From positions 77,284 through 141,283 of the forward strand of contig JAPJBO010000372.1 of assembly GCA_030068145.1 (NCBI GenBank): 64,000 nucleotides of DNA, given 5' to 3'. The notes below the pieces were generated by a model, which saw nothing but the letters and a program-made list of their open reading frames with translations, was not told where the DNA came from and ran no database searches. The number at the start of each line of letters is the position of its first letter. Positions within the stretch are counted from its first letter, which is position 1. The DNA comes from Diplonema papillatum. Its lineage: Eukaryota. Positions 1 to 64,000 of the stretch are shown here, piece by piece. The position numbers and the translations under genes are program-made.

Positions 1-409
1 CCCTCCATCCCCCGCGTGACGTCGTCCCGGCGGCGATCATAGCTTGCCTCATGGTCGGTGTTCCCCTTCGTTTGTTTTGTGAGTATCCTGACTGGTCTTT
101 TACCGTTCTCTTTCAACTGGAGTGGCCACGGCGGAACCCGTCAAGTGGGAGAACCCACCAACCGACGAACGGAGGAAGGAGCTCAGGCCGAAGTTTGTAG
201 AGCATCTGTGTGAAATCGGAAAGTAGGTGCGAGAACAGGCAAACCTTGTGCGCTAGCTTCGTTCAACCGTGAACCAATAAGCAGGGCCTACCCCACATTC
301 TCACTGTCATTTGAGAGAGAGAGAGCGCTGCCAGAGGAACGCCAGCCGAACAACGGCTGCAGACCCCGCCTCAGAACGAGTGCGATGATGCCAGAAGAAG
401 CCAGCAACA

Positions 410-976
410 ATTCCCGAGGGGCCTTGTTGAAGTCCCGAGGGGCCTTGTTTAAGTCCCGAGGGGGGCCTTGTTGAAGTCCCGAGGGGGGCCTTGTTGAAGT
501 CCCGAGGGGCCTTGTTGAAGTCCCGAGGGGGGCCTTGTTGAAGTCCCGAGGGGCCTTGTTGAAGTCCCGAGGGGGGCCTTGTTGAAGTCCCGAGGGGCCT
601 TGTTGAAGTCCCGAGGGGCCTTGTTGAAGTCCCGAGGGGCCTTGTTGAAGTCCCGAGGGGCCTTGTTGAAGTCCCGAGGGGGGCCTTGTTGAAGTCCCGA
701 GGGGCCTTGTTGAAGTCCCGAGGGGCCTTGTTGAAGTCCCGAGGGGCCTTGTTGAAGTCCCGAGGGGCCTTGTTGAAGTCCCGAGGGGCCTTGTTGAAGT
801 CCCGAGGGGCCTTGTTGAAGTCCCGAGGGGGGCCTTGTTGAAGTCCCGAGGGGCCTTGTTGAAGTCCCGAGGGGCCTTGTTGAAGTCCCGAGGGGGGCCT
901 TGTTGAAGTCCCGAGGGGCCTTGTTGAAGTCCCGAGGGGGGCCTTGTTGAAGTCCCGAGGGGGGCCTTGTTGAACA
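410..976. repeat. Minisatellite, about 25 tandem copies of a 22-24 bp unit CCTTGTTGAAGTCCCGAGGGG(GG)
   Basis: The periodicity is visible directly in the sequence and the G-run length varies between units. The overlapping minus-strand ORFs 288-977 and 307-1020 are translation artefacts of the repeat. Confidence 0.95.
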
Positions 977-1104
977 AACCCCAGCTTTACCTGGGGTTTG
1001 TTCGTCCGGCTACTGTGCATTTCCTGTTTTGTGGTTTCGCACCCGGCGGCCTCCTTGATTATCTCGGCTAAGGCCGGCGCGTGGCGAGACTGGAGGCAGC
1101 AGTT

Positions 1105-1250
1105 AAAGTTCGTGGAACAGTAAAGTTCGGGCGAAGCTAAGTTCGGGCAATGCTAAGTTCTGGTGCTGAGCGCTGGAAAAAAAGTTCGGGCGAAGCGAAG
1201 TTCGGCCAGGGTGGTAAAGTCCGGGTGAAGCTAAGGGCCGGGGGGGGTCC
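1105..1250. repeat. Degenerate short tandem repeat, motif AAGTTCGGGCGAAGCT / AAAGTCCGGGTGAAGCT, 12-16 bp
   Basis: AAGTTCGGGC and GAAGCTAAG motifs recur 6-7 times head to tail. Confidence 0.55.
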
Positions 1251-1816
1251 GGGGATGTCCCCCCCGGGTACGAGCACCGACCCCCCTCCAGGGGCCGGCG
1301 GGGTGACCCAAATACCGCGACATACTGAGAAACTCCGCAAAAAAACGCAAATTATGGGCACATTAGACCCCGAAACGCAACAAACCTCGAAAACAATCCC
1401 CGACCGGAAAAGTGTGATGGGCGGGGTCCGACCCCGGGCCTACCGGCCTGAAGGCCGAAGCCAGCTCACTCTGCCACCCCTATGCTTTTGGGCAGGAAGC
1501 AAAAAGTTAACTCCGCGCTAGTATCTAGTCCAAAAACAATACACCTTTTCACCGGAGAAAAGCCGGGTTGGCTCGAATAGAGGCTTCACATTGCATGTTC
1601 ATAGGACCTCCAGTCTCGAAAAACACGGAACTGTTTCGCGGTCAGGGTGCGGGCTGGCATGCAACATGGGGTGCGCCGCAAGTCTCAAGTTCCCCGCGCA
1701 AGCCTTCATCAAGTCCAGGAGCTTCCACGCACCCGGTGGGAGGGGGGTGGGCGTTGGAAGGCGTGGCCCGCGAGGGGTCGCAAAGAGAAAAATAAAAAAA
1801 AAAAAGGAAAATAAGA

Positions 1817-4800
1817 ATGGATCGCCAGGACAAGGTCGAGAAGGTGTTCCGCTTCTTCGATTGCGATGGCGACGGGTTGTGGTCGTTCGAGGAGGCGAGC
1901 GCCGTGCAGCGGGAAACGGAGGGCACGGTGCTGGAAGGCGACCAATGGCTCGCCGTGTGCGACTGGCTGGGCGCCGAGTCGACCGGGCTGACGCTGAAGG
2001 ACGTGATCCGGCTGTACGCGGACAAGTCGTTGGCGAGCATCGACATGGACTGCGAGATCGTCGAAAGGCTGGCGGGCCGGCTCAACTCACCGTTGGTGAC
2101 CCCGGCGTCCCCCGCACTCTCAACAGGCGGTCGCTCCGAGCGCATCGTCAAAGCCTTCTGCTCCGCATTAGACGACGTCCAACGCGTCGAGTCGCACTAC
2201 GCCGGATTCCACTCGACGGGCAACATATCCCCGCTGCGGTGCAGCGCGAAGGAGTCGGGGTTCCACTTAGAAGCCGACAACGTGTCCCACATATCCGTGA
2301 CGTCCCCGTCCGCCCTTTACAACGACGGCGCCCCGTCGCATTTGAACAGCCCGATGTCGAAGCACACGCAGTGGATCGTCGTGCCGTGCGATGACATGAC
2401 GCAGTCGGTCGCGTTTTGGGACTCGAGCACCGGGAACCTGGTCGAATTCTACGCCGCGCGCTCCGAAAAAAAGGGCCGCGGGCTCTTCGTCCGGGTGCAG
2501 GCGAACAACGCGGTCGGCAACGAGAGCGAGACCGAGTTCGGCGAGCCGGTCTTCTCGCTGCAGTCGTCGCCGCCGACGCCGCGCCGCGGTAGCACCGAGT
2601 CGCCGGACTGCCGGTGCCGGCCGGCCCGCGTCCGCCACCTGCAGTACTCCGCCGCCGAGGGGACCCTCCGCGTCTCCAAGAACACGGTTCTCGCGCTTCC
2701 GAAAAAGGTCTCGTCGAACAACGCGCGCCGCTGGTCTACCCACAGCGGGATCGAAGACCAGGACGTGCACCAGCTGTTGTACCGCCTTGCGCTCCTCTCC
2801 GACCGATGCTCCGTCTCCCACAACCTGCCGATCGTCGGCGCCCTCCACGACGAAGTCAACGCACTGCGCAGGAAACTCGCGTGCCTGGAAGCGCAGTGGG
2901 ACACCACCACCGGCGTCCTCCGCAAGATTCAGCACGCCCTCGACAAGGAGCCCGCGAACGGCACCCGCAGAACGTCGTCCGACTCCTCGGAGCAGGGAAC
3001 CGAGGCCCTGTCCCGACGGGGGACCACGTGCGCGAATCTGCAGGAGTACTTGAAGCGGCATATCCTCGCGCAGACCGCCGACTCGTCGGACGACCTGCTG
3101 CACACCGTGCGGAAGCAGGCGGCGGGGAAGCCGGCGGAGATTCCAGCGTGCGATGCGACCCTGCCGCAGGTGCCGCGGACTGCCGAAGGTATGGACGAGC
3201 CGGCCGCTGGGAAGGATGTGTCCTCGTCTTCCGACGCGGGGCCGCCGAGCCGGCGGCAGCTCACCGCGAAGCGGCGTGCCGGCACCGAGGCGATGCTGCA
3301 CCTCGCGTCGAGCCTCGCGAAGCCGCGGCGCGCGGCGTCGCGCGGCCAGAACGAGCCGTTCAGCGACAGCTGCAACACCGACAACGGCGCGCCGCTGTCG
3401 ATGGAGGGCAGCACGCAGCAGCTGCAGCAGCAGCAGCAGCAGCCCCGCGCCAGGGCGAACAGCGAGAAGCTGTACGCGAAGCCGCCGATAGACGGCGAAG
3501 ACGCCACGGCCACCACGTCGGGCGCGGCGTCGCTGCAGTCGCCGTCGTCCTCCCACGGCGGCGCCGGTTCGGGCCGGGGCTGGTCCACTGGGTGCCCGCA
3601 GCGGGCCGTCCGGCGCGCCGCCAGCGACACGCGCATCGGCGGCAACGGGGGGGAAGCGCTGCGGCGCGGCGGCAATGGCGGGCACAAGGGCCCCAGCGCG
3701 CCCGCCGGCGGCGCCGGCGGCGGCGCCAAGCGGTGCAGCTCGGACCGCGGGTTCGTGCTGGGCGGCGGCCCGGGCGGTGCGGCCTGCGCCGGGTGCGCGA
3801 AGCGCGGCGGCGACGCCGCCGGGTTTTGGAACCTCCTGGGTGCCCCGAAGATGCAGCTGCTTGGTGGCAGCGGCGGCGGCGGCTGCAACGGGGTCGCAGA
3901 CTGCGGGCTGGATGGGGAGAAGGGCGAGTCCGAAGTGGAGGAGGGTCAGCAGCAGGCGAAGCTGGGTCGCCGGCTATCCGCCGACGACGCGGCACGGGCG
4001 TTGAAGGTCGCCGTCAACATCGGCAGCTGCTTCGGCGAAGCCGCACCGTCTCCCATCGTCGCGCGCCGGTCGAAGTCGACTGGAACCGCCGCATCGCCCC
4101 CCGCCTCCTCCCCGCCCGCCATCCTGCCCTTATCCGAACTCGTCGAGGACATGCGCGTCTCCCGCCGCCAAACAGCCGACATCACCACACCCACCCCTAC
4201 CCCGACCACGACCCCCAAGCAGCAACTTCCCCTGCAAGCTGCGGGTAACACTCGGTCGCCAGCGGAGGAGCCCTGCGACATTGTCATCAGCGTGACGAGC
4301 AGCGACACCGTTCTTTTCCCGGGGGGCCGCCGTGGCGACAAGCCGCCCTCCCAGGCCGGGAGCAGAGAGCCGGCTGCCTCGGGCGAAGATGCCGGCGTCC
4401 GCCGGGCGTCGCTGTCGATAGGCGGGGCCGTGGCGTCGCTCGCGGGCAGCGAGCACCCGCTGCACACGTCGCCCTCGTCGCAGTCGAAGGCCAGCAGCCG
4501 CTGCTCGGGCGACAGCGACGCGGCGCAGTCGCCGCCGACGCCGGCGGGGCACGTGCGGGGCAGCCCGCGGTACAGCTGCCTGCAGCCGGAGAACCCGAAC
4601 TTGTTTTGCCCCCCGTCCATCAACCTCACCGACAGCGGCCACCCCCGCCCGCACGGCCGGTCGGACTGCAGCAGCAACGACAAGCCGCACTCCAGCCCGG
4701 TCAAAGGGCCGAACTCGCCGTCCGACGGCCCGCCCCTCCACCGCCGGTTTCCCTCCAACGACTTCTCCGACCCGGAGATGCCGTCGGCCAGCGCGTCTCC

Positions 4801-7288
4801 GATCACGAACCACATCCCGTCTCCCAACACCCGCCTGCACACCGCGCTAGACCCGGCGCTGCTGCAGCCGCCCAGCTCGCCCGAGCCGCACAAACCCCTG
4901 CACTTTCGGACCGACTCGCGGGAGGACGCTTTCGGCGTTCCGTGCCGGAAGACGCTGTCGCACTCCGACGCGTTTTCGCTGTCCGACACGCGGAGCAAAG
5001 CCACATTCCTTGCCTTCGGCCGCCGGCACTCGCGGGATTCGGTGAACGAGAGCCTCTTCCGCCCCCCCGGGTGCTCCTTCGCCTCGCACGCGGACGACCA
5101 AGGGAGCCGGTCGCCGCTGAACGACTCGCGGAAGAACCGCCGGTCGACCAGCGTGTACACCACGCCGGAAGTCTTCTGCCGGAAGCATTCAAGGGACAGC
5201 GCTTCGGACAACCTTTTCCGGCGGCCGGGGCTCGACGAGCAGGGCCTGCGCTCGCTCAACGAGTCGGGGCGCACCGACAACTCGGTTTCGACGATGAACG
5301 AAGGGTACGGCAGGCGGCCGTCGCGGGATAGCGTCAACAGCCATTCGCTTTTCCACCCTCCCGACGCGAGCTCGTTCTCCCTCCACGACTCCGGGAAGGC
5401 TTCGGGGGTGGGGAGTGTCTTCGGTCGGAGGCTGTCGCGGGACAGCGCGCACGACGATCGCCCGAAGGGGTGGACTACCAGGCGGCAGCCGCAGCAGCAG
5501 CAGCACCACCACCGGCGCGAAAAAACCCAGCGGCAGCAGCAGCAGCAAGAGGAGCAGCGCGCTGGTTTGCAGATAAAGCCGCCCCCGGCGCAGAAGGCGC
5601 TCAGCAACAGCAACCGCAGCGCGAGCGACGCGGCTGGCACCGCGAGCGACCTGGTCTTCACGCAGGTCAACTCTCCGGTGTGCGCCGCCGCCTCGTCCGA
5701 CGCCCGCTCGTTCGACGCCAAGACCAGCAGCAACAACCCCATCAACGTCAGCACCACCCGCAGCAGCAGCAGCAGCAACATCGTCAGCAATACTGACAGC
5801 AACATCAACAACAACAACAACAACACCAACAACAACGAAAGCGGCAGCAGCGTCAGCAACATCATCGGCAACAACGACGGCGGCGGCAGCAGCGCCAGCA
5901 AGCCGCCGGCCCCGTCGCGGCACGCCCTCGCCGCAGAAGCCCTGCTGCGGGAGACGGCGTCCGACGACGACGTGTCGGGGCGGCTGGGCGGCAGCGAGGT
6001 CTTCCTGTCCTCGCTGCCCAGCGTCGACGCGGGGCTCGGCTTTTTTTTCGCGCAAGGCCCCCCGGAGACCGGACGGGGCGGCGGCGGGTACCCCCGGCTG
6101 TCCGTCGATCGGGCGTCGACCCCTAGCTCGTCTCCTTCGTCTTCTTCCTCTTCGAGCAGCTCGGAGGCGTCGCTTTACGACACGCTGGCAGCGGCGTCGC
6201 ATTTAGAGCCGACCCTCTCGAGCGATAGCCACCACGGCCACAACTTCACGATCGACGACAAGGAGAGGACGTTGCCGGTGTGCCTCCACGTGTTCCCGGT
6301 CGTTGATCGCCCGCCGTGTTCAGACAGCAATTTGTCGCCGGTGCTGAGCCCGCACGACGGCAACAGGCGGCGTTCGTCGGCGACCGACGACGCACTGGAA
6401 GCGCCGAAAATCGACCCGTTCAGCCCGTCGTACACGATGATCACCGCCCTCACGAGCCCCTTCGACAAGCACGCCCTTGACCACGCGCCCGCCCACGACA
6501 TGGAGCGAGACGCGTATCTCGGCAGCCCGGCCCAGGCCAACAGCCCGCAGCGCAACGGCACCAGCTTCGCCTCCCGCCCGGCGGCGCGGACTGCCACCGC
6601 GGCCAGCGCCGCGGCGCATCTCCCGTCGCTGCTGCAGGCCGCCGCGCTGGCGACGCACCCGCTGCCTGAAGCTGCCGATTCGACGTCGAGCGAGACGCTG
6701 GGCGGCGGCGGCTCCCGGCGCAGCTCGGCTGGACCAAGCCAGCCCGGTGACTGCGGGGTGGAGCCGTCGGCGAAGGACGAGCTTTCCGACCCGGACGCCT
6801 GCAAACCGGGCGTCGATCACTTCGCGAAGCTTCGCGCGCGGGGGTGGCAGAGCTCGGGGCAGGCGCCGGAGGGCGGCGCCGGCGACGGGCGGAAGCGGAA
6901 CTCGCTGGCCGTCGTGGCACCGCACGCGGCCGGCGAAGAGTGCAAGCTCGGCCGCAACGGGGCCGGCGGCGAGGGCGCGAAGGGCTGCAAGGGGGCCTGC
7001 CGCCGCAGCAGGGTCACGTGCGGTCCGTACGCCGTCGCCTTCGGGCCCTGCTCCCCGCCGACCGACGGCGGCGGCGGCGGCGGCGAAGCGACGCCGGTGC
7101 CCATGCGGGTGAGCATCGGGTTGCCCGCCCACCAGCGGGCCCCAGTGCAGCTCAAAGTCGACACGGGACACGGCCCGCTGCTGTTCTCCCTGCGCGTTCT
7201 GCCGCCGCGGAAGTTCCGGGTGAAGCGGACCACCAAGCGCAAGCCCGCGCAACCGCAGCCCGAGGAGGAGGCGGAACCGGTGGGATAG
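1817..7288 (+). CDS. Very large (1823 aa) low-complexity protein with an N-terminal EF-hand; an internal block carries four RRxSRDS repeats
   Basis: There is a true ATG at 1817 in an A-rich context (aaaataagaATGG). The ORF runs 5.4 kb without stops and has strong third-position G/C bias (tcg, ccg, gcg, acg, aag, gag, cag). A canonical EF-hand loop D-C-D-G-D-G-L-W-S-F-E-E lies at about 1838-1909. Poly-Q, poly-A, poly-G, poly-S and poly-N tracts are present. Four copies of [FY]GRR[HPL]SRDS...LF[RH]PPG occur at about 5014, 5175, 5305 and 5419. Undetected introns cannot be excluded. Confidence 0.8.
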   Translation: MDRQDKVEKVFRFFDCDGDGLWSFEEASAVQRETEGTVLEGDQWLAVCDWLGAESTGLTLKDVIRLYADKSLASIDMDCEIVERLAGRLNSPLVTPASPALSTGGRSERIVKAFCSALDDVQRVESHYAGFHSTGNISPLRCSAKESGFHLEADNVSHISVTSPSALYNDGAPSHLNSPMSKHTQWIVVPCDDMTQSVAFWDSSTGNLVEFYAARSEKKGRGLFVRVQANNAVGNESETEFGEPVFSLQSSPPTPRRGSTESPDCRCRPARVRHLQYSAAEGTLRVSKNTVLALPKKVSSNNARRWSTHSGIEDQDVHQLLYRLALLSDRCSVSHNLPIVGALHDEVNALRRKLACLEAQWDTTTGVLRKIQHALDKEPANGTRRTSSDSSEQGTEALSRRGTTCANLQEYLKRHILAQTADSSDDLLHTVRKQAAGKPAEIPACDATLPQVPRTAEGMDEPAAGKDVSSSSDAGPPSRRQLTAKRRAGTEAMLHLASSLAKPRRAASRGQNEPFSDSCNTDNGAPLSMEGSTQQLQQQQQQPRARANSEKLYAKPPIDGEDATATTSGAASLQSPSSSHGGAGSGRGWSTGCPQRAVRRAASDTRIGGNGGEALRRGGNGGHKGPSAPAGGAGGGAKRCSSDRGFVLGGGPGGAACAGCAKRGGDAAGFWNLLGAPKMQLLGGSGGGGCNGVADCGLDGEKGESEVEEGQQQAKLGRRLSADDAARALKVAVNIGSCFGEAAPSPIVARRSKSTGTAASPPASSPPAILPLSELVEDMRVSRRQTADITTPTPTPTTTPKQQLPLQAAGNTRSPAEEPCDIVISVTSSDTVLFPGGRRGDKPPSQAGSREPAASGEDAGVRRASLSIGGAVASLAGSEHPLHTSPSSQSKASSRCSGDSDAAQSPPTPAGHVRGSPRYSCLQPENPNLFCPPSINLTDSGHPRPHGRSDCSSNDKPHSSPVKGPNSPSDGPPLHRRFPSNDFSDPEMPSASASPITNHIPSPNTRLHTALDPALLQPPSSPEPHKPLHFRTDSREDAFGVPCRKTLSHSDAFSLSDTRSKATFLAFGRRHSRDSVNESLFRPPGCSFASHADDQGSRSPLNDSRKNRRSTSVYTTPEVFCRKHSRDSASDNLFRRPGLDEQGLRSLNESGRTDNSVSTMNEGYGRRPSRDSVNSHSLFHPPDASSFSLHDSGKASGVGSVFGRRLSRDSAHDDRPKGWTTRRQPQQQQHHHRREKTQRQQQQQEEQRAGLQIKPPPAQKALSNSNRSASDAAGTASDLVFTQVNSPVCAAASSDARSFDAKTSSNNPINVSTTRSSSSSNIVSNTDSNINNNNNNTNNNESGSSVSNIIGNNDGGGSSASKPPAPSRHALAAEALLRETASDDDVSGRLGGSEVFLSSLPSVDAGLGFFFAQGPPETGRGGGGYPRLSVDRASTPSSSPSSSSSSSSSEASLYDTLAAASHLEPTLSSDSHHGHNFTIDDKERTLPVCLHVFPVVDRPPCSDSNLSPVLSPHDGNRRRSSATDDALEAPKIDPFSPSYTMITALTSPFDKHALDHAPAHDMERDAYLGSPAQANSPQRNGTSFASRPAARTATAASAAAHLPSLLQAAALATHPLPEAADSTSSETLGGGGSRRSSAGPSQPGDCGVEPSAKDELSDPDACKPGVDHFAKLRARGWQSSGQAPEGGAGDGRKRNSLAVVAPHAAGEECKLGRNGAGGEGAKGCKGACRRSRVTCGPYAVAFGPCSPPTDGGGGGGEATPVPMRVSIGLPAHQRAPVQLKVDTGHGPLLFSLRVLPPRKFRVKRTTKRKPAQPQPEEEAEPVG

Positions 7289-7589
7289 CACTGGGTCCGC
7301 AGGCAACGCAGGTTCAGTGTCCAAATTCAATGCCAAACAAGACTTGTGTTCGTCACAGCAAACTTACCACAGCGGATTGCATAGCAGGTCCCCCGCGGGG
7401 GGGGGGGGATTGCGCAAAATTCAACCGCGAACTTTCTGCTGCCAACGTTGCGAATCAGATCAAGCATGCCCAACAAGACTCGGTGCGCTGCTTCATCACT
7501 GGAGCAGCTATGAGCCGCACCGCACACACTGCCCGTTCTTGTCTCTCACAACAACAAAAGAGCGTTTTACCACCTTGCGCGGTGTCACG

Positions 7590-7700
7590 GGATGTTTGGC
7601 AGCCGCTGCTAAACATGTGCATGCTAATCCATGTGGTTCATGTACTTAAAAGAACTCAATGCTAAACAAACACAACGTGGGCGGCGCCGAAGCTTTACCA
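7590..7700. repeat. Dispersed repeat family F (CTGCT[C/A]AACATGT...TTAAAGAACTCAATGCT[C/A]AACA...CGTGGGGGGCCC), copy 1 of 3
   Basis: Similar to 16195-16310 and 18350-18520 by direct comparison. Confidence 0.6.
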
Positions 7701-10700
7701 GCCTCGGCTGACACCATTTGCGTACTTAACCATGGTTAAGAAGACGACTGAAAGCATAGACACAAAGATAGCTCAACGCATCTGCAGAATAACGCGAAAA
7801 GCCGCTAGGCAAAAACCCGTTTTCACATCTCTTTGCTTTGAGCTGCGCGAAGGAGTAGCGACAATGCAACATTCGTCCATCCACGACTGGCTGGCATCTT
7901 CCGACGACGAAAACGAGAGACCAACGCCCGCCTCCAACCAGCCGGTGTGTCTCACTGAAGACACGAGAGGCGATCCGGCTGTTATTCTAGCTTCGCGTCC
8001 TGCCGTCACGCAGAATTCGAATGACACGGATCAAAACCAGCGGCAACCTGCCTTGGTGCCGCGAAACTGAGGGCGGGCGCTCCCCGCCGAAAAACCTGGG
8101 GAACACTGCAGAACATAGGCCAGTCAACGGCCTGTTGCTCGTCGCGTGCAATCAACGAAATCAATCAAAAGCGTACTCCTATGAACCGAGCGCGGGTGAG
8201 TGAGATCTTGAGAATTGCCGACAAAGGATTGGCTAGGGCGCAGACTGCCGGATCTCGGGCTTATCCAGTGGCGGCACTACGACCAATTGCCGACCAGGCT
8301 GCCGTCCACGAAATGGAAGCTGACTTGAATTCTTCAAGTACCGTCTGTAAGCAACGCGATGATGATGATGCGGCTGCATCAGCATCATTGTGTTGCTCAT
8401 GCAGTCTCAAGATCTCACTCGTGTGGCGCACCGGCAGTCCTTGGACTGAGTACGATGCTGGGCCTACTGCAAGAAGACGTCTTGTTTGGATATGGCGCAT
8501 CCGACGAAACGACTTACGCCGGGGGGGATGGAGTTGTGCGAGGTGACTGGAAGCACCGGCCGGCGTTGCTGGCCTCCCGCTCACCACACCCCTTTCTCCC
8601 GTACACTGAATCGCTGATCCTGAGGGGAAACGGCGCAGAACGTGTTCGATTCTGAAGTATATTTATCAACAGTTGGAACATAGCATCGTTTCCTGTCTCA
8701 CCAGTATCAAGCAACCAGCAAGCCCACGAGCCCGGAACCCAGGATGCAAGAGTACCTCTTCCCCCCATTTTCATTTACCACACGACCCACTAGTTAGTGA
8801 AATAGTTATGTTCTGTTGGAGAAAAGCATTCCTACTTGCGCCGTGGAAAACGATAAGGCTGCGTTCAACTAACGACCGACATAGTCCACTTTTCAAAACG
8901 TTCACGTCTTCATTCATCATGAAGAGTGAAGAGCGCCGAGTTCTCGTAGTTTTTTTCTTCAAGGGAGTCAAGCGTGTCAGGCACATTTTTTTTGGCTCCC
9001 ATTTGCTCTGCTGGTGGCAGGAAATAGCGCCTCAGGCAGCAGAGTCTGCCATTCGAACAGCATTTTGCTCGCGCACGGGCTAGTAAGGACGGTTTCTCCA
9101 ACGCAGAGTATTTGTTTTCTAGTGGGTGGGCTTTGGGGGGTTCGGTCGTTTGCTGCATCTCTGAAAAGGTTTTGGCCTCGCGTTCCGGGCAACAAACAAA
9201 TATTGTACCATGTCAACAAAGCTCGCAGAAAATATTGGCGTACTTTGTGCAGACGCTCCCTTTTTTCTTGCCAAAGAAACATCACCAGCTTTCTGCGGCT
9301 GGAGATCACCGTGTAGAAGGTATTGCCCCACCCCCAACGGCATGACACCAGCGCGCATGCATGACATTCGCAGTTTTTTCTTACTCGCTCACATTCAAGA
9401 AACCGACCACCAACCCGTCCCAGTTAAGTAACACACTTGCGTTCCGAAAGCTCCGAAATAGTCAGCGAATATAGTGAAAATAAAGAGAGGAATTGGCCGG
9501 GAAAGGGCAAAGAAGGAGCAAGAAAGAATCGATCGACATCATACTTTGAAAACCGTCACCGAAAACGATCTTTCGCCTTCTAGGGCGGGAACGGAATGCA
9601 CCAAATTGTTCAATCCCACGTTTCTTCGGTGCTCCCGCTGCAGATCCAAAGCACGGCAGGAGAAGGAAGTCCGATTAAATAGTATTCTCGGGTTCAAGTC
9701 ATACTGTCCCCCCACTACAGCACATGTGGGAAATCGTACATGGGGACACGCGAAACCCCCACTAAACTTGTCACACGAATTTCTACGAGTATTTCCTCAG
9801 GTGACTAACGGGAACGATCGTATCCTCGTATGTGTGACTCGTTTGGCGAGAAGTTGCTTCGGAGACCAGAATAACAGTTTTGACGAGGATACAACTCGTA
9901 TGCACTGTATGCCTAGGTGTCCGAGGGGGTTTCCGGTCCGGCATTATTCCGTTCCAGCCTTCGCCCGGTTCAACTTTATTCCGATTCCGGCTTTCAAAGG
10001 AAACTGTAACAAAGCGACAATTGAAGAGCTTGTCCGACTGCGAGAGACAGACGACAGGGACGTCGAGCGGGCAACATGCTGAGAAGTGAATTGATCACCC
10101 TGTATAGAGGGACTGAGCTTACCGCTGGCAACGGGGGGTTTTCTTCCACAAGCAGAGAGCGAGTCGCCGCGCACCTCCTTCAACAAAAGCAAACAAAAAA
10201 AAAGTCGCATGAACAACTTCTCGTCCCTTGGGATCGGGGTAGCACAGAACACACACAGACTGAGGCGATGCATTCACAATGGTCAAAACGGTACGAGTGA
10301 AAGAGACGGACATCACGGTGGCTGAGAAGTGATTGGAGAACCGCGTACGGAAAGAGTGAATTTATTCCCGTCACACCCGATACAACACGCACCACTCGAC
10401 AGCGCTCAAAACATTTTCTTTGCACCCACTACCAGTTGGCCGGAAACCATAACATACTCCCCGTGTATCCACCACCTTCAGCATCAGCGTAGCGAATAAA
10501 AGCGAACTTCTACTCTCAAACCAAGTCAACGCTCTATTGGGGGTCCTTGTTAAAACGCGTTAGGGTTGTTTTCTTGCCTCTCCCGCCCCCCCCGTAGGCG
10601 GGATTCAGGGCAGTCCACGGCGTCTCAGCTTTCTGACAAAAAGTCGGTCACAAATTGTTTCGAACCTGCCCGCCTAAGCGAGCAAGTAAAGTGTACACGA

Positions 10701-11136
10701 AGAAGCCCGTGAAGTTGGAAAGGAGGACCCCGAGAGAGGGGTTGAGTGACGTAGAGACTCTCGTGTTGATGAATTCCGTGGGGTCGGCGAGGAGAGCACG
10801 GAGACAAAGACGAATAATTACTCGTGCACGTCTTCTTGGCGGATAGTCACCTACCGTGAAGCCAAAGCTCGAGAGACTAGCAGCAGCGGCCTTTCGCACT
10901 TTTCCTGCCTTTGCGGTTGGTGCAGATGCCTGGGTCAGCAACGATTCTGGCACTGTATTCACTGGTGCAGGGGTCACTTCTGCTGTCTCCCGAGGCCGGA
11001 CTTGCACGGGAACACGCGATTGCAAAAGAGGTTTATCATCAAGAGATGAATCGTCGTCGTCCGCCGAAGAAGTGTCATCCACCGAAGAGTCGCTCACGTC
11101 GCTGTCACTGGCTTCATCAGCCGACACGCCAGCTCA

Positions 11137-11165
11137 TCATCATCATCATCATCATCACCATCCTC
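11137..11165. repeat. (CAT)n microsatellite, about 9 units
   Basis: catcatcatcatcatcatcatcac; it produces a His10 tract in ORF 10856-11200, which I judge non-coding. Confidence 0.9.
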
Positions 11166-11299
11166 TTGGTTCATCACAGGTAGTTGCAACAACATACTGA
11201 ACCAACCAACCATTGCATCGTTGCATTGTGTCCTATAGTTGCACTACTGCTGCATACGCAGTTCAAACCTATGGTTTGTTACTCCTATCGTTGCACGAC

Positions 11300-11472
11300 A
11301 TCGCATCGTTGCACTACATCGTTGCACTACATCGTTGCACTGCATCATTGCACTGCATCGTTGCACTGCATCGTTGCACTGCATCGTTGCACTGCATCGT
11401 TGCACTGCATCGTTGCACTGCATCGTTGCACTGCATCGTTGCACTGCATCGTTGCACTGCATCGTTGCATGG
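11300..11472. repeat. Tandem array of a 13-bp unit GCATCGTTGCACT, about 13 copies, with inverted partial copies at 11495-11522 and 12266-12286
   Basis: Perfectly periodic array. CAACGATGCAACGATG (the reverse complement of the motif) appears at 11500-11522, followed by A15 at 11524-11538, and again at 12266-12286, just 5' of the retroelement ORF. Confidence 0.9.
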
Positions 11473-12458
11473 TTGCCCTATGCCTACCATAGTGAGCAAC
11501 GATCATGCAACGATGCAACGATGCAAAAAAAAAAAAAAACTCTCGCTCTACGCGTTCGCAGTCAGCTACCGGAGGACAAGTGCGCTGAATGGGCAACATG
11601 GGCCCTACACGCAGTGGGCAAGAAGTGAAGACAGCGGCAGCAACCCCTCAACCGGCAACAACATGATGAAGCAGTAGACACACCGCGTTCGTTCCCAACA
11701 CCCCGGCCAAGCAATACCAACACCCCAAGAAGTACTACTCTCGCGGTACCCAACTTCCCCCAACACCCTTGCGCGTCAAGAATCCTCCGAGTCCTCGAAA
11801 CTCCCCGCTATCAGCGGACATCCTGCACATCATCATCACCAACTCTCTCGTGCACCAGCCTGCAAACATCCCCTCAGCTCCGCCATCGCTACGCTCTGTC
11901 ACTCGCAGTCCACCGCAGCAGATCAGCAGCAGATAAACCCCCCGCTTTCAAACCCCTCTCCTGGCCAAGCAACCGTTTCTTAGCCCCAGACGCTCCGACC
12001 CAATCACCATTCCCTCAACTCCCTCAGGAATCAGCACACCTCCCAACCTGCATCATCCTTATTCAACAGAAGTTCGCGCAAACCATGGACCAAATCAGCC
12101 TCCCCCGCACTCGTCCGCAGCTCCGCCATCGCTCCGCTTTGGAAACCGCAGACCATCGCAGCAGATCAGCAGCTACTGTAAGTGAACTAATTCAAACAAC
12201 TCAATGAACGCCGTCACAGGCAACTGACTGAGCGAATATCGCCGGAAACACAAAAAAACCCATGATTTCCTGCAACGATGCAACGATGGTTAGGGATATG
12301 TGCGGAAACGTGCCAGGCGGACCGAGCTAAGAGAAAGCGGGTTTTTTAGAGTTATAGTTCGCTTGAGAATCCGGGATTTTAGAGTCTCCGGGTGACCTTC
12401 GTCGAATGGGCTCTTGTAAAGCTAATACGTACTGGGTGGGTTTGGGGGGGGGGCATGC

Positions 12459-15400
12459 ATGAGGTTTCAAGACAGACGACCCCGGAGCCGGCCCCTCCGC
12501 CCGAAGACTGCCCGTGTCAAAAGTATCTGCTGCAAGGATACCACATTCAAGCATGCGTGTGGGCAAGCACACCTCCTCGACACCTGCAGCGAACTAGTTA
12601 CGTTCTTCGACAAAGGTCGCAAGTTCCGCCCGGATGGCGGCGACGAAGCTATTTGTACTGAAGTGGATAGGGCGGTGGCTTTGTTCGTCGAGGGGTACAT
12701 TAATGACTCCCCGCCTAGTTTCGCCAGACTGCTGCGGCAGAAGATAATGTCGACCGTCGGCGTGACGCGTATTGGTGCCGAACCGGAGGTGACAACCACA
12801 TCGCGTCGACGCCTGCGAGAACTGCACAAGGACCTCGTAATTCTCCCGGTCGACAAGAGTTCTCACGACTTCGGGTTCGTGTGTAGAAGATTCTACAACC
12901 AGGATCTGTACACGAAGGTTAACCACAGCGTGAACTACGCCCCGAGCGAGAAGACACCGGAAGAAGTCGTAGCAGATCACAAGACGTACCTGGAGCAAAA
13001 AGGGCTGAGCCCCACGAACACCCTCCCCTACCTTTATGGCACCTTGAAACTACACAAGGAGGTGATAACCATGCGGTACATCGCCGGGGTCTCCCGCAAA
13101 AACACTGTGGGCCCGGGGGAGACTTTTCCTGAACGCGAAACACGCCGCCCCGATGCAACATTTTCATCGACGACGGATGCACAGCTGGATCTAACGGGTC
13201 TGTTGAAATCAGTCATGGAGATCCTACGGAGGGAGGACAACGACCGATTCAACGCGACCGGGTTTAGATTCTTCTGGATCACGGAGTCCAGTGACGACAC
13301 CGCCTTCTTTCTGAAGACGCATGTTGACGAGCTCTCGGGCCTGGTCGCGGGTACATGGGATTTCACGACCATGTACGACCAGCTGGGACTCGAGGAACTG
13401 CTGGAGGAAATCGCTGGTACCATCGACGAAGCCTTTGCAGCGGAGGCCGAACGGCTCGGCGTTCGGGTTGATGAACTGGTCCTAGTACGACCGAAGAGCC
13501 AACATGGGCCGCAGAAGAAGAAACGTTGTTTTGCGTTCATGCTGTTGACGGATCTGAGCTCACAGCAGGCAGCATATTCTGCACACGACCTCAAGGCCCT
13601 CCTCGCTTTCTGCCTGGCGAACACGTACGTACTGGTGAACGGCATCCTCATGCGGCAAATATTGGGCATCCCGATGGGCGCTAACGCCTCCCCAGACATT
13701 GCCAATCTCTTCTGCTACGCAAAGGAGAAGAGGTACATGATGAGACTCCTGGCTGAAAGGGACATCCGGCGGGCTACACTCCTCAGCATGACGCGCCGTT
13801 TTATAGATGACCTGCTCTGTTTCGGGACGAAACCCCCTCCCGAGTCCATCTACAGCATGGGGTACAAGCAGACGAATGCATGCGTAGGGGATGCGACTTT
13901 CCTTGGCATACGGATACGACATGAGGTCTCCGGCGCGTCTGGAAGGCGATACATGCGACTGTCGGTCTTGGACAAGGCGAAAGCCTACCCGTACCGCCCC
14001 CTCGCGTACACGTCAGTCCTGTCTACGGCCCCGTCAAACTTCGGTTCGAGCATCCTCATTGGGGCCCTCGTTCGCAACGGTAGGATCGCCAACAACATAT
14101 ATGATTTCAAGACCGAAATGAACAACACGGTCTTGAAACTCATGCGGCGTGGTTACCGGAAAAGCGTTTTGAAGAGTGGATTCCGCAAATGGCTCCTGGA
14201 CACATACCCAGAGGCCAAATTTGGCGAGCATTGCGGGAAGGTGCGGAGGCACTTCTTCTGGCTCATTCACGAGGTGGAACGCACTCTATCACTGCCAGAG
14301 CCGGCCGCGATGGACCTTGCGATCGAGCGCCTTCTGGCTGAAAGACCCTTCGTGAAATACAATGGCCGCCCCCAACCTGTCCCGGAAGCTGAAGATGACG
14401 CCCCCCGATCACCGCCCACCGAAGCACCGACCCGACAGGCTGACACGACCGCCCCCCGTGAGTCCACGCGGAAAGGCCACAAGCGAAAGGCTGAAGAGGA
14501 CGAACAACGGGCTTCAAAGCGACGCCGCTCGAATGTCCACAAACCGGTTCTAACAGTTGCCCCTCCATCCACGTGCTACCGATCAGTCGTTTGTACACAC
14601 CCGCCTTCCGTGAGGCATGATCCGACGCTGTTTGGCCCCGCCGGCCTCCCGAATCTGGGGAACACGTGCTTCTTTGGTGCGGTGCTGCAGCTCCTGCTAC
14701 GGGTTGGGCCGATCAGAGAGATGTACTGGAGCCTTGCGCAGGACCTCCCCAACTGCCGTGGATTTCTCGGGGACTTCCTGGCTTACTTTGCCATGCTGTC
14801 AAGCTCTCGCGACAGTGGTGACCAGCGTAGCCGGGATTGTCGGAGAATGGGTGTCCAAGCCATCCTGAGCATGTTCGCAAACTTCTGCGATGCACGGCAG
14901 CACGATGCGCACGAAGCTCTGGTAGCGATACTCAGCGCGACTAGTGCGACGCTGGGTCCGGACGAAACGGGGACCCCCTGCCCGGGCTACCAACTCTTCG
15001 TAACATGCTTGGAGAACGGCTGGACCAGCTCAGTACGATGCAGTGCATGTGGACGCACTTCTTCCAGCAGTCAGGTAATGCAATGTTTGCAAATTCCTTG
15101 CGGAAGGAAGCTGGAAGACTCTCTCCACGTGCACGGGTTTGTGAATCCGGAGAGAGTATGCGACTGCAAGGCTGTAGGTACGGTGGTTGAAAGCATGGAT
15201 CTCCGTCTGACAGCTGAATGTGTTCTGATGCAGTTTGGCATCTACACGAGAAACGGTGCCAGGCGCCAGAATGACGTGAAACTGCCCCCCTTCTTCGGAC
15301 CGCCGGACCATCTGCTACGCCTCGCAGCCGTCGTGGTGCACATGGGGGAGGATACGGCTAGCGGGCACTACGTCACGTACGTTGCGCAAGACACGGGGTG

Positions 15401-15845
15401 GATCCTCTTCGACGACCTGCACGTCACCTCTGTCGACGACATTCCGTGGGGTGACGTTTACCTCGCGGCCTTTGTCCGGATCCCCCGGAATGCCCACGAC
15501 ATGACTGTCCGTGCCCCGTCACCCTCCATGGTGCTTCCCACTCAGGATCGGCTACCCGACTTGCCTGCACCCCCAGGTTCAGCCGGTAATTTGATGAGCC
15601 GGCAGTCGGAAGGATCACCTGACTCCTTCTGCCCCTTTGGTAATTCGCCACCCTGCCCGCCCTTGCCGGACTCCCAATGTCTGACACCGCATGGTCAGTT
15701 GTTTGAACAGCAGTTAACAGGTTCCCCGGTGCTGCGATGTCAACACTGCTCCGTCGAATGCACGAAGGATGGCCAGACGTTCCAAGGTCTGAGGGGACTC
15801 CGCGCGCATGAGAGACGTTGCCACCTCGCGGGTGTGAGATTCTGA
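12459..15845 (+). mobile_element. Retroelement ORF (1128 aa): Penelope/TERT-like reverse transcriptase fused in frame to a ubiquitin-specific protease (peptidase C19/USP) domain and a C-terminal C2H2-like zinc finger
   Basis: True ATG at 12459. RT motifs 1/2, YLYGTLKLHK...MRYIAG, at 13026-13094 (compare PLE YGLPKIHK...PLRPIVS and TERT RFIPK...RPI). Motif A, WDFTTMYDQL, at 13359-13388 (TERT-like D-x4-YD). Motif B', GIPMGANASPDIANLFC, at 13668-13716. Motif C, RFIDDLL, at 13800-13811. USP Cys box GLPNLGNTCFFGAVLQLL at 14640-14697, QQDAHEF-like box RQHDAHEAL at about 14897-14923, and His box AAVVVHMGEDTASGHYVTYVAQDTGWILFDDLHVTSV at 15330-15440. CQHC-x18-H-x4-H at 15738-15824. Codon usage is less GC3-biased than host genes. 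Confidence 0.8.
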
Positions 15846-16194
15846 TCCGCGTCGTTTGAGCCTCATCGGGTTCTTGATTGCTGGCTGGTCTATGTTTCAC
15901 TCCGCACCCGTTTACCCTGACTAACGGGAAAAACTCGAAGTGTCTGTACGAGTGAACGCACACTAACATGAGAGGATGAAGGCACGTATATGCCGCCTGG
16001 CCCTGTGCTAGGCGTAGTTTGAGGTTGTACTTATTTCCGAACAACCTACCACGAGCTTATCCACCCACACCTCCATTTTTCCCCTTTCTTCTTATTTACT
16101 TTTTCCCGCCCGATGTCGCTGATGACTAACGGACCGTCGGACCCGTCCCAACGGGGGTGCTTATGGAAGCTGCAATGAAAGCTTAGACCGGAAC

Positions 16195-16310
16195 GGGCTA
16201 CATGGCAACCCCTGCTCAACATGTAGAACGTGGGGGGCCCTTGATCACATTCATTACGGGTGTGGTCGTGGTGTCGGTCGCAATAGTCGCTTTGCTAGCC
16301 AAAGAGAGAG
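16195..16310. repeat. Dispersed repeat family F, copy 2
   Basis: GCAACCCCTGCTCAACATGT...CGTGGGGGGCCC...GGTGTCGGTCGCAA, shared with 18355-18520. Confidence 0.6.
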
Positions 16311-16494
16311 ATAGAGAGAAAAAGAGCGCCAGAGAGAAAAGAAAAGATAACGTTATCTTCCGGAAAAGAAGGGTTACGCGAACCCCCGAAAAAATAATTA
16401 CCCCCAAAATATACAGAAAATAATAAAAACACAAACCGACGGTGACCCCCAAAACCTTTTTCAACCTTTCCAACACCCTTCAAGCTAAACCATT

Positions 16495-16525
16495 ATACAA
16501 CGACCCCCCCCCCCCCCCCCCCCCA
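16495..16525. repeat. Homopolymer C run (about 24 C)
   Basis: Direct observation. Other G/C runs of 10 or more lie at 7393-7403, 12441-12453 and 18052-18064. Confidence 0.9.
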
Positions 16526-16769
16526 CACGGAGACACTAACACCCCGGATCCCCACGCGAACTTCCAATCTGAAAGTAAAAGCACGTGACCGAAAAAAAGG
16601 ACCCCACTTCGCTTCAACGGGTCGACCGTTTTCAAACAAGGGCTGACGACCCCCTCTTGCCCCGAGGAAGAAGTCTTGCGACGACAACAACATGGCTTTT
16701 CAAACTCGGCGGGTGGCCCTAGCGCGCGCCCGTTGACCTGGCGTCAATACGCGCTTTACGAAGCGTGAG

Positions 16770-16915
16770 CATGTCTGTGCGAGGCATACCCAATACACAC
16801 AACTGTGCTAGGTCTACCCTCATCTGTGCCAGGCATGCGTCTGTGCTTAGCATATCCATGTCCGTGCTAGGCATCCACATGCCTGTGCTTGACATACATA
16901 CTGTGCTTATGCGGT
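16770..16915. repeat. Degenerate minisatellite, unit about 19-21 bp (CTGTGCTAGGCATNCNCATG), about 7 copies
   Basis: Recurrent CTGTGC(T/C)(A/T)GGCAT blocks. Confidence 0.6.
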
Positions 16916-17169
16916 GGCAAGCGGTTGTCGAAGCAAACAAACGCTGACGCCCAACTGCCTCCAACTGCATCAACCGCTTTGTTCTACTCAGCTCGGGACG
17001 ATCCTGCCCTCCTCCCCTCTTCAACCCGGCCAAACGGCAACAGCATGTGCCAGACTAGCCCACCCAACAAGGGGAGGTATGCTCCTTTTGGCAGGTTCTC
17101 TGCCGTTCTGGGGTCGCTGCCGCCTGTGTTTGTTTTCGTTCTTATATTTTTTTTCTGGCGGAAGAAAGA

Positions 17170-17465
17170 AGAAGAAAAAGGCCGCTCCTGGTCCAGGAAC
17201 GTGACGGTCAACCACAGCTTGCAAAACTTGAGTCGGAGGCAGCACAGTGCCACAACCCCGCGGGGGTCCGCTCTGCCCAGTGGCTGACCGTCTCGACGAG
17301 CTTGTGCTCAGCGCGAGCGCCAAGCCCCAAGGTGCGCCAAGCCTTTGGTGCTTTTCTTTGGGAAATTGGTAGAGCCACTTGACCCGGAGGCCCGTGGCTC
17401 TGCAGTACCGCCGAACACGTGAAGCTTGGCTCCCGTGCAGCAGGCTTTCCCTGGTACCTTTTTGG
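17170..17465. repeat. Dispersed SINE/MITE-like repeat family A, longest copy; core ...CCGTCTCGACGAGCTTGTG(C/T)TCAGCGCGAGC...CCCAAGGTGCGCCA...GGTAGCCACTTGACCCGTAGGCCCGTGG.TCTGCAGTACCGCCGAACACG.GAAGCTTGGCTCCCGTG.AGCAGGCTTT
   Basis: Other copies or fragments lie at 18055-18240, 22470-22556, 29118-29240, 37195-37290 and 39170-39335. The 5' module GGCCGCTCCTGGTCCAGGAACGTGACGGTCAACCACAGCTTGCAAA.CTTGAGTCGG is shared by 17170 and 39180. Confidence 0.8.
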
Positions 17466-18054
17466 CGGAGAAAAAAAAAGGAAGGAGAGGAACCAGAACT
17501 GACGAAAAAGTAGTTCGTGATTATCATGTACTCAACCGGACAGTAGGGCAATGCGGTCGGCTCTTTGCTTCCTTCGTGATTTGGACGCCGGTTTATACCA
17601 TGCGCCAGCCTCAGAAGCACTTTCGCGCGGACTGACCTGAGCGGTGCAAGAGTTAATCACCTTGCTCGCAGCTCTTCGCATGACTTTCCGGAGGACAGTA
17701 CCCGAAGAACAGCACTCGGCTGAAACTATTGAGCTTGCGCTTCTTACCAGGGTCAGCAGCCATGTTGGTGAAGTCGAACGCGCTGTGCTATGATTGCAAC
17801 CAGAGCAAGAGAGAACAAAAGCTCTGCAAAGGCCCCAGCATTACCAGTACTAATCGCCAACTACTTTCTTTCAAATTCTGCTTCCGTTGCCGTCCACGTT
17901 GGCTCCCAGCTGAGGGGCAGGACCTCGGACCGGATAAATTCCTCCGACTCCTCGGAGAAATTCCTCCGGGGCCTTTTTCGGCTTTTTACCTTGCGGAATT
18001 CCTCCGCTTTTTTCTGTTGGCGATCTTCGTAGTACCGCGTCAGCGATAGGATGA

Positions 18055-18240
18055 AGGGGGGGGGGGGACCGTCTCGACGAGCTTGTGTTCAGCGCGAGCA
18101 CCAGACCCCAAGGTGCGCCACGCCTTGATGCTATAGTTTGGTAGCCACTTGACCCGTAGGCCCGTGGATCTGCAGTACCGCCGAACACGCGAAGCTTGGC
18201 TCCCGTGTAGCAGGCTTTTCCTGGGTCGAATAATAGCACC
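18055..18240. repeat. Repeat family A, copy 2
   Basis: About 85-90% identity to 17290-17460 by eye. Confidence 0.8.
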
Positions 18241-19494
18241 TGTGTATTCTTCGATTTGTCGAATAATAACGCTAATAAAAAAACCCTCCCCACCGCACGT
18301 CCTCCTCAACCCAACGGAAGTAAGAACGCATATTACAGACCGATACGAGCTGCATGCAGCAACCCCTGCTCAACATGTGCTCGCCTGCCTTGATGGCACT
18401 TGCACCTTAAAGAACTCAATGCTCAACATGCATGCGCGTGGGGGGCCCAAGACTAAATTCAAAGCGAATTTCTTCTTGGTGTCGGTCGCAACACTTACAA
18501 ACATGGCTAGCCGTAATTAAAGTGTATAAGCATACCTACTACCCTCATACTACCCGCCTCACAGCCTCAATGGTCAACCGGAGACCCTAAAACACCGAAC
18601 CTCTAAACACAATAAACGCTAAATAAAGTTCCGGGCAGCCGAACAGTAGCAGGATCGAGTGGTAGTGTTTTTAGACAACCAGACGTGTGTCAAAAAACTG
18701 TTATTATTCGACCCCCCCTTTAAATGAACGAAGCGAAAAAAAGAAACGGATCTGGCGCTTCCTGTTTGTGCGCATTTACGTGGAAGCTTACGAGAAAAGA
18801 AGACAGAAGAAAGGAAAAGGAGTATTATTAGCGCGATGTTGTAAAGTGCCAAAGGAGTGAATATACTGCTCTCTCCTCCCCACAACACGCTGCACTGTTT
18901 TCTCTCTTCGAGTGTACATTTCATTGTCACTGCGAAAGGAAGTCTAATACCCCAGGGGTTAAGCTACGGGGATCCAACGGAGTCCAACGGACCCACAAGC
19001 AAAAAACGAGAGTCTAGTAAGGGGTCCATGGGGTCCGGCAACTCCTGCCAGGGTAAGCATGCAAACCGGAGCCGGTCCCCTCAAACCCGAAAATCCAGAA
19101 CTTCTAGAATAACCCGTGGAAAACGGGGGGGAAAAAAAAGAATCAACAACACAGAACTCCGGTGTGGAGCCGAGGCATCCGTATCTCTTGGAGTTGCACC
19201 GCATTTCCAGTCAGGTGTTTACAACCTTGGGTAAACCTTTCGTGTTCCAAAGGCGCGCGGATGAGGCGAGTCTGGTGAGCGAATTCAGGGCGCGAATCAC
19301 CCCCTGGGTGAAAAGTCAGCCCCAAAACCCTGAAGCGCTTCTGCTCAACCCACGTAGATGTGATTCATGTGAAAAGGAAAAGAAATGCGCACCGACGAAA
19401 AACAAGGACCCGCTGCTCTCCATTTTTTTAAAGTAAAATAGGAATACAAAACCACGCTCTTTTTTTTGGATGGATCAAGTGCGTACCCTCGCCT

Positions 19495-19760
19495 GTTTAG
19501 TTCCCCGTGGTAGACACGTAAACTAAACGGGCGCAATATTATTTTACATAAGCGCCAGCTTGAAAGGAAATGCTCGACGATGCTGCCCGACAAAGAACAG
19601 AAGGGATCCCAAGTGCTGTAACTACCGAACCACGTGTTGAACGGACGTAAGGTCATGCGGGTCTACCCCTACACGACAAATCACACAAACACAACAGGTC
19701 AAAGTCCTGAGTGAGAAAACAACACACGGTGGTGTAAGCGAAGAACAAATCAGATTGTGT
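19495..19760. repeat. Dispersed repeat family C (about 260 bp), copy 1; the second copy is at 33900-34150
   Basis: Shared block AAATGCTCGACGA.GCTGCC.GACAA....GAAGG.ATCCCAAGTGCTGTA.CTACCGAAC.ACGTGTTGAACGGACGT.AGGTCA...GGTCTACCC...ACACGACAA...AGTCCTGAGTGAGAAAA.AACACA.GGTGGTGTAAGCGAA...ATCAGATTGTGTTTGT.T.GT.TTTGCCCC. Confidence 0.8.
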
Positions 19761-20424
19761 TTGTATTGTATTTGCCCCTTACCTCGATATTTCCCCCCTT
19801 CCATTTGGAGTCGAAGCAGCTACGTCGAGTATTTCAGTATGGTGTTGTTTTGCGCGGGCTACTTTTTTTGTATAAGATCGAAGATCTTGGAAGGTTAAAA
19901 TTATTCCGACGAGAACTAACACTTGTACAAAGGTTATCACCCCGTCGCTCCGAGAAAAACACCGTAATTTACCCCTCGCTTAGAGCACAGTGCGCGAGTG
20001 CGTGGGATGCGCGAATGCGACTTATTTTTCCTGGCGATTTATTTTTCCTGAAAGGGCCTGAAAGGCCTGCAAGCCCGTCTCCAAGGGAACCCTGCAGTAT
20101 TTGAGGAAACTGGACCACCCGAGTGGGACCCTCTGATGATGGTCGATGGCCGCCTGTCACTACATCCAGGATCTGAGTTTGGGGTAGTTCGGTCAACGAA
20201 AGACTCTTGTTTTCTGCTCTGGCAAGTTTTGCCTCCTACTCTCGCGGTGTACGGTTTCCCTCAGCCACGCGATGATACTCACTTCGGTGCCCAGGTTACC
20301 GGTTGTCGGGGTGAAAAACCCTCGTGTTGCTCCAACCACTCCCCCAGATCCTGGGGGTTCTCCCGTTTTGTTGCGCTTCTTTGGATGTGAGGGAAACCTG
20401 GCATCCATGGCAAGCACCACGACT

Positions 20425-20525
20425 CCCCACCCATCGGCTTAGAGGACCGAAACACGGTGCAGATAGGACCAGTGCGGTATTGAGCACACGACCATTCCAA
20501 GCACCTTCTTGCAACCCCCGCGCAC
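20425..20525. repeat. Dispersed repeat family E (about 100 bp); second copy at 31850-31965
   Basis: GGCTTA.AGGACCGAAACACGG.GCAGA..GGACCAGTGCGGT.TTGAGCACA...CCATTCCAAGCAC.TTCTTGCAA.CCCC is shared. Confidence 0.75.
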
Positions 20526-20696
20526 CCCCCCCCTTTTGGGTACCCGAACATCGTGTAGTGGCAATTCATCTGGTCGCGGAAAACCATGGAGACCTCAGAA
20601 GATCAGTACTAACCCGTTGCGGTACGCGCGCAAATATCGCAATTTCGACCCTACCCCTTGGCAGGCCGGTTCTTTATTTCTTTTGAAGTCAATAAT

Positions 20697-20960
20697 CTTC
20701 GTACGTTACCCCGTTGCAGAAGAGGAATACTATTCCGACGACTACTTACACTTGTACACGGTTCTTACCCCGTGGCAGAAGAGGAATACTATTCCGACGA
20801 CTACTTACACTTGTACACGGTTCTTACCCCGTTGCAGAAGAGGAATACTATTCCGACGACTACTTACACTTGTACACGGTTCTTACCCCGTTGCAGAAGA
20901 GGAATACTATTCCGACGACTACTTACACTTGTACACGGTTCTTACCCCGTTGCTAACCCC
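20697..20960. repeat. Tandem repeat, 60-bp unit, about 4.4 copies (CGTTGCAGAAGAGGAATACTATTCCGACGACTACTTACACTTGTACACGGTTCTTACCC)
   Basis: Near-identical head-to-tail copies. The ORFs 20509-20976, 20658-21467 and 20714-20956 are artefacts of this array. Confidence 0.95.
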
Positions 20961-22159
20961 AGAAAACATCAGATAATAACCCCTCGGTTGCCCACTCTTG
21001 CCCCTCTCTTTGATAAATCTTTTCTTGGGGGCTCTACGTTTGTTGTATCATCAGCTTTGCACCCACGCGGCAGCGAGAACGAAGGAGTGCGAAGAACGGG
21101 TGCGAAGAGAAGCGTATCGTTTTCGTTGTCGAAAGTCCATTTTCGTAGCGCATTTCACGCTTACACGTGGACTGCCCATGTCGGGATGTGCACAGAGCCC
21201 AGGCGAAGTGTCTATATACATTTATATAAATCCCTGCTTGCGGGAAAAGAAAAAAGGCGGGTTCAAGCAACACACGATGGTAGAGGAGACCTACCAAGGG
21301 ATCAACCACACCTACTGGTGGGCGTGTCTGCTGTAGTTGGGAAAAAGAAAAGGAACAAGAAGAACAAATCAACCGAAAGTGGACGTCGTTTCCAGACGTG
21401 GCAAAGCCGCCAAGAGAAGGCGAAAACCCCCCCTTCCGAACTAAGTTTCCCCCCGAAACCGTACTGATGCCGGGTTTCATTGAACCCCCGACCTCCCCGT
21501 CCCTGGCCTTTACCCTACCCTTATTGATTTAGGGTTTACTGTAGGGTGGGGTGACCTTATCCCAGCACAGGTTGCTTCAGCGTTTTGCAGAGAATCCGCC
21601 CGCTCAGCCCTAGGACCGACCGTGCTGTGAGATAGGGTAGGGTCAGGGGTGGGGGTCTGTTTGATTGAACGGACACCCTGCAAGTTAGTGCGGGCACTGC
21701 CCCTCCTCTTTTTTCTCCCCCCCCCCTTAGGGATAATAGGCTGCGGAACCAACTTTCCCTTGGGTCGCCCGGCGGCTCGAACGGGAGTCGTTCTCCATAG
21801 CGCGCCGATCTTCTTTTACAGTTCCCGCCAACACACACCCCCAACCCACCCGTTCTTCTTTTCTATCGTATTCTGTTCGTTTTCCGTTCAGTTGAGTCGC
21901 CAGTGGCCCTGTTTCCGGTGCTTCGCCGTTCGACCGGGTACCCGCAACGTTGCGAACGGAACGCATGTATCGGGCCTATGGGCGGCATTCCCTTGAAGAA
22001 GTGGGTGAGCTGCACGTTGCTGAACCCAACGAACATGCCGCAGCCTTCTACGCCAAAGTCGTGTGTACGACACGACACGGTTACCTTCCTGGTCAGCTCG
22101 AGAAAGTGTGCAGATTGCGAATGTCCGCTTTTACATCGCTCCGTCGAGACCAGTGTTGT

Positions 22160-22225
22160 CCGTAGACGTGCAGACGTCTGCGTCTGCGTCTGCAGATTTT
22201 GAAAACGCAGACGCAGACGTCTGCA
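22160..22225. repeat. Hairpin-forming inverted repeat (about 21-bp arms, 10-nt AT loop)
   Basis: TGCAGACGTCTGCGTCTGCGTCTGCAG attttgaaaa CGCAGACGCAGACGTCTGCAG; the arms are reverse complements. Confidence 0.8.
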
Positions 22226-22555
22226 GAATCGGCCTGCAGGTCAGCCTGCTCGGGATATCCTTCACGTGGACGTGCAGACTCCAGGAATAAAGAAGGCCCA
22301 GCCGTGCAGCTTCGAAGTCCGCCTCCATCCAACTTCCATGAGGCTGAAGAGGTGTGGTTGGACAGAAGTAGAAGGCAGGTTGTTCCGGGTAGCATGCTAC
22401 ACTTATAGTCGTCGATGCTCTGTCTGCTTGTGTTCAGCACAAGTGCCGCCTCGGTGCTTTGGTTTCGCGAAAAGTTATCTCTTCGCACGCGTTAAAGCGA
22501 AAGCTCCAAATCCCAAGGTGCGTCACGCTAGTTTGGGAAGTCGGTAGCCACTTGC

Positions 22556-22780
22556 AGAAATGTTGAGCCAAGTGCCGGATGGAGAAGCTGACAGCCTCCC
22601 ACGCTCTATGCGTCCCCCCGAAGGATCCCGCTACCCACCCTTCGGTGCGGAGTCACAGGACCCAAAAACAGCGTGTCGGAAACTCAAAGCCGACAAAGTG
22701 ACAAGTGGGCTGTACTTCGATTCAGCCGTTACCCACTCAAAGCCCTGCACTTAAACACACACACACACAAGGAAAATTTC
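22556..22780. repeat. Dispersed repeat family B (about 200 bp); second copy at 24093-24310
   Basis: Shared TTGAGCC.AG.GCCGGATGGAGAAGCTG...CCCCGAAG.A.CC...CACCCTTC...GAGTCACAG.ACC......GCGTGTCGGAAACTCAAA.CCGAC....GTGACAAG.GGGCT.TACT....T.CAG.CGTTACCCACTC.A...C.TG.ACTTAAACACAC.CA.ACACA. Confidence 0.8.
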
Positions 22781-24541
22781 AACACGATCCAAAAGAAACC
22801 CCCGCCCTTCCTTCGCCCAGGGAACCGGTTCACTCAACCGAACAGTTTACTTGTCTAAATCTGCGGACTCCGCAGATAACCCCGTCCGTCTTGCTGGGGG
22901 TAAGCAGTCCGAAGTCCTTGGGGTTACCTTTTCTCCCTGTATCTGTTTTTTTTCTTTTGGGGTTAGAGGGGGTGGGTTAGTTTTGTTTTCCTGGCTTCTC
23001 CTCTCAAGGGCCTTTTTTTTTTTTCTGTTTTTATTCTGTCAGGTTCTCGTCGTCTTGCCCCCGAGGCAGGATAAAATACCCATTAGAAGAACGAACTCAA
23101 AAAGAAAAGCTACGAAAGAAGAATACACCGCACCTCCAACCAAAACATCTGTACTAAACGCCCTTCGGGAACCGTAAGTAACACACTCGCCGGCACACAC
23201 TTCTCCCCCATTCCCCCAGCAGCCCCGCTCTTTTCTTTTTTTCTTCTTTCTATCCGTAAAGAAGTGAGGCAAAATGAGTGCCCTGAACACTCCGTTGTCA
23301 TCCGTTCAGCACCGGTCGACCCCGAAGCAACTTGCCGCTATGCCGGAATTGCTTCGTGGTGCGATGGACGTCGAATCGGCGTTGCCGTTTGAGCTCGTCC
23401 TTCCCGCAAAGCCGCTTCGACGGTCCGAGGACAGCAACTCACACCCGTGGGGATGGTGGGCCGCGTGGTTCTGGCCCTACGTCTCGCTCTCCCTCTCGTG
23501 CCGGCAGACAGCCTCCGACTCTACCTCCTCGACGTCGCCCTCTAGCTCTTGGCACAGAGACGTATGCACTTTTCCGCTCCCCCCACCTTCACTCCATCAA
23601 AATCTTGAGAGTGCTCTCTCCTGCGTCTAAGTTCTTACAGTTGGAAGGATACGCAACGGAATTGTTTCGGTGTAGGTGTCGAGTGGAATGTGTCAAGTAT
23701 TCCGTGTTAGGCGAAAGGTGTAACACGTCTGGAAACAGTACGGCGGTGCATTTTTATTCCCAGGAGACTTGCTCCCAAGAGACTTTCCTTCACTCCAAGC
23801 GCCGATTCGCAAAATGACATGGCCGCTTGGTGAAGGAACTTCTCTTCGGGTGTAAGATCTTCCCCGCGGGTGGACGCGCGGCAGTAGGCACCAGGTGTGT
23901 GTGCGAGTATTTCGGAACAGGGCTCAAAACTGCGAGGTCCTTGCACCAGAGGTTTGGAAACGCTAGTCAGGCCAAGCTCATTGCACAGAGAGAGGCTTGC
24001 CACATCCTTGGGTGAGATCTGCCGCCTGTGTAAAGGCATTCAGCTGTTGCACGACTGAAACACATGCAGCTATCACCGCAAGATGAAAACAGAAGTCTTG
24101 AGCCGAGCGCCGGATGGAGAAGCTGGTAACCCCCCACGGTCTAAGCGTCCCCCGAAGCACCCACCCTTCAGAGAGGAGTCACAGCACCAGAGGCAGCGCG
24201 TCGGAAACTCAAAACCGACGGGTGAAAAGTGACAAGCGGGCTATACTCTTTACTTCAGACGTTACCCACTCTAGAAGTCATGAACTTAAACACACGCATA
24301 CACACACCTAGCAAGCTTGTTTGAGCTTGCTAGGTGGCGCCTTCGGCGCGCCAAGTCGGAATCCTTACGCATCTGAGCGAACTCCTCATATGTGAGCAAA
24401 AACTGACAAACGCAAGCCCCCACCGTTTGTTCCCTTTTTGTACTCCCTATTCGACACATCTCACACGCGCATCTACAGAGCTCTCGGACACCTCCACTGC
24501 TCAGCTGCCTGCTGGGAAGCCTCATCACGCTTCTCTGCATC

Positions 24542-25270
24542 ATGACTGTTGTGCGCCCCCCGAGCCACGGTCTGATGGCGCGGAGCCGACGGTTGGCAGA
24601 AGAAGCGGACCGGGGCGTGCAGGAGAACAGGATCCTGGAGCAACTCGTGAACGAGCTGCGGGCCCGCGAGTACCGGGAGCAGCAGCTGATCCTCAACTCC
24701 GTCGACTCCGCGACCGAGCTGCCGCCCGACGAGTCGCAGCGGCTGGCCGACAAGCAGCAATGGTCCGCCCGCCTCGAAGAGCTCAACGCACAGGTGCAGC
24801 GCGCGCTGGAGTCCTTGAAGCCGGCGTCCGACGCCTCGGTCGACCCGGAGGAACACCCCCAGCAGCTCAACACGCCGACGCGGGCGAAAGGCGACGGGGA
24901 AACTCTCGTGGTGCACTACCCTTCCCACAACGACGACATGAACATGAGAGCCACTGGCCTCGTCGACCCGGACGAACCGCCTAGGCAGCTCACCATCCAC
25001 CGAGGCTCGATCGTGCACGCGAAGCGTGACCTCGCCATTAGCGGGACTGTCATCGTCAAGAAGGACAGCCCCGGAGTCGTCGTCACGACCGTGGACCGTC
25101 CCACGGGCCGCCACATCGACCCGCCCGCCCCCAGCCACGAAAACGGCTCGCCCGCGGCCGCCGCGGTGCCCAAGTACTACTACTCGATCCAGTTTGCGGG
25201 CACCTTCGGGCCGAGACGCCCGATCCGGTTGACCGTTTCGGAGCTGGACATCTACTACGGCGAGTACTGA
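24542..25270 (+). CDS. Hypothetical protein (242 aa), coiled-coil N-terminal half, function unknown
   Basis: True ATG (catcATGACTG) and strong GC3 codon bias with the same NCG preference as gene 1. There is no stop for 729 nt, and flanking DNA is AT-richer. Confidence 0.6.
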   Translation: MTVVRPPSHGLMARSRRLAEEADRGVQENRILEQLVNELRAREYREQQLILNSVDSATELPPDESQRLADKQQWSARLEELNAQVQRALESLKPASDASVDPEEHPQQLNTPTRAKGDGETLVVHYPSHNDDMNMRATGLVDPDEPPRQLTIHRGSIVHAKRDLAISGTVIVKKDSPGVVVTTVDRPTGRHIDPPAPSHENGSPAAAAVPKYYYSIQFAGTFGPRRPIRLTVSELDIYYGEY

Positions 25271-25424
25271 GGCGTGGCGGTGAAGGCTCCCCCCGTGGTG
25301 TCATCGCTCCATCCCGAAAACCGAAAGACGAGAGGAAACCCGGATATTTGGCGACCGACCTAGCCATACAGGACGAGAGTGGAGAGCACCCCTCTGTCGC
25401 TGTCCGCAACCGATTGACCGAAGT

Positions 25425-25800
25425 GCCGTGTTCTTCGAAGAGAGACTCTATCAGTTCTACGGCACTCAAGGCATCATCGCGAGAGGGCTGAAGTTCCGAG
25501 TTCTTGAAGAGTAATTTCGATCCGACTGCGCCATCCGGAACCTGGCAAGGACCCAAGGCTCGAAGTGCCGTCGGTTCTCGAAGAGCGACTCTTGAGTTCT
25601 GACGGCACAAGAGCTCCCTTCAAAACTGAAAGTTCCAAGTTAACGTTCAGTTTTGTTTACTTGACGAGGACTATAAAGATCTGATTGCGCCATCTGGAAG
25701 CAAGAAGAACAGGGTGTTTGTCCATTCCGGAACCGCAGACACGACCAAAAACTCGAAGCGCCGTCGGTTCTCGAAGAGTTCCGACGGCACTCAAGAAGTC
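25425..25800. repeat. Three copies of a roughly 45-bp self-complementary element (GAAGTGCCGTCGGTTCTCGAAGAG..CTCTTGAGTTCTGACGGCAC) spaced about 135 and 190 bp apart
   Basis: Copies at about 25425-25475, 25560-25612 and 25752-25798. Each contains GTGCCGTC...GACGGCAC and TTCTCGAAGAG/CTCTTGAGTTC inverted pairs. Confidence 0.7.
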
Positions 25801-28800
25801 CCTTCCAAATCGCGAAGAAACTCAGCTCCTTTCCGTGTATGTGCAAACTTTGACAAACAACCCAAGCTTCAGAGCGAAACGGGGCGGGGAGAGAAGCAAC
25901 GCCCACAGCCACGGAGGGGCAGTCCTCAGCGTTGCAGTTTGCCGGACGAAAATCCACGGGCGAACGAAGGAAAAAGGGAGTGCACATGCACCCCCCCCCG
26001 GCCTTCCGAGACGTTGAAGAAGACAACTCCGGCCAGCTTTTTGGACCTGGCGTTTTCTCCATTTAGCCCGCGGGAAGCACTCGCTTGTGAACCTGAGTTT
26101 ACGACGCTTGCAGAAAAGACGAAAGAAAAACTATATTTCCAAACTCAAGCAAAGAACGATGACGAGACCCTGAACTGAGACTCAGGTTTCGGGCACTGAA
26201 CTTGTTGAGAAGAACAAGCTGCCCCCTCCCAAGCGCTGTCTCAACCTCTCGTAGCAACGACCGGCGTGTACAGGTGTCAGGAGACGCAAATCAGTGCAAG
26301 CTGATGACTTGCGCCTACTCTAGGCATTCCCATTCCAACCATCAGTCCTCATCACGAACGCTAAAGTTCAAATTCTTTCAAGATCGACAGCCGGAAGGAA
26401 CAATCCCACCATCAGGAAGCGAAGGAAAGTCGAAAGACAACGGATCGCGGCGTCTGTTTGGTTTTAGGGCTCCGGACTTTTTGTTTTCTCTGTTAACTTC
26501 CCTTAGCCCGACCCTTCCACCAAAACAAATACAAAGCAAAAAAGAGAGAAAAAAAAAAAGAAAAAAGAACGAAAAGAAAAGAAATAATGGCGTAGCCAAG
26601 AAGAACAGCTTCCGACGTATATATCAGGAATCTGACAAAACGGAAATATCAGAACGCCCATGGTGACACTGAAAACGTTTCGAGCTACCTTTTTTTGACT
26701 CCCTCTAAGAGTCTAACTTGAAGACGGAACATCCCCTACCACGGCACCATTGCTGAGACCAACCGCATGCAGCGTGCGTGGATAATGGCCGACAACCCAT
26801 GCAGACAACCGACAATTACTAGACTGTTTCTTGTAGTAAGCGGTCGGTTTTTTGAAGTCTCCGTTTGACTTGTGATTACTGCTCGTGTTTCCACCATCTT
26901 TTGGCCACCCGGAGACTCTAAACCCCCAGAGTTTCAAGCTACCTTTGCCCCATACAACAAGAAGACACAGTTTCCGACGCGAGTGTGAGTATACATACAC
27001 CTGCGGAGTAATGATAATGAACGCTTTAAATAACGAAGTACAGAGGTAGCGCGAACTAACGGATTCAACTACAACGACCCCTCCCCACCCGAGAGTGAAA
27101 ACCCTGGGGACTTCAACAACCCTCCACGACAGGGAATGAAAGAACGAGACATCAGAAGTCTGGCCGGGAGCACGCTTCTCCCGGGGGAGAGTAATATTCG
27201 GAAGCCAAAAAAAAAGAAAAAGGGGCGGGGACCGATCCCCACCCACCCCCCCCTTTTTTTGATACCTTTTCTTCCACATTGCCACAAGAATAAATGGTGA
27301 AGACAAGCAACACCCGCTGATAGAAAACCCTGCCGGAAGACAACAGCCGCCAGGTGGGCAAGTCTAATAAGCTGCCGTCGGGAGGGGGGAAGGGAGGCAG
27401 CCCCGTCGACGAGACAATCCACGTTCCTTTCCGACCCTCTCTCCCTTCATTATTGATAGTAACCAAGTTCTCCAAGCCAGGCGTTTGCCTGTAGACTCCT
27501 TTCTGTTCAGACAGCTCTTGCGCGACCGTTCTCCGCTTGCTTCTTCCAATGAGGAAGAAACACGCCAAGCTTGGAGGCTATCATCTGTATGGCAGTCTAG
27601 TGTGAGTTGGAGAGAATTTATAAAGTTGACATAGAGTGTGTCCGGATGGTCTTTTTATGAGAAGGCCCTTTGACGGGGTTGTTTTGCAGATTTATGAACG
27701 GGCGATCCTTGTAGTCTTTTGAGTGCTCGTTTCCTGCAGAATATTCTCACAGCTTCCCCCTTACGCGCATCACAGGGTGTCACGGCAGTGCGGACCTTAT
27801 CAACGGGTACTCGACAATAGCCCTGATACGTTTGCGTAGTAAGGCTGTAGACTGCTGCCACCTGTTCTGGGACAACCCGACTGTCATACTGAAGCTAGAC
27901 TGCCATGTGGACTAACACCCAGCTCTTACGACCAACCAACACAAAAAAGAAAACGTGAAGTAGTCGTACACAGGTGAGGGGGAACAAAACTTGGCGACGA
28001 GCACAAAATAACTGCAGTAGGGCGTTGCTTCCCCCCCATTTGTTGTCGTTTTCTTTTTTTTTGTTCACTCCGTTTTTCTTATGTGCCCCGCACTCACTCA
28101 TTCATTCAGCATCCAAACCCCACTCCACGTAACTAACTAAGTATTGTACCTCCCTGCTGGGTTCCCATGGCAAATTTGATGCCAACGCGAGCTCTGAATT
28201 AACAGTTCACGGACGGATGGGGTGGGAAGTTATTTGTGCTAACAATGCATTGTCGGTACTAAAAACAAATAACGCTTAGAATTCGTGCAACATACTACAT
28301 GAAACTTACCTTAGCAGGTGAGTGGACATAAAACTCGAAAGAGTCAATAATTATGGAAACTCTGTACTCTTACTCACACCCACTCCCTTGGTCCCAGACA
28401 CTTCGAAGAACACCCCCGCTTCACATTCCAATTGGAATCTAAAAGTACCCACTTCTAACACAAGCAACAGTCTAAAATTGTCCTCCGTCCGTAATGGATC
28501 AACTTTCTTTACCCCAATGTGGTGAACGTGGAAGGGTCGTTGCGACGGACAGTCCGTGGATCCGAAAGCCGGTAAAGAAATGAGTGTTTTGACTGTGGCG
28601 AAATCTGTTCGAAAGCACAATGTCACTGCAACCGCTTTTACCCGCACCGGATACTCAATACATACCGGCTTCTAAACAGCACAAAAATGTTCGAAAAATA
28701 ATAGCAGTGGTCCAGGTGGGTTCAGCGGGATTACGCTCGAGACTGCTAGCCCTCGTTGCTCTGAAGAGGGTTGCGCTCCTGCGTTTCTCTCCTGTTTTCG

Positions 28801-29571
28801 CTTCGTTCGATCAGTCATGGCGACAAATACACTTCTTTTGACGCCCACAGCCACCGACGGCTGCCCTGGCGGCCTCGGTTTGGTTAACACCCTGCTTCGG
28901 AATAAATTAGCAGGCATTGGTCTCCACCTGTGTTCTGAGGCGTACTTTTTCGTTGTCGACAGCGAACAAGTGACAGGATACGAAAGAAAACTACGCATAT
29001 CTTTCCGACACGTCAAATTGCTCTCTCTCTCTCTCCGTTGAGTGCGGGTCGCTTGAGTTTGCACCGGACAAGAGCCCACCGCCAGCCGCAAGCATGCAAA
29101 ACCTGCGTTCAAAGTTAGCTCGTACCACGCTGTGGCTGACCGTCTCCACGGGCTTGCGTCCAGCCAAACCCCAAGGAACGCCCCCTTGATGCTTTGGTTT
29201 CACTAAATCGGTAGCCACTTGACGACCCGTAGGCGGAATCCACCTCCGCCCCTACACACATCCCCCCCCAAAAAAAAGAAGGAAAAGTATCAAAAAGTAA
29301 AGCAAAAAGACAGTTGCTTTTAATTATTTCACTATAATAACTCTCAGTCTAGTTATGGTGCGAAGAATCCATCAAGATAACCCAACCACTAGAAGCAAAG
29401 CAGCTGCGAGGCTGCATGTATGGTCGCTCGCTGGAGGCAGGCTACTGGATTCCGTTGGTCTGTTGTCCCGTATTGCTGTCGCCAGCCCGGTCTAAGCCCC
29501 GCCCACGTTCCCTGTCAAGTGAACAACTCTTGGCAAATCTACTTGTCTAAGTTAGGGAAGAGCCATCACAA

Positions 29572-29643
29572 GTAAGCTGGCTTGGAGCAGCCAAGCGTTC
29601 CTCGGAACGCTTGGCTGCTCCAAGCCAGCTTACTTGTGGGAAC
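29572..29643. repeat. Perfect 72-bp palindrome (35-bp arms around a central TC)
   Basis: CACAAGTAAGCTGGCTTGGAGCAGCCAAGCGTTCC tc GGAACGCTTGGCTGCTCCAAGCCAGCTTACTTGTG; checked base by base. Confidence 0.9.
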
Positions 29644-32600
29644 CGTTCTGTAACCACCGGCTCCATCTCTTGGGCACGAGGCGAAAAGACCTTCGTAGTT
29701 TTAGGGCAGCATAGCTATCACGGGCGTAGGCGAGAGACTCCAGGAACCGGTGTAGCGCTCCTCCCTCAATCCTCCCTCTCATTGAATTCATCTTCTTCGA
29801 TCTTCTCCACAACATGCAAAAAGGTGATTCCGTGCTCGTCTCACAAGCCCCATCAGCGTTGCGAGTAGGAGGACACCGGTCCATCTCTCGGAACGAGAGT
29901 TCTAATTAACCCCTTACGGACGGGTCCAGCGCGCAGAACGCTTTCCGGAGAATCTATGGATCAACCTTGAGAGTTTTGCGACTCCAGAATGGGAAACCTG
30001 GTGCTCCTTGCAAAGGTTTCGCAACACATCTCTTCACAGCAGCGAACATTGATCCTTTTTCGACGTGTCTTTTGCTCTGGAAGCTCAGTGTCCGAACTCC
30101 AGCTCGGGTTCTGGCTTTTTCGACATGAATACATGTCCCCCGTCCGTAAAGGGTTCACATCACAAATTCTTTTTCAAACTACCCAACCCCAACCACCGTC
30201 TCCCCCCTATAGGGCTATGCCGGCAAGTAAACGCGTTTCCATCCAGGGTACGCAAAATACAGCATGGAAACGGAAACGTCTCCTTAGTAGAAGAACTCCG
30301 CACTTCCAGGTGCAGTGCTGCCGTTTTCTCACTGCGGAAATGCCGTTTCCGTTTCCTCGAAAGTATGGAAACGGAAACGGGATCGTTTCCATTTACATGC
30401 CGTCTTAGCCGCCTCCCAGCCCCCAAACGCGTTAGGGAACACCCGACAGGGGTTCACGACGGAGTGACTGATCACCCGAAAACGAGCAACACTCTCCATT
30501 CTTTGCTATCCGTTCCCCAACAACCTCATCTCCCAAGCCTCTACGGCAAACCGGAGACTTAATACTCACACCGCAAGTAACGCAAAAAAAAAAAGCAGAG
30601 ACGAGCCTTCTGAACGGCCGTCCGCGCCGAGCCTTCCTTTTAACCATACTTTAACCCTCTTGTAAACCTTGTCCACAAAAACTTACTAAATGAGCCCCGT
30701 TTCTTGTTCTTGAGAGAAGAACCGCACAAAAAAAACACGCACGTCACGGTCGCACCTGAGACCGCGAGACACTACTTCTTTTTGCATCCAACCCTTAAGC
30801 AAAGCAGCGTTCACGCAGGGGACACCGAGGAAAAGGAGAAGTACCGGGGTATGTGGTTCGGCCAAACTAAATACTGGTTTGGGGTGTTCGGCATACACGG
30901 GGGGTGAATGGGGTGAACAATAGGGGTCAACGTGATTGGTGTTATGCAACAAGCCCGTACCCTGTAGTCGTCAGTCAAGTCATACTATGAGGGAACCCCT
31001 GAAAGAAATTGTGGCACCTACCCACTCCTACGTTTCAAAGATTAAGCCATGTCTCAGAGTAAATGGATCAACAGCCTGCAGACGGCTCACAATATAAATC
31101 GGCGGCAATCTAAGCGACTGTCACCTACTGCGGTACCATGCTAGAGAGGAAGTGCATGCCAATCGATGCGGTTTATGTACTCAAAAGTCCTTAATGCTGA
31201 GGGGCCTACCGTATGAAAGTTATGGGGAGAATTACCGAAACCACCAACGAGCAACATCAAAAAGGTACTTACCAGTTTACCAGTCTTACCTCTCGTATCC
31301 ACCACCCCTGCGAACAAGCTGCGGAAAGGATGTCCCTTTGAGACTCTAAAAGCCCGGAATGAAATGAAGCGAACTCACTCCGAAGGCTTTCACTCTAACA
31401 AGGAGGTCCACACGACACGGTGAGGTCCAGCCTCGGAAACTGGAGTTAAAGAGGGTGTGCCCTAGTCACTCAAAGCGGGTGCGCTACAGCCAAAACGCGT
31501 GTAAATCCCCACCCGAAAGCGGGTGTTTTCCTAATTACTTGAAAGCCCCTCCCCCGACTGTAGGACCACTGTGCTCTGCGGAGTTTACTTCGCAGATTGC
31601 CACCGTAAAAGAAGACAAGTCAGTGCTGCCTAGCGAGTCGCAGTCACAATCAGGGCGAGTGCCCTGAGTTTTTTAACTGATTGCTCAGAGACGGTTGTAG
31701 GGGCCTTCTCCCCGTGACGGATTCGCCTGTGCTCTAGTAGCACGGGTGGTCCTGGCTGTGACGAGCTACGAACAGCTGCCTGACAAACCAGACTCACACC
31801 GCTGTCCTGTCTGCAGACACTCAGGTTCCGCGCTGATGATGGTCCGCCTTATGTGTCCGTGGCTTAAAGGACCGAAACACGGCGCAGACGGGACCAGTGC
31901 GGTGTTGAGCACATACCCATTCCAAGCACGTTCTTGCAATCCCCCGACTGTAGGACCAACCACCCGAAAGCGGGTGTGACACCCGCTTTTTTGACTCCAA
32001 CTTCAACTCCAGCTTCAACTCCAGCTTCTGTGCCTGGACTCCACCGTGCAAGCAAACTTAACTCTGAAAAGACCCACCTCGCCAACTGCCAACCAGACGC
32101 TTAACAACGTACAACCAGTTGCTTACAGCACGAAAAAGCCTACGAAAAGCACCAGGGAATTTCTTCATACACAGAGCACCGGTCTTGGCATAAGAGCGCA
32201 GACCTGCGCAAACGCGACGCAAAAAAAATTGAATTCGTGTATTATTCTTCCCAGCGCGATTGCAACGAAATCCAACAAAAAATGTAATGTGAAACACTCT
32301 AAAAAGTGAAAGAACGAATTCTCTCCCCTCCCCCACAAGCGAAAACGAAAAGAAAACGGAAGAAAATAACATCGGGTAGGGTGGGGGGGGGAAAACTGAA
32401 AAGGACGCTAACCAGTTCTTTCTTCTAAAAATAACACTTCCGCATTTCTTTTCCTCTTAGGAAGTAGTACTGAGGGGAACATTTCTGGTAAAACGGGCTG
32501 CACTTGATATGAAGTCATCCCATCCACTCGTGCCCATCATCCCCTAAACCCCAAAATGCTCCACGCAAGTTAACCTTGTGTAAATGGAAGAGGGAAGGGG

Positions 32601-35600
32601 TCGTCGAGTAAAGACTTCGGGCGTCAAGCACGTGAGCCAAGTTCAAGACTGTTTTGGCTCAGAGCGGGGAACTGCTTGTTAGTGCAAGCCGTACTCCAGA
32701 AGTATTCTTTCCAGACTTTCGTTCGAAATGAGCTGCAGCTCGACCAACCGGAAATCCCATTAGCCCGTGCACTGCAAACATACTCTTCGTGTTGAACGTC
32801 GACTGAGAGCCAGCTTGCGTGAGAGAGAGGCGTTTTTTTTTGTCGATGTGTACGATTTCTATTTATTCTCTCTTGTGTTCCTTCTTTCGTCATTTCCTGA
32901 GAGGGGGCGTAGGGGGCGGGGGAGTGGGCGGGAAAGTCAGAAAAAAAAAAAAAAAATACCCGCCTTTTACGTTTGCCCTCCCCCTTTTTTCCTCCCTCGT
33001 TTTCGTCTCTGTTCAATGCCGCACTCTTGACTTTTTTTTCCTTTTTTTTTTTTGCCTTAGCTTATTCTGCGCTTCTGTCTGAGACCTCGCTCACCCCTTG
33101 GTGTCTACCACTAGCCTCGTTTCTCACTTCATTCCTCCCTTTTTGGATACGCACCTACTTTTGTAGGAAACACTCGAGGGGACCGCTGGTTGCAAAAGAG
33201 AAAAACAGCTTAAAATAGGCACAATAAAAAGGGACCCGCGCGAATATCCAAAGAAAGGACGACGTCCCCCTTCTTATTGTTCTCCCGCAGTGATTCCTCC
33301 CCATTTTTTGGCTGTGTCCACGAGTGCCCCCGTGGGCTGCTCAAAAAGATTGCGCAGCCAAAAAAAAAAAGGAAGGACGGAGTCCCACACTCCTCAGGTT
33401 GGCCCCTGAGGGACGTGCGTCAAGCATTTCTCTTCGATACCAAAAAAAAAAACAAGAAACCTTCAGCTGCCCACTTTTCCTGAAATCCTTCTTGAAGTAC
33501 TAGCAACCTTGCGGGTTGCCCTTCAATGTGTTGTGCAGGCTAGTGAGGTAGGCAGCGTGTTTTGGTGGTTGATCAGACCCCTTCACCTGAAAATGACACA
33601 GGGTTAATACGAACCGATCAACCGGCACGCACAAACAAAACGGAGCGCCTGTCTTTTTTGATCCCGCCAATAAGTAGCCAGTGTAGCTGGTCCCGGGAAT
33701 CACTGCTTCCACGGAACCCCCCCGGACGATCATCAACGATTGTGGCTACAGGGAAGGGATTCCACGATTCTTCCCGCTGGCCACAGTCGAATTGAGCCCC
33801 GACCGGCTCAGCCATTCCCAGCGCGAAATCCGAAGAGGAAAACAACGACTGTAAAACTGAACTACAAAAGCTGGGAAACCCGCTGCATCACCCGCACCGA
33901 AGAAAGCCCATTCCTTTTTACATCAGCGCCGGCTTGGAAGAAAATGCTCGACGACGCTGCCAGACAACAAACCGAAGGCATCCCAAGTGCTGTAGCTACC
34001 GAACACGTGTTGAACGGACGTCAGGTCAAGCAGGTCTACCCTACACGACAACACACACACAAACACCACAACAGGGAAAAAAGTCCTGAGTGAGAAAATA
34101 ACACATGGTGGTGTAAGCGAATCAGATTGTGTTTGTTTCGTTTTTGCCCCTCTACGGTACAGGCTCTACCCCTATCTTTTTTCCCCCCCTTCCATTCAGA
34201 GTCAAAACGGCGACGTCGAGTATTTTGTAAATGTATCAACCGGCGAGGAGAAACGACTCCAGCGTCCAGTTCTTTTGTATAAGCACCTGCTTTGTAGGAA
34301 ATACCTCGAGGAGGCTGCCAGCTGCAAAAGATCAAAGGAGGTAAATGTGCTGTAGCCCACACGCACCACAGGTGAATCTGGGTTCCGTGGCGGGCGTAAG
34401 CGTTCAACAAAACATCTCGAAACAGATGCCCCAGAAAATTGCAACCCTATCCGGGCGACACAGCCGTTTCTTCCGGAGTGGCCAGAACCCCGTTCTGCGT
34501 TAAACACGCTCCTCCGAAACGGACTGCCGCACTGGAGGATGTTGTACAACTGATTTTCAGTAGCTAGACTGAGGTTTCCCATCCCCAGCCAAGGCTAAAT
34601 ACCAAGCACAGTGACGGAAAGACGCAACGATGAAAAAGGGGTTAAAAGTCCCTGATACCGAAGAGCGGGAAAAGAGTCGGAGATGCGTTCGAACCGCAAT
34701 CATTGCTCCTTCGCTGGGAGGCTGTGTCTCCTATTATTCGGATTGTCCAAGCTTCGGTCGCGAGACGGCTTACGCACCGCTTAACGAGCGCTATGCGCGC
34801 CACCTTCCTGAGTGAGCGCACACACCGTGGGCAGTGCCGAGTAATCGCCTTGAGTGGCGCGGAGGTACGGGGCTCGCCCAGCATTCCCAACCCCAAGGGG
34901 CAGCAGTCAAACTTGCATCTCGCTGGATGACAAGGCGAGTCGCGTTCGCATCCCTGAGTAAGCACGTGAATTCTGCCCGCGGAGGAAGGCAGCACGTAGC
35001 AGAAAATAAAACGAAAGGTTCTCACTCACACACGCCCTCACCGACTGGCTCATACACGAGACCACAACAAGGGTGAAGGCGAGACTTAAGTGTGCGTACT
35101 TTTATTTTTCCGTTCCGGCTATTGCTGATCTGCGGCTGGCCATCGTTGCAAGATTGGCCGACCCCCCCTTCCCCCCTCGGGGGAGTGTTGGAGTTCAGGC
35201 GGGCCTCGAATCTAGCTGCCCCGTAGTAGTACGGGGCAATAGTGGGGCGGCCGGATACTCCCGGAGAGATGGTCCCTGCACTCTAACTCGTCTCTTTCTC
35301 TCTCTCTTTTCTAGAAAACTTGTTGGAGCACCTTCGGTGCCGTCTAGGGGGTCAAGTGAGGACCTAAAGAGAGAGAAGTCGACTTGCTTCAGAAGCAAGG
35401 TTGGAAGGGGACGAAAGGATTCGGAATCGGAAAAAACACAGGCAATTCCTCCCTGTTCTTTGTTCCCGACCTCGCTCTCCTCGATCGATTTTGCGTTAAT
35501 CGCCCGTCGTACCGAAGAGTAAAAAAGTCCGAACGAGACCTCCGTACTTTCTCTCTCTCTACCTTGCTAGTGGCGTCTCATCATCCTCTTGTGCCAGCCG

Positions 35601-35899
35601 CGGTTGTCACCACCGAGCCCTCCCTTTTGCGTGATGATAGCACTGCCGCCAGCAAGCCCTCGGGAGCCAAGGAAATTCTCCTCAGGCCCCACGAGCGTGC
35701 TCCTTAGCAGGGAACAAAAGAGTACGTGTGCCAAGAGGGCCCAAATTTGGCCCATCGAAAAAAAAAGAAAAAAAAGAGAAATAAGGTCCTATTGAGGACT
35801 TTCACTCAAAAAAGGGGGTTTAAGGAAAAGATCAAGAAAACGAAGGTCCTTCCCTCCCCAAACACTAAACTAAAATTCCGACCCCCCCTCGGACTTCAA

Positions 35900-38410
35900 A
35901 AAGTCCAGGAGTGAACTGTCACTCTGAAAAAGCCGCGAAGGCACATTATTTGCGACATTTTCACAGATTCCTCCCCGAGGTGATCAGACGGCAACCAGCA
36001 CGAATGTAAAGGTTTACATCGCCGGAAAACGTTGTCTGAGTCCCCGTGCATGAGAGGCAGTCTCCTGCCTAAACATTAACCTATTCCGACGAGCCGGGTA
36101 CACATGTCCGGTCTAATCGATTTTCCTTTCCTCTGGTGCTTAGGATGTGCGCCGGGGGCCCAAAAATTCCAAGAAATATATGGAATGGAACGATTGGTGA
36201 AAATCGTCACGCGTGAGGGTTAGATTGCCAGCCGTGACCTGATGATGACAAATAACCGACCCAAGGCATCGGTGGGCATGCCCAGGATGATGTCGACCCT
36301 GTCACAAAACCCCCAAAATTTATCTGCAGGTGCCCCGTCGGAATAGGGTTAAACTAAGATTCCCCCAGGAGCCAAGAAACCTCCTCTCGGGCCCCAACAA
36401 TGCGCTCCACGGGAAAGAAATAGAGCTCTCGCGGACAGGAGCCTGTGATATTCCGCAAGTTGTCCGTCTTCTTTGCGTTTCCGTATTCGTAGCTGTGCTC
36501 GTCTCTCCGAGACATTGCGAAATGCTCTACCGCATAATGAGTGGGTGTGCCACTGTGCTGAAGATTGTTTCTCCGGTGCGTTTCCGTGTCTCCCAAAAAG
36601 AGATCCCTTACACGGGAACCAAACAGGCGGGGGAAAAAAGGGGGAAACTGTACGTGCAACGGAGAGAACTCCAAACGTGGCGGCTACATGGCTTATCAAA
36701 GAAAAGTTGTGGGTGCATCAACGCAAAAACAGTTGTTTTTAAAGGAAAAGTCTAAAGTTTTAACGAAGGTTCCCCCGGAGACTATAAAATCCCGGAGTGA
36801 ACTTCCACTCAGAAACCCTTAACTCTAAAACTGCGAAGGCACATGCTCAAGACTCTTCTCACATGGCGGCAAGGCGTGCACCAGCATCAGTGCACATTGT
36901 CTGCGTCCCTCCAGGGAGTCAAGAAAACTCCCCTCGGGCCCCACGGGTGTCCCCGCGGCGTGAACTTGTGCTCTCGCCAAACGGAAGCCGTTACATGTTC
37001 CCGCATATCATCCGTCTTGTCCACTGTGCTCTTCTTTCCGAGACTCTTCGCAGTGCTCTGAAATTGTAAGCTCCATAATGAGTGGTCCAACACCGTGCTG
37101 AAGGTTTTTCTCTGATACAGTCTGTCTGTCACAGAGATCCCAAACAGGCGGGGTAAACAAAGGAAAATGTCGAAAGACTCATCAACCTCGGTTGATGGTC
37201 GAGATTGGTAGCCACTTTGACCCGTCGGTGGCTCTGCACTACCGCCGAACACGTGAAGCTTAGCTCTCCTCACTTGTGCTCGTATAAACCAGGGAGTAGT
37301 TGCTCACCAAGCCGGATCTCAGCTGCTGCCCACTAGGAAAAAAGGCCAGCGAAAAAAAAAAAAAAAAAAAAGCGAGAGAGCGAAAGGGAAAATAAATAGC
37401 CGAAAGGGCGCCCATCATCAGCTTTTCACTCTGAAACCCGCGCAGGCACATGTTCAAGACACCTTAACAGTTTGCGCCCCAAGATTGTTGTGGCGGCTTT
37501 GCGCGAACACCAGCTAGCTGTGTGACTGGCTTACACCGCCGGTACGCGTTGTCCGTGCCTCCCAGGGAGCCAAGGAAGCACCCCTCGGGCCCCAACATTG
37601 CGCTCCACGGGAAGAAACAGAGCTCTCGTCAAACAGGAGCCTTTGACATTCCCGCAACACGTCCGTCTAATTTGCGTTTCCGTCTTCTTTGCTGTGCTCT
37701 TCTCCCCGAGACATTGCAAAGTGCTCTAAATTTGAAAGCCAGCAAAATGAATTGGACAGCACCGTGCTGAAAGGTTGTTTCATTGTTTTCGGTTGGGAAG
37801 ACGTATGAAAACACGAAAAGCCTCCAGGCAAAACCCCGGCTTCACATTTCTCCAGTGCAGTTTCCGTGTCTCCCCATATACACGGAGCCCAAACACGGGA
37901 ACAAAATAGGCGACTAGAAAGAGATCAACAGCAGCAGGTGCGTCCAACGCAAACAGGGGGTTCCAGATCGCGAAAAACTGCGAAGGCATATTTTCGAGAA
38001 TCGAGACACAAAAAGCGAACCCCGGAATTTCAAGCGAACTTTAACTCTAAAAAGCGAACTTTCACTCTAAAAAAGGAGAAAAAAAGCGCTAAAAATGCGC
38101 CACGAGAGAACCAGCAACATGTGAAAGGTTTACATGTTGTCTGCGTCTCCCACCCTCAGGAAGCCACACGAAACTCCTCTCGGGCCCACGGGGCGTATGT
38201 TTCCCGCGGCAAAAAAAAAGAGCTCTCGCCAAAACGGGAGCCTTTTCGCTTGAAGCGGATTGTCCGCCTCCTTAGTGTTTCCGTCTTCTTTGCCGCGCAC
38301 TTCTCTTCGAGACATTGCAAATGCGTTCTAAACTTGTAAGCCGGGCCGACAGCTGCTTCGCGTAAAGATCCCCGACACGGGAACCAAACAGGCGGAAAAA
38401 AGCGGAAGAA
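35900..38410. repeat. Macrosatellite: 4-5 diverged tandem copies of a unit of about 600 bp
   Basis: Homologous blocks at 36337-36640, 36905-37160, 37545-37800 and 38140-38400 share ...CCAGG.AGCCAAG.AA.C.CCTC.CGGGCCCCA....GCGCTCCACGGGAA.AAA.AGAGCTCTCG...GTCCGTCT..TTTGCGTTTCCGT.TTC.T.GCTGTGCTC.TCTC.CCGAGACATTGC.AA.TGCTCTA...GATCCC..ACACGGGAACCAAACAGGCGG. The ...ACTCTAAAA.GCGAAGGCACAT.. module recurs at 35925, 36820, 37430 and 37970. Confidence 0.8.
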
Positions 38411-38639
38411 AGGTACGAAGCGGGGCTCGGGGCGCGTGGAGTTCGGGGCGCGTAGACCCACGTGGAAATGGAAATCGTGCAAATGGAAACTGCGGAAACC
38501 TTCCATAGATTTTCCGCGTTCCACTGCCCCAGTCAACGCCCCTGTCAAACCTGCTTCGTTCCGCTTTGAACGAAATCCTAGGGGTGGGAGGTGGGGCCGG
38601 CAGTTGCGAATTTGAAAACACAGTGTGGTACCAAGGACA

Positions 38640-38716
38640 ACGCCACGAACGCACAAGAGCCACCCCACACAAGAGCCACCCCACACAAGAGCCACCCCAC
38701 ACAAGAGCCACTCCAC
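38640..38716. repeat. Tandem repeat, 15-bp unit CACACAAGAGCCACC, about 4.5 copies
   Basis: Direct observation. Confidence 0.9.
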
Positions 38717-39169
38717 ACAAAGCACCGGCAGACAAACCTTTGGGCTTTGTGGGGGGAGGGGGTTGTACAGCGAGTGCAATCCCTTTTGACCAAGTAGTTA
38801 GCTCTTGTGCATTCAAAGAAGAAGCCAGGCACCGGGATCTTCCTGACGAACACGCAACCCGGTGAACTTAACCAAGAGTCGAAGATTAGCGTCGAAACTT
38901 CCTGGCTTTTCACGCCGTAGCAGAACGACCACACCCTACCCAATCCCAAGCACCCCCTAAACGCGTTAGGGGACTTCACAAGGTTTCACAACGGAATGAC
39001 ACAACACCCGAAACGAGCAGCACCCTCTCACTTTTCTCAACCCCCCTCCATACTCAAGCCTCTACGGTCAACCGGAGACTTTAAAATACCGACCTTCTAA
39101 TCCACAAATAACGCTAAGAAATTCATGTTGCCGAAAGTCGGCCCCGAGACAGCCGCTGTGAAGAAGAAG

Positions 39170-39335
39170 AAGAGAAAACGAAAAATAAAAAGGCCGCTCC
39201 TGGTCCAGGAACGTGACGGTCAACCACAGCTTGCAAAGCTTGAGTCGGCTACAACCCCGTCCGCTCTGCCCTGTGGCTGACCGTCTCGACGAGCTTGTGT
39301 TGAGCGCGAGCGCCACGCCTTGATGCTTTAGTAGC
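39170..39335. repeat. Repeat family A, copy with the 5' module
   Basis: Shares GGCCGCTCCTGGTCCAGGAACGTGACGGTCAACCACAGCTTGCAAAGCTTGAGTCGG and ...CCGTCTCGACGAGCTTGTGTTGAGCGCGAGCGCCACGCCTTGATGCTTTAG with 17170-17340. Confidence 0.75.
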
Positions 39336-41605
39336 GCCGTGTGGGAAAGAAGAAAAAAGGCGCTAGAAGAACAGGCAGGTCACGGGAGGGTGGGCACCCA
39401 ACCCCGCCGGACCTGGTTGTTGTAGCGGCGGAAACAAAGCTGGTGATGATGTCTTTTCGCGCGAGAGACCGTACGCCTCGAGTGCAACCAGCAGGGAAGA
39501 AATTGTTGTTCTCGCCCAGCGGGCACGGAAATCCTGGTGGTGGGTGTTTTATCATGCTGTGGAATTTCCTCGATAATCGCAAGAATCCGGAAACTCTAGA
39601 TCTCCGGAATATCAAGCGAGCTTTGCTCTAAAATAAATAAAGAAACGTTGACCTTCTTCACTGGTCACCCCCCCTCACGTCCCCACGCACTCCTCGCTCC
39701 GTTTGAACTTCTTATCTCTTGGCTGCGCTCAGCCCGCTAATAGGTGCTACGCGTCACGAGGCATTCAATAGAACACCCAGCTTCGGTTTAATCTCATCGT
39801 TTCGATCCCTGCTTTGGGATTTTTTCCGCCCGGGAAAACCGAGAACATAGGCCTGGTGTCGGCAGCGCTTCACCGGTGACTGCTAGTTCTTTTACCTATT
39901 CCTTTTACTGCCAACATCGGGAATCGGAATATACGCGTGTCAACTGCTTTGTCAGTCAAAAGTGACAAGTGTTGTCACCAGCGCAACACCTGTCACTTTT
40001 CAAACCCTTGTGTTGTTGAAAGGCCAAGGATGCTTAACTTTACTTTAACAGTAGTGCCATCCTTGCCAACGGTTGGCGGCAGGTCATCCACGAGTGAGTT
40101 GACATGCGAAAATACTTCTTTGTGATTTTGTGAAAATGCTCGTTCTTCAGGGCTGGCGGGTTCTTTATAATTGCTTTTGACGTTGTGGCACACCTGTGCG
40201 GCAAGAAGTCCATGCAGGGTGTCCTACGAAAACTTCCCCCCTTTTCTTTTTCCACCCGCTCCCCCCTGTCTCTTCTCTCTTCTTTCCACCGTCTTTCCCT
40301 ATCCGCGTGTTGCCACCTTCTTTTTGACCTCACAATCTTCTTCGACTGCATTCTTGTCCTCGTGTTCTTCTTTCTGTTGGCTTTTTCGCTTTTATCGTCG
40401 CTGGTACCACTGACACGGCGTGAACGCACGGCTTACTCCGGCCACACCAGAAAACAGGTTAGCGATCACTGCCGCTGGACGGCTCCTGCAGTTGCCAGTT
40501 TGCCGAAGCTAGTGGAGGTGGGAGAAAAAATTACCACAGGGACAACTGGCTCGTGGCAGCCAAGCGTTCATAGCGACGTTGCTTTTTTTGATCTCGGCTC
40601 TTCCTAACGTAGACAAGCAGAATTGTCTACGGTTGGATTGTTCACCCACTAACAGGGAACGTGAGCTGGTAAGACCCGAGCAATAGCACCCGTTGTTTTC
40701 TTCCGCTTATTCACCGCCCCACGCGCTCTCTCGAGAAACGAAAAGGATCGCCGTCTTTTCCTTGCCGAGAGGCAAGGACCGTGGCAAGCGTCCCGTCACC
40801 ACCTAGTGCTCTATAGGAGGACAGGGAGGCTCCCCATCGCTGTCTTTCATTGCACGCCCCGCGGGCGGCCCGGAGTCCATCTCCTTCAGGTACACCGCTA
40901 TTAAGACGTTTCCAACCAGTCACCAACTCACTTGCTCTTCGTGGAAGCGTGCGGGCCGTACCACTGTTTCTCCCAATATATATACCGATCAAAGACAGCG
41001 ACGATCAACGGGCACACCCACTTTTTTTGGTGTCGCTGCGCACGCGGCTCGTCAGCGCCTGTCGTGTCACCCCCTTCGCGCGCTTCCCGTTCAGCGGTGT
41101 CTGTAAGCTAGTAGCACAGCTCGTAGTCTACAGCGCGGCGACACTGCTACCCATGACACACGAAACAGTCGAAGCGAATTAGACACACGAAAGGAACAGA
41201 GGAACACGGCGACTAAGGACGGCGTTGTTGGCTTGGCTAGATGGCCAACACGACAATAGGGGGGATCCATCGAGCCCACAGGAGAATCTCCGACGCCCAG
41301 TGAAGGACTCAACTGTGGCATACACGACTGCTCCACAAACATGAAAACCGACGACGAAAAACCGTATTTTGTTAGTTTGTGCGCCCTTCCTTCAAACCTG
41401 CTTTGTTCGTCTACCGGGAGTGAGGATAGTACACTGCCATCGATCGGGGTTTTGACAAGTTGCATTTGTTAGGCACACCAAAAAAGAAAGCACACCCACG
41501 AAATCCGTTTGCATGTCCCGAACACCCGGAGCTTGTTCCTGAAAAGAGCAACGGGAGATAAAGTGACATCCCTCGGAGGAAGGTGCGGGGGTCTGGCTCG
41601 AGACG

Positions 41606-42223
41606 ATGGGCGCCGACCGAGGCCGGTGGGGGGAACTGAGCGCGTGGTGCCTGGAGAGCGGCGAGGGCTGGGATTACAGGAAGGCGGGAGAGGGTGTCGC
41701 GAAGGCCGCCGTCCGCAACGCGTTGGAGGGAGCCGGGCGGCGGGAGAAGGGGAGGAAGTGCTGGTCCAGGGGGGACGGCAGTGCGATGGGAGACTCGCTC
41801 CCGTCGTCGGCCAGGAGCATCGGGAACGCGCGGGCGTCGCTGCCCGGGGCCCGGATCACGGCGGAAGCCGTCTTCAAAGTGCAGGCCCGCCACCGCAGGG
41901 CCGAGGAGCAGTTCCGGAGGGAGAACGAGCAGTTCCTGCAGCGGGAGATCGAGCTGCAGCGGGCGCGGTTGGAGAAGCGGATCGAGGCGTCGCGCGCGCG
42001 GCTGCACCGCAGCCGGTCGCCGCCGATGCCATCTCGAGACTCCGACGACGGCCGCCTGGCGTCGGCGAGGACAGCCGGCGGGGGGCCAGGGCCGCGGGTC
42101 ATCGAGTACCGGAACCACCGCCTGCTGCCCACGGGCAAGATCACCAACCACGCGGGGCCGCCCATCGAGAAGCGGAGGCTGCACGTGGTTCCCAGGACCG
42201 ACCTCATGCCGACGCTGAGGTGA
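41606..42223 (+). CDS. Exon of a hypothetical coiled-coil protein (205 aa ORF) ending at a canonical 5' splice donor
   Basis: True ATG at 41606 with GC3-biased codons. The ORF ends ...CTGAG|GTGAGAGG at 42221, a donor-like site. The segment RRAEEQFRRENEQFLQREIELQRARLEKRIEASRARL is a heptad-like coiled coil. Confidence 0.6.
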   Translation: MGADRGRWGELSAWCLESGEGWDYRKAGEGVAKAAVRNALEGAGRREKGRKCWSRGDGSAMGDSLPSSARSIGNARASLPGARITAEAVFKVQARHRRAEEQFRRENEQFLQREIELQRARLEKRIEASRARLHRSRSPPMPSRDSDDGRLASARTAGGGPGPRVIEYRNHRLLPTGKITNHAGPPIEKRRLHVVPRTDLMPTLR

Positions 42224-42261
42224 GAGGGGAGGCCGCCTCTTTTTTACCCTTCCCGCGTGTG

Positions 42262-42700
42262 AAGAAGACGGGACCAGGGGAGAAGGCAGTGCGACGGCTG
42301 ATTCCCTCGTCATCTGCCAGGAGCATCGGGAACTCGCGGGCGTCGCTGCGGGGCCCGGATCACGGCAAGCCGTCTTCAAAGTGCAAGCCCGCCACCGCAG
42401 GGCCGAGAGCAGTACCGGAGGAAGAACGAGCAGTTCCTGCAGCGGGCGTGGTTGGAGAAGCGGATTGAGGCGTTGCCGATGCCGCCCCGGGGCTCCGACG
42501 ACGGCAGCCGCGGCGTCCGCTTGGCGTCGGCAAGGACCGCCGGCGCGGCGCCAGGGCCGCGGGTCATCGAGTACCGGAACCACCGCCTGCTGCCCACGGG
42601 CAAGATCACCAACCACACGGGGCCGCCCATCGAGAAGCGGAGGCTGCACGTGGTTCCCAGGACCGACCTCATGCCAACGCTGAGGTGAGGAGAGGCCGCC
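42262..42700 (+). pseudogene. Degenerate tandem duplicate of the 3' part of exon 41760-42225 plus its donor and intron start
   Basis: About 85-90% identity to 41760-42260, including the ...ATCGAGTACCGGAACCACCGCCTGCTGCCCACGGGCAAGATCACCAACCAC.CGGGGCCGCCCATCGAGAAGCGGAGGCTGCACGTGGTTCCCAGGACCGACCTCATGCC.ACGCTGAG|GTGAG... junction. Internal deletions break the reading frame. Confidence 0.7.
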
Positions 42701-43702
42701 TCTTTTTTACCCTTCCCACGTGCGAAGAAGACGGGGGAACATGTTGGTACAGAGACACGTTGCTGCATTGCTGCGAGAGGCCTCAGTCAAGGTGAGTGAG
42801 AGAATCAACGAACTTCCGCGCCATTGAGCAATATCACGAACTACTACGCGAAAGTTGCCACGCTTTTCCCCGGACAGACTTCATGCCGGCCGGATGTTTT
42901 CCCGGCATCGACCTGTCTAGTGTTCGTCTGTTCCTTTCCTTCCTCGACTATCGTGTGCACGAAGTCTTCTCATCAACCGTATTCCCGTGTTTTGCACGAC
43001 AGTTTGAGAAACGTGGCTTTGGAGAAGAACATGTGTTCGGGTAGAAGTTGGCTGCTCTCCTCAGTGTCGGGCGAATTGCCAGGTGCATTATTGCACACCA
43101 CGCCCTACGAGCCTACCTAATTGGAGGGATGAGTGCGAGTGCCACCTGCCGAGGGTTTCTCGGATGTTGCCGCAAAGTCGCCACATCCCTGCCTTACTGC
43201 ACCAGCACTTAGGGATACGCTGTGCGCATGGGCGCGTATCCGGCTGTGTTTCACGTAGCAACTCACAACGAAAGACTTCAGCTTTAATCAGTCAAAGTAG
43301 AGAAGAACAAGAAGAAATATCGAAGGGTCACCGGACCTGCGTGTCACGCGTCGGCTTCCACGTTCCTGGTAGCCACAAACCTGTGTCACCCCCTCGCTAG
43401 TCACGGCGGGGCAAACCGCGCCCTTCTATCCTCCTCCCAGGCCACCTCACACACACGAGCCATCAGTTCAAACCCTTTCCAGGGTGTCGATTGCTTCCGA
43501 TGATCTCGTATTGTCGCGTTTGCACACTTTCTTTTTGAGACGTATCTGCTCAAGCTGTGCATTGCCATCGAACTAAATTTGACACACTAAAAGGGACTAT
43601 GCAAATCACTCGCGCAAGGGATTAAGAAGCATTGCCCACCTGACCAAAAATAAATAAACAAGACAAGGTTTAAGAGCCAAATTGCAGTAGAAGCGAGACG
43701 AG

Positions 43703-44119
43703 ATGAAAGTCGTTGACCGAGAAACGAACTCGGTGGCCTTCGAAGATCCCGACGGCGACAAAATAGAGTTCCGCGTCTCGCCCGGCGGGGACCGGCTTGT
43801 GTACAGCGTCAACGGCGCGGAGCGGCCGCCCTCGGCGCACGTCCGCTGGGAGCCCGGGCTGGGCTTGGCCGGCATCGCCCTGCCGGACATCCAGAAGGGC
43901 TTCCCCATCCCCGCCGCGAGCGCCGTCGAAATCCTCGGCGGCGTCAGGTACCTCGCAAACCGGGCGGGCATCAAGTGCGAAATTCCCGACGACGTATGCC
44001 GTATTTTGAGTCATTTTCAGAAGCTCGAGAATTGTTTCCTCATCCTAGGCGATTTCCACTTCCACGGGTCAGTCGGTCCTAAGGCAAGATGTAATTGCTC
44101 GCCTCAAAGCTGCCACTGA
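43703..44119 (+). CDS. Possible coding exon (138 aa ORF, MKVVDRETNSVAFEDPDGDKIEF...), function unknown
   Basis: ATG start, high GC3 in the 43790-43960 stretch, same codon preference as the other host genes. It may continue via GT at about 44060. Confidence 0.35.
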   Translation: MKVVDRETNSVAFEDPDGDKIEFRVSPGGDRLVYSVNGAERPPSAHVRWEPGLGLAGIALPDIQKGFPIPAASAVEILGGVRYLANRAGIKCEIPDDVCRILSHFQKLENCFLILGDFHFHGSVGPKARCNCSPQSCH

Positions 44120-46246
44120 CGAGCTTGCTCGGACGTGCAGGATTGCCGGAAAGGGAATGCGTGAACATTCCGCAACCCGGATGCAGAGATCTGAAGTGGT
44201 GACACGGACGGTGTGTCGCTGACCCTGCGAGTCACGACTTCAATCGAGCAGTGGACCGACGTGGCTCACCATGTTGCGATGCGAAACGGGACGTCGCCAC
44301 CAAAAACATGCTATCATTTCATCCACTGAGTCAAGAAATCAAAGTCATTAAAGCCGCCGAAGCACTCTGGGGGTTTTGGTGGTCTGTGCAGTGCAGGTGA
44401 AGTGTAGCAAGGAGCGGATGTGCTTGTGTACCAGTTGTTTTCTTCTTGCTGTTTTTTTTGCTCCAGGGTTCGGTGTTTTGCCAACAAGGAAGTACACGGC
44501 CAGACAGTTTTCATCCTTCGCGCGAGCCTTTTGCAAAAGCACTGAACCTCTGGGAACAGTCTCCGCCCTTTACGTCGGGCGCTCAAAACCACCAGTCCTG
44601 CAGCAACTCGATTCGTGCTATTGTAAGAAGAATGAAAATAATGCAGGTCGATGTTCCAGATGGCAAATTCGGCCTGCCGAACGAGATCGCCAACCAAATG
44701 CTCAGTTCGAAGGAATCCTCAGCGTAGTCGTCGAACTGCCGAAGCAGCGTACAGGCCGGCCGGTCTTGCTTCGTCTCTCTTTTTACTCTCATGGGGCTGC
44801 TGGTTCCCCCGTCCGGAGTGTCCTATTGTTATGATGGGTCGACCAGGCCCCCAAGCCTGCGCACTCACGGCTACAGGAGAACGATGGCGATACAGCCCTG
44901 CTTCTGGTGCAGCCAGGCCAGGGCTTCAGGGTTTCCACTGACACCGGATCGCAGCAGCAGCAACTGTCGTTGGGGTCAGGGTGAGGCTAAGGAGCCTCCC
45001 TTGCACGTCTCGTTGTCGACTTTCCATCGATCCAACGCTGGACTTCCCTAGTTCCAAACGCCCACCGAAATACTCAAAAGCCACTTTTTTGCTGAAGGTG
45101 TTCCAACAACGGGTGCTTGACCGCCGTTACTGGCAGCCCTTCGGACGCGAGAAGTTTGCACACTCCCAACCCCAGCAATGGGTTCGGCAGGCACCCGATG
45201 AATGAGCCGAGACCAACCGACTTACTCAGTTCTGATGTCGAGATAGGACCTGGTAAGATTTTGGCTTACGGGTCGCGGTCAGTTGCACGATAGATAAGTA
45301 CTCGTCCCACGATGCATCGCATCTGGCTCGGGCGGTGTCCATCGGCATGCCGAAGAACGCGCCACGAAGGTTCCCGCGAAGCTGTCAAAAGGGTTTTCAT
45401 GGATTTGACATCGTTGTTCCATACTGGGCATCGGGGATCGGGCACGTGCGCTCACTTTCGAAAACCGTATCGTTGTGCAGGTCTCCCGGGTGCCTACCTG
45501 TTCTGCAGTTCCGTCTCTCTTGTTGCCCGCCCAGTTGCAGGGCGGCCATCTTCGAGACGTGAGGCCGGTCGCGCTCCCGGCATTCGAAAGAACGGCACGT
45601 GCTTCCGAGCCGCCCGTTTCTGTTCTTGTTTTTTTGTAGACTGGATCCTTCTTTCTTTCTTGTCTTTTTACCGAACCGGCAGCGTTCCTTCTTTTACGTG
45701 TCAACCGCATTGGGAGTAGCACAGCTTGCCGGAGAACATGTCTGGTATCCCGTGTAAACGACTAGTGCGTGCGTACATTACCTCAGTAAAATGTGACCTT
45801 GGTGTCGGTCACATCAGCCGCCACCTTGCTTAGCCAAAGTGAAAGTGTGTTGTTCATCGCCGCGCTCCAACACTACGTTAAGGTGATCAGCGACGGCCCA
45901 CCTGGACTGGTCAGCCCCCCTGGGTCGGTTTCCTGGACACCAGCTCTTTGCGCCACGTGGCCTTTTTTTATGGCAACAAAACGTGTTTGTCATTATTAAC
46001 GAGGGTCGGGCGCCGCGTCTCCTTTTCAGTGTCACAGAGCAAAACAAGCCTGCACATTTCTTCTGTCGCGACGGGAGTACCTGCAACACTTAAACAGGGC
46101 CTTCTGTAAGATACGCAACTCGCTCGGCCCACACAAAAGAAGGAAAAAAAGAGCCAAAAAAAGGTAGCCGCCGGGGGACGGTTTTCGCCCCCGCCCGCCG
46201 CCCTGCTCGTTCCCCGTTGTATGATGGTCGGAGTGCGACCTGGGCA

Positions 46247-46871
46247 ATGACGTCGTTTCCGCGGGTCATGGCAGCGGGGCTGCTGCTGGCGTGGCTGCAC
46301 GGCGCGCGGGCCTGCACGTACTTCGAAGAAAAGACGGCCCTCACCTGCGCGGATAGTCTGACGCCTGGCGCGATGAACGTCGAGTCAGTCGCAGACTGCC
46401 GTAAAGCAGCCGATGCCGTGAATCTCGTCGGCCGCACGACCGGCTTACCCGCTGCAGAGGCCTTGAACAATTGGCCCGGTGGCTGCTACGTCTTCACGCA
46501 GGACAACAACAAGCTGCTTTTCAACTCCCCGCCCGGGGGCACCACGACCGCGTCGTGCGCGCAGTCGGATCTGTACTGCATCTGCCAGACCGTTTCTTGC
46601 GCGAACCCTACCAGCACGCCCCTTACGGGCGCCCCGGCCACGCTGCCGCCCGCCACGGGTGCGCCGAAAACGGGCATCCCGTCGACGGGGGCGCCCGAGA
46701 CGCATGCCCCGCCGCCGGCCACCGAGGCTCCGGCAACGGCGGCACCCCGGACCGCGACGCCAACGGGCGCCCCCGCCACCGCAGCCCCCGCCACCGCAGC
46801 CCCCGCCACGGACACCCCTGCCAGTACCCCTGCTAGTCCTGGTGTTCCGGAGACGCCGGCGCCGACCGGCA

Positions 46872-46902
<31 letters not shown>

Positions 46903-47191
46903 CACCGGCGTCGTGCCCGCCACCGGTGCGCCGCCGGCCACGTCAGAGCCTGGGTCGGCCCCGGGGTCGCCGCCTTCGTCGAGCCCACAGCTCACCCCGC
47001 CGCCGCCGTCCGCCGCCCCCCACGCGACGCAGCCCCATCCGCCAGCGCAGAGCGAGGTGCCCGCCACGCAGGTCTGCTTTTTTACCCTTGCCGTGGATGC
47101 GTGTCACCCGCAGCACACGAAAGAGAACGCTGGCAGCGTGTTTTGGGAGAAGATTAGCCTACCGATCATTAACAGGCTAATCCTCCCCTGA
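46247..47191 (+). CDS. Secreted or surface mucin-like protein: signal peptide, Cys-rich N-terminal domain (possibly PAN/apple-like), then a long Pro/Thr/Ala-rich region with P10
   Basis: The first in-frame ATG is at 46247 (the listed ORF start 46217 is TTG). MTSFPRVMAAGLLLAWLHGARA is a hydrophobic signal-like segment. Seven cysteines lie within 90 aa (...GGCYVFTQDNNKLLFN...C...CIC). Then come the repeats TGAPATLPPATGAPKTGIPSTGAPETHAPPPATEAPATAAP... GC3 is very high. Confidence 0.65.
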
Positions 47192-47224
47192 CACGTCATC
47201 GCGCCTATTCTTTTTCTCTTTGTA

Positions 47225-47350
47225 AACACCACCTGCTTTGTAGGAATTAATTCAGCTGCCAGTTGCGAAAATCTGAAGGGAAGTAATGTAGCCCACACGA
47301 AAGCCAGGCAAATCTGCGTTTCGTGGCGGGCGTCAGCGCTCGCACGAGTG
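47225..47350. repeat. Dispersed repeat family D (CACCTGCTTTGTAGGAA...GCTGCCAG(C/T)TGC(A/G)AAA...GTAGCCCACACG...GTGGCGGGCGT.AGCG.TC); other copies at 34270-34400 and partially at 33150-33200
   Basis: Direct comparison of the three loci. Confidence 0.7.
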
Positions 47351-47652
47351 TCCTGAGAAAAGCCTGCTGCACGGTGGTCGGCATTGCTGCAGAGCCACGC
47401 ATCCTACGGAGGGGGTACGGCACAATATAGTTAGCAGTGCTCCTGCTGGGGAAGCCATTTTGGTCAATCGGTGCCATTCTTTTGTTTGTGCCGAGTTCTA
47501 TCGGGCTGGGCCTGGTTCTTGCCGGGTTTGTGCCTGGTCTTGCCGGGTTTGGGCCAAGTGCACAGCATATACTAAATGTGCTGCACGAAATCTCAGCCCC
47601 ACGCTTTGGATGGACGCATCGCCCTTTATTCCCCACCCACACCCAGGCGCCC

Positions 47653-48554
47653 ATGACGCACGTGCCGAATCAAATGGCGGAGGAAACGGAAACGATGGGC
47701 TCATCCGCTGGCATCGCGGCCGGAGTCTCCGGGTTTGTAGCCGGCAGTGCCGCAAGCACAGCCACGATGCTCGCGATTCTGGCCGACGGCACCTGCACCA
47801 ACAAGGAGAAGCCAATGGTGCTCCCTTTGCACCCAACGCAGCTGACGCTCTGGGACAGCATCGCTGCGGGAGCAGTGGTGGGGAACCTGATGATCATGCT
47901 CTTCGTCGGCGCCGTCGGATACCTCTGCCTCATCATCCTCGCCCAGACCCGCTGCTTCGCCGAGCAGCAAACGACGGTTCTCGACCTGCAAGGCATGCTC
48001 CGGTACCCGTCAGCGCCGCTCTTCGTGCTCCTTTTCCTGTACCAGGGCACCTTCGCGGGGGCTGTGCGTTTGGTGATCTGGCCGCCCGGAGACCACATGG
48101 GGCTCGTGGTCCTCGGGTTTCTTGCGTTAATCCCGCTTGTCGGAGCGCCGCTGTGGCTCGTCAACCGCATCCGGGGAGCGGTGCATCCAGTCGCGCAGAG
48201 CGGCAAGGCCTACTACCGACTCGACTCCAACAAGCGCGGGAGGGTCTTCGACTTCATCGTAGGCGCCGGTGAGTGGGTGAGCACCAGCAGGCGGAACAAC
48301 TGGGTGCCGAGGTATCAGACGATGGTTCGGTCGTACAAGCAAAAGCATGCTTGGTTCGTTTTCTTCGAGTTCCTAGGGATGGCGCTCTTGGCGATTGCGA
48401 CCAACTCGAACACGACAAGCTGGACGCAATGTGGACACGTCCGCATGTTCATGGCGCTCCTCAACTTCGCGATGATGCTCGTCGAAGCGTTCCTCGCACC
48501 GCACGTCCGCCACAGGGACAACTGCATCGACATTCTCCGCCTCTTCATTCAAGG
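47653..48554 (+). CDS. Multi-pass membrane protein, first exon(s); the ORF very likely continues by splicing at 48554
   Basis: The listed ORF starts at GTG 47437. In-frame ATGs are at 47653 and 47674 (caaATGG). Several hydrophobic 20-aa segments are present. The ORF body ends ...TTCATTCAAG|GTATTGTACC, a donor-like site, shortly before the stop. Codon usage is GC3-biased. Confidence 0.55.
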
Positions 48555-49589
48555 TATTGTACCCCTTCCGTCTCAAAAAGGCAGATTTAATCCAGTTGGC
48601 TGGCCAACCTCGTATTTCACTCATTCTGCGAAAAAGTGATCAGAACATCGTTGTTGTGTTTGTGACAGGGCACTGGCCAGACGATCAGTTCTACAGCACC
48701 CAGTGGGATACCGAATGGACTGCACGGGTTTTATACTGATTCACTCAGATCAACGCGGTCACAGTAAAATAGTCCTTCAAATAATAGCGCAAGTCAGGAC
48801 CTTCGGCCATGGACTCAGGCAGGTCGCAGGGCTCAAAGGCCAGGCCTGTAAAACTTCCCTCCCGTACAATTGCGGATACTTGAGTACAACCAATGCTGTA
48901 AAGGAAATCTTCCAGCATGTCTCGAAGCGACCATTCACTCTTGGCCATCGTAGGAGGTCAATACATTTGGTCACTTTGTGAACGAGTGTTCATAGCTGAA
49001 ACCAGCGCCACGGTTCCAGCAACGACCCTTGTCAGCCGCAGCCAGACCAGGGATGAAGGTCAGACGAGAGTGCCGATCGCAAATGTCATGAATCCTCAGA
49101 TTTATAGTGGGGGATTGATTAACCCTCTGGAGAGACACAGCACCCATGGGTTTCCTTATTCCATCTTCTGTCCATCACCGGTCGAGCCGTGCTCAGGAAG
49201 TGCACACGCGAGCGGTAACTATGATCCTGCCAGGTGCTAGCGGCAGATCTCCATGAATGAATGACTGAATGCATGAATGAAAAACAAGCACCGTTCCGTC
49301 TGGAACAGGTCAGCGCCAGATTTCATTTTTTTGTTTTTGAACGGTGTCATGGGGGGGGCCTTCACGAGGCGACTCTGTTGACCGCACCTTAATTGAGCTG
49401 CGGTCGCCAATCCCCCAACCGCCAGCATTATGTGCTTGACGCGACGCGGAACGAAGTGCTGCTTAGCAGCCAATGGCCTGTGATGGCTGAGTGGAGTGCA
49501 CACCGGCTGGGCTGGCATTAGCGCTTGCCTCTTGACTACCAATTCTAATTAATTTTGGATCCCCGAGGGCTATTTATTCCCGAGAGAAT

Positions 49590-49720
49590 AGCTATTTATT
49601 ACCGGAAAATAAAAAGCCTTTTTGTCCCGAGGAATCGACTTTTTCTCTCGACTCGCCCGGAGGGCGAGTCGAGAGAAAAAGTCGATTCCGAGGGACAAAA
49701 AGGCTTGTATTTTCCGGTTA
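49590..49720. repeat. Long near-perfect palindrome (about 60-bp arms, GGAGG centre)
   Basis: CCGGAAAATAAAAAGCCTTTTTGTCCCGAGGAATCGACTTTTTCTCTCGACTCGCCCGG agg GCGAGTCGAGAGAAAAAGTCGATTCCGAGGGACAAAAAGGCTTGTATTTTCCGG. Confidence 0.85.
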
Positions 49721-49871
49721 TACGTTGGTTTATTACCGGCTGGGAATCAGTTTTTTCCCGGCCGGGGCTCTCGTGTCCACTGGTCTCATGGTGGCTTCAT
49801 CACTCTCGGCGGTGGCAGTCTCGGTATATCTCTCAGAACGCAGAAGACACGGTAAGAACGGAGTCACGGAG

Positions 49872-50270
49872 TCATGCTCTGATGATCGAAAGAATCTTCG
49901 AGACGTGATCCTTGCTGTAGGTTTTCAGGCGCTGCACTAACCGGGGGAACTTCTTCGCCGGGTTTTCGCCGTAGAGTGTCGTGTGCTTTGTTGTCAGCAT
50001 ACTGAAGTACGACCAGATTGTCGTTGCTGCGAGCCCTCTTTCGTTGCGGAGTGCCTTGATGTACCCTGAGTACTGAGTTTCGTTCGGCTTTCTCGTGGTT
50101 GTGACAGACCTCGGGTAGTTGTGGTGTTCGCGGATGTACGCCAGGAAGTCTTTCCAGACATCCGTGTAGCGCTGCTTCGACTTCTGCGGCATCAGCGAAT
50201 CGGCACTGTCTTCGTCGGATGAAGTCTCCTCGGACTCTTCGCGCTTTCTCTTCGGCCCTTTCGCCGGCAT
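49872..50270 (-). pseudogene. Fragment paralogous to the N-terminal region of the tyrosine-recombinase protein at 52044-52745
   Basis: MPAKGPKRKREESEETSSDEDS...YTDVWKDFLAYIREHHNY...TTIWSYFSMLTTKH aligns with MPGKKRKAPSASSESSDSESSDS...YDKTYDDFVKFCRIRTRT...TLWSGFSMLKSCIQ at about 30-35% identity. No catalytic portion follows. Confidence 0.5.
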
Positions 50271-51094
50271 TTTCTTTCCCGGATTGATTTCTGGTTCTTT
50301 TCCTGTCTCGTTGTGAGGTTTTAGTGCGTGTTTGGGATGATTTCTGTCTCATAGTCCCCTCTTTGCGCACAGCACGGCCTCCCGGGAAAATAAGGATTTA
50401 CCGGGAAAATAAGGATTTTGCGGGAAAATAAGGCTTTATTTTGTCCCGCTTTTTCTTAACTTTTGTGTGGCAGCCGGGAAAAAAAATTCCCAGCCGGTAA
50501 TAAAAGTTGTTTTCTGGCACGAGTAGTTTTCCGGTGTGCCACGAGTGGCCGTAGGCCTGCGAAATGACGCAGAAAGAGGCAAGAACAAGTCTAGATGCCT
50601 GTGTGGCACGGGTCAGTTTTGAGAGTGAATAGCAGAAAACCGTGCCACCGATGATGTAGACAACTGCTGGCTGGGAGCGGCTCCTTTTTGGACCCCACGA
50701 ACATCACCTGCCCCCACTGTTGGCTTTCTTGCCAAAGTCTCGCAATTTTGGAAACGGCACAAGGCTTTTGATCAATGTACTGTTGGACGAGTCTTGGGGC
50801 TTGACCAGCCGCAAAAACTCCGAAGTGCTGCTACAGACCGGCCTGAATCGTTGTGTTTCCAAAAAGTGTGCGCACCCCTCGAGTTCAGAAAAGTCGCGCT
50901 CTGCGATAGAAAAGCCATCTTATTCACTCGAAAAAGTTGTTTTCTGGCACTCGTAGTTTTCCGGTGTGCCACTCGTGGTGGCACTATTCACTCTCAAAAA
51001 CAAGCCCTGCCACGGCCTAATGCCAGCAATAATTGCCTACTTTGCTCTTTTGTCCACTGAAATCCTGTGTTCTTGTGCTGCATTATCCTGGAAA

Positions 51095-51365
51095 ACAGCA
51101 TTGGCCTGGAGTGTAGAAAAGTAGGTCTGAAGTGTAGAAAAGTAGGTCCAGAGTGTAGAAAAGTAGCACCCCGAGAGTGCAGAAAAGTCGCGTGCCAGGT
51201 AGAAAAAGACTTTTTTGTCACTGCACTCTCGATTTCGTCACTCCTTAATTTTCCATTTCGTAACTCCAGACCTTCATTTCGTCGCTCCAGACGTTCATTT
51301 CGTAACTCCGGAAATCCATTTCGTCACTCCGGAATTCCATTTGGTCACTCCGGATTTTCTTTTCA
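51095..51365. repeat. Two arrays of 21-bp tandem repeats (AGTGTAGAAAAGTAGGTC.GA x4 at 51095-51190; CATTTCGT.ACTCCGGA..TC x6 at 51240-51365) flanking the left inverted repeat of the YR element
   Basis: Direct observation. ORF 51067-51627 (+) is an artefact of these arrays. Confidence 0.85.
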
Positions 51366-52848
51366 CATGAAGACGAAAAAATGGTCAGGATGCACAAAAA
51401 CGAGGACAAAACGCAAGAAAATGGGCTCGAAACACGAGACAATGATGGAATTAACGCAGAATGAAAGAAAGATTGTTGGTAAATTTAGGTCATTTCCGAC
51501 GGTTGGCCTTTGCCTGCAAAGCGTCAGACCCGATCTGAATCACGCTATTCTCCGCAACAATGGAGATGTAGATAATGTTCTGGGGTGTCGTTGGAAAGGC
51601 AAATGGTGTGGGCAGGCTAGGCAATGAGGCCTGCAGGGGGGAAGGCAACGAGTTTTCTGAAGGTTCCAGGTTAGGTAAGGTCGTTTGCTCAGATGCAGGC
51701 ATCAGATCAGAAGCCAGAGACTGTAACATGCTCTTACTTCGATCGAGGTACTGTTGTGCTGATGACAGGGATGACCAGCCGAAGAAGCGCATAGGGAGAC
51801 CCCCCCTTGTCGGCGAGGTGTGTGGCAGCACTTCTCCTCAGGCTGTGACTCGTGTAAGTTTCTGGGTTGCTAAGTTTCAGTTTTCCCGCAGCAATGACTG
51901 ACACATTGCGGCAGCTGTTGATTCCCCAACGTTGTGCTTTAAAGCCTGAAGCCTCTCCACGGGCCTTGTAGAGAATCGCGTGCCACAGAAAAGAGCAGGC
52001 AGTCAGTTCATTGGGTAGCTTGCTCAGGTACAACCTCAGAGCGTCAAGCGGTGCACCAGAAGGAACCAAAAATATACTGCTCTTTTTTTGGCCCCCTCTG
52101 CTTGCACGGCTGGTAGGAAATCCAACATCCGAGTTCCTCCATAGTCAAGGAAGCCTTGGCGATGCTGTACCCTTCTTCGAGTCTGAGTCCGCCGTAATAG
52201 ACGACTGTGAAGAACGCCCGGCAGATGGCTGCTTGCTCCGAAACATCTTCTGCGTCCTTCAAGTACTGCTGTACCTGGGCGGAGGTGAAAGTAGATGCTT
52301 TTTTTGTCGGCCGACCCTCTTCTTCCTGGCGTTTCAGAAACAGGGTAACCTTCTTGTAATCAGCAGCAGTAGCAAACCGGCTCTGGATACAGCTCTTCAA
52401 CATGCTGAATCCGGACCACAGCGTCTTGTACTTGAATCCCCGATTGTCAGCCAGGTCGTTGAGGTAGAGCAAAATGTCATCTTCACGCGGGGTTCTTGTC
52501 CGGATCCTGCAGAACTTCACGAAATCGTCGTATGTCTTGTCGTAGATAGCTTTGCTCTTCTTTGGCTGAAGTCCCTGTGCAATCATCTGTGCAGCATCCT
52601 TTTTGCAATCAGACAACGATGATGCGCTGTCTGATGACTCGCTGTCTGAGCTTTCCGAGCTCGCAGAAGGCGCTTTCCTCTTCTTTCCCGGCATTTCTTT
52701 GGATGTTCCCTGCACCCGTTGACCCTCCTGGCGTGGTTTTGACACTTTTCATAACTCCCTGAAAACACATTTTCACTCCGTGTTTCGTCACTTTGGTCAT
52801 TTTCGCACCCCTTCGGAGTGACTTCATTGAGAGTGCAGTGACAAAAAT
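51213..52848 (-). mobile_element. Crypton/DIRS-like tyrosine-recombinase element, about 1.64 kb, bounded by imperfect inverted repeats of about 33 bp, with subterminal 21-bp repeats; the coding region is frameshifted
   Basis: Left IR 51213-51245 TTTTTTGTCACTGCACTCTCGATTTCGTCACTCC; right IR 52815-52848 GGAGTGACTTCATTGAGAGTGCAGTGACAAAAA, about 27 of 33 matching as reverse complements. The YR ORFs lie between them. Confidence 0.55.
51734..52745 (-). pseudogene. Tyrosine recombinase (phage-integrase / Crypton-DIRS type), disrupted by a frameshift near 52050 and lacking a clear C-terminal Tyr segment
   Basis: ORF 52044-52745 has an NLS-like N-terminus and a box-I-like TVVYYGGLRLEEGYSIAKASL with the conserved Arg. 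ORF 51734-52069, in another frame, has a box-II-like YTSHSLRRSAATHLADKGG (H-x-L-R-R...A-T-H-L...G; compare DIRS/Crypton HSLRRGGAT). The ORF ends soon after, so it is probably not functional. Confidence 0.6.
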
Positions 52849-52859
52849 ACCCTTATCAC

Positions 52860-52950
52860 CCATTAATGACGAAAAATCACTCTCGAATCCAAATTTTTGG
52901 CTCTCGACCCTTCGGGTCTCGAGCCAAAAATTTGGGTTCTCGAGTGATTT
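52860..52950. repeat. Near-perfect palindrome (about 40-bp arms) between the YR element and the hAT element
   Basis: CGAAAAATCACTCTCGAATCCAAATTTTTGGCTCTCGACCC ttc GGGTCTCGAGCCAAAAATTTGGGTTCTCGAGTGATTTTTTTCG. Confidence 0.85.
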
Positions 52951-55900
52951 TTTTCGCCATTATTAACACGGAATGAAAACGATAGTTAAAAAAAAAGATC
53001 ATTCTCAAAAGTGAAATATCATCGTTTTTTATCGTTTTGAAAAAACGATCGTTTATTTTTCTTCAGTTTTTCCTGTTGAAATTAGTCAGAAGTGTCCATT
53101 TATTGTGTAGTAGTTGGCTTCGGTGGGCGGGGATTCAGCTACCTCGTAGCCTTTCATGTCGGAATCGGGTGAGCTGTTGCTCCAGTATTGACAGCAATCT
53201 GCCAAGCATCCCCGACACGCTGATGAATCTCTAGCAGCCCACTAAGCCCCAGTGACTATGGCATCTGTGCCGCCGTAATGCTCGTCGTAAATGTCACTTT
53301 CCTGGGGTTCATAGAATCCGGCCTTGATTTTGCCTTTGTGCTTTTGGGTTACATCCTTGTTTGCCGCATGAATTGTTATGACAGTCTTACTTGCCGCACT
53401 TAGTCGTTCTCTTCCAGCAAGGACCCTCCCACAAAGGCTAAAAAATGAATCACACTCTGTTGCTACTGGGGAAAGAGCAAGGATTGCCAAGACGTATTTG
53501 CGCAGTGTCGGATTTTCGTGGCACCGCCACCATGCTTCAGCTCTTGTTTTCGGTGAGAGGTTTTTGGCTTCTTCGATGTATGCATCGTGTTCGTCATCTG
53601 TGATGGGCAGCTTCAATAGCATTCTCATTTCACTTGCTGTGAGAAGGCTCTTTGTTGCACGCATTAGCTTGGCAGAGGCCGGGTTCAGCTGCCTCATGGC
53701 CTTCCACTGGTAATAGGAACACACTTCGGAAGCGGGTGAGTTACTGCCCCAGTACGTGTTGACAGCAGCTTCTAACAGCCCACTGAGCGGGTTCGTACCC
53801 TTCTCGTGCATCAGCTGTGCAGTGCTTGCCAGTTCGGAGAGATCACCAAACACCTCGGTACACATCATAGAGCGTTTGTGTCCGTCTGCATATTTGATCA
53901 ACAGACCTCGCATAGGCTCCGTGGCTTCTATCATCTGATCAAGTACCTTCTCAATCCCTTCTTTCTTGTGATCACGCAAGATGACGCAAAGATCAATGAG
54001 CGACTTCGGAGCTGCCTTGCTGCTGCGGAGTTCACTGGCGGCAAAGCAATACAATGCATTCACTCGAGCTCGCAAGTGCTTGTAAATATCCAACCTGTGC
54101 CGGTACTTCGTATCGGACAACAGCGGACACCGCTGAGGTGGTGCAGCTTCGGCAGATCGCTGGTCACTTGCAATGGTCTTGTGCAGTTTTGAAATGCAGT
54201 CCGAGAGTTCTTCTACATTGCTCGCTGCATTGACCGCAGTGAGGTCCTGCGCCTTTGCCATGTTGCACACACGAGTTTTGTATTCGTTGAGGATGTAATC
54301 CGCTTCTGCCCTCGTCATTGCGCCAAAGCTCTTAAGCTCGCTCACCAGTTCATCGAGGCCGCTTACCTTCGTCTGAGAGACCAAGACACGCTGTACCTCT
54401 ACCCACCGTGCAGCACGAAAGCCGTTCAGCTCCCCGAAGAGGAGATTGTCGATCAAACTCGCAACTCGTAGAGCTGGGTCGCCCGACTCTTTTGCAAAGG
54501 TTTCAAATTTCTCCCCCATATTGTGAATAAGATGAGCCACGCAGGAAACCAGTAGAGCTCCGAATTTTTCTGCAATTAAACGCGACGCCGCTCCGTCTGC
54601 TCCTCCCCGATCAGCGCGAACAAATGTCGGTATCACGATGCCCAGCTTGCTAATATGAACCTCAATAGCCTTAGTCAGCTCATCGCTGTCCCAAGACTTG
54701 CCATCTTCTCGGACAAGTGGCGGCAACGCAAACGTCCCGCTTAGGCATGATGCCATGAGCGCCTTAGCTGGCTGTGCACCCAACTTACCACCATCAAAGG
54801 CCAAAGACCACAAAGCGCCATTGAGCTTGCTTTTGATTGTCTCCATCGCAGCTGTTGTCAGCGCCTTTTCCCTCTTCTGCACGATGCCTCCCACGTCAAC
54901 GTCGCTTGCGGGAATCCTCATCCCCCTCAGCACCTGCAGGATGCTGCTTAGTGTTGTGGGGGAGACCCCGGTGTAGAGACAAGCTTCAGTGCAGCGCTCC
55001 TCGAAGAGGCTGCTCTCAGAGAAGAATGGCAGTAGAGACGCCGTGCTCTTTTTCTCATCCTTTTCCGCCTTCATGCGCTTGATGTGCCTTGGTCCAAGGT
55101 GGGTAAGGTAGTCGCTTTTTTGCGTCCCAGGATGCCACACCCTCTTGCAGTACACGCACCCAATCACTTTCTGCTCACCTTCCCATTCAAGGATTAAAGA
55201 AGCGTGACCCTCCCAACCAGCCGTCTCCTTCAGCGCAACCACTCTCAAGTCCGGGAAGCTAGTGGCGTAGCCTAAAACCTTTGCTGACAGCTCCTCGAGG
55301 TGCTTCTTCTTCTCTTTCGGCTTGCTCTGCTCGTTGCTGTCTGTTCTGGTTGCCTTGCGTCTGGACTCGTCCTCAACACTTGCTGCTAGCTTGCGCTTCT
55401 CAGCTGTGGCTTCTCCTGCAGGACGCCCTCGGCCGCGCTCCTGTGCTGTGGCTTGTGGCAATTCCTGACCAAGCCGACGAATCTCTGCTATTCCCAGCTT
55501 CTTGACCAATTCATCCTTCGAGCCCTTCCAGGTTTTTGTAATGACACCTTCCTCCTCCCCCTGTTCTCGCACTTTCTTCTTCGTCAACTTTGCGTACTTC
55601 TTGATGATCGACTTGAGTTTTGACTCCTCCACCTGAGACAATGATTCCTGCTTCGACTCCGGCGAACTGTCTGATGAATCGTCCGACGAGGTTGAACTGC
55701 TGTCGCATGATAGAGGCTTCTTCAATGACATTTCTGATGCCCTCCCTCGACCCCGTTCTCTGTTCGATCATGGTGTCATAGCGTCACAGTAGCTGTGACG
55801 TGATACACATCAAACATCGGTCTACTTGACACTTCGCTCTCGACGTTATCAGCACCATGAAGACCTAGGAGGCAGCCCAGTATGGCAGCCCACGGTCGCT

Positions 55901-56100
55901 GCACCGCGTCAAGTTGCGAAGACATTAATACTACGATATAATCGAACGAAGGTCCTACTACAGGAAGCTACTGCACTGGGCAAATGCCTATGGAAAAAAA
56001 ACGATCGTTTTTTTTTTTCACGATCGTTTTTTTGCAGGCCAAAATCACGAATTCTCGTAAACGATCGTTTCCAATCCGTGTATTAACAGGTAATAAATTG
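52945..56100 (-). mobile_element. hAT-superfamily DNA transposon, about 3.15 kb, with an apparently intact transposase and AACGATCGTTT subterminal repeats at both ends; exact TIR and TSD not resolved
   Basis: The palindromic motif AAACGATCGTTT recurs at 53020-53060 and 55990-56080, flanking the transposase ORF. Short inverted matches ...TTAACACGG (52949-52957) and CCGTGTATTAA (56086-56096) are candidate termini. GC and codon usage differ from host genes. Confidence 0.6.
53242..55731 (-). CDS. hAT transposase (829 aa) with N-terminal BED-type zinc finger and C-terminal hAT dimerisation domain
   Basis: BED-like CVYCKRVWHPGTQKSDYLTHLGPRH (C-x2-C...H-x4-H). The C-terminal ...YVLAILALSPVATECDSFFSLCGRVLAGRERLSAASKTVITIHAANKD matches the hAT C-terminal signature (L..LA..PASSA.SER.FS.AG.I.T..R.RL....V..L.F...N). 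The ORF is intact. Confidence 0.8.
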   Translation of the reverse strand: MSLKKPLSCDSSSTSSDDSSDSSPESKQESLSQVEESKLKSIIKKYAKLTKKKVREQGEEEGVITKTWKGSKDELVKKLGIAEIRRLGQELPQATAQERGRGRPAGEATAEKRKLAASVEDESRRKATRTDSNEQSKPKEKKKHLEELSAKVLGYATSFPDLRVVALKETAGWEGHASLILEWEGEQKVIGCVYCKRVWHPGTQKSDYLTHLGPRHIKRMKAEKDEKKSTASLLPFFSESSLFEERCTEACLYTGVSPTTLSSILQVLRGMRIPASDVDVGGIVQKREKALTTAAMETIKSKLNGALWSLAFDGGKLGAQPAKALMASCLSGTFALPPLVREDGKSWDSDELTKAIEVHISKLGIVIPTFVRADRGGADGAASRLIAEKFGALLVSCVAHLIHNMGEKFETFAKESGDPALRVASLIDNLLFGELNGFRAARWVEVQRVLVSQTKVSGLDELVSELKSFGAMTRAEADYILNEYKTRVCNMAKAQDLTAVNAASNVEELSDCISKLHKTIASDQRSAEAAPPQRCPLLSDTKYRHRLDIYKHLRARVNALYCFAASELRSSKAAPKSLIDLCVILRDHKKEGIEKVLDQMIEATEPMRGLLIKYADGHKRSMMCTEVFGDLSELASTAQLMHEKGTNPLSGLLEAAVNTYWGSNSPASEVCSYYQWKAMRQLNPASAKLMRATKSLLTASEMRMLLKLPITDDEHDAYIEEAKNLSPKTRAEAWWRCHENPTLRKYVLAILALSPVATECDSFFSLCGRVLAGRERLSAASKTVITIHAANKDVTQKHKGKIKAGFYEPQESDIYDEHYGGTDAIVTGA

Positions 56101-56329
56101 GGCAACTGCACCTCAGTACCACCGACACCCTCTGGGTGCTTCCAGGGTACGCGCAATCGGGGTTTTGAAACATGAAGCTTAATATCAAAAGCCCGCACCC
56201 ACGCGGCGTTGACTGTGGCTGGTCTTTGTAAGCGGCCTTGATGTTACTTTGATCAAACTCACACTAAGCTGAAACTACTACTACTTGTGCAGTCTATCGT
56301 CACAGATTGTCGCTGCATATCAAGTTCAA

Positions 56330-56874
<545 letters not shown>

Positions 56875-57065
56875 TTGCAGTTTACTGAGGGAACTGGAGC
56901 AAGACGCATGGCTAGACGAGCACGACCACCTCGAATCGACACCAGAAGAATTCGGGGTGGGGCTGGCTTCGACGACTAGTAATATCCCGGTAAATGGTAG
57001 CACTCCTGAACAAGCCTGAACCAACAGGATCAAAGAATGTCAGTCACACCTTCCCGATTCTTTTT

Positions 57066-57230
57066 CCCACCCTCCATCCCCCGCGTGACGTCGTCCCAGC
57101 GGCGATCATAGCTTGCCTCATGGTCGGTGTTCTTCCCCTTCGTTTGTTTGTAAGTATCCGCTTTGGTTTCACCCTTTGTTTTCAGATGGAGTTGCACGAG
57201 CCGACCGGAGGAAGGGGTCAGCACAAGCCC
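57066..57230. repeat. Segment of about 160 bp, conserved with window positions 1-160, lying between the two (TAC)n arrays
   Basis: CCCTCCATCCCCCGCGTGACGTCGTCCC.GCGGCGATCATAGCTTGCCTCATGGTCGGTGTTC..CCCTTCGTTTGTTT is 95% identical over the first roughly 90 bp, then about 70% identical for some 70 bp more. Copy 2 contains GTAAGTATCC...CCCTTTGTTTTCAG|ATGGAG, which looks like a very short intron. Confidence 0.85.
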
Positions 57231-57278
57231 CAGGAAGCCAAGCCAGTGCGAGAGGCCAGAAGACGCCAGCTCCAATTC

Positions 57279-58629
<1,351 letters not shown>

Positions 58630-58974
58630 GTTTTTGAACGATCTTTCCGGAAGTTCACGTGACCCGTCAGGAAATCTGCCGTCACACCACTGTAGCAGTA
58701 CACGTACTACTGAGCTCCCAAAACACTCGACGCACCGAGGAATCGAACCAGCGTACCATTTTGGTGGTTCGTGCGAAATGAAGAGAAGAAGATACGGGGG
58801 GGCGCGGTCTAAGTGGTAGGACGACTGATTGCCAAACAGCCGGACGACGGTTCGAATCCCAATGCCTGGTATTTCTGTGGTGTACTCGTGTACTCAAAAG
58901 GCCACCTGTTTTCTCCTTTCAACACCGCGACTTGAATTATTTGCCCCCCCACCTACACAACCACTCAGGCGTGG

Positions 58975-60035
58975 CGATGCTGTGCATGTCGTTCGGCTTC
59001 TACAGCAACGACGCGGAGCACGGCGGGTTCGGTGCCGCGGGACCGCTGCTTTTGGTGGCCACGGCGCTGCTCCTGCTGAAGCTCGTGCTCGACATCGTGG
59101 CCGAGATTTGGATCCTGTGCACGGGCCGGCGCAACGAGCTGCAGGAGGAGGCGTGGAAGGAGACCGAGGCCGCCGAGCTCGAGAGCTTGAACCAAACCCT
59201 GCCGCTGTGCGTGCTGGACGCCGCGATGGACAACGATTCGCTGGGGAAGGCAGTGTACGAGAACATGGATGTGGCCAGCCCCGCAGTGAGCCCCGCGGCG
59301 TGCACCGACAGAGACGACAGGGAAGAGAGGGAAGAACAGTCGTGGATCGCATTCGGCGGGGACAGAGACAGAGAAGACAGAGAAGAAATGCTGGACAGCC
59401 CGCGGCGATCTGTGACGCCCGAAGAAGTCGTGCCGGGAGCAGCCGTCGTGCCGGCGAGGAGGAGGCAGTCGAGGGCCCGGCCGTCGTCTCCCAGCTCGAA
59501 CGCGCCGTCGACGACGAGTCAGAAGGACGAATTTGCGGCGACGAAGAAGAAGCTGCAGACGGAGCTGCAGTCCGGGAACTACCAGCGCGCCTTGGCCGCA
59601 TTCCGGGACCTGGCCAAGTTGAACGGCGGCGACGAGGTGGCGGTGCAGATGCTCTGCTCGCGGCTGCCCGGCGAAAAGAGGGAGCGCATCGCGTCGCAGC
59701 CGCTGCGGTACCTCGCCACCGCCGTCCGGCAGAAAAGCAGGGTCGGCTCGCCGGTTGTCATCGGCGGCCCGCGCACGGTGCCCCGCTCCCAGTCCCAGAA
59801 CGCGCTGCCCATACCCGTCATATCCGACGACGAAGGCGACGCTTCCGCCAGCCTCCCGTCTATGTCCCCATACCTCAAGCCCAGCTCCCCCTTCGGCAAC
59901 CCCATGTCGCCATCCCTCAAGCCCAGCTCGCCCATGGGCAAGCCCACCGCCCCGAAGGCCACACGCAGGGTCAGCCACGCTGTCGGCCGTGGCACCGGCG
60001 GCGTCCTGGTTTCCGACAAATCAATGATGTACTGA
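58975..60035 (+). CDS. Hypothetical membrane-anchored protein (about 353 aa from the first ATG): N-terminal transmembrane helix, acidic and Ser/Pro-rich low-complexity tail with SP[YS]LKPSSP repeats
   Basis: The listed ORF start 58932 may be a non-ATG start; the first ATG is at about 58975 (gtggcgATGctgtgcATGtcg). GAAGPLLLVATALLLLKLVLDIV is a TM-like segment. GC3-rich codons. Repeats MSPYLKPSSPFGNPMSPSLKPSSPMGKP near the C-terminus. Confidence 0.55.
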
Positions 60036-63000
60036 ATCCACGAGAAGGTCTTTTCTGGATTCAGACTCTTGTCTTGACTTGACTCTCACGATCTCACGTG
60101 GGCCGGATACGTCGGATTAGAATGCAGATAATCTGCCAATGACGACTGAACAGTGAAGGACTATCCGACAAGCTACCAGCGCGCCTCGGCGGTGCTTTCT
60201 GTGACCTCGAGAATAACGGCGAAGACGAGGTGGTGGTGTGTGCTCGAAATCTCGCAGCACTCCGGGCGATGAGCGGGAGCGCTCAGGTCACACTCACGCA
60301 GTCTCCAGCTTGATTCTCGATCTCACATGGTGGCTCGCTCACGTGTGGCAATTCATGAAGTCCGATTGGGTACTTTGCGTTTCACTTTTGCGCATGCAAG
60401 CAGCAAACCGAAGGTCAATTCATACAGGCGCACGGCGCACCGACCACCTGGGGGAACAATACTTGGGTGGGCCTCGATAGATATGCCGTTTTGCGAAGAG
60501 TGACTTCCAGGGGGGGCTTCTGCCTCGAGGTGCGTTCACTGTTTGACACTGCTCACCTGAAGATTTGCGCAAACCCATCGTATGCCCAACGCAAAAAAGT
60601 TCTCGCTAAGCTGGCGTCCGTGCGCATTGAAGGAACTTCAACTTCCGTTACGATGCTCTTTTCAACTCGTTTGAACCGCAGGGAGCCGTTTGGGGCGGGG
60701 GGAAGGAAGGGGTTTCGTCGAAGACTGGGTTTCTTTGACTTGGCCAGCGTAAAACGTCTGAGCAAGAACCGTGCTGGAACATGACTTGCCGGTGCCACGT
60801 TTGACGTTGGAGGCAGGTCGATGGCCAGTTTTGCTGCATTCTTCGAAAAAGCTAGGCCAGATGGGGGGCGCCGCACTGTGGTACGCGTACATCCCTTCCC
60901 CCCTGCCCGGGGCTCAGATTTTCTAGCACACCTGCCTGCCCCCAGCCTCTTCCCCGGGGCCGGGGGGCAGCGCTCTCAAAGAAAAGGGACCTGATCCTCA
61001 AACCAGTCTGTATACATTAGAACTTGCACTTCGGGTGCCAGGATAAAGGAACAACGAAGACTCCCAACTTAGTCTGGCTTCCGCTGCTCTCCTCCCGTTG
61101 CCGGCGCGTCGAGCAAAGAAGTTTGTCTGATACAACGAAATCAGGAAAAAAAAGAGGACCAAAATAAGTACGCGAAAAGGATGAGGTCTGGTGCAGGAGC
61201 CCAGCAAAGTTGCCAAGTTGCCGCCGAGAGGATAGGAGTTTCGTTGAGCGTTTTTACGCAAACGGTGTTTCAGCAGCGGCAACGCAAACCGACACAGGCT
61301 TCCGAATGCCGATACATGTGATGGAAGCAATGGGTTGCAATGCTCGAGTGCGTGCTGGTGGGTCATGGCTGTGAGCATATCAAGCGTTCTTCAACCGCTG
61401 TTCACACGTGCGTTCCTTTCCCCGTCCGGGTCAGGGGGGGGGGCTTTATTCCTCCCCTGATTCGAAGCAAGAACGGCTCCGGTTAACCTTCTCCAGGGAT
61501 CATGAAAATCTTACTGAGAGCGCTCAGCAGCCTCTGTCGGGTCACGAGAGAAACTTTCGGAAATCTTTGCAAGACGATACTTAGTCGTGTAGAAAGCTTC
61601 TGATTGTCCAAGAGGATTCTCCAGGTCATATTATTGGTCATGCTCCTCAAGTGCTGGCAACTAACGGTGAACGTCAGCATGGACGTAGACAAGAGATATT
61701 CGTATTTGACAGTATGTCTTATTTGGGATATTTCGCCCGATCCATGGATAGACCTCCCCGCACAGGTGCTCATATCGGGGCAGAATTAGGGGTTTGCAGC
61801 CGGATGTAGATTTGAAGTGGTGACGCATTGTCGATCCTGTTGACCATGTCCAGGCCCCGGTCCTTTCTTTAAGGAAGGGTCGACCCTTAGGACAGCGCTA
61901 ACTATTAGACCTAAATCTACCCTGTGAGCCAGCCCATGTGACGGGGGTGCTGTGTGGGGCTGAGCATGAGCTGCCACCGGCACGCAAAAGAATTCGAAGA
62001 AGACTTGATGCCTGCATGCATGCACGAGCGTTCTGCTTTCACAGTAAACCAAGGATTTCTTACCCGATGTAGAAGGAACCGACGAAAAGACGACCCGAAA
62101 GCCAAAATAAAAAAAGAAATTGAGTGCGCGATAATCGCCGGAAACACAAAATGAAAGCCGAATATGAAGCTCATCCATTCTAGAAACCAGTGAACTATTC
62201 ACTCTAGAACTGAACGGCTACGGAGGTAGCCAGTGAAATTCGACGCGGAGAAGGAGTATTTCCTACGAGTGTGGGGTCTTCTGTGGCCTATTGGCATGTC
62301 AGGAGTATAACCACACCGTATTGTCTACCAGCTTGAATCTGGCCGGTTGCACGTCTCCTCAGCCGGTGTACAGTGTGAAGCGTGAATGTGGATGTGCACG
62401 CAGAAGCCGGGCGCTTAAAGAACGCCATTCACCACTCACTCCTCCCTGCCGTTTTCCTCCCACCTCTGCAAACACTATATTCCTTGTCCCCTCCTCACTT
62501 CCAACGAAAGCCTGTCCACTCTTCGTGGTCATGAGCTCAAAGTACCTTGAAAGCTTGTGCGGGGCACGACAAGCCGCACCTGCACAGGAGAATTAGCCTG
62601 CTGCGACCTTCCCCGCGTTGTCGTTGCCCCCATCATTGCCTGTCACAGCGTGCCCGTCCTGGTACTGGACGACTGGGAAGAAATTGTTTTGTCGCTTCAA
62701 TCAAGATCAAGAAATATCTGTCGATCGTTCCCGCCGTTTTTTCGGACCCGCCACCGTTTGGTATAAAGCACGAATACGTGTTGCTCATTTTTCTGTTGTT
62801 CTACTTTGTGCTTCCTCGTTTCTTGTCTTTCTTTTTTGTCTTCGTATTTCTTCCAGGCATACAAGTTCAGGGAGAGAACTATCATCGGTGTGTGCTTTCT
62901 AAATATTACCACCTCCTGGAACTGCCGAATTTCCGGCCGTGGACTATCAGGATCTCATCGCAAACCTACCGCAATGGGATTTCGGTTTATCCCAGGCTGT

Positions 63001-64000
63001 CAGAACTCCACGTACGTGGGGTGGACAGCCCACTGTGCCCCTTTGCAAATGCCGGTTCATCCTGACCCGAATTTGCGGGTGTATTCAACGGTTACCGCTG
63101 GCGAGACTGCCTTGAAACCGGTACCCGAGCCCTGGGCTTCGGGGGGCCACACCGAGTTCCATCTTGTTTACAAGGAACTGTTGGAACCGTGTTGCGTTGG
63201 GATAACGGTGCACACAATAAAAGGAAATATCGCCTGGCACTTGAGGCACGCTTAACTGCGACGTCCGCAAACCGACACGAAAACGCAGCACCACGGTTGT
63301 GAAACAACTAATTTTGTGACATTGTCGCATCTTCACCGCACGAATCGTTATCGCACTGTTGCGTGAAATTGCTGGGCAATCGTTGACGACAGTACCAGGG
63401 TTTAAGGTTAGAGTTGTAAATCGGTTTCGTGCTGCAACTGGTTTAGAAATGGATTAAAAGCCGGATTCGCCGGAACCGGCTTGTACTAGTCCACTACTGC
63501 ATACCATTGCGCCGCACTAAACGCAGCGGAATAGAGCAGCAACTAACTTAATCCCTGAATGTGGCAGAAAACGATAGCCAAACTAGGAATTGCATTCGGC
63601 GAATGTCACCCGGTGACTTTGAATTCCGCGGGCTTTCACGCGACCTTTCCGACGTCACGCGAGGGGTAAAATACAATGCCTCACAGCAAGTATGTTTCAC
63701 AGCCGCAAACAACACAAGCAAACGAAACCAGAAAGAAAACCAAGCAAACAAAGGTCGCAAGGCAAAACTGATCGTTCCTCGGGATCGACGGGCATCACAA
63801 AAAGACACCAACCTGGTACGCCCATGCGATATCGTCAGAACACATAACAGCGTCAAAATCTCAAGCGAACTTTAACTCAAAAACCGGAGCTCCTCCTCCG
63901 AGAGAAGACTCTCGACTGGACGTTTGTGTGCGTCATCGTTTATCCAGACAGGCGTTTGCTATTAGCTGCGGCGACCGGCACAAAAGAGTAACTGTCGTCC

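Follow-up and report, generated by a model that had tools for sequence, protein, structure and literature searches.

The 64 kb stretch of Diplonema papillatum DNA that we analysed (the window) carries on its + strand, at positions 12459..15845, a 1128-aa ORF without interruption, and the original prediction of an unbroken 1128-codon frame with a reverse transcriptase (RT) half and a ubiquitin-specific protease (USP) half was confirmed at this position. It is the only RT-USP copy in the window. Codons 32-1128 match aa 403-1499 of the full-length protein P0001 with 99.45 % identity, and from codon 32 on the predicted single ORF is real; its first 31 codons are a wrong-frame reading of the element, as seen from a tblastn search of P0001 against the window, from the DNA itself and from its translation. 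In the true element frame, nucleotides 12461..12551 (+ strand) encode EVSRQTTPEPAPPPEDCPCQKYLLQGYHIQ (aa 372-401 of P0001, reading EVSRQ...EDCPCQKY...HIQ), and the loss of 2 nt after 12551 brings that frame into the long ORF. By tblastn the copy starts at aa 372 of P0001, and this 5' truncation has removed its endonuclease; because of the missing endonuclease and the frameshift the copy is dead and non-autonomous. What the window ORF preserves is the last 3.4 kb, at the 3' end, of a copy that is young, 5'-truncated and frameshifted and belongs to a multi-copy D. papillatum retrotransposon.

Directly upstream of the truncation point the DNA reads as a run of ten G (12444..12453, + strand), and on the 3' side there is a run of 21 C (16504-16524, + strand) that is the putative limit of the element's 3' part, which would make 15846..16503 (+ strand) its untranslated portion. 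The two runs flank the copy, and (C)n and (CA)n microsatellites are typical targets of the N-terminal-endonuclease elements discussed below, but such runs occur nine times in the 64 kb of the window. An inverted 93-nt fragment of the same element lies at 10708..10800 on the - strand; it encodes RALLADPTEFINTRVSTSLNPSLGVLLSNFT, which corresponds to aa 341-371 (30 of 31 residues identical), and its end meets exactly the start of the forward copy (aa 372), yet it lies 1.66 kb upstream. We found no upstream repeat of the element's 3' region in the window that would indicate a pseudo-LTR. An intron at the aa 371/372 boundary was considered and rejected: in two homologues, P0007 and P0010, one ORF continues across the corresponding junction, and the window's upstream fragment lies on the other strand.

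The RT half, of Penelope-like element (PLE)/TERT type by its motifs and predicted structure, extends over 12552..14333 (+ strand, as are all features below) and comprises an N-terminal extension, fingers, palm and thumb. The ordered Penelope/TERT-type motifs that had been noticed at the outset are all present, and their residues are invariant across eight sequences of 22-98 % identity: Y191, Y193, K197, H199, R206, I208 and G210 in the RT1/2 motifs (13023-13088), D301, F302, M305 and Y306 in motif A (WDFTTMYDQL, 13356-13385), Q400, G403, G407, S411, P412, A415 and N416 in motif B (13656-13712), and R447, I449, D450 and D451 in motif C (RRFIDDLL, 13794-13817). Upstream of these are the CxC motif (EDCPCQKY, 12509-12517, in the other frame; C388 and C390 are conserved in at least 90 % of the alignment), the GxKF/Y motif (GRKFRP, 12615-12632, with its G, K and R invariant in the alignment) and the DK motif (VDKSSHDFG, 12849-12875, with D132 and K133 invariant). 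An insertion resembling an insertion-in-fingers domain (IFD) occupies 13386-13655; the distance from the motif A Asp to the motif B Gly is 101 residues here and 65-111 (median 92) among 110 homologues, and the predicted structure has a helix, beta, helix arrangement between motifs A and B that would be consistent with an IFD. The RT half gave no Pfam match even at E <= 10, so that the PF00078-like match originally expected did not appear, and a nine-sequence profile searched against PDB sequences returned no RT or TERT, only a weak UvrC GIY-YIG match. The identity of the RT therefore rests on structure prediction and motifs, and TERTs are the top structural matches of the RT model; together these support a PLE/TERT-like reverse transcriptase as the predicted nature of the N-terminal half.

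Is the C-terminal half a true member of the C19 peptidase family? The expected PF00443 (UCH) match was found at aa 729-994 with E 6.5e-21 (75.5 bits versus a cutoff of 23.9), and the USP fold and conserved catalytic residues agree with placing the catalytic domain at 14643..15440. The Cys, QQD-like and His boxes claimed from the sequence alone could all be located, in that order, within aa 729-989: the Cys box with catalytic C737 (14643-14696, aa 729-746), the QQD-like box (14895-14921, aa 813-821) and the His box with H970 (15333-15383, aa 959-975), to which are added the Asp box, FDD, with D986 (15399-15425, aa 981-989) and the CxxC/CxC pairs of a finger-subdomain zinc ribbon (15036-15059 and 15156-15179, aa 860-867 and 900-907). 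Sequence matches of this half in the PDB are USP12, USP36 and USP46, and an AF2 model of aa 708-1128 (pLDDT 73.7) gave USP21, USP4, USP12, USP46 and USP36 at E ~1e-19 in a Foldseek search of the PDB. The domain thus resembles cellular USPs (USP12/46, USP36, USP21 and USP16-like) in its fold, its Cys/His/Asp boxes and its zinc ribbon, and differs from them in having only ~20-25 % identity with them, in its C-terminal position within an endonuclease (EN)-RT retrotransposon protein and in its many near-identical dispersed copies. A word-indexed search with the USP part alone returned only remote cellular USPs, the closest non-element proteins being ~25 % identical (E ~1e-6), and among its matches there was no close cellular USP from D. 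papillatum or any other organism. One high-scoring match, P0083, comes from a mammal assembly and consists of ten USP domains in tandem; we regarded it as unrelated and left it out.

Between RT and USP lies a basic, Pro-rich spacer (14355..14603) with pLDDT below 40 in both models, which indicates disorder; it contains KRKAEEDEQRASKRRR, a possible NLS. The terminal finger, first taken for a C2H2-like one, is actually a CCHC zinc finger (C-x2-C-x19-H-x3-C, 15738..15821, aa 1094-1121) modelled as beta-beta-alpha, and the same motif occurs one to five times in P0002, P0007, P0010 and P0013/P0040.

The full-length element encodes one 1499-aa protein with the order GIY-YIG EN, KR-rich block, CxC, a TERT-like RT whose motifs A and B are set far apart by an insertion, a disordered spacer, the USP (C19) and the CCHC finger. 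In cluster lists of D. papillatum there are at least 11 such full-length models on different contigs, at 99.7-99.9 % identity; a second Diplonema family (at least eight models) is 63-67 % identical, and a third is represented by P0218 (1412 aa). The check for further copies sharing the RT-USP junction that went with the original prediction was therefore answered positively, by the full-length copies and by both additional families, and the refuting conditions named with it came out negative, the USP domain having a strong HMM match and the RT structural support. The public annotation names all three families USP16 or USP26, and element fragments are found inside unrelated gene models, among them Rrp12, a Mg/H exchanger, a kinesin and a V-ATPase. 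Between families 1 and 2 the RT is 75 % identical, the USP 60 %, the spacer 27 % and the tail 36 %. P0003/P0039 (1146 aa) is a derivative from which the USP has been deleted in frame and which is present at two loci with 99.9 % identity; copying therefore does not require the USP in cis, though it may act in trans. The element is a recently amplified PLE family of the model diplonemid D. papillatum.

To which class of PLE does it belong? The original prediction gave PLEs a GIY-YIG after the RT or none, but elements with an N-terminal GIY-YIG exist, the N-terminal-EN+ PLEs (Naiad/Chlamys) defined by Craig, Yushenova, Rodriguez & Arkhipova 2021 (PMC8557442), and the present element is one of them. 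GIY-YIG (PF01541) was detected at aa 86-129 of P0001, exactly at the cutoff (22.6 bits), and also in P0002, P0011, P0218, P0156 (29.4 bits) and P0235 (28.6 bits). Between EN and RT, P0001, P0002 and P0003 have the KR-rich block LAKKKKSAARTP, which is missing from the truncated window copy, and the CxC, GxKF and DK motifs vary little or not at all among the homologues. Chlamys/Naiad elements are likewise single ORFs with an N-terminal GIY-YIG EN, KR-rich block and CxC, GxKF/Y and DK motifs, and they share the TERT-like RT, apparently with its long insertion between motifs A and B, the frequent 5' truncation and the lack of a hammerhead ribozyme (PMC8557442); we found no hammerhead ribozyme in an Rfam E-value scan of window positions 9000-19000, which hold one truncated copy. 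The EN of P0001 reads GLIYGLVDSHANLLYIGKTGKTMQERVAKHW, a core without Cys and with one Cys only upstream of it, so that, as in Chlamys, neither the CCHH motif nor a CX2-5CxxC finger ahead of the core is present (PMC8557442). Judged by its diagnostic motifs and architecture, then, the element is a PLE of the Naiad/Chlamys clade with an N-terminal GIY-YIG, and its endonuclease, as read from P0001, is of the Chlamys type without CCHH. It departs from the canonical C-terminal-EN+ PLEs (Penelope/Poseidon, Neptune, Nematis and Hydra), and from Chlamys/Naiad as well, in that its RT is followed by a USP domain of the C19 family and by a CCHC finger, and from the latter also in its diplonemid (Euglenozoa) host; the hosts given in PMC8557442 are green algae, spike mosses, slime mould and invertebrates, and Euglenozoa are not mentioned there. 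Unlike TERT, the element is multi-copy, has an endonuclease and has no TEN or TRBD domain by Pfam; the protein is a transposon RT, not telomerase.

A close parallel is Chlamys-1_cBra from Chara braunii, a PLE whose ~1800-aa protein has a C-terminal extension with a deubiquitinase (DUB)-type cysteine protease motif followed by a conserved Cys/His-rich motif of unknown nature (PMC8557442), and which thus shares with the Diplonema element the logic of RT, then DUB, then Cys/His motif. Its protease, however, has weak similarity to Josephin (MJD family), whereas that of the Diplonema element is clearly a USP/UCH (PF00443, of the order E 1e-21), and since Josephin and USP are unrelated DUB families these must be independent acquisitions. 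Accessory domains, among them PHD, SAP and Josephin-like ones, have been acquired by Chlamys elements (PMC8557442). Non-LTR elements such as Dualen/RandI that carry Josephin or OTU, and Helentrons with OTU, also have mobile-element proteins fused to DUB-type cysteine proteases, for which interference with protein degradation has been proposed; they differ in being APE/RLE non-LTR or DNA transposons with another DUB family and a usually N-terminal protease. Literature searches turned up no report of a USP or UCH domain in any retroelement, PLEs included, which upholds the initial impression that no such element had been described, but Josephin and OTU deubiquitinases, one in a Chlamys PLE, were already known in retroelements, so that the USP adds a new module to a theme already familiar.

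The EN-RT-USP order recurs in about eight further lineages that are less than 50 % identical, from marine metagenomes and a probable euglenozoan genome; P0007 and P0013 among these relatives are single uninterrupted ORFs, called prokaryote-style. Pfam places UCH after the RT in P0001, P0002, P0218, P0007, P0013/P0040, P0084, P0092, P0080, P0227, P0156, P0235 and P0233. In 12 of 12 element lineages the catalytic Cys and His are retained and the third catalytic position is Asp or Asn, although the USP domains of these lineages are mostly 20-28 % identical pairwise (the exceptions being P0001/P0002 at 60 % and P0013/P0084 at 36 %). Shared order and kept catalytic residues across lineages mean that the fusion is an inherited element feature and not a chimera, and the prediction that it is a property of the element rather than a one-off holds outside Diplonema too. 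The converse suggestion, that the element had captured or inserted into a host USP gene at the window locus, has in its favor only the single copy in the window and is rejected, with a negligible probability, given that no fewer than 11 other copies, both additional Diplonema families and the ~8 other lineages have the identical junction, and given a best cellular USP that is ~25 % identical (E ~1e-6). In an unbootstrapped NJ tree the USP-bearing elements fall into two RT groups, and in that tree the USP-less relatives P0010 and a Lacrimia transcript (P0082) are placed among them; the sequences are compatible with a single gain of the USP as well as with repeated gain and loss. A profile search with 12 EN-RT-USP proteins returned mostly Diplonema copies and no further named taxa. 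One relative was submitted as a bacterial MAG protein.

Our preferred reading, to which we give a probability of roughly 0.8, is that the window holds a 5'-truncated copy of an N-terminal-GIY-YIG PLE whose USP is an inherited and selectively maintained module acting as follows. If the element behaves as PLEs are known to do, the EN would nick the target and the RT would copy the element RNA into the nick, often stopping early, which we propose as the cause of the 5' truncation of the window copy. The USP is most likely an active hydrolase of ubiquitin or a ubiquitin-like protein, and would act in cis on the element's own protein or RNP, or else on host factors or chromatin that are ubiquitylated where the element integrates; in either case the retrotransposition complex would be shielded from degradation or restriction that depends on ubiquitin. 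For the CCHC finger, a contribution to binding nucleic acid or a partner is probable. The sequences indicate that the USP module is maintained across the element group in diplonemids and other, mostly marine, protists.

Might the protease instead process the element's own polyprotein, for example by freeing EN-RT from the C-terminal part, and leave host ubiquitin conjugates alone? Viral proteases with a USP-like (papain-like) fold also act as polyprotein processors, and this precedent and the long disordered spacer between RT and USP speak for the idea. Cellular USPs, however, require a ubiquitin fold to bind substrate, Pfam detects PF00240, the ubiquitin-like domain, in none of the element proteins, and the window family and most other lineages have no ubiquitin-like [LIVMR]xGG site, so we consider this explanation unlikely, if the best of the alternatives. 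A good deal less probable is that the RT-USP proteins are a domesticated, immobile multi-copy host family of USPs with an RT-derived N-terminus. The public USP16/USP26 names and the intact ORFs would suit such a family, but copies 99.7-99.9 % identical scattered over many contigs, 5'-truncated copies, the many fragments within other gene models, a GIY-YIG endonuclease and RT catalytic residues that are intact, and homologous families that fill whole metagenome contigs of ~4-7 kb would not. We find it slightly harder still to believe that the USP is a decaying passenger without function for the element: the USP-deleted P0003/P0039 was copied at least once and USP-less relatives exist, but the catalytic triad and the zinc-ribbon cysteines have been kept in 12 lineages whose USPs have otherwise diverged so far, and between families 1 and 2 the USP is much better conserved than the spacer and tail that flank it.

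With the window copy read as a PLE with a maintained USP, the N-terminal-endonuclease PLE clade is extended to Euglenozoa; no PLE figures among the 12 transposon subclasses listed in the D. papillatum genome paper. USP becomes a third, unrelated deubiquitinase family recruited by retroelements, beside Josephin and OTU. A broader proposal, which we advance tentatively and at somewhat short of even odds, is that these elements form an old, widespread and undescribed group of USP-bearing N-terminal-EN PLEs in diplonemids and other marine protists, in which an active USP is part of the retrotransposition machinery. If true, no retroelement-encoded USP would precede this one, its acquisition would be independent of those of the Josephin and OTU modules, and ubiquitin-dependent control would be a general pressure on retroelements that has been answered repeatedly by DUB capture. 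Since the catalytic triad is conserved over about a dozen deeply diverged lineages, retroelement manipulation of host ubiquitin becomes testable in a culturable, transformable protist. On a more practical level, dozens of D. papillatum "USP16" and "USP26" models, together with the chimeric Rrp12, kinesin, V-ATPase and Mg/H exchanger models, are transposon sequence, and these models and the relative assigned to a bacterial MAG will skew gene-family and DUB inventories.

The uninterrupted 1128-codon ORF at 12459..15845 (+), in which the original prediction saw a reverse transcriptase (RT) fused to a ubiquitin-specific protease (USP), was confirmed and is the sole copy in the 64-kb window. The USP/UCH (peptidase C19) domain of its C-terminal half is unambiguous: Pfam PF00443 matches aa 729-994 (E 6.5e-21, 75.5 bits; curated cutoff 23.9), all of the predicted hallmark boxes are found (Cys box, C737; QQD-like box; His box, H970; FDD box, D986), zinc-ribbon cysteines are also present, and the PDB matches by sequence are USP12, USP36 and USP46. 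An AlphaFold2 model of ORF aa 708-1128 (pLDDT 73.7) has a predicted USP fold that resembles USP21, USP4, USP12, USP46 and USP36 in a structure search (E ~1e-19). The N-terminal half gave no Pfam RT match of the kind that had been expected, even at E <= 10, and a sequence-profile search of the PDB retrieved no RT. Every quoted RT motif is nevertheless there, with key residues invariant in eight homologues (22-98 % identity), and the motif A Asp, motif B Gly and motif C Asp are kept in 110/110 aligned homologous RTs. For aa 32-707, AlphaFold2 predicts a TERT-like fold (pLDDT 74.7, pTM 0.71): telomerase RTs take the first 13 places among the Foldseek matches of this model (7qxa_A, 1.2e-10), and group II intron RTs come next. 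Predicted fold and conserved motifs together support the identification of this half as an RT.

The window is DNA of Diplonema papillatum, and its ORF belongs to a family with the full-length protein P0001 (KAJ9462254.1, 1499 aa), which the public annotation calls 'putative ubiquitin carboxyl-terminal hydrolase 16'; the ORF and P0001 share 99.45 % identity over aa 403-1499. Recent multi-copy amplification is directly evident: in the 90 % cluster of P0001, at least 11 full-length models (1499 aa) come from different contigs and differ from one another by 2-5 residues, and one sequence is identical on four contigs. The architecture is equally a matter of observation, in that a GIY-YIG endonuclease (EN; PF01541, aa 86-129) forms the N-terminus of the full-length proteins and is followed by a KR-rich block, a CxC motif (EDCPCQKY), GRKFRP, VDKSSHD, the RT, a disordered spacer, the USP and a CCHC finger. 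Two further D. papillatum families have the same layout, family 2 (P0002; at least 8 models of 1414-1485 aa, 63-67 % identical) and family 3 (P0077/P0218; 1412 aa, annotated 'USP26'). Identity between families 1 and 2 is 78 % in the EN, 75 % in the RT, 27 % in the spacer, 60 % in the USP and 36 % in the tail. The terminal finger, originally described as C2H2-like, is CCHC and is modelled by AlphaFold2 as beta-beta-alpha. It occurs in 1-5 copies in P0001/P0002, in the homologues P0007 and P0013/P0040 and also in the USP-less P0010; because it is present with or without a USP, and before or after it depending on lineage, it is a module in its own right, which probably binds nucleic acid or a partner. 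Large pieces of the element also lie within four D. papillatum gene models (P0005, P0012, P0034 and P0074) that carry the names Rrp12, Mg/H exchanger, V-ATPase subunit a3 and kinesin-like protein 3, and these are probably annotation chimeras from intronic or adjacent element insertions.

According to Craig et al. (2021, PMC8557442), Penelope-like elements (PLEs) of the Naiad/Chlamys type are recognised by an N-terminal GIY-YIG, a KR block, CxC, GxKF/Y and DK motifs, an RT in which a long insertion separates motif A from motif B, and the lack of a hammerhead ribozyme. In the Diplonema RT the motif A Asp and motif B Gly are 101 residues apart, and no hammerhead ribozyme was found in window 9-19 kb. 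Judged by these diagnostic sequence features, the Diplonema element fits the N-terminal-EN+ Naiad/Chlamys PLEs, and it is Chlamys-like in that its EN has neither cysteines within the GIY-YIG core nor a CxxC finger upstream of it. The expectation that a PLE endonuclease is C-terminal or absent thus does not hold here; it is N-terminal in the full-length proteins and has been lost from the window copy. USP-less relatives (the P0014 cluster; GIY-YIG plus RT, 1422-1446 aa) fill whole ~6-kb contigs in several metagenomes, and one member, P0045 (MCP4902536.1), is a fragment deposited as a bacterial MAG protein that looks like a mis-binned eukaryotic transposon.

The window copy itself is 5'-truncated, frameshifted and dead. 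Element homology starts at ~12461, directly after a G10 run (12444-12453), and everything upstream of aa 372 is missing, endonuclease included. The 5' piece of the copy (EVSRQ...EDCPCQKY...HIQ) is in another frame than the long ORF, and a 2-nt deletion after 12551 moves reading into it; the first 31 codons of the ORF are therefore meaningless, and the original reading of all 1128 aa as element protein stands only from codon 32 on. The RT-USP part is still open because the copy is very young. An inverted 93-nt element fragment at 10708-10800 (-) encodes aa 341-371 (30/31 identical), so that it ends exactly where the forward copy starts, and it is in frame with an acidic/Ser-rich minus-strand ORF (10648-11127). 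The 1.66 kb of unrelated DNA between the two contains a (TCA)n run (11134-11162), a 13-bp tandem repeat (GCATCGTTGCACT, 12.8 copies, 11287-11469), from which spurious miRNA-like Rfam matches stem, and an A15 run (11525-11539). But for this intervening DNA, fragment and forward copy are arranged as after a local inversion or a 5' inversion of twin-priming type. Beyond the stop codon, at a distance of 660 bp, comes a C21 run (16504-16524) with ACAC after it, and the DNA record L001 has a C11 run ~1 kb beyond its ORF. (C)n is a reported target of Chlamys elements (Craig et al. 2021, PMC8557442), but with nine such runs in the 64-kb window a role of the C21 run as target is only suggestive.

Is the fusion a property of the element or of one insertion? 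It is an element feature, common to the at least 11 full-length copies, the two additional Diplonema families and further lineages with <50 % identity. An exhaustive HMMER search gave 2613 matches (82 at E <= 1e-30), and the RT region is responsible for nearly all of the best 150 of these; EN-RT-USP or RT-USP proteins were picked out with local domain HMMs and Pfam. They include P0007 (a single 1662-aa ORF on a Tara Oceans contig, whose EN end lies just upstream and is cut by the contig end), P0013/P0040, P0084 and P0092, P0080/P0223 (1635 aa), P0227 (1365 aa), P0156 (1279 aa; GIY-YIG, weak RVT_1 and UCH at 1.6e-29 by Pfam), P0235/P0241 (~1313 aa) and P0233. P0084 and P0092 are on ENA contigs of >1 Mb, and P0013 and the USP-less P0010 are each on a long contig of assembly ERZ25333236; tandem FCaBP-like genes neighbouring P0013 suggest a euglenozoan host. 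The P0010 record (L003) also contains, 2.4 kb downstream, a tyrosine-recombinase (Phage_integrase) ORF at 11707-12723 that may be part of a DIRS/TATE-like element.

Conservation of EN, RT and USP catalytic residues is likewise observed directly, and in the USP the catalytic Cys and His are kept in 12/12 USP-bearing lineages, with Asp or Asn at the third position. USP domains of different lineages are 20-28 % identical, about as distant as cellular USPs are (exceptions are P0001/P0002, 60 %, and P0013/P0084, 36 %), USP similarity mirrors the RT clades, and no close cellular USP was found for the element domain (best ~25 % identical, E ~1e-6). Together with the regional identities between families 1 and 2, these sequence comparisons indicate that USP acquisition or acquisitions were old, that inheritance has been vertical within element lineages and that the protease is under purifying selection. 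An unbootstrapped NJ tree divides the USP-bearing elements into two RT groups and intersperses them with two USP-less relatives, P0010, for which no frame of L003 encodes a USP, and the Lacrimia lanifica transcript P0082; one or several USP gains or losses are therefore both possible. D. papillatum P0003/P0039 (1146 aa) form a subfamily that shares 90 % identity with the family of the window copy, and in it an in-frame deletion has removed almost the entire USP and joined ...YWSLAQ to GLRAHERRC. This form occupies two loci that are 99.9 % identical; a derivative lacking the USP was thus copied, and copying does not require the USP in cis.

By analogy with established PLE biology, the endonuclease would nick the target and the RT would carry out target-primed reverse transcription, early stops of which would leave 5'-truncated copies such as that in the window. 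The putative USP activity would be hydrolysis of ubiquitin or a ubiquitin-like modifier, and might shield the element protein or RNP against degradation that depends on ubiquitin; alternatively, its substrates might be ubiquitylated host factors or insertion-site chromatin. That it is a self-processing protease of the element protein is less likely, since Pfam detects a ubiquitin-like domain in none of the element proteins and an xGG site is missing from the whole window family and most other lineages.

Among described systems the Chlamys/Naiad PLEs come closest, and both this element class and the theme of a retroelement with a deubiquitinase are already established. PHD and SAP accessory domains are known in Chlamys elements, and in Chlamys-1_cBra, from Chara, the protein is extended at its C-terminus by a stretch weakly similar to Josephin, after which comes a Cys/His motif (Craig et al. 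2021, PMC8557442), whereas the Diplonema element has a C19 USP followed by a CCHC finger. Josephin and OTU domains have been described in non-LTR elements, Dualen/RandI among them, and Helentrons are known to carry OTU. The original suggestion that no retroelement USP had been described survives to the extent that we found no such report, although deubiquitinases of these other families are precedents; a search of open-access full texts found nothing relevant on USP, UCH or ubiquitin in PLEs or retrotransposons. What is new is the protease family (C19) in retroelements, its conservation over about a dozen deep lineages, and Euglenozoa/Diplonema as host group. Craig et al. (2021, PMC8557442) mention neither Euglenozoa nor Diplonema, and in the Diplonema genome paper, supplements included, the listed ORFs are of LINE, LTR, SLACS, TATE, MULE and Helitron type, with Penelope and GIY-YIG unlisted. 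The element is of relevance to transposon biology and diplonemid genomics.

Elsewhere in the window, a 21-bp tandem array (412-974, 26 copies) precedes a 1823-codon ORF at 1817-7288 (+), a region of 65-70 % GC, in which no Pfam domain was found; ORFs 53242-55731 (-), 41411-42649 (-) and 47437-48639 (+) also have no Pfam match. A short dispersed repeat of ~160 bp (70-85 % identity) has at least 5 copies in the window (17286-17454, 18067-18224, 39177-39319, 37192-37266 and 29138-29234). A 2.3-kb (ACT)n microsatellite of ~758 units with 86 % matches accounts for the composition of 56330-58629, where GC is low (0.39) and GC skew extreme (-0.57).

Follow-up and report, generated by a model that had tools for sequence, protein, structure and literature searches.

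Two probable tail-to-tail members of a small, hairpin-bearing, tyrosine recombinase-only element family in the marine protist Diplonema papillatum

Crypton DNA transposons were reportedly described by Goodwin in 2003. They are eukaryotic elements with a tyrosine recombinase (YR) as their sole protein and, by definition, no terminal inverted repeats (TIRs), no long repeats, and 4-6-bp direct repeats or none (Kojima and Jurka 2011, PMC3212892). The Diplonema elements described here resemble them in coding capacity, in their presumed movement as circular DNA via site-specific recombination and in the existence of non-autonomous deletion derivatives, the YR-only Crypton groups of insects and animals being an especially close comparison. 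They differ from Cryptons in possessing inverted repeats (IRs) of 33-54 bp, a hairpin, lox-like sites and, sometimes, subterminal arrays; in showing no DUF3504 or GCR1_C signal in a profile search of the YR protein; and in being far smaller (~1.7 kb) and intronless. They work like Cryptons yet depart from the no-TIR definition. Other YR elements, VIPER and TATE, are known from the same phylum as Diplonema (PMC6681497).

The host is the diplonemid D. papillatum: ORF 1817-7288 of the window (the whole 64-kb stretch of DNA analysed) matches KAJ9455581.1 of this species exactly. In the window, positions 49587-52990 probably correspond to two tail-to-tail members, A and B, of a family of small (~1.7 kb when complete), YR-only mobile elements that would operate through a circular form and gene-segment inversion. 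Counting those of 24 nt or longer whose arms lie no more than 3 kb apart, the window has 19 inverted repeats, and six of them are located within these 3.4 kb, more than by chance. The features of element A are as follows.

51211..52990, minus strand: element A, whole unit of ~1.78 kb; skeleton and gene both on the minus strand ('sense' isomer)
52969..52990, minus strand: end-1 motif TTTAACTATCGTTTTCATTCCG, a diverged form of AATA[AG]CTATTTATTACC, placed by alignment
52862..52968, minus strand: hairpin with core arms 52872-52910 / 52914-52952 and a 3-nt apex
52838..52860, minus strand: intact lox-like site GGTGATAA-GGGTAT-TTTTGTCAC, two inverted half-sites with a 6-bp spacer
52815..52847, no strand assigned: proximal IR, aligned with IR_L of L002, L006 and L003
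51490..52745, minus strand: tyrosine recombinase gene, with a conserved start MPGKKRK at 52694
51232..51354, minus strand: subterminal array of a 21-bp unit (5.8 copies), 3' of the gene
51212..51244, no strand assigned: distal IR, with the outer end ...CAGTGACAAAAAA (element end 2) bearing the half-site-like GTGACAAAA

As the window holds only one copy each of A and B, their own ends were placed by homology: the similarity of A to homologous elements spans 52977 to 51211, and its ends match the contig starts, contig ends and divergence points of its relatives. Element A is full length; its sole interruptions are single extra bases in two 7-base homopolymers. The two resulting +1 frameshifts lie in a C7 run (51800-51806) and a T7 run (52083-52089); dropping one base from each run yields a single 417-aa ORF, and the gene, despite the assembled frameshifts, may be intact. 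The original prediction had rightly recognized frameshifted YR ORFs on the minus strand, with a box I (GGLRLEE) and a box II (HSLRRSAATHLADKG) that we both found in them, but it overlooked a third frame; the gene really extends over 52745..51490, and this third frame holds FFGW...QQYLD, with the W and the catalytic Y. The stitched protein matches Pfam PF00589 (E=1.5e-9, above the curated cut-off), in line with the proposed recombinase identity. Its best PDB match is Cre (E about 1e-6), the R173, H289, R292, W315 and Y324 residues of which are aligned, and the catalytic motifs are invariant in the family alignment. These data support the assignment of the predicted protein to Cre-like tyrosine recombinases. 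Its intact homologues (P0001-P0004; 38-56% identical) are encoded on short public contigs, and its nearest named relatives are insect (firefly) YR-domain proteins, about 30% identical. The ~1.78-kb bounds contain no second gene, hence no RT or RNase H, so that A is indeed Crypton-like in coding capacity, as had been suggested.

The coding region is surrounded, as anticipated, by imperfect IRs (51212-51244 / 52815-52847; 33 nt, 88% complementary), the distal one aligning with IR_R of L001, L006 and L003. By contrast, the 21-bp arrays said to bracket the gene are not symmetrical: the array at 51232-51354 is genuine, whereas the 5' side of the gene carries just one or two loose copies of the unit. 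On the gene strand this unit is GGAATTCCGGAGTGACGAAAT, which repeats the inner IR motif GGAGTGAC; arrays of 20-30 bp occupy the equivalent place in L001, L006, L003, L017 and L019. The lox-like site of A connects the hairpin base with the outer end of the IR, and has counterparts in L002 (GGTGATAA-GATAAT-TTTATTTCAC), L019 (CCGGTAATA-CGTAAT-TTTATTCCG) and L007. Immediately outside the right IR stands a palindrome (52872-52952; 39-nt arms, 87%) that the original repeat inventory had missed. It corresponds to the palindrome of B described below, and the hairpin that it forms has tandem G.A in each of its two 2x2 internal loops (CGAG/CGAG). The features of element B are the following.

49587..50504, plus strand: element B, whole unit of ~0.92 kb, internally deleted; skeleton on the plus strand, ORF on the minus strand ('antisense' isomer)
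49587..49605, plus strand: end-1 motif AATAGCTATTTATTACCGG
49600..49720, plus strand: hairpin; arms of 59 nt with 86% complementarity, GGA at the apex and a single CGAG/CGAG loop
49714..49739, plus strand: intact lox-like site CCGGTTATA-CGTTGG-TTTATTACCGG
49729..49763, no strand assigned: proximal IR (the inverted-repeat search gave three IR pairs)
49872..50270, minus strand: truncated YR ORF of 132 aa, with the N-terminal SAM-like / core-binding domain only
50382..50438, plus strand: array of a 19-bp unit, 3 copies (CCGGGAAAATAAGGATTTA)
50468..50504, no strand assigned: distal IR, with the outer end ...CCGGTAATAAA (element end 2)

The ORF of B had been taken for a diverged copy of the N-terminal domain of the A recombinase. 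The homology holds (36% over 70 aa, E about 1e-6 to 3e-8), but the better description is a second, deleted element: the best matches of this ORF are the full-length P0174 (43%), P0041 (39%) and P0173 (36%), B is collinear with the right ends of L007 and L021, and the P0041 terminus homologous to its end 2 is TTTTATTACCG... On these alignments, B is a separate, internally deleted element from a sister lineage of A, the gene of which runs opposite to that of A relative to the common skeleton. The supposed 130-bp perfect palindrome next to it proved imperfect (49600-49720; 59-nt arms, 86% complementary, 3-nt centre), while the IRs of B (49729-49763 / 50468-50504) and its 19-bp array had escaped notice. 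The array, hairpin and IR of B have the motif CCGG(G)AAAATAA in common. Its end-1 motif, which the window contains nowhere else (chance expectation 0.02), includes AATAGCTATT, which is a 10-bp palindrome in itself, and 17 nt of it also begin the contigs L002, L003 and L019, and occur in L004 at position 5. The lox-like site of B has near-identical counterparts in L007 and L022 (GGTAATAAAATAACGTATTACCGG) and in L019. Next to B, at 49566-49586, lies a further, degenerate copy (22 bp) of the end motif. As A is frameshifted as assembled and B is truncated, neither is demonstrably active. The two tails are separated by a third set of repeats.

50505..51210, no strand assigned: stretch between the A and B tails
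50502-50548 / 50932-50978: direct repeat of 47 nt
50603-50632 / 50984-51013: IR that ends in GAGTGAATAG
51103-51189: 21-bp array, beyond the end of A, with a unit unlike that of A

No YR-related ORF occurs in 50505..51210, and these repeats are probably remnants of additional family members. Elsewhere, L007 carries two elements in tandem.

The same layout recurs in about 10 lineages, including A and B; the others are P0002 (L001/L002), P0003 (L006), P0004 (L003/L004), P0026 (L017/L018), P0173 (L019/L020), P0041 (L007-L016), P0174 (L021) and P0172 (L022). These relatives are short public contigs (1.3-3.2 kb) from other samples, and De Bruijn assembly can yield artefacts near palindromes, possibly exemplified by the hairpin apex at which L017 and L018 differ. 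The common skeleton reads in this order. First comes the end motif (AATAGCTATTTATTACC), made of AATAGCTATT and a half-site (TATTACCGG). Second is the hairpin, with 40-70-bp arms and conserved CGAG/CGAG mismatch loops (one to three identical 2x2 loops; CTCG/CTCG on the other strand). Third is an intact lox-like site, with two inverted half-sites of roughly 9 bp (consensus near GGTAATAAA) around a 6-bp spacer, which merges into the proximal IR. Fourth is the gene segment, accompanied in some lineages by a tandem array of the inner IR motif, which is missing from others and lies in B on the other side of the gene. Fifth is the distal IR, the outer half-site of which is the other element end. The motifs are element-specific, and are shared by the hairpin, IR and array of one element. 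The non-coding head is the best-conserved part of the element: over 182 bp of the head, A and L002 share 83% of their bases, versus 68% in the best coding stretch, and their hairpins reach about 91% identity and include 2 compensatory pair changes, while the proteins are 52% identical. The original prediction had left open whether the IRs marked a distinct YR-element type or belonged to the surrounding DNA. The former holds: intact homologues bear the IRs, arrays and palindrome in the same order, so that the IRs belong to the element, and their ends fall at the outer IR ends, which together make these elements a distinct YR-element type and not a classical Crypton.

The copies of P0041 show 100% identity starting at TTTTATTACCG... 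and are preceded by at least six unrelated left flanks. One identical end on so many different flanks shows that the family is mobile, with a break point exactly at the outer IR end. Similarly, two P0026 copies diverge right at the outer end of the distal IR. The contigs L002, L003 and L019 begin at AATA[AG]CTATTTATTACC, and L021 at TTTTTTTACCG, while L001 and L020 terminate in ...AATAAAA(T). Many lineages contain complete 1.6-2.0-kb units in which the YR is intact and neither end is missing. The sequences beside the two ends have no common overlap, and the sequences examined showed neither a circular junction nor an empty target site or an excision footprint. Joining both ends of any element generates one long palindrome. 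For the four elements computed, end 2 joined to end 1 forms a continuous hairpin (-68 to -118 kcal/mol), and the join resembles the site found intact in L007 and in B, with a broken-site spacer of 6 to 10 bp that varies with how the half-sites are drawn. Both gene orientations exist inside one protein clade (P0173 sense; P0041 and P0174 antisense; P0173 and P0041 proteins 49% identical), the two isomers coming from different lineages and never from one and the same element.

From the symmetry of these sites, we infer a circular intermediate and a Flp-like inversion of the gene segment. The recombinase would bind the half-sites and the two ends would join in a circular form, thereby restoring a palindromic core site (CCGGTAATAAATAG|CTATTTATTACCGG in the B lineage) and a continuous palindrome of ~250 bp. 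Crossover at the restored core site would account for both integration and excision, and recombination between the IRs would invert the gene segment in the manner of Flp in the yeast 2-micron plasmid, which would explain the sense orientation in A and the antisense one in B. Clusters would arise because new copies insert next to resident ones.

The same IRs with lox/FRT-like sites around the YR gene, the two gene orientations, the unit-length contigs that break exactly at element ends and the perfect or near-perfect palindrome formed by the joined ends would also suit 2-micron-type circular episomes, in which the YR mainly inverts across the IRs as a copy-number amplification or switch, chromosomal copies being by-products. 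We regard this as unlikely, given that replication or partition genes are absent, none of the contigs closes into a circle, A and B are chromosomal and the at least six chromosomal-looking flanks of one element indicate repeated integration. It is also doubtful, and a shade more so, that the true substrate is the folded single-stranded or cruciform hairpin, as in integron attC sites and the dif mimics of CTX phage, with mismatches marking the reactive strand and cassette-like accretion. The palindromes do vary in sequence between lineages while keeping their length, 3-nt apex, CGAG/CGAG loops and compensatory changes; the half-sites form the stem base, and the elements cluster. However, the flanking duplex lox-like sites with 6-bp spacers suffice in principle, the CGAG loops can just as well be taken for a duplex motif of a single direction, repeated on both arms (7 occurrences in L019), and a single-stranded stage finds no support in the sequences.

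It is very improbable that A and B are ordinary Cryptons amid unrelated IRs, arrays and palindromes. The genome does consist of 52% repeats (PMC10161547), the YR is the only protein that Cryptons encode (PMC3212892) and the closest named relatives are insect genes with a YR domain, but the ordered feature set recurs around intact homologues of about 10 lineages that come from other samples, each element's hairpin, IR and array share its own motifs, copies end at IR ends, and the head is conserved more strongly than the gene. Decayed DIRS/VIPER/TATE-type retrotransposons that lost the RT and kept the YR and inverted terminal repeats are equally improbable: DIRS1 combines inverted terminal repeats with an internal complementary region, YR retroelements (VIPER and TATE) occur in Euglenozoa (PMC6681497) and TATE-like ORFs are annotated in the D. 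papillatum genome (PMC10161547), but the recurrent complete 1.6-2.0-kb units have no room for RT/RNase H, the neighbouring ORFs tested gave no RT domain in a profile search, and VIPER and TATE carry split direct repeats instead of IRs.

The preferred reading, two members of a mobile YR-only family, can be set against other known systems. Like Cre/loxP of phage P1, the elements combine the catalytic R, H-x-x-R, W and Y (Cre being the best solved-structure match) with inverted half-sites around a 6-bp spacer, as also in Flp/FRT. In the 2-micron plasmid the YR gene likewise lies between IRs and the segment occurs in both orientations, the A and B forms. Unlike these systems, the Diplonema elements are chromosomal and multi-copy, with varied flanks and without replication/partition functions; their IRs span tens, not hundreds, of bp, and their two sites are separated by a hairpin. 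Integron attC-type sites are similarly imperfect palindromes near a YR, conserved in shape over sequence, with fixed symmetry-breaking mismatches and side-by-side units, but here the host is eukaryotic, each unit encodes its own recombinase and canonical duplex sites are also present. DIRS1 and VIPER/TATE encode a YR too, DIRS1 with inverted terminal repeats and an internal end-complementary sequence, whereas the Diplonema units are below 2 kb and devoid of RT, RNase H, gag and split direct repeats. In bacterial Tn916/CTnDOT-type YR transposons, which excise as circles, and in fungal Starships, some of which have TIRs, a YR also acts on imperfect inverted ends and the circle joint is the integration site, but these elements carry cargo and measure 10-500 kb, Starships use a DUF3435-type recombinase, and none has the hairpin-plus-double-site module. 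A hairpin-bearing YR family in D. papillatum appears to have been undescribed so far, and it provides a poorly understood class of eukaryotic transposons with defined, testable ends.

The elements are real, and the original prediction of a tyrosine-recombinase (YR) element with inverted repeats (IRs) was essentially right. In element A, the full-length unit, the YR gene was found at 52745..51490 (-), where it is frameshifted, as predicted, and spread over three frames. The predicted boxes I (GGLRLEE) and II (HSLRRSAATHLADKG) are both present in the open reading frames (ORFs) of element A, but this motif set was incomplete, as the third frame adds FFGW...QQYLD, which yields the full R / H-x-x-R / W / Y. 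The catalytic set of the YR superfamily is R...K...H-x-x-R...H/W...Y, the K being assigned here by position alone. The stitched 419-aa protein of element A matches the Pfam phage-integrase profile (Phage_integrase, PF00589; E=1.5e-9), over its 27.1-bit cut-off, as does the homologous protein P0002 (E=2.6e-14), and the Pfam search also gave a weak match to a SAM-like N-terminal domain in the stitched protein. When the family profile was searched against solved structures, the top PDB match, and best solved relative, was Cre, with LRxEE aligned to R173, HSxR to H289/R292, GW to W315 and Y to Y324; XerC, XerD and XerA also matched, weakly. The motifs GGLR(L/T)EE, YQP(A/C)KQRG, HSLRRSAAT, FFGW and QQYLD show no variation within the close family. 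As judged from these profiles and motifs, the product of element A is a member of the tyrosine recombinase superfamily (Cre/Xer/integrase fold).

Each of the two frameshifts of element A lies in a homopolymer of seven bases (C7, 51800-51806; T7, 52083-52089), and the removal of one base from each run restores a single 417-aa ORF. Since a one-base repair in each homopolymer suffices, the gene may be intact and both shifts indel errors of long-read sequencing; alternatively, two mutations by slippage may be present. A conserved C-terminal tail, (V/I)xY(F/I)SNI(A/G)EGAxIQIGxD, follows a variable proline-rich linker in the protein of element A (window approximately 51493-51560) and in the homologues P0001-P0004 and P0024-P0027, with a faint echo (NNxNCTINI) in insect relatives.

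The close intact homologues retrieved by a word-indexed protein search numbered only four (P0001-P0004; 389-426 aa, 38-56% identity), each on a Logan contig of 1.3-2.0 kb; next came insect YR-domain proteins, the nearest named relatives, at approximately 30% identity. A full HMMER scan of 1.84 billion representatives returned 4504 relatives at E<=1e-3; among them are P0024-P0027, again full-length, and a second clade (P0041, P0054). The P0041 protein occurs in identical form on 10-11 contigs (L007-L016) from several ENA and Logan metagenome assemblies, and its host is apparently widespread. The N-terminal-only ORF predicted at 49872-50270 is indeed present, on the minus strand, but it is in fact the gene of element B, truncated just past the N-terminal domain, and it belongs to the second clade (identities: P0174, 43%; P0041, 39%; first clade, 32% or less). 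The insect proteins P0013-P0021, considered as further N-terminal-only genes, are fragments of insect YR genes and not relevant. The ORFs of elements A and B were absent from the protein collection (exact look-up). In the JGI metagenome contigs and the IMG/VR viral contigs, a hairpin pattern fitting three lineages had no match, and patterns from back-translated YR peptides matched 94 and 46 times, respectively, with no match confirmed, which leaves Logan/ENA assemblies and this window as the only places where the family is seen.

A conserved non-coding skeleton was read from the contigs of nine relatives, each element being oriented so that its hairpin loops read CGAG, this family comparison resting on short contigs from other samples, in which palindromes can mislead assemblers (L017 versus L018). 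Every element has the same order: end motif, hairpin, lox-like site, proximal IR, gene segment and distal IR. The end motif is AATA[AG]CTATT followed by TATTACC(GG), within which AATAGCTATT is itself a palindrome. The hairpin has 40-70-bp arms and an apex of 3 nt; its stem is interrupted by one to three 2x2 internal loops, all identical, with CGAG opposite CGAG, giving tandem G.A mismatches. An intact lox-like site bridges the base of the hairpin and the proximal IR, as follows:

element B: CCGGTTATA-CGTTGG-TTTATTACC
L019, a contig of P0173: CCGGTAATA-CGTAAT-TTTATTCCG
L007, a contig of P0041 (reverse complement): CCGGTAATA-CGTTAT-TTTATTACC
L002, a contig of P0002: GGTGATAA-GATAAT-TTTATTTCAC
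element A: GGTGATAA-GGGTAT-TTTTGTCAC

The proximal IR and the gene segment come next, with a 19-30-bp tandem array of the inner IR motif in several lineages, and the distal IR closes the skeleton with a half-site at its end (...GGTAATAAA, ...GTGAAATAAAAT or ...GTGACAAAAAA). Each lineage has a motif of its own that is common to hairpin, IRs and array (GAGTGAC in A, CCGGAAAATAA in B and GGGATATAAAGTGA in L019), which indicates that these parts evolve together.

In element A, the predicted IRs lie at 51212-51244 and 52815-52847 (33 nt, 88% complementary), and they do co-occur with YR copies elsewhere, the same layout being found in the contigs of the nine relatives. Of the predicted 21-bp arrays, the one at 51232-51354 is genuine, but that at 51103-51189 is made of another unit and falls beyond the element. 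A palindrome does stand beside the N-terminal ORF, at 49600-49720, but it is only 86% complementary, not perfect, and a matching one at 52872-52952 had been overlooked. The idea that the palindrome lies outside the element is ruled out by its collinearity and up to 91% conservation in relatives, and by contigs that start at its outer motif. AATAGCTATTTATTACC was considered as a spliced leader, which is ruled out by its contiguous encoding in the genome. The most conserved part of the element is the head, i.e., the non-coding part at the hairpin end (83% identity over 182 bp between A and L002, versus 68% for the best coding stretch). The hairpin at 52862-52968 is approximately 91% identical to L002 18-140, with two compensatory pair changes, while the recombinases are 52% identical, a disparity that points to either a very strong constraint on the hairpin or an exchange of hairpin modules between lineages.

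The element ends can be placed from the following lines of evidence. First, seven of the ten P0041 contigs are 99.9-100% identical from TTTTATTACCGAACC... onwards, and to the left of this point at least six unrelated sequences occur (seven P0041 contigs and L007). All of these contigs span the distal IR and the lox-like site, and those long enough enter the start of the hairpin. From this near-identity in at least six flank contexts, we regard the P0041 element as recently active. Second, the two P0026 contigs diverge right after the outer end of the distal IR. Third, the end motif is the first sequence of L002, L003 and L019, the distal half-site is the last of L001 and L020, and L021 begins at its terminal half-site, as multi-copy elements break de Bruijn assemblies at their ends. 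By homology, element A would extend over approximately 51211-52990 and element B over 49587-50504. In the flanks of the family contigs, we found no convincing target-site duplication, short direct repeat or overlap shared by the two ends.

The gene is sense to the skeleton in element A, L001/L002, L003, L006, L017/L018 and L019/L020, and antisense in element B, L007-L016, L021 and L022. The antisense isomers have their hairpin downstream of the gene, with CTCG as the loop sequence when the gene strand is read; whichever the isomer, the hairpin keeps the intact lox-like site and the end motif beside it. Element B could be taken for an aberrant architecture, but L007, L021 and L022 have the same antisense arrangement, making it a regular isomer. 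P0173, with a sense gene, and P0041/P0174, with antisense genes, fall in a single protein clade, so that orientation does not go back to an old split between lineages, though the two orientations were never found for the same element. The simplest reading of the two isomers would be that recombination between the IRs inverts the gene segment. The two forms of the 2-micron plasmid arise by such IR-mediated inversion, catalyzed by Flp.

Once the two ends are joined, IR, broken site, hairpin, intact site and second IR form a single uninterrupted, though imperfect, palindrome, with a predicted DNA folding energy of -68 to -118 kcal/mol in four elements; in the lineage of element B, the joint is a perfect 28-bp palindrome, CCGGTAATAAATAG|CTATTTATTACCGG. 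From this palindromic joint, we propose a circular form, the joint of which would be the attachment site. Among the sequences examined, we saw neither a junction read nor an empty site or overlap sequence. A protelomerase-like hairpin-telomere model is given low weight, because the protein is compact and Cre-like and ordinary duplex sites are present.

Elements B and A stand tail to tail, 706 bp apart. The gap (50505-51210) holds a third repeat set, comprising a 47-nt direct repeat, a 30-nt IR ending in GAGTGAATAG and a 21-bp array (GAGTGTAGAAAAGTA), together with small TGGCAC...GTGCCA hairpins and half-site-like ends, and this set is probably debris of further family members. L007 also carries two YR elements in tandem, the second (L007 1-1930, directly upstream of the P0041 element) with its gene disrupted (272-871 and 889-1281) and a 25-bp array in its tail. 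Insertion beside resident copies is a plausible cause of such clusters.

The window is eukaryotic; its ORFs are sparse, and it has no tRNAs. The 829-aa ORF at 53242-55731 (-), which terminates at a distance of 250 bp from element A, on its hairpin side, has a weak hAT C-terminal dimerisation match (E=0.13), no NCBIfam match and, by eye, a CxxC...H...H BED-like motif; it may encode a hAT-type transposase or a domesticated one. The 1823-aa ORF at 1817-7288 (+), identical to D. papillatum KAJ9455581.1 (DIPPA_33973), lies in a 65-70% GC block where many long ORFs overlap in other frames, and has no Pfam domain. An (ACT)n microsatellite of approximately 758 copies (56330-58629, 2.3 kb) accounts for a local GC of 0.39 and a GC skew of -0.57, and a perfect palindrome at 29567-29638 (35-nt arms, 2-nt centre) is unrelated in sequence to the hairpins of the YR elements. 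An isolated 154-nt fragment of eukaryotic LSU rRNA (40541-40694, 120 bits) fits the approximately 3600 scattered 28S pieces reported in the genome paper, which gives 52% repeats, with transposons not rigorously curated, and mentions neither Cryptons nor YR DNA transposons (PMC10161547).

The family appears to be undescribed in the literature searched, where we found no description of such elements in Euglenozoa and no YR DNA transposon in diplonemids or kinetoplastids; trypanosomatids have been reported to lack class II elements altogether. Tentatively, these elements might be set apart from Cryptons as a group of superfamily rank, made up of eukaryotic YR DNA transposons or episomes, and would then be the first class II YR elements on record in Euglenozoa. 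They would combine an attachment site of lox type with a gene segment flipped as by Flp and with a hairpin of conserved structure (tandem G.A mismatches) acting in recombination or replication, and would build arrays by insertion beside one another, a eukaryotic parallel to integron/dif-module accretion. The mechanism of Crypton-type elements has never been studied, partly owing to ill-defined ends; here, ends, half-sites, spacers and conserved hairpin are explicit, so that binding, cleavage, excision and inversion assays can be designed directly. Such a compact, self-contained eukaryotic recombinase-plus-site module could interest genome engineers, and the family would aid annotation of the repeat-rich genome of this model marine protist.

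Cryptons are defined as lacking terminal inverted or long repeats, their ends being 4-6-bp direct repeats or nothing (PMC3212892, PMC13465315; literature up to 2026). Like them, element A and all related units have a YR as sole enzyme, with no RT, RNase H or DDE transposase, and a single ORF between the ends; unlike them, they carry features conserved from lineage to lineage, namely a hairpin, 33-54-bp IRs and, in part of the lineages, arrays. Cryptons fall into clades F, S, A and I, with DUF3504 and GCR1_C signatures for A and F. In the Pfam profile search, neither signature matched the stitched protein of element A or P0002 at E<=1. The predicted Crypton-like character holds for function and coding capacity, but not for the ends, and given the definition without terminal IRs and the lack of DUF3504/GCR1_C signal, we do not file the elements as Cryptons. 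DIRS, VIPER and TATE retrotransposons encode RT and RNase H with their YR. As predicted, neither is linked here, the 1.78-kb unit of element A having a single ORF and no room for them; no RT domain was found in the flanking ORFs tested, and from the lack of RT and of split direct repeats we set these retrotransposons aside. Plasmids of the 2-micron type, which are free circular replicons with an origin and partition genes, share the IR-flanked YR gene; no contig closed on itself, the copies seen being chromosomal or short assembled ones. Integron attC sites are imperfect palindromes recognised as folded single-stranded DNA, in which extrahelical bases and mismatches set the strand choice, and the hairpin predicted here, with its conserved shape and its mismatches, is reminiscent of them. 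The left-end hairpin of minute virus of mice, with its symmetry-breaking mismatch bubble, provides another precedent.
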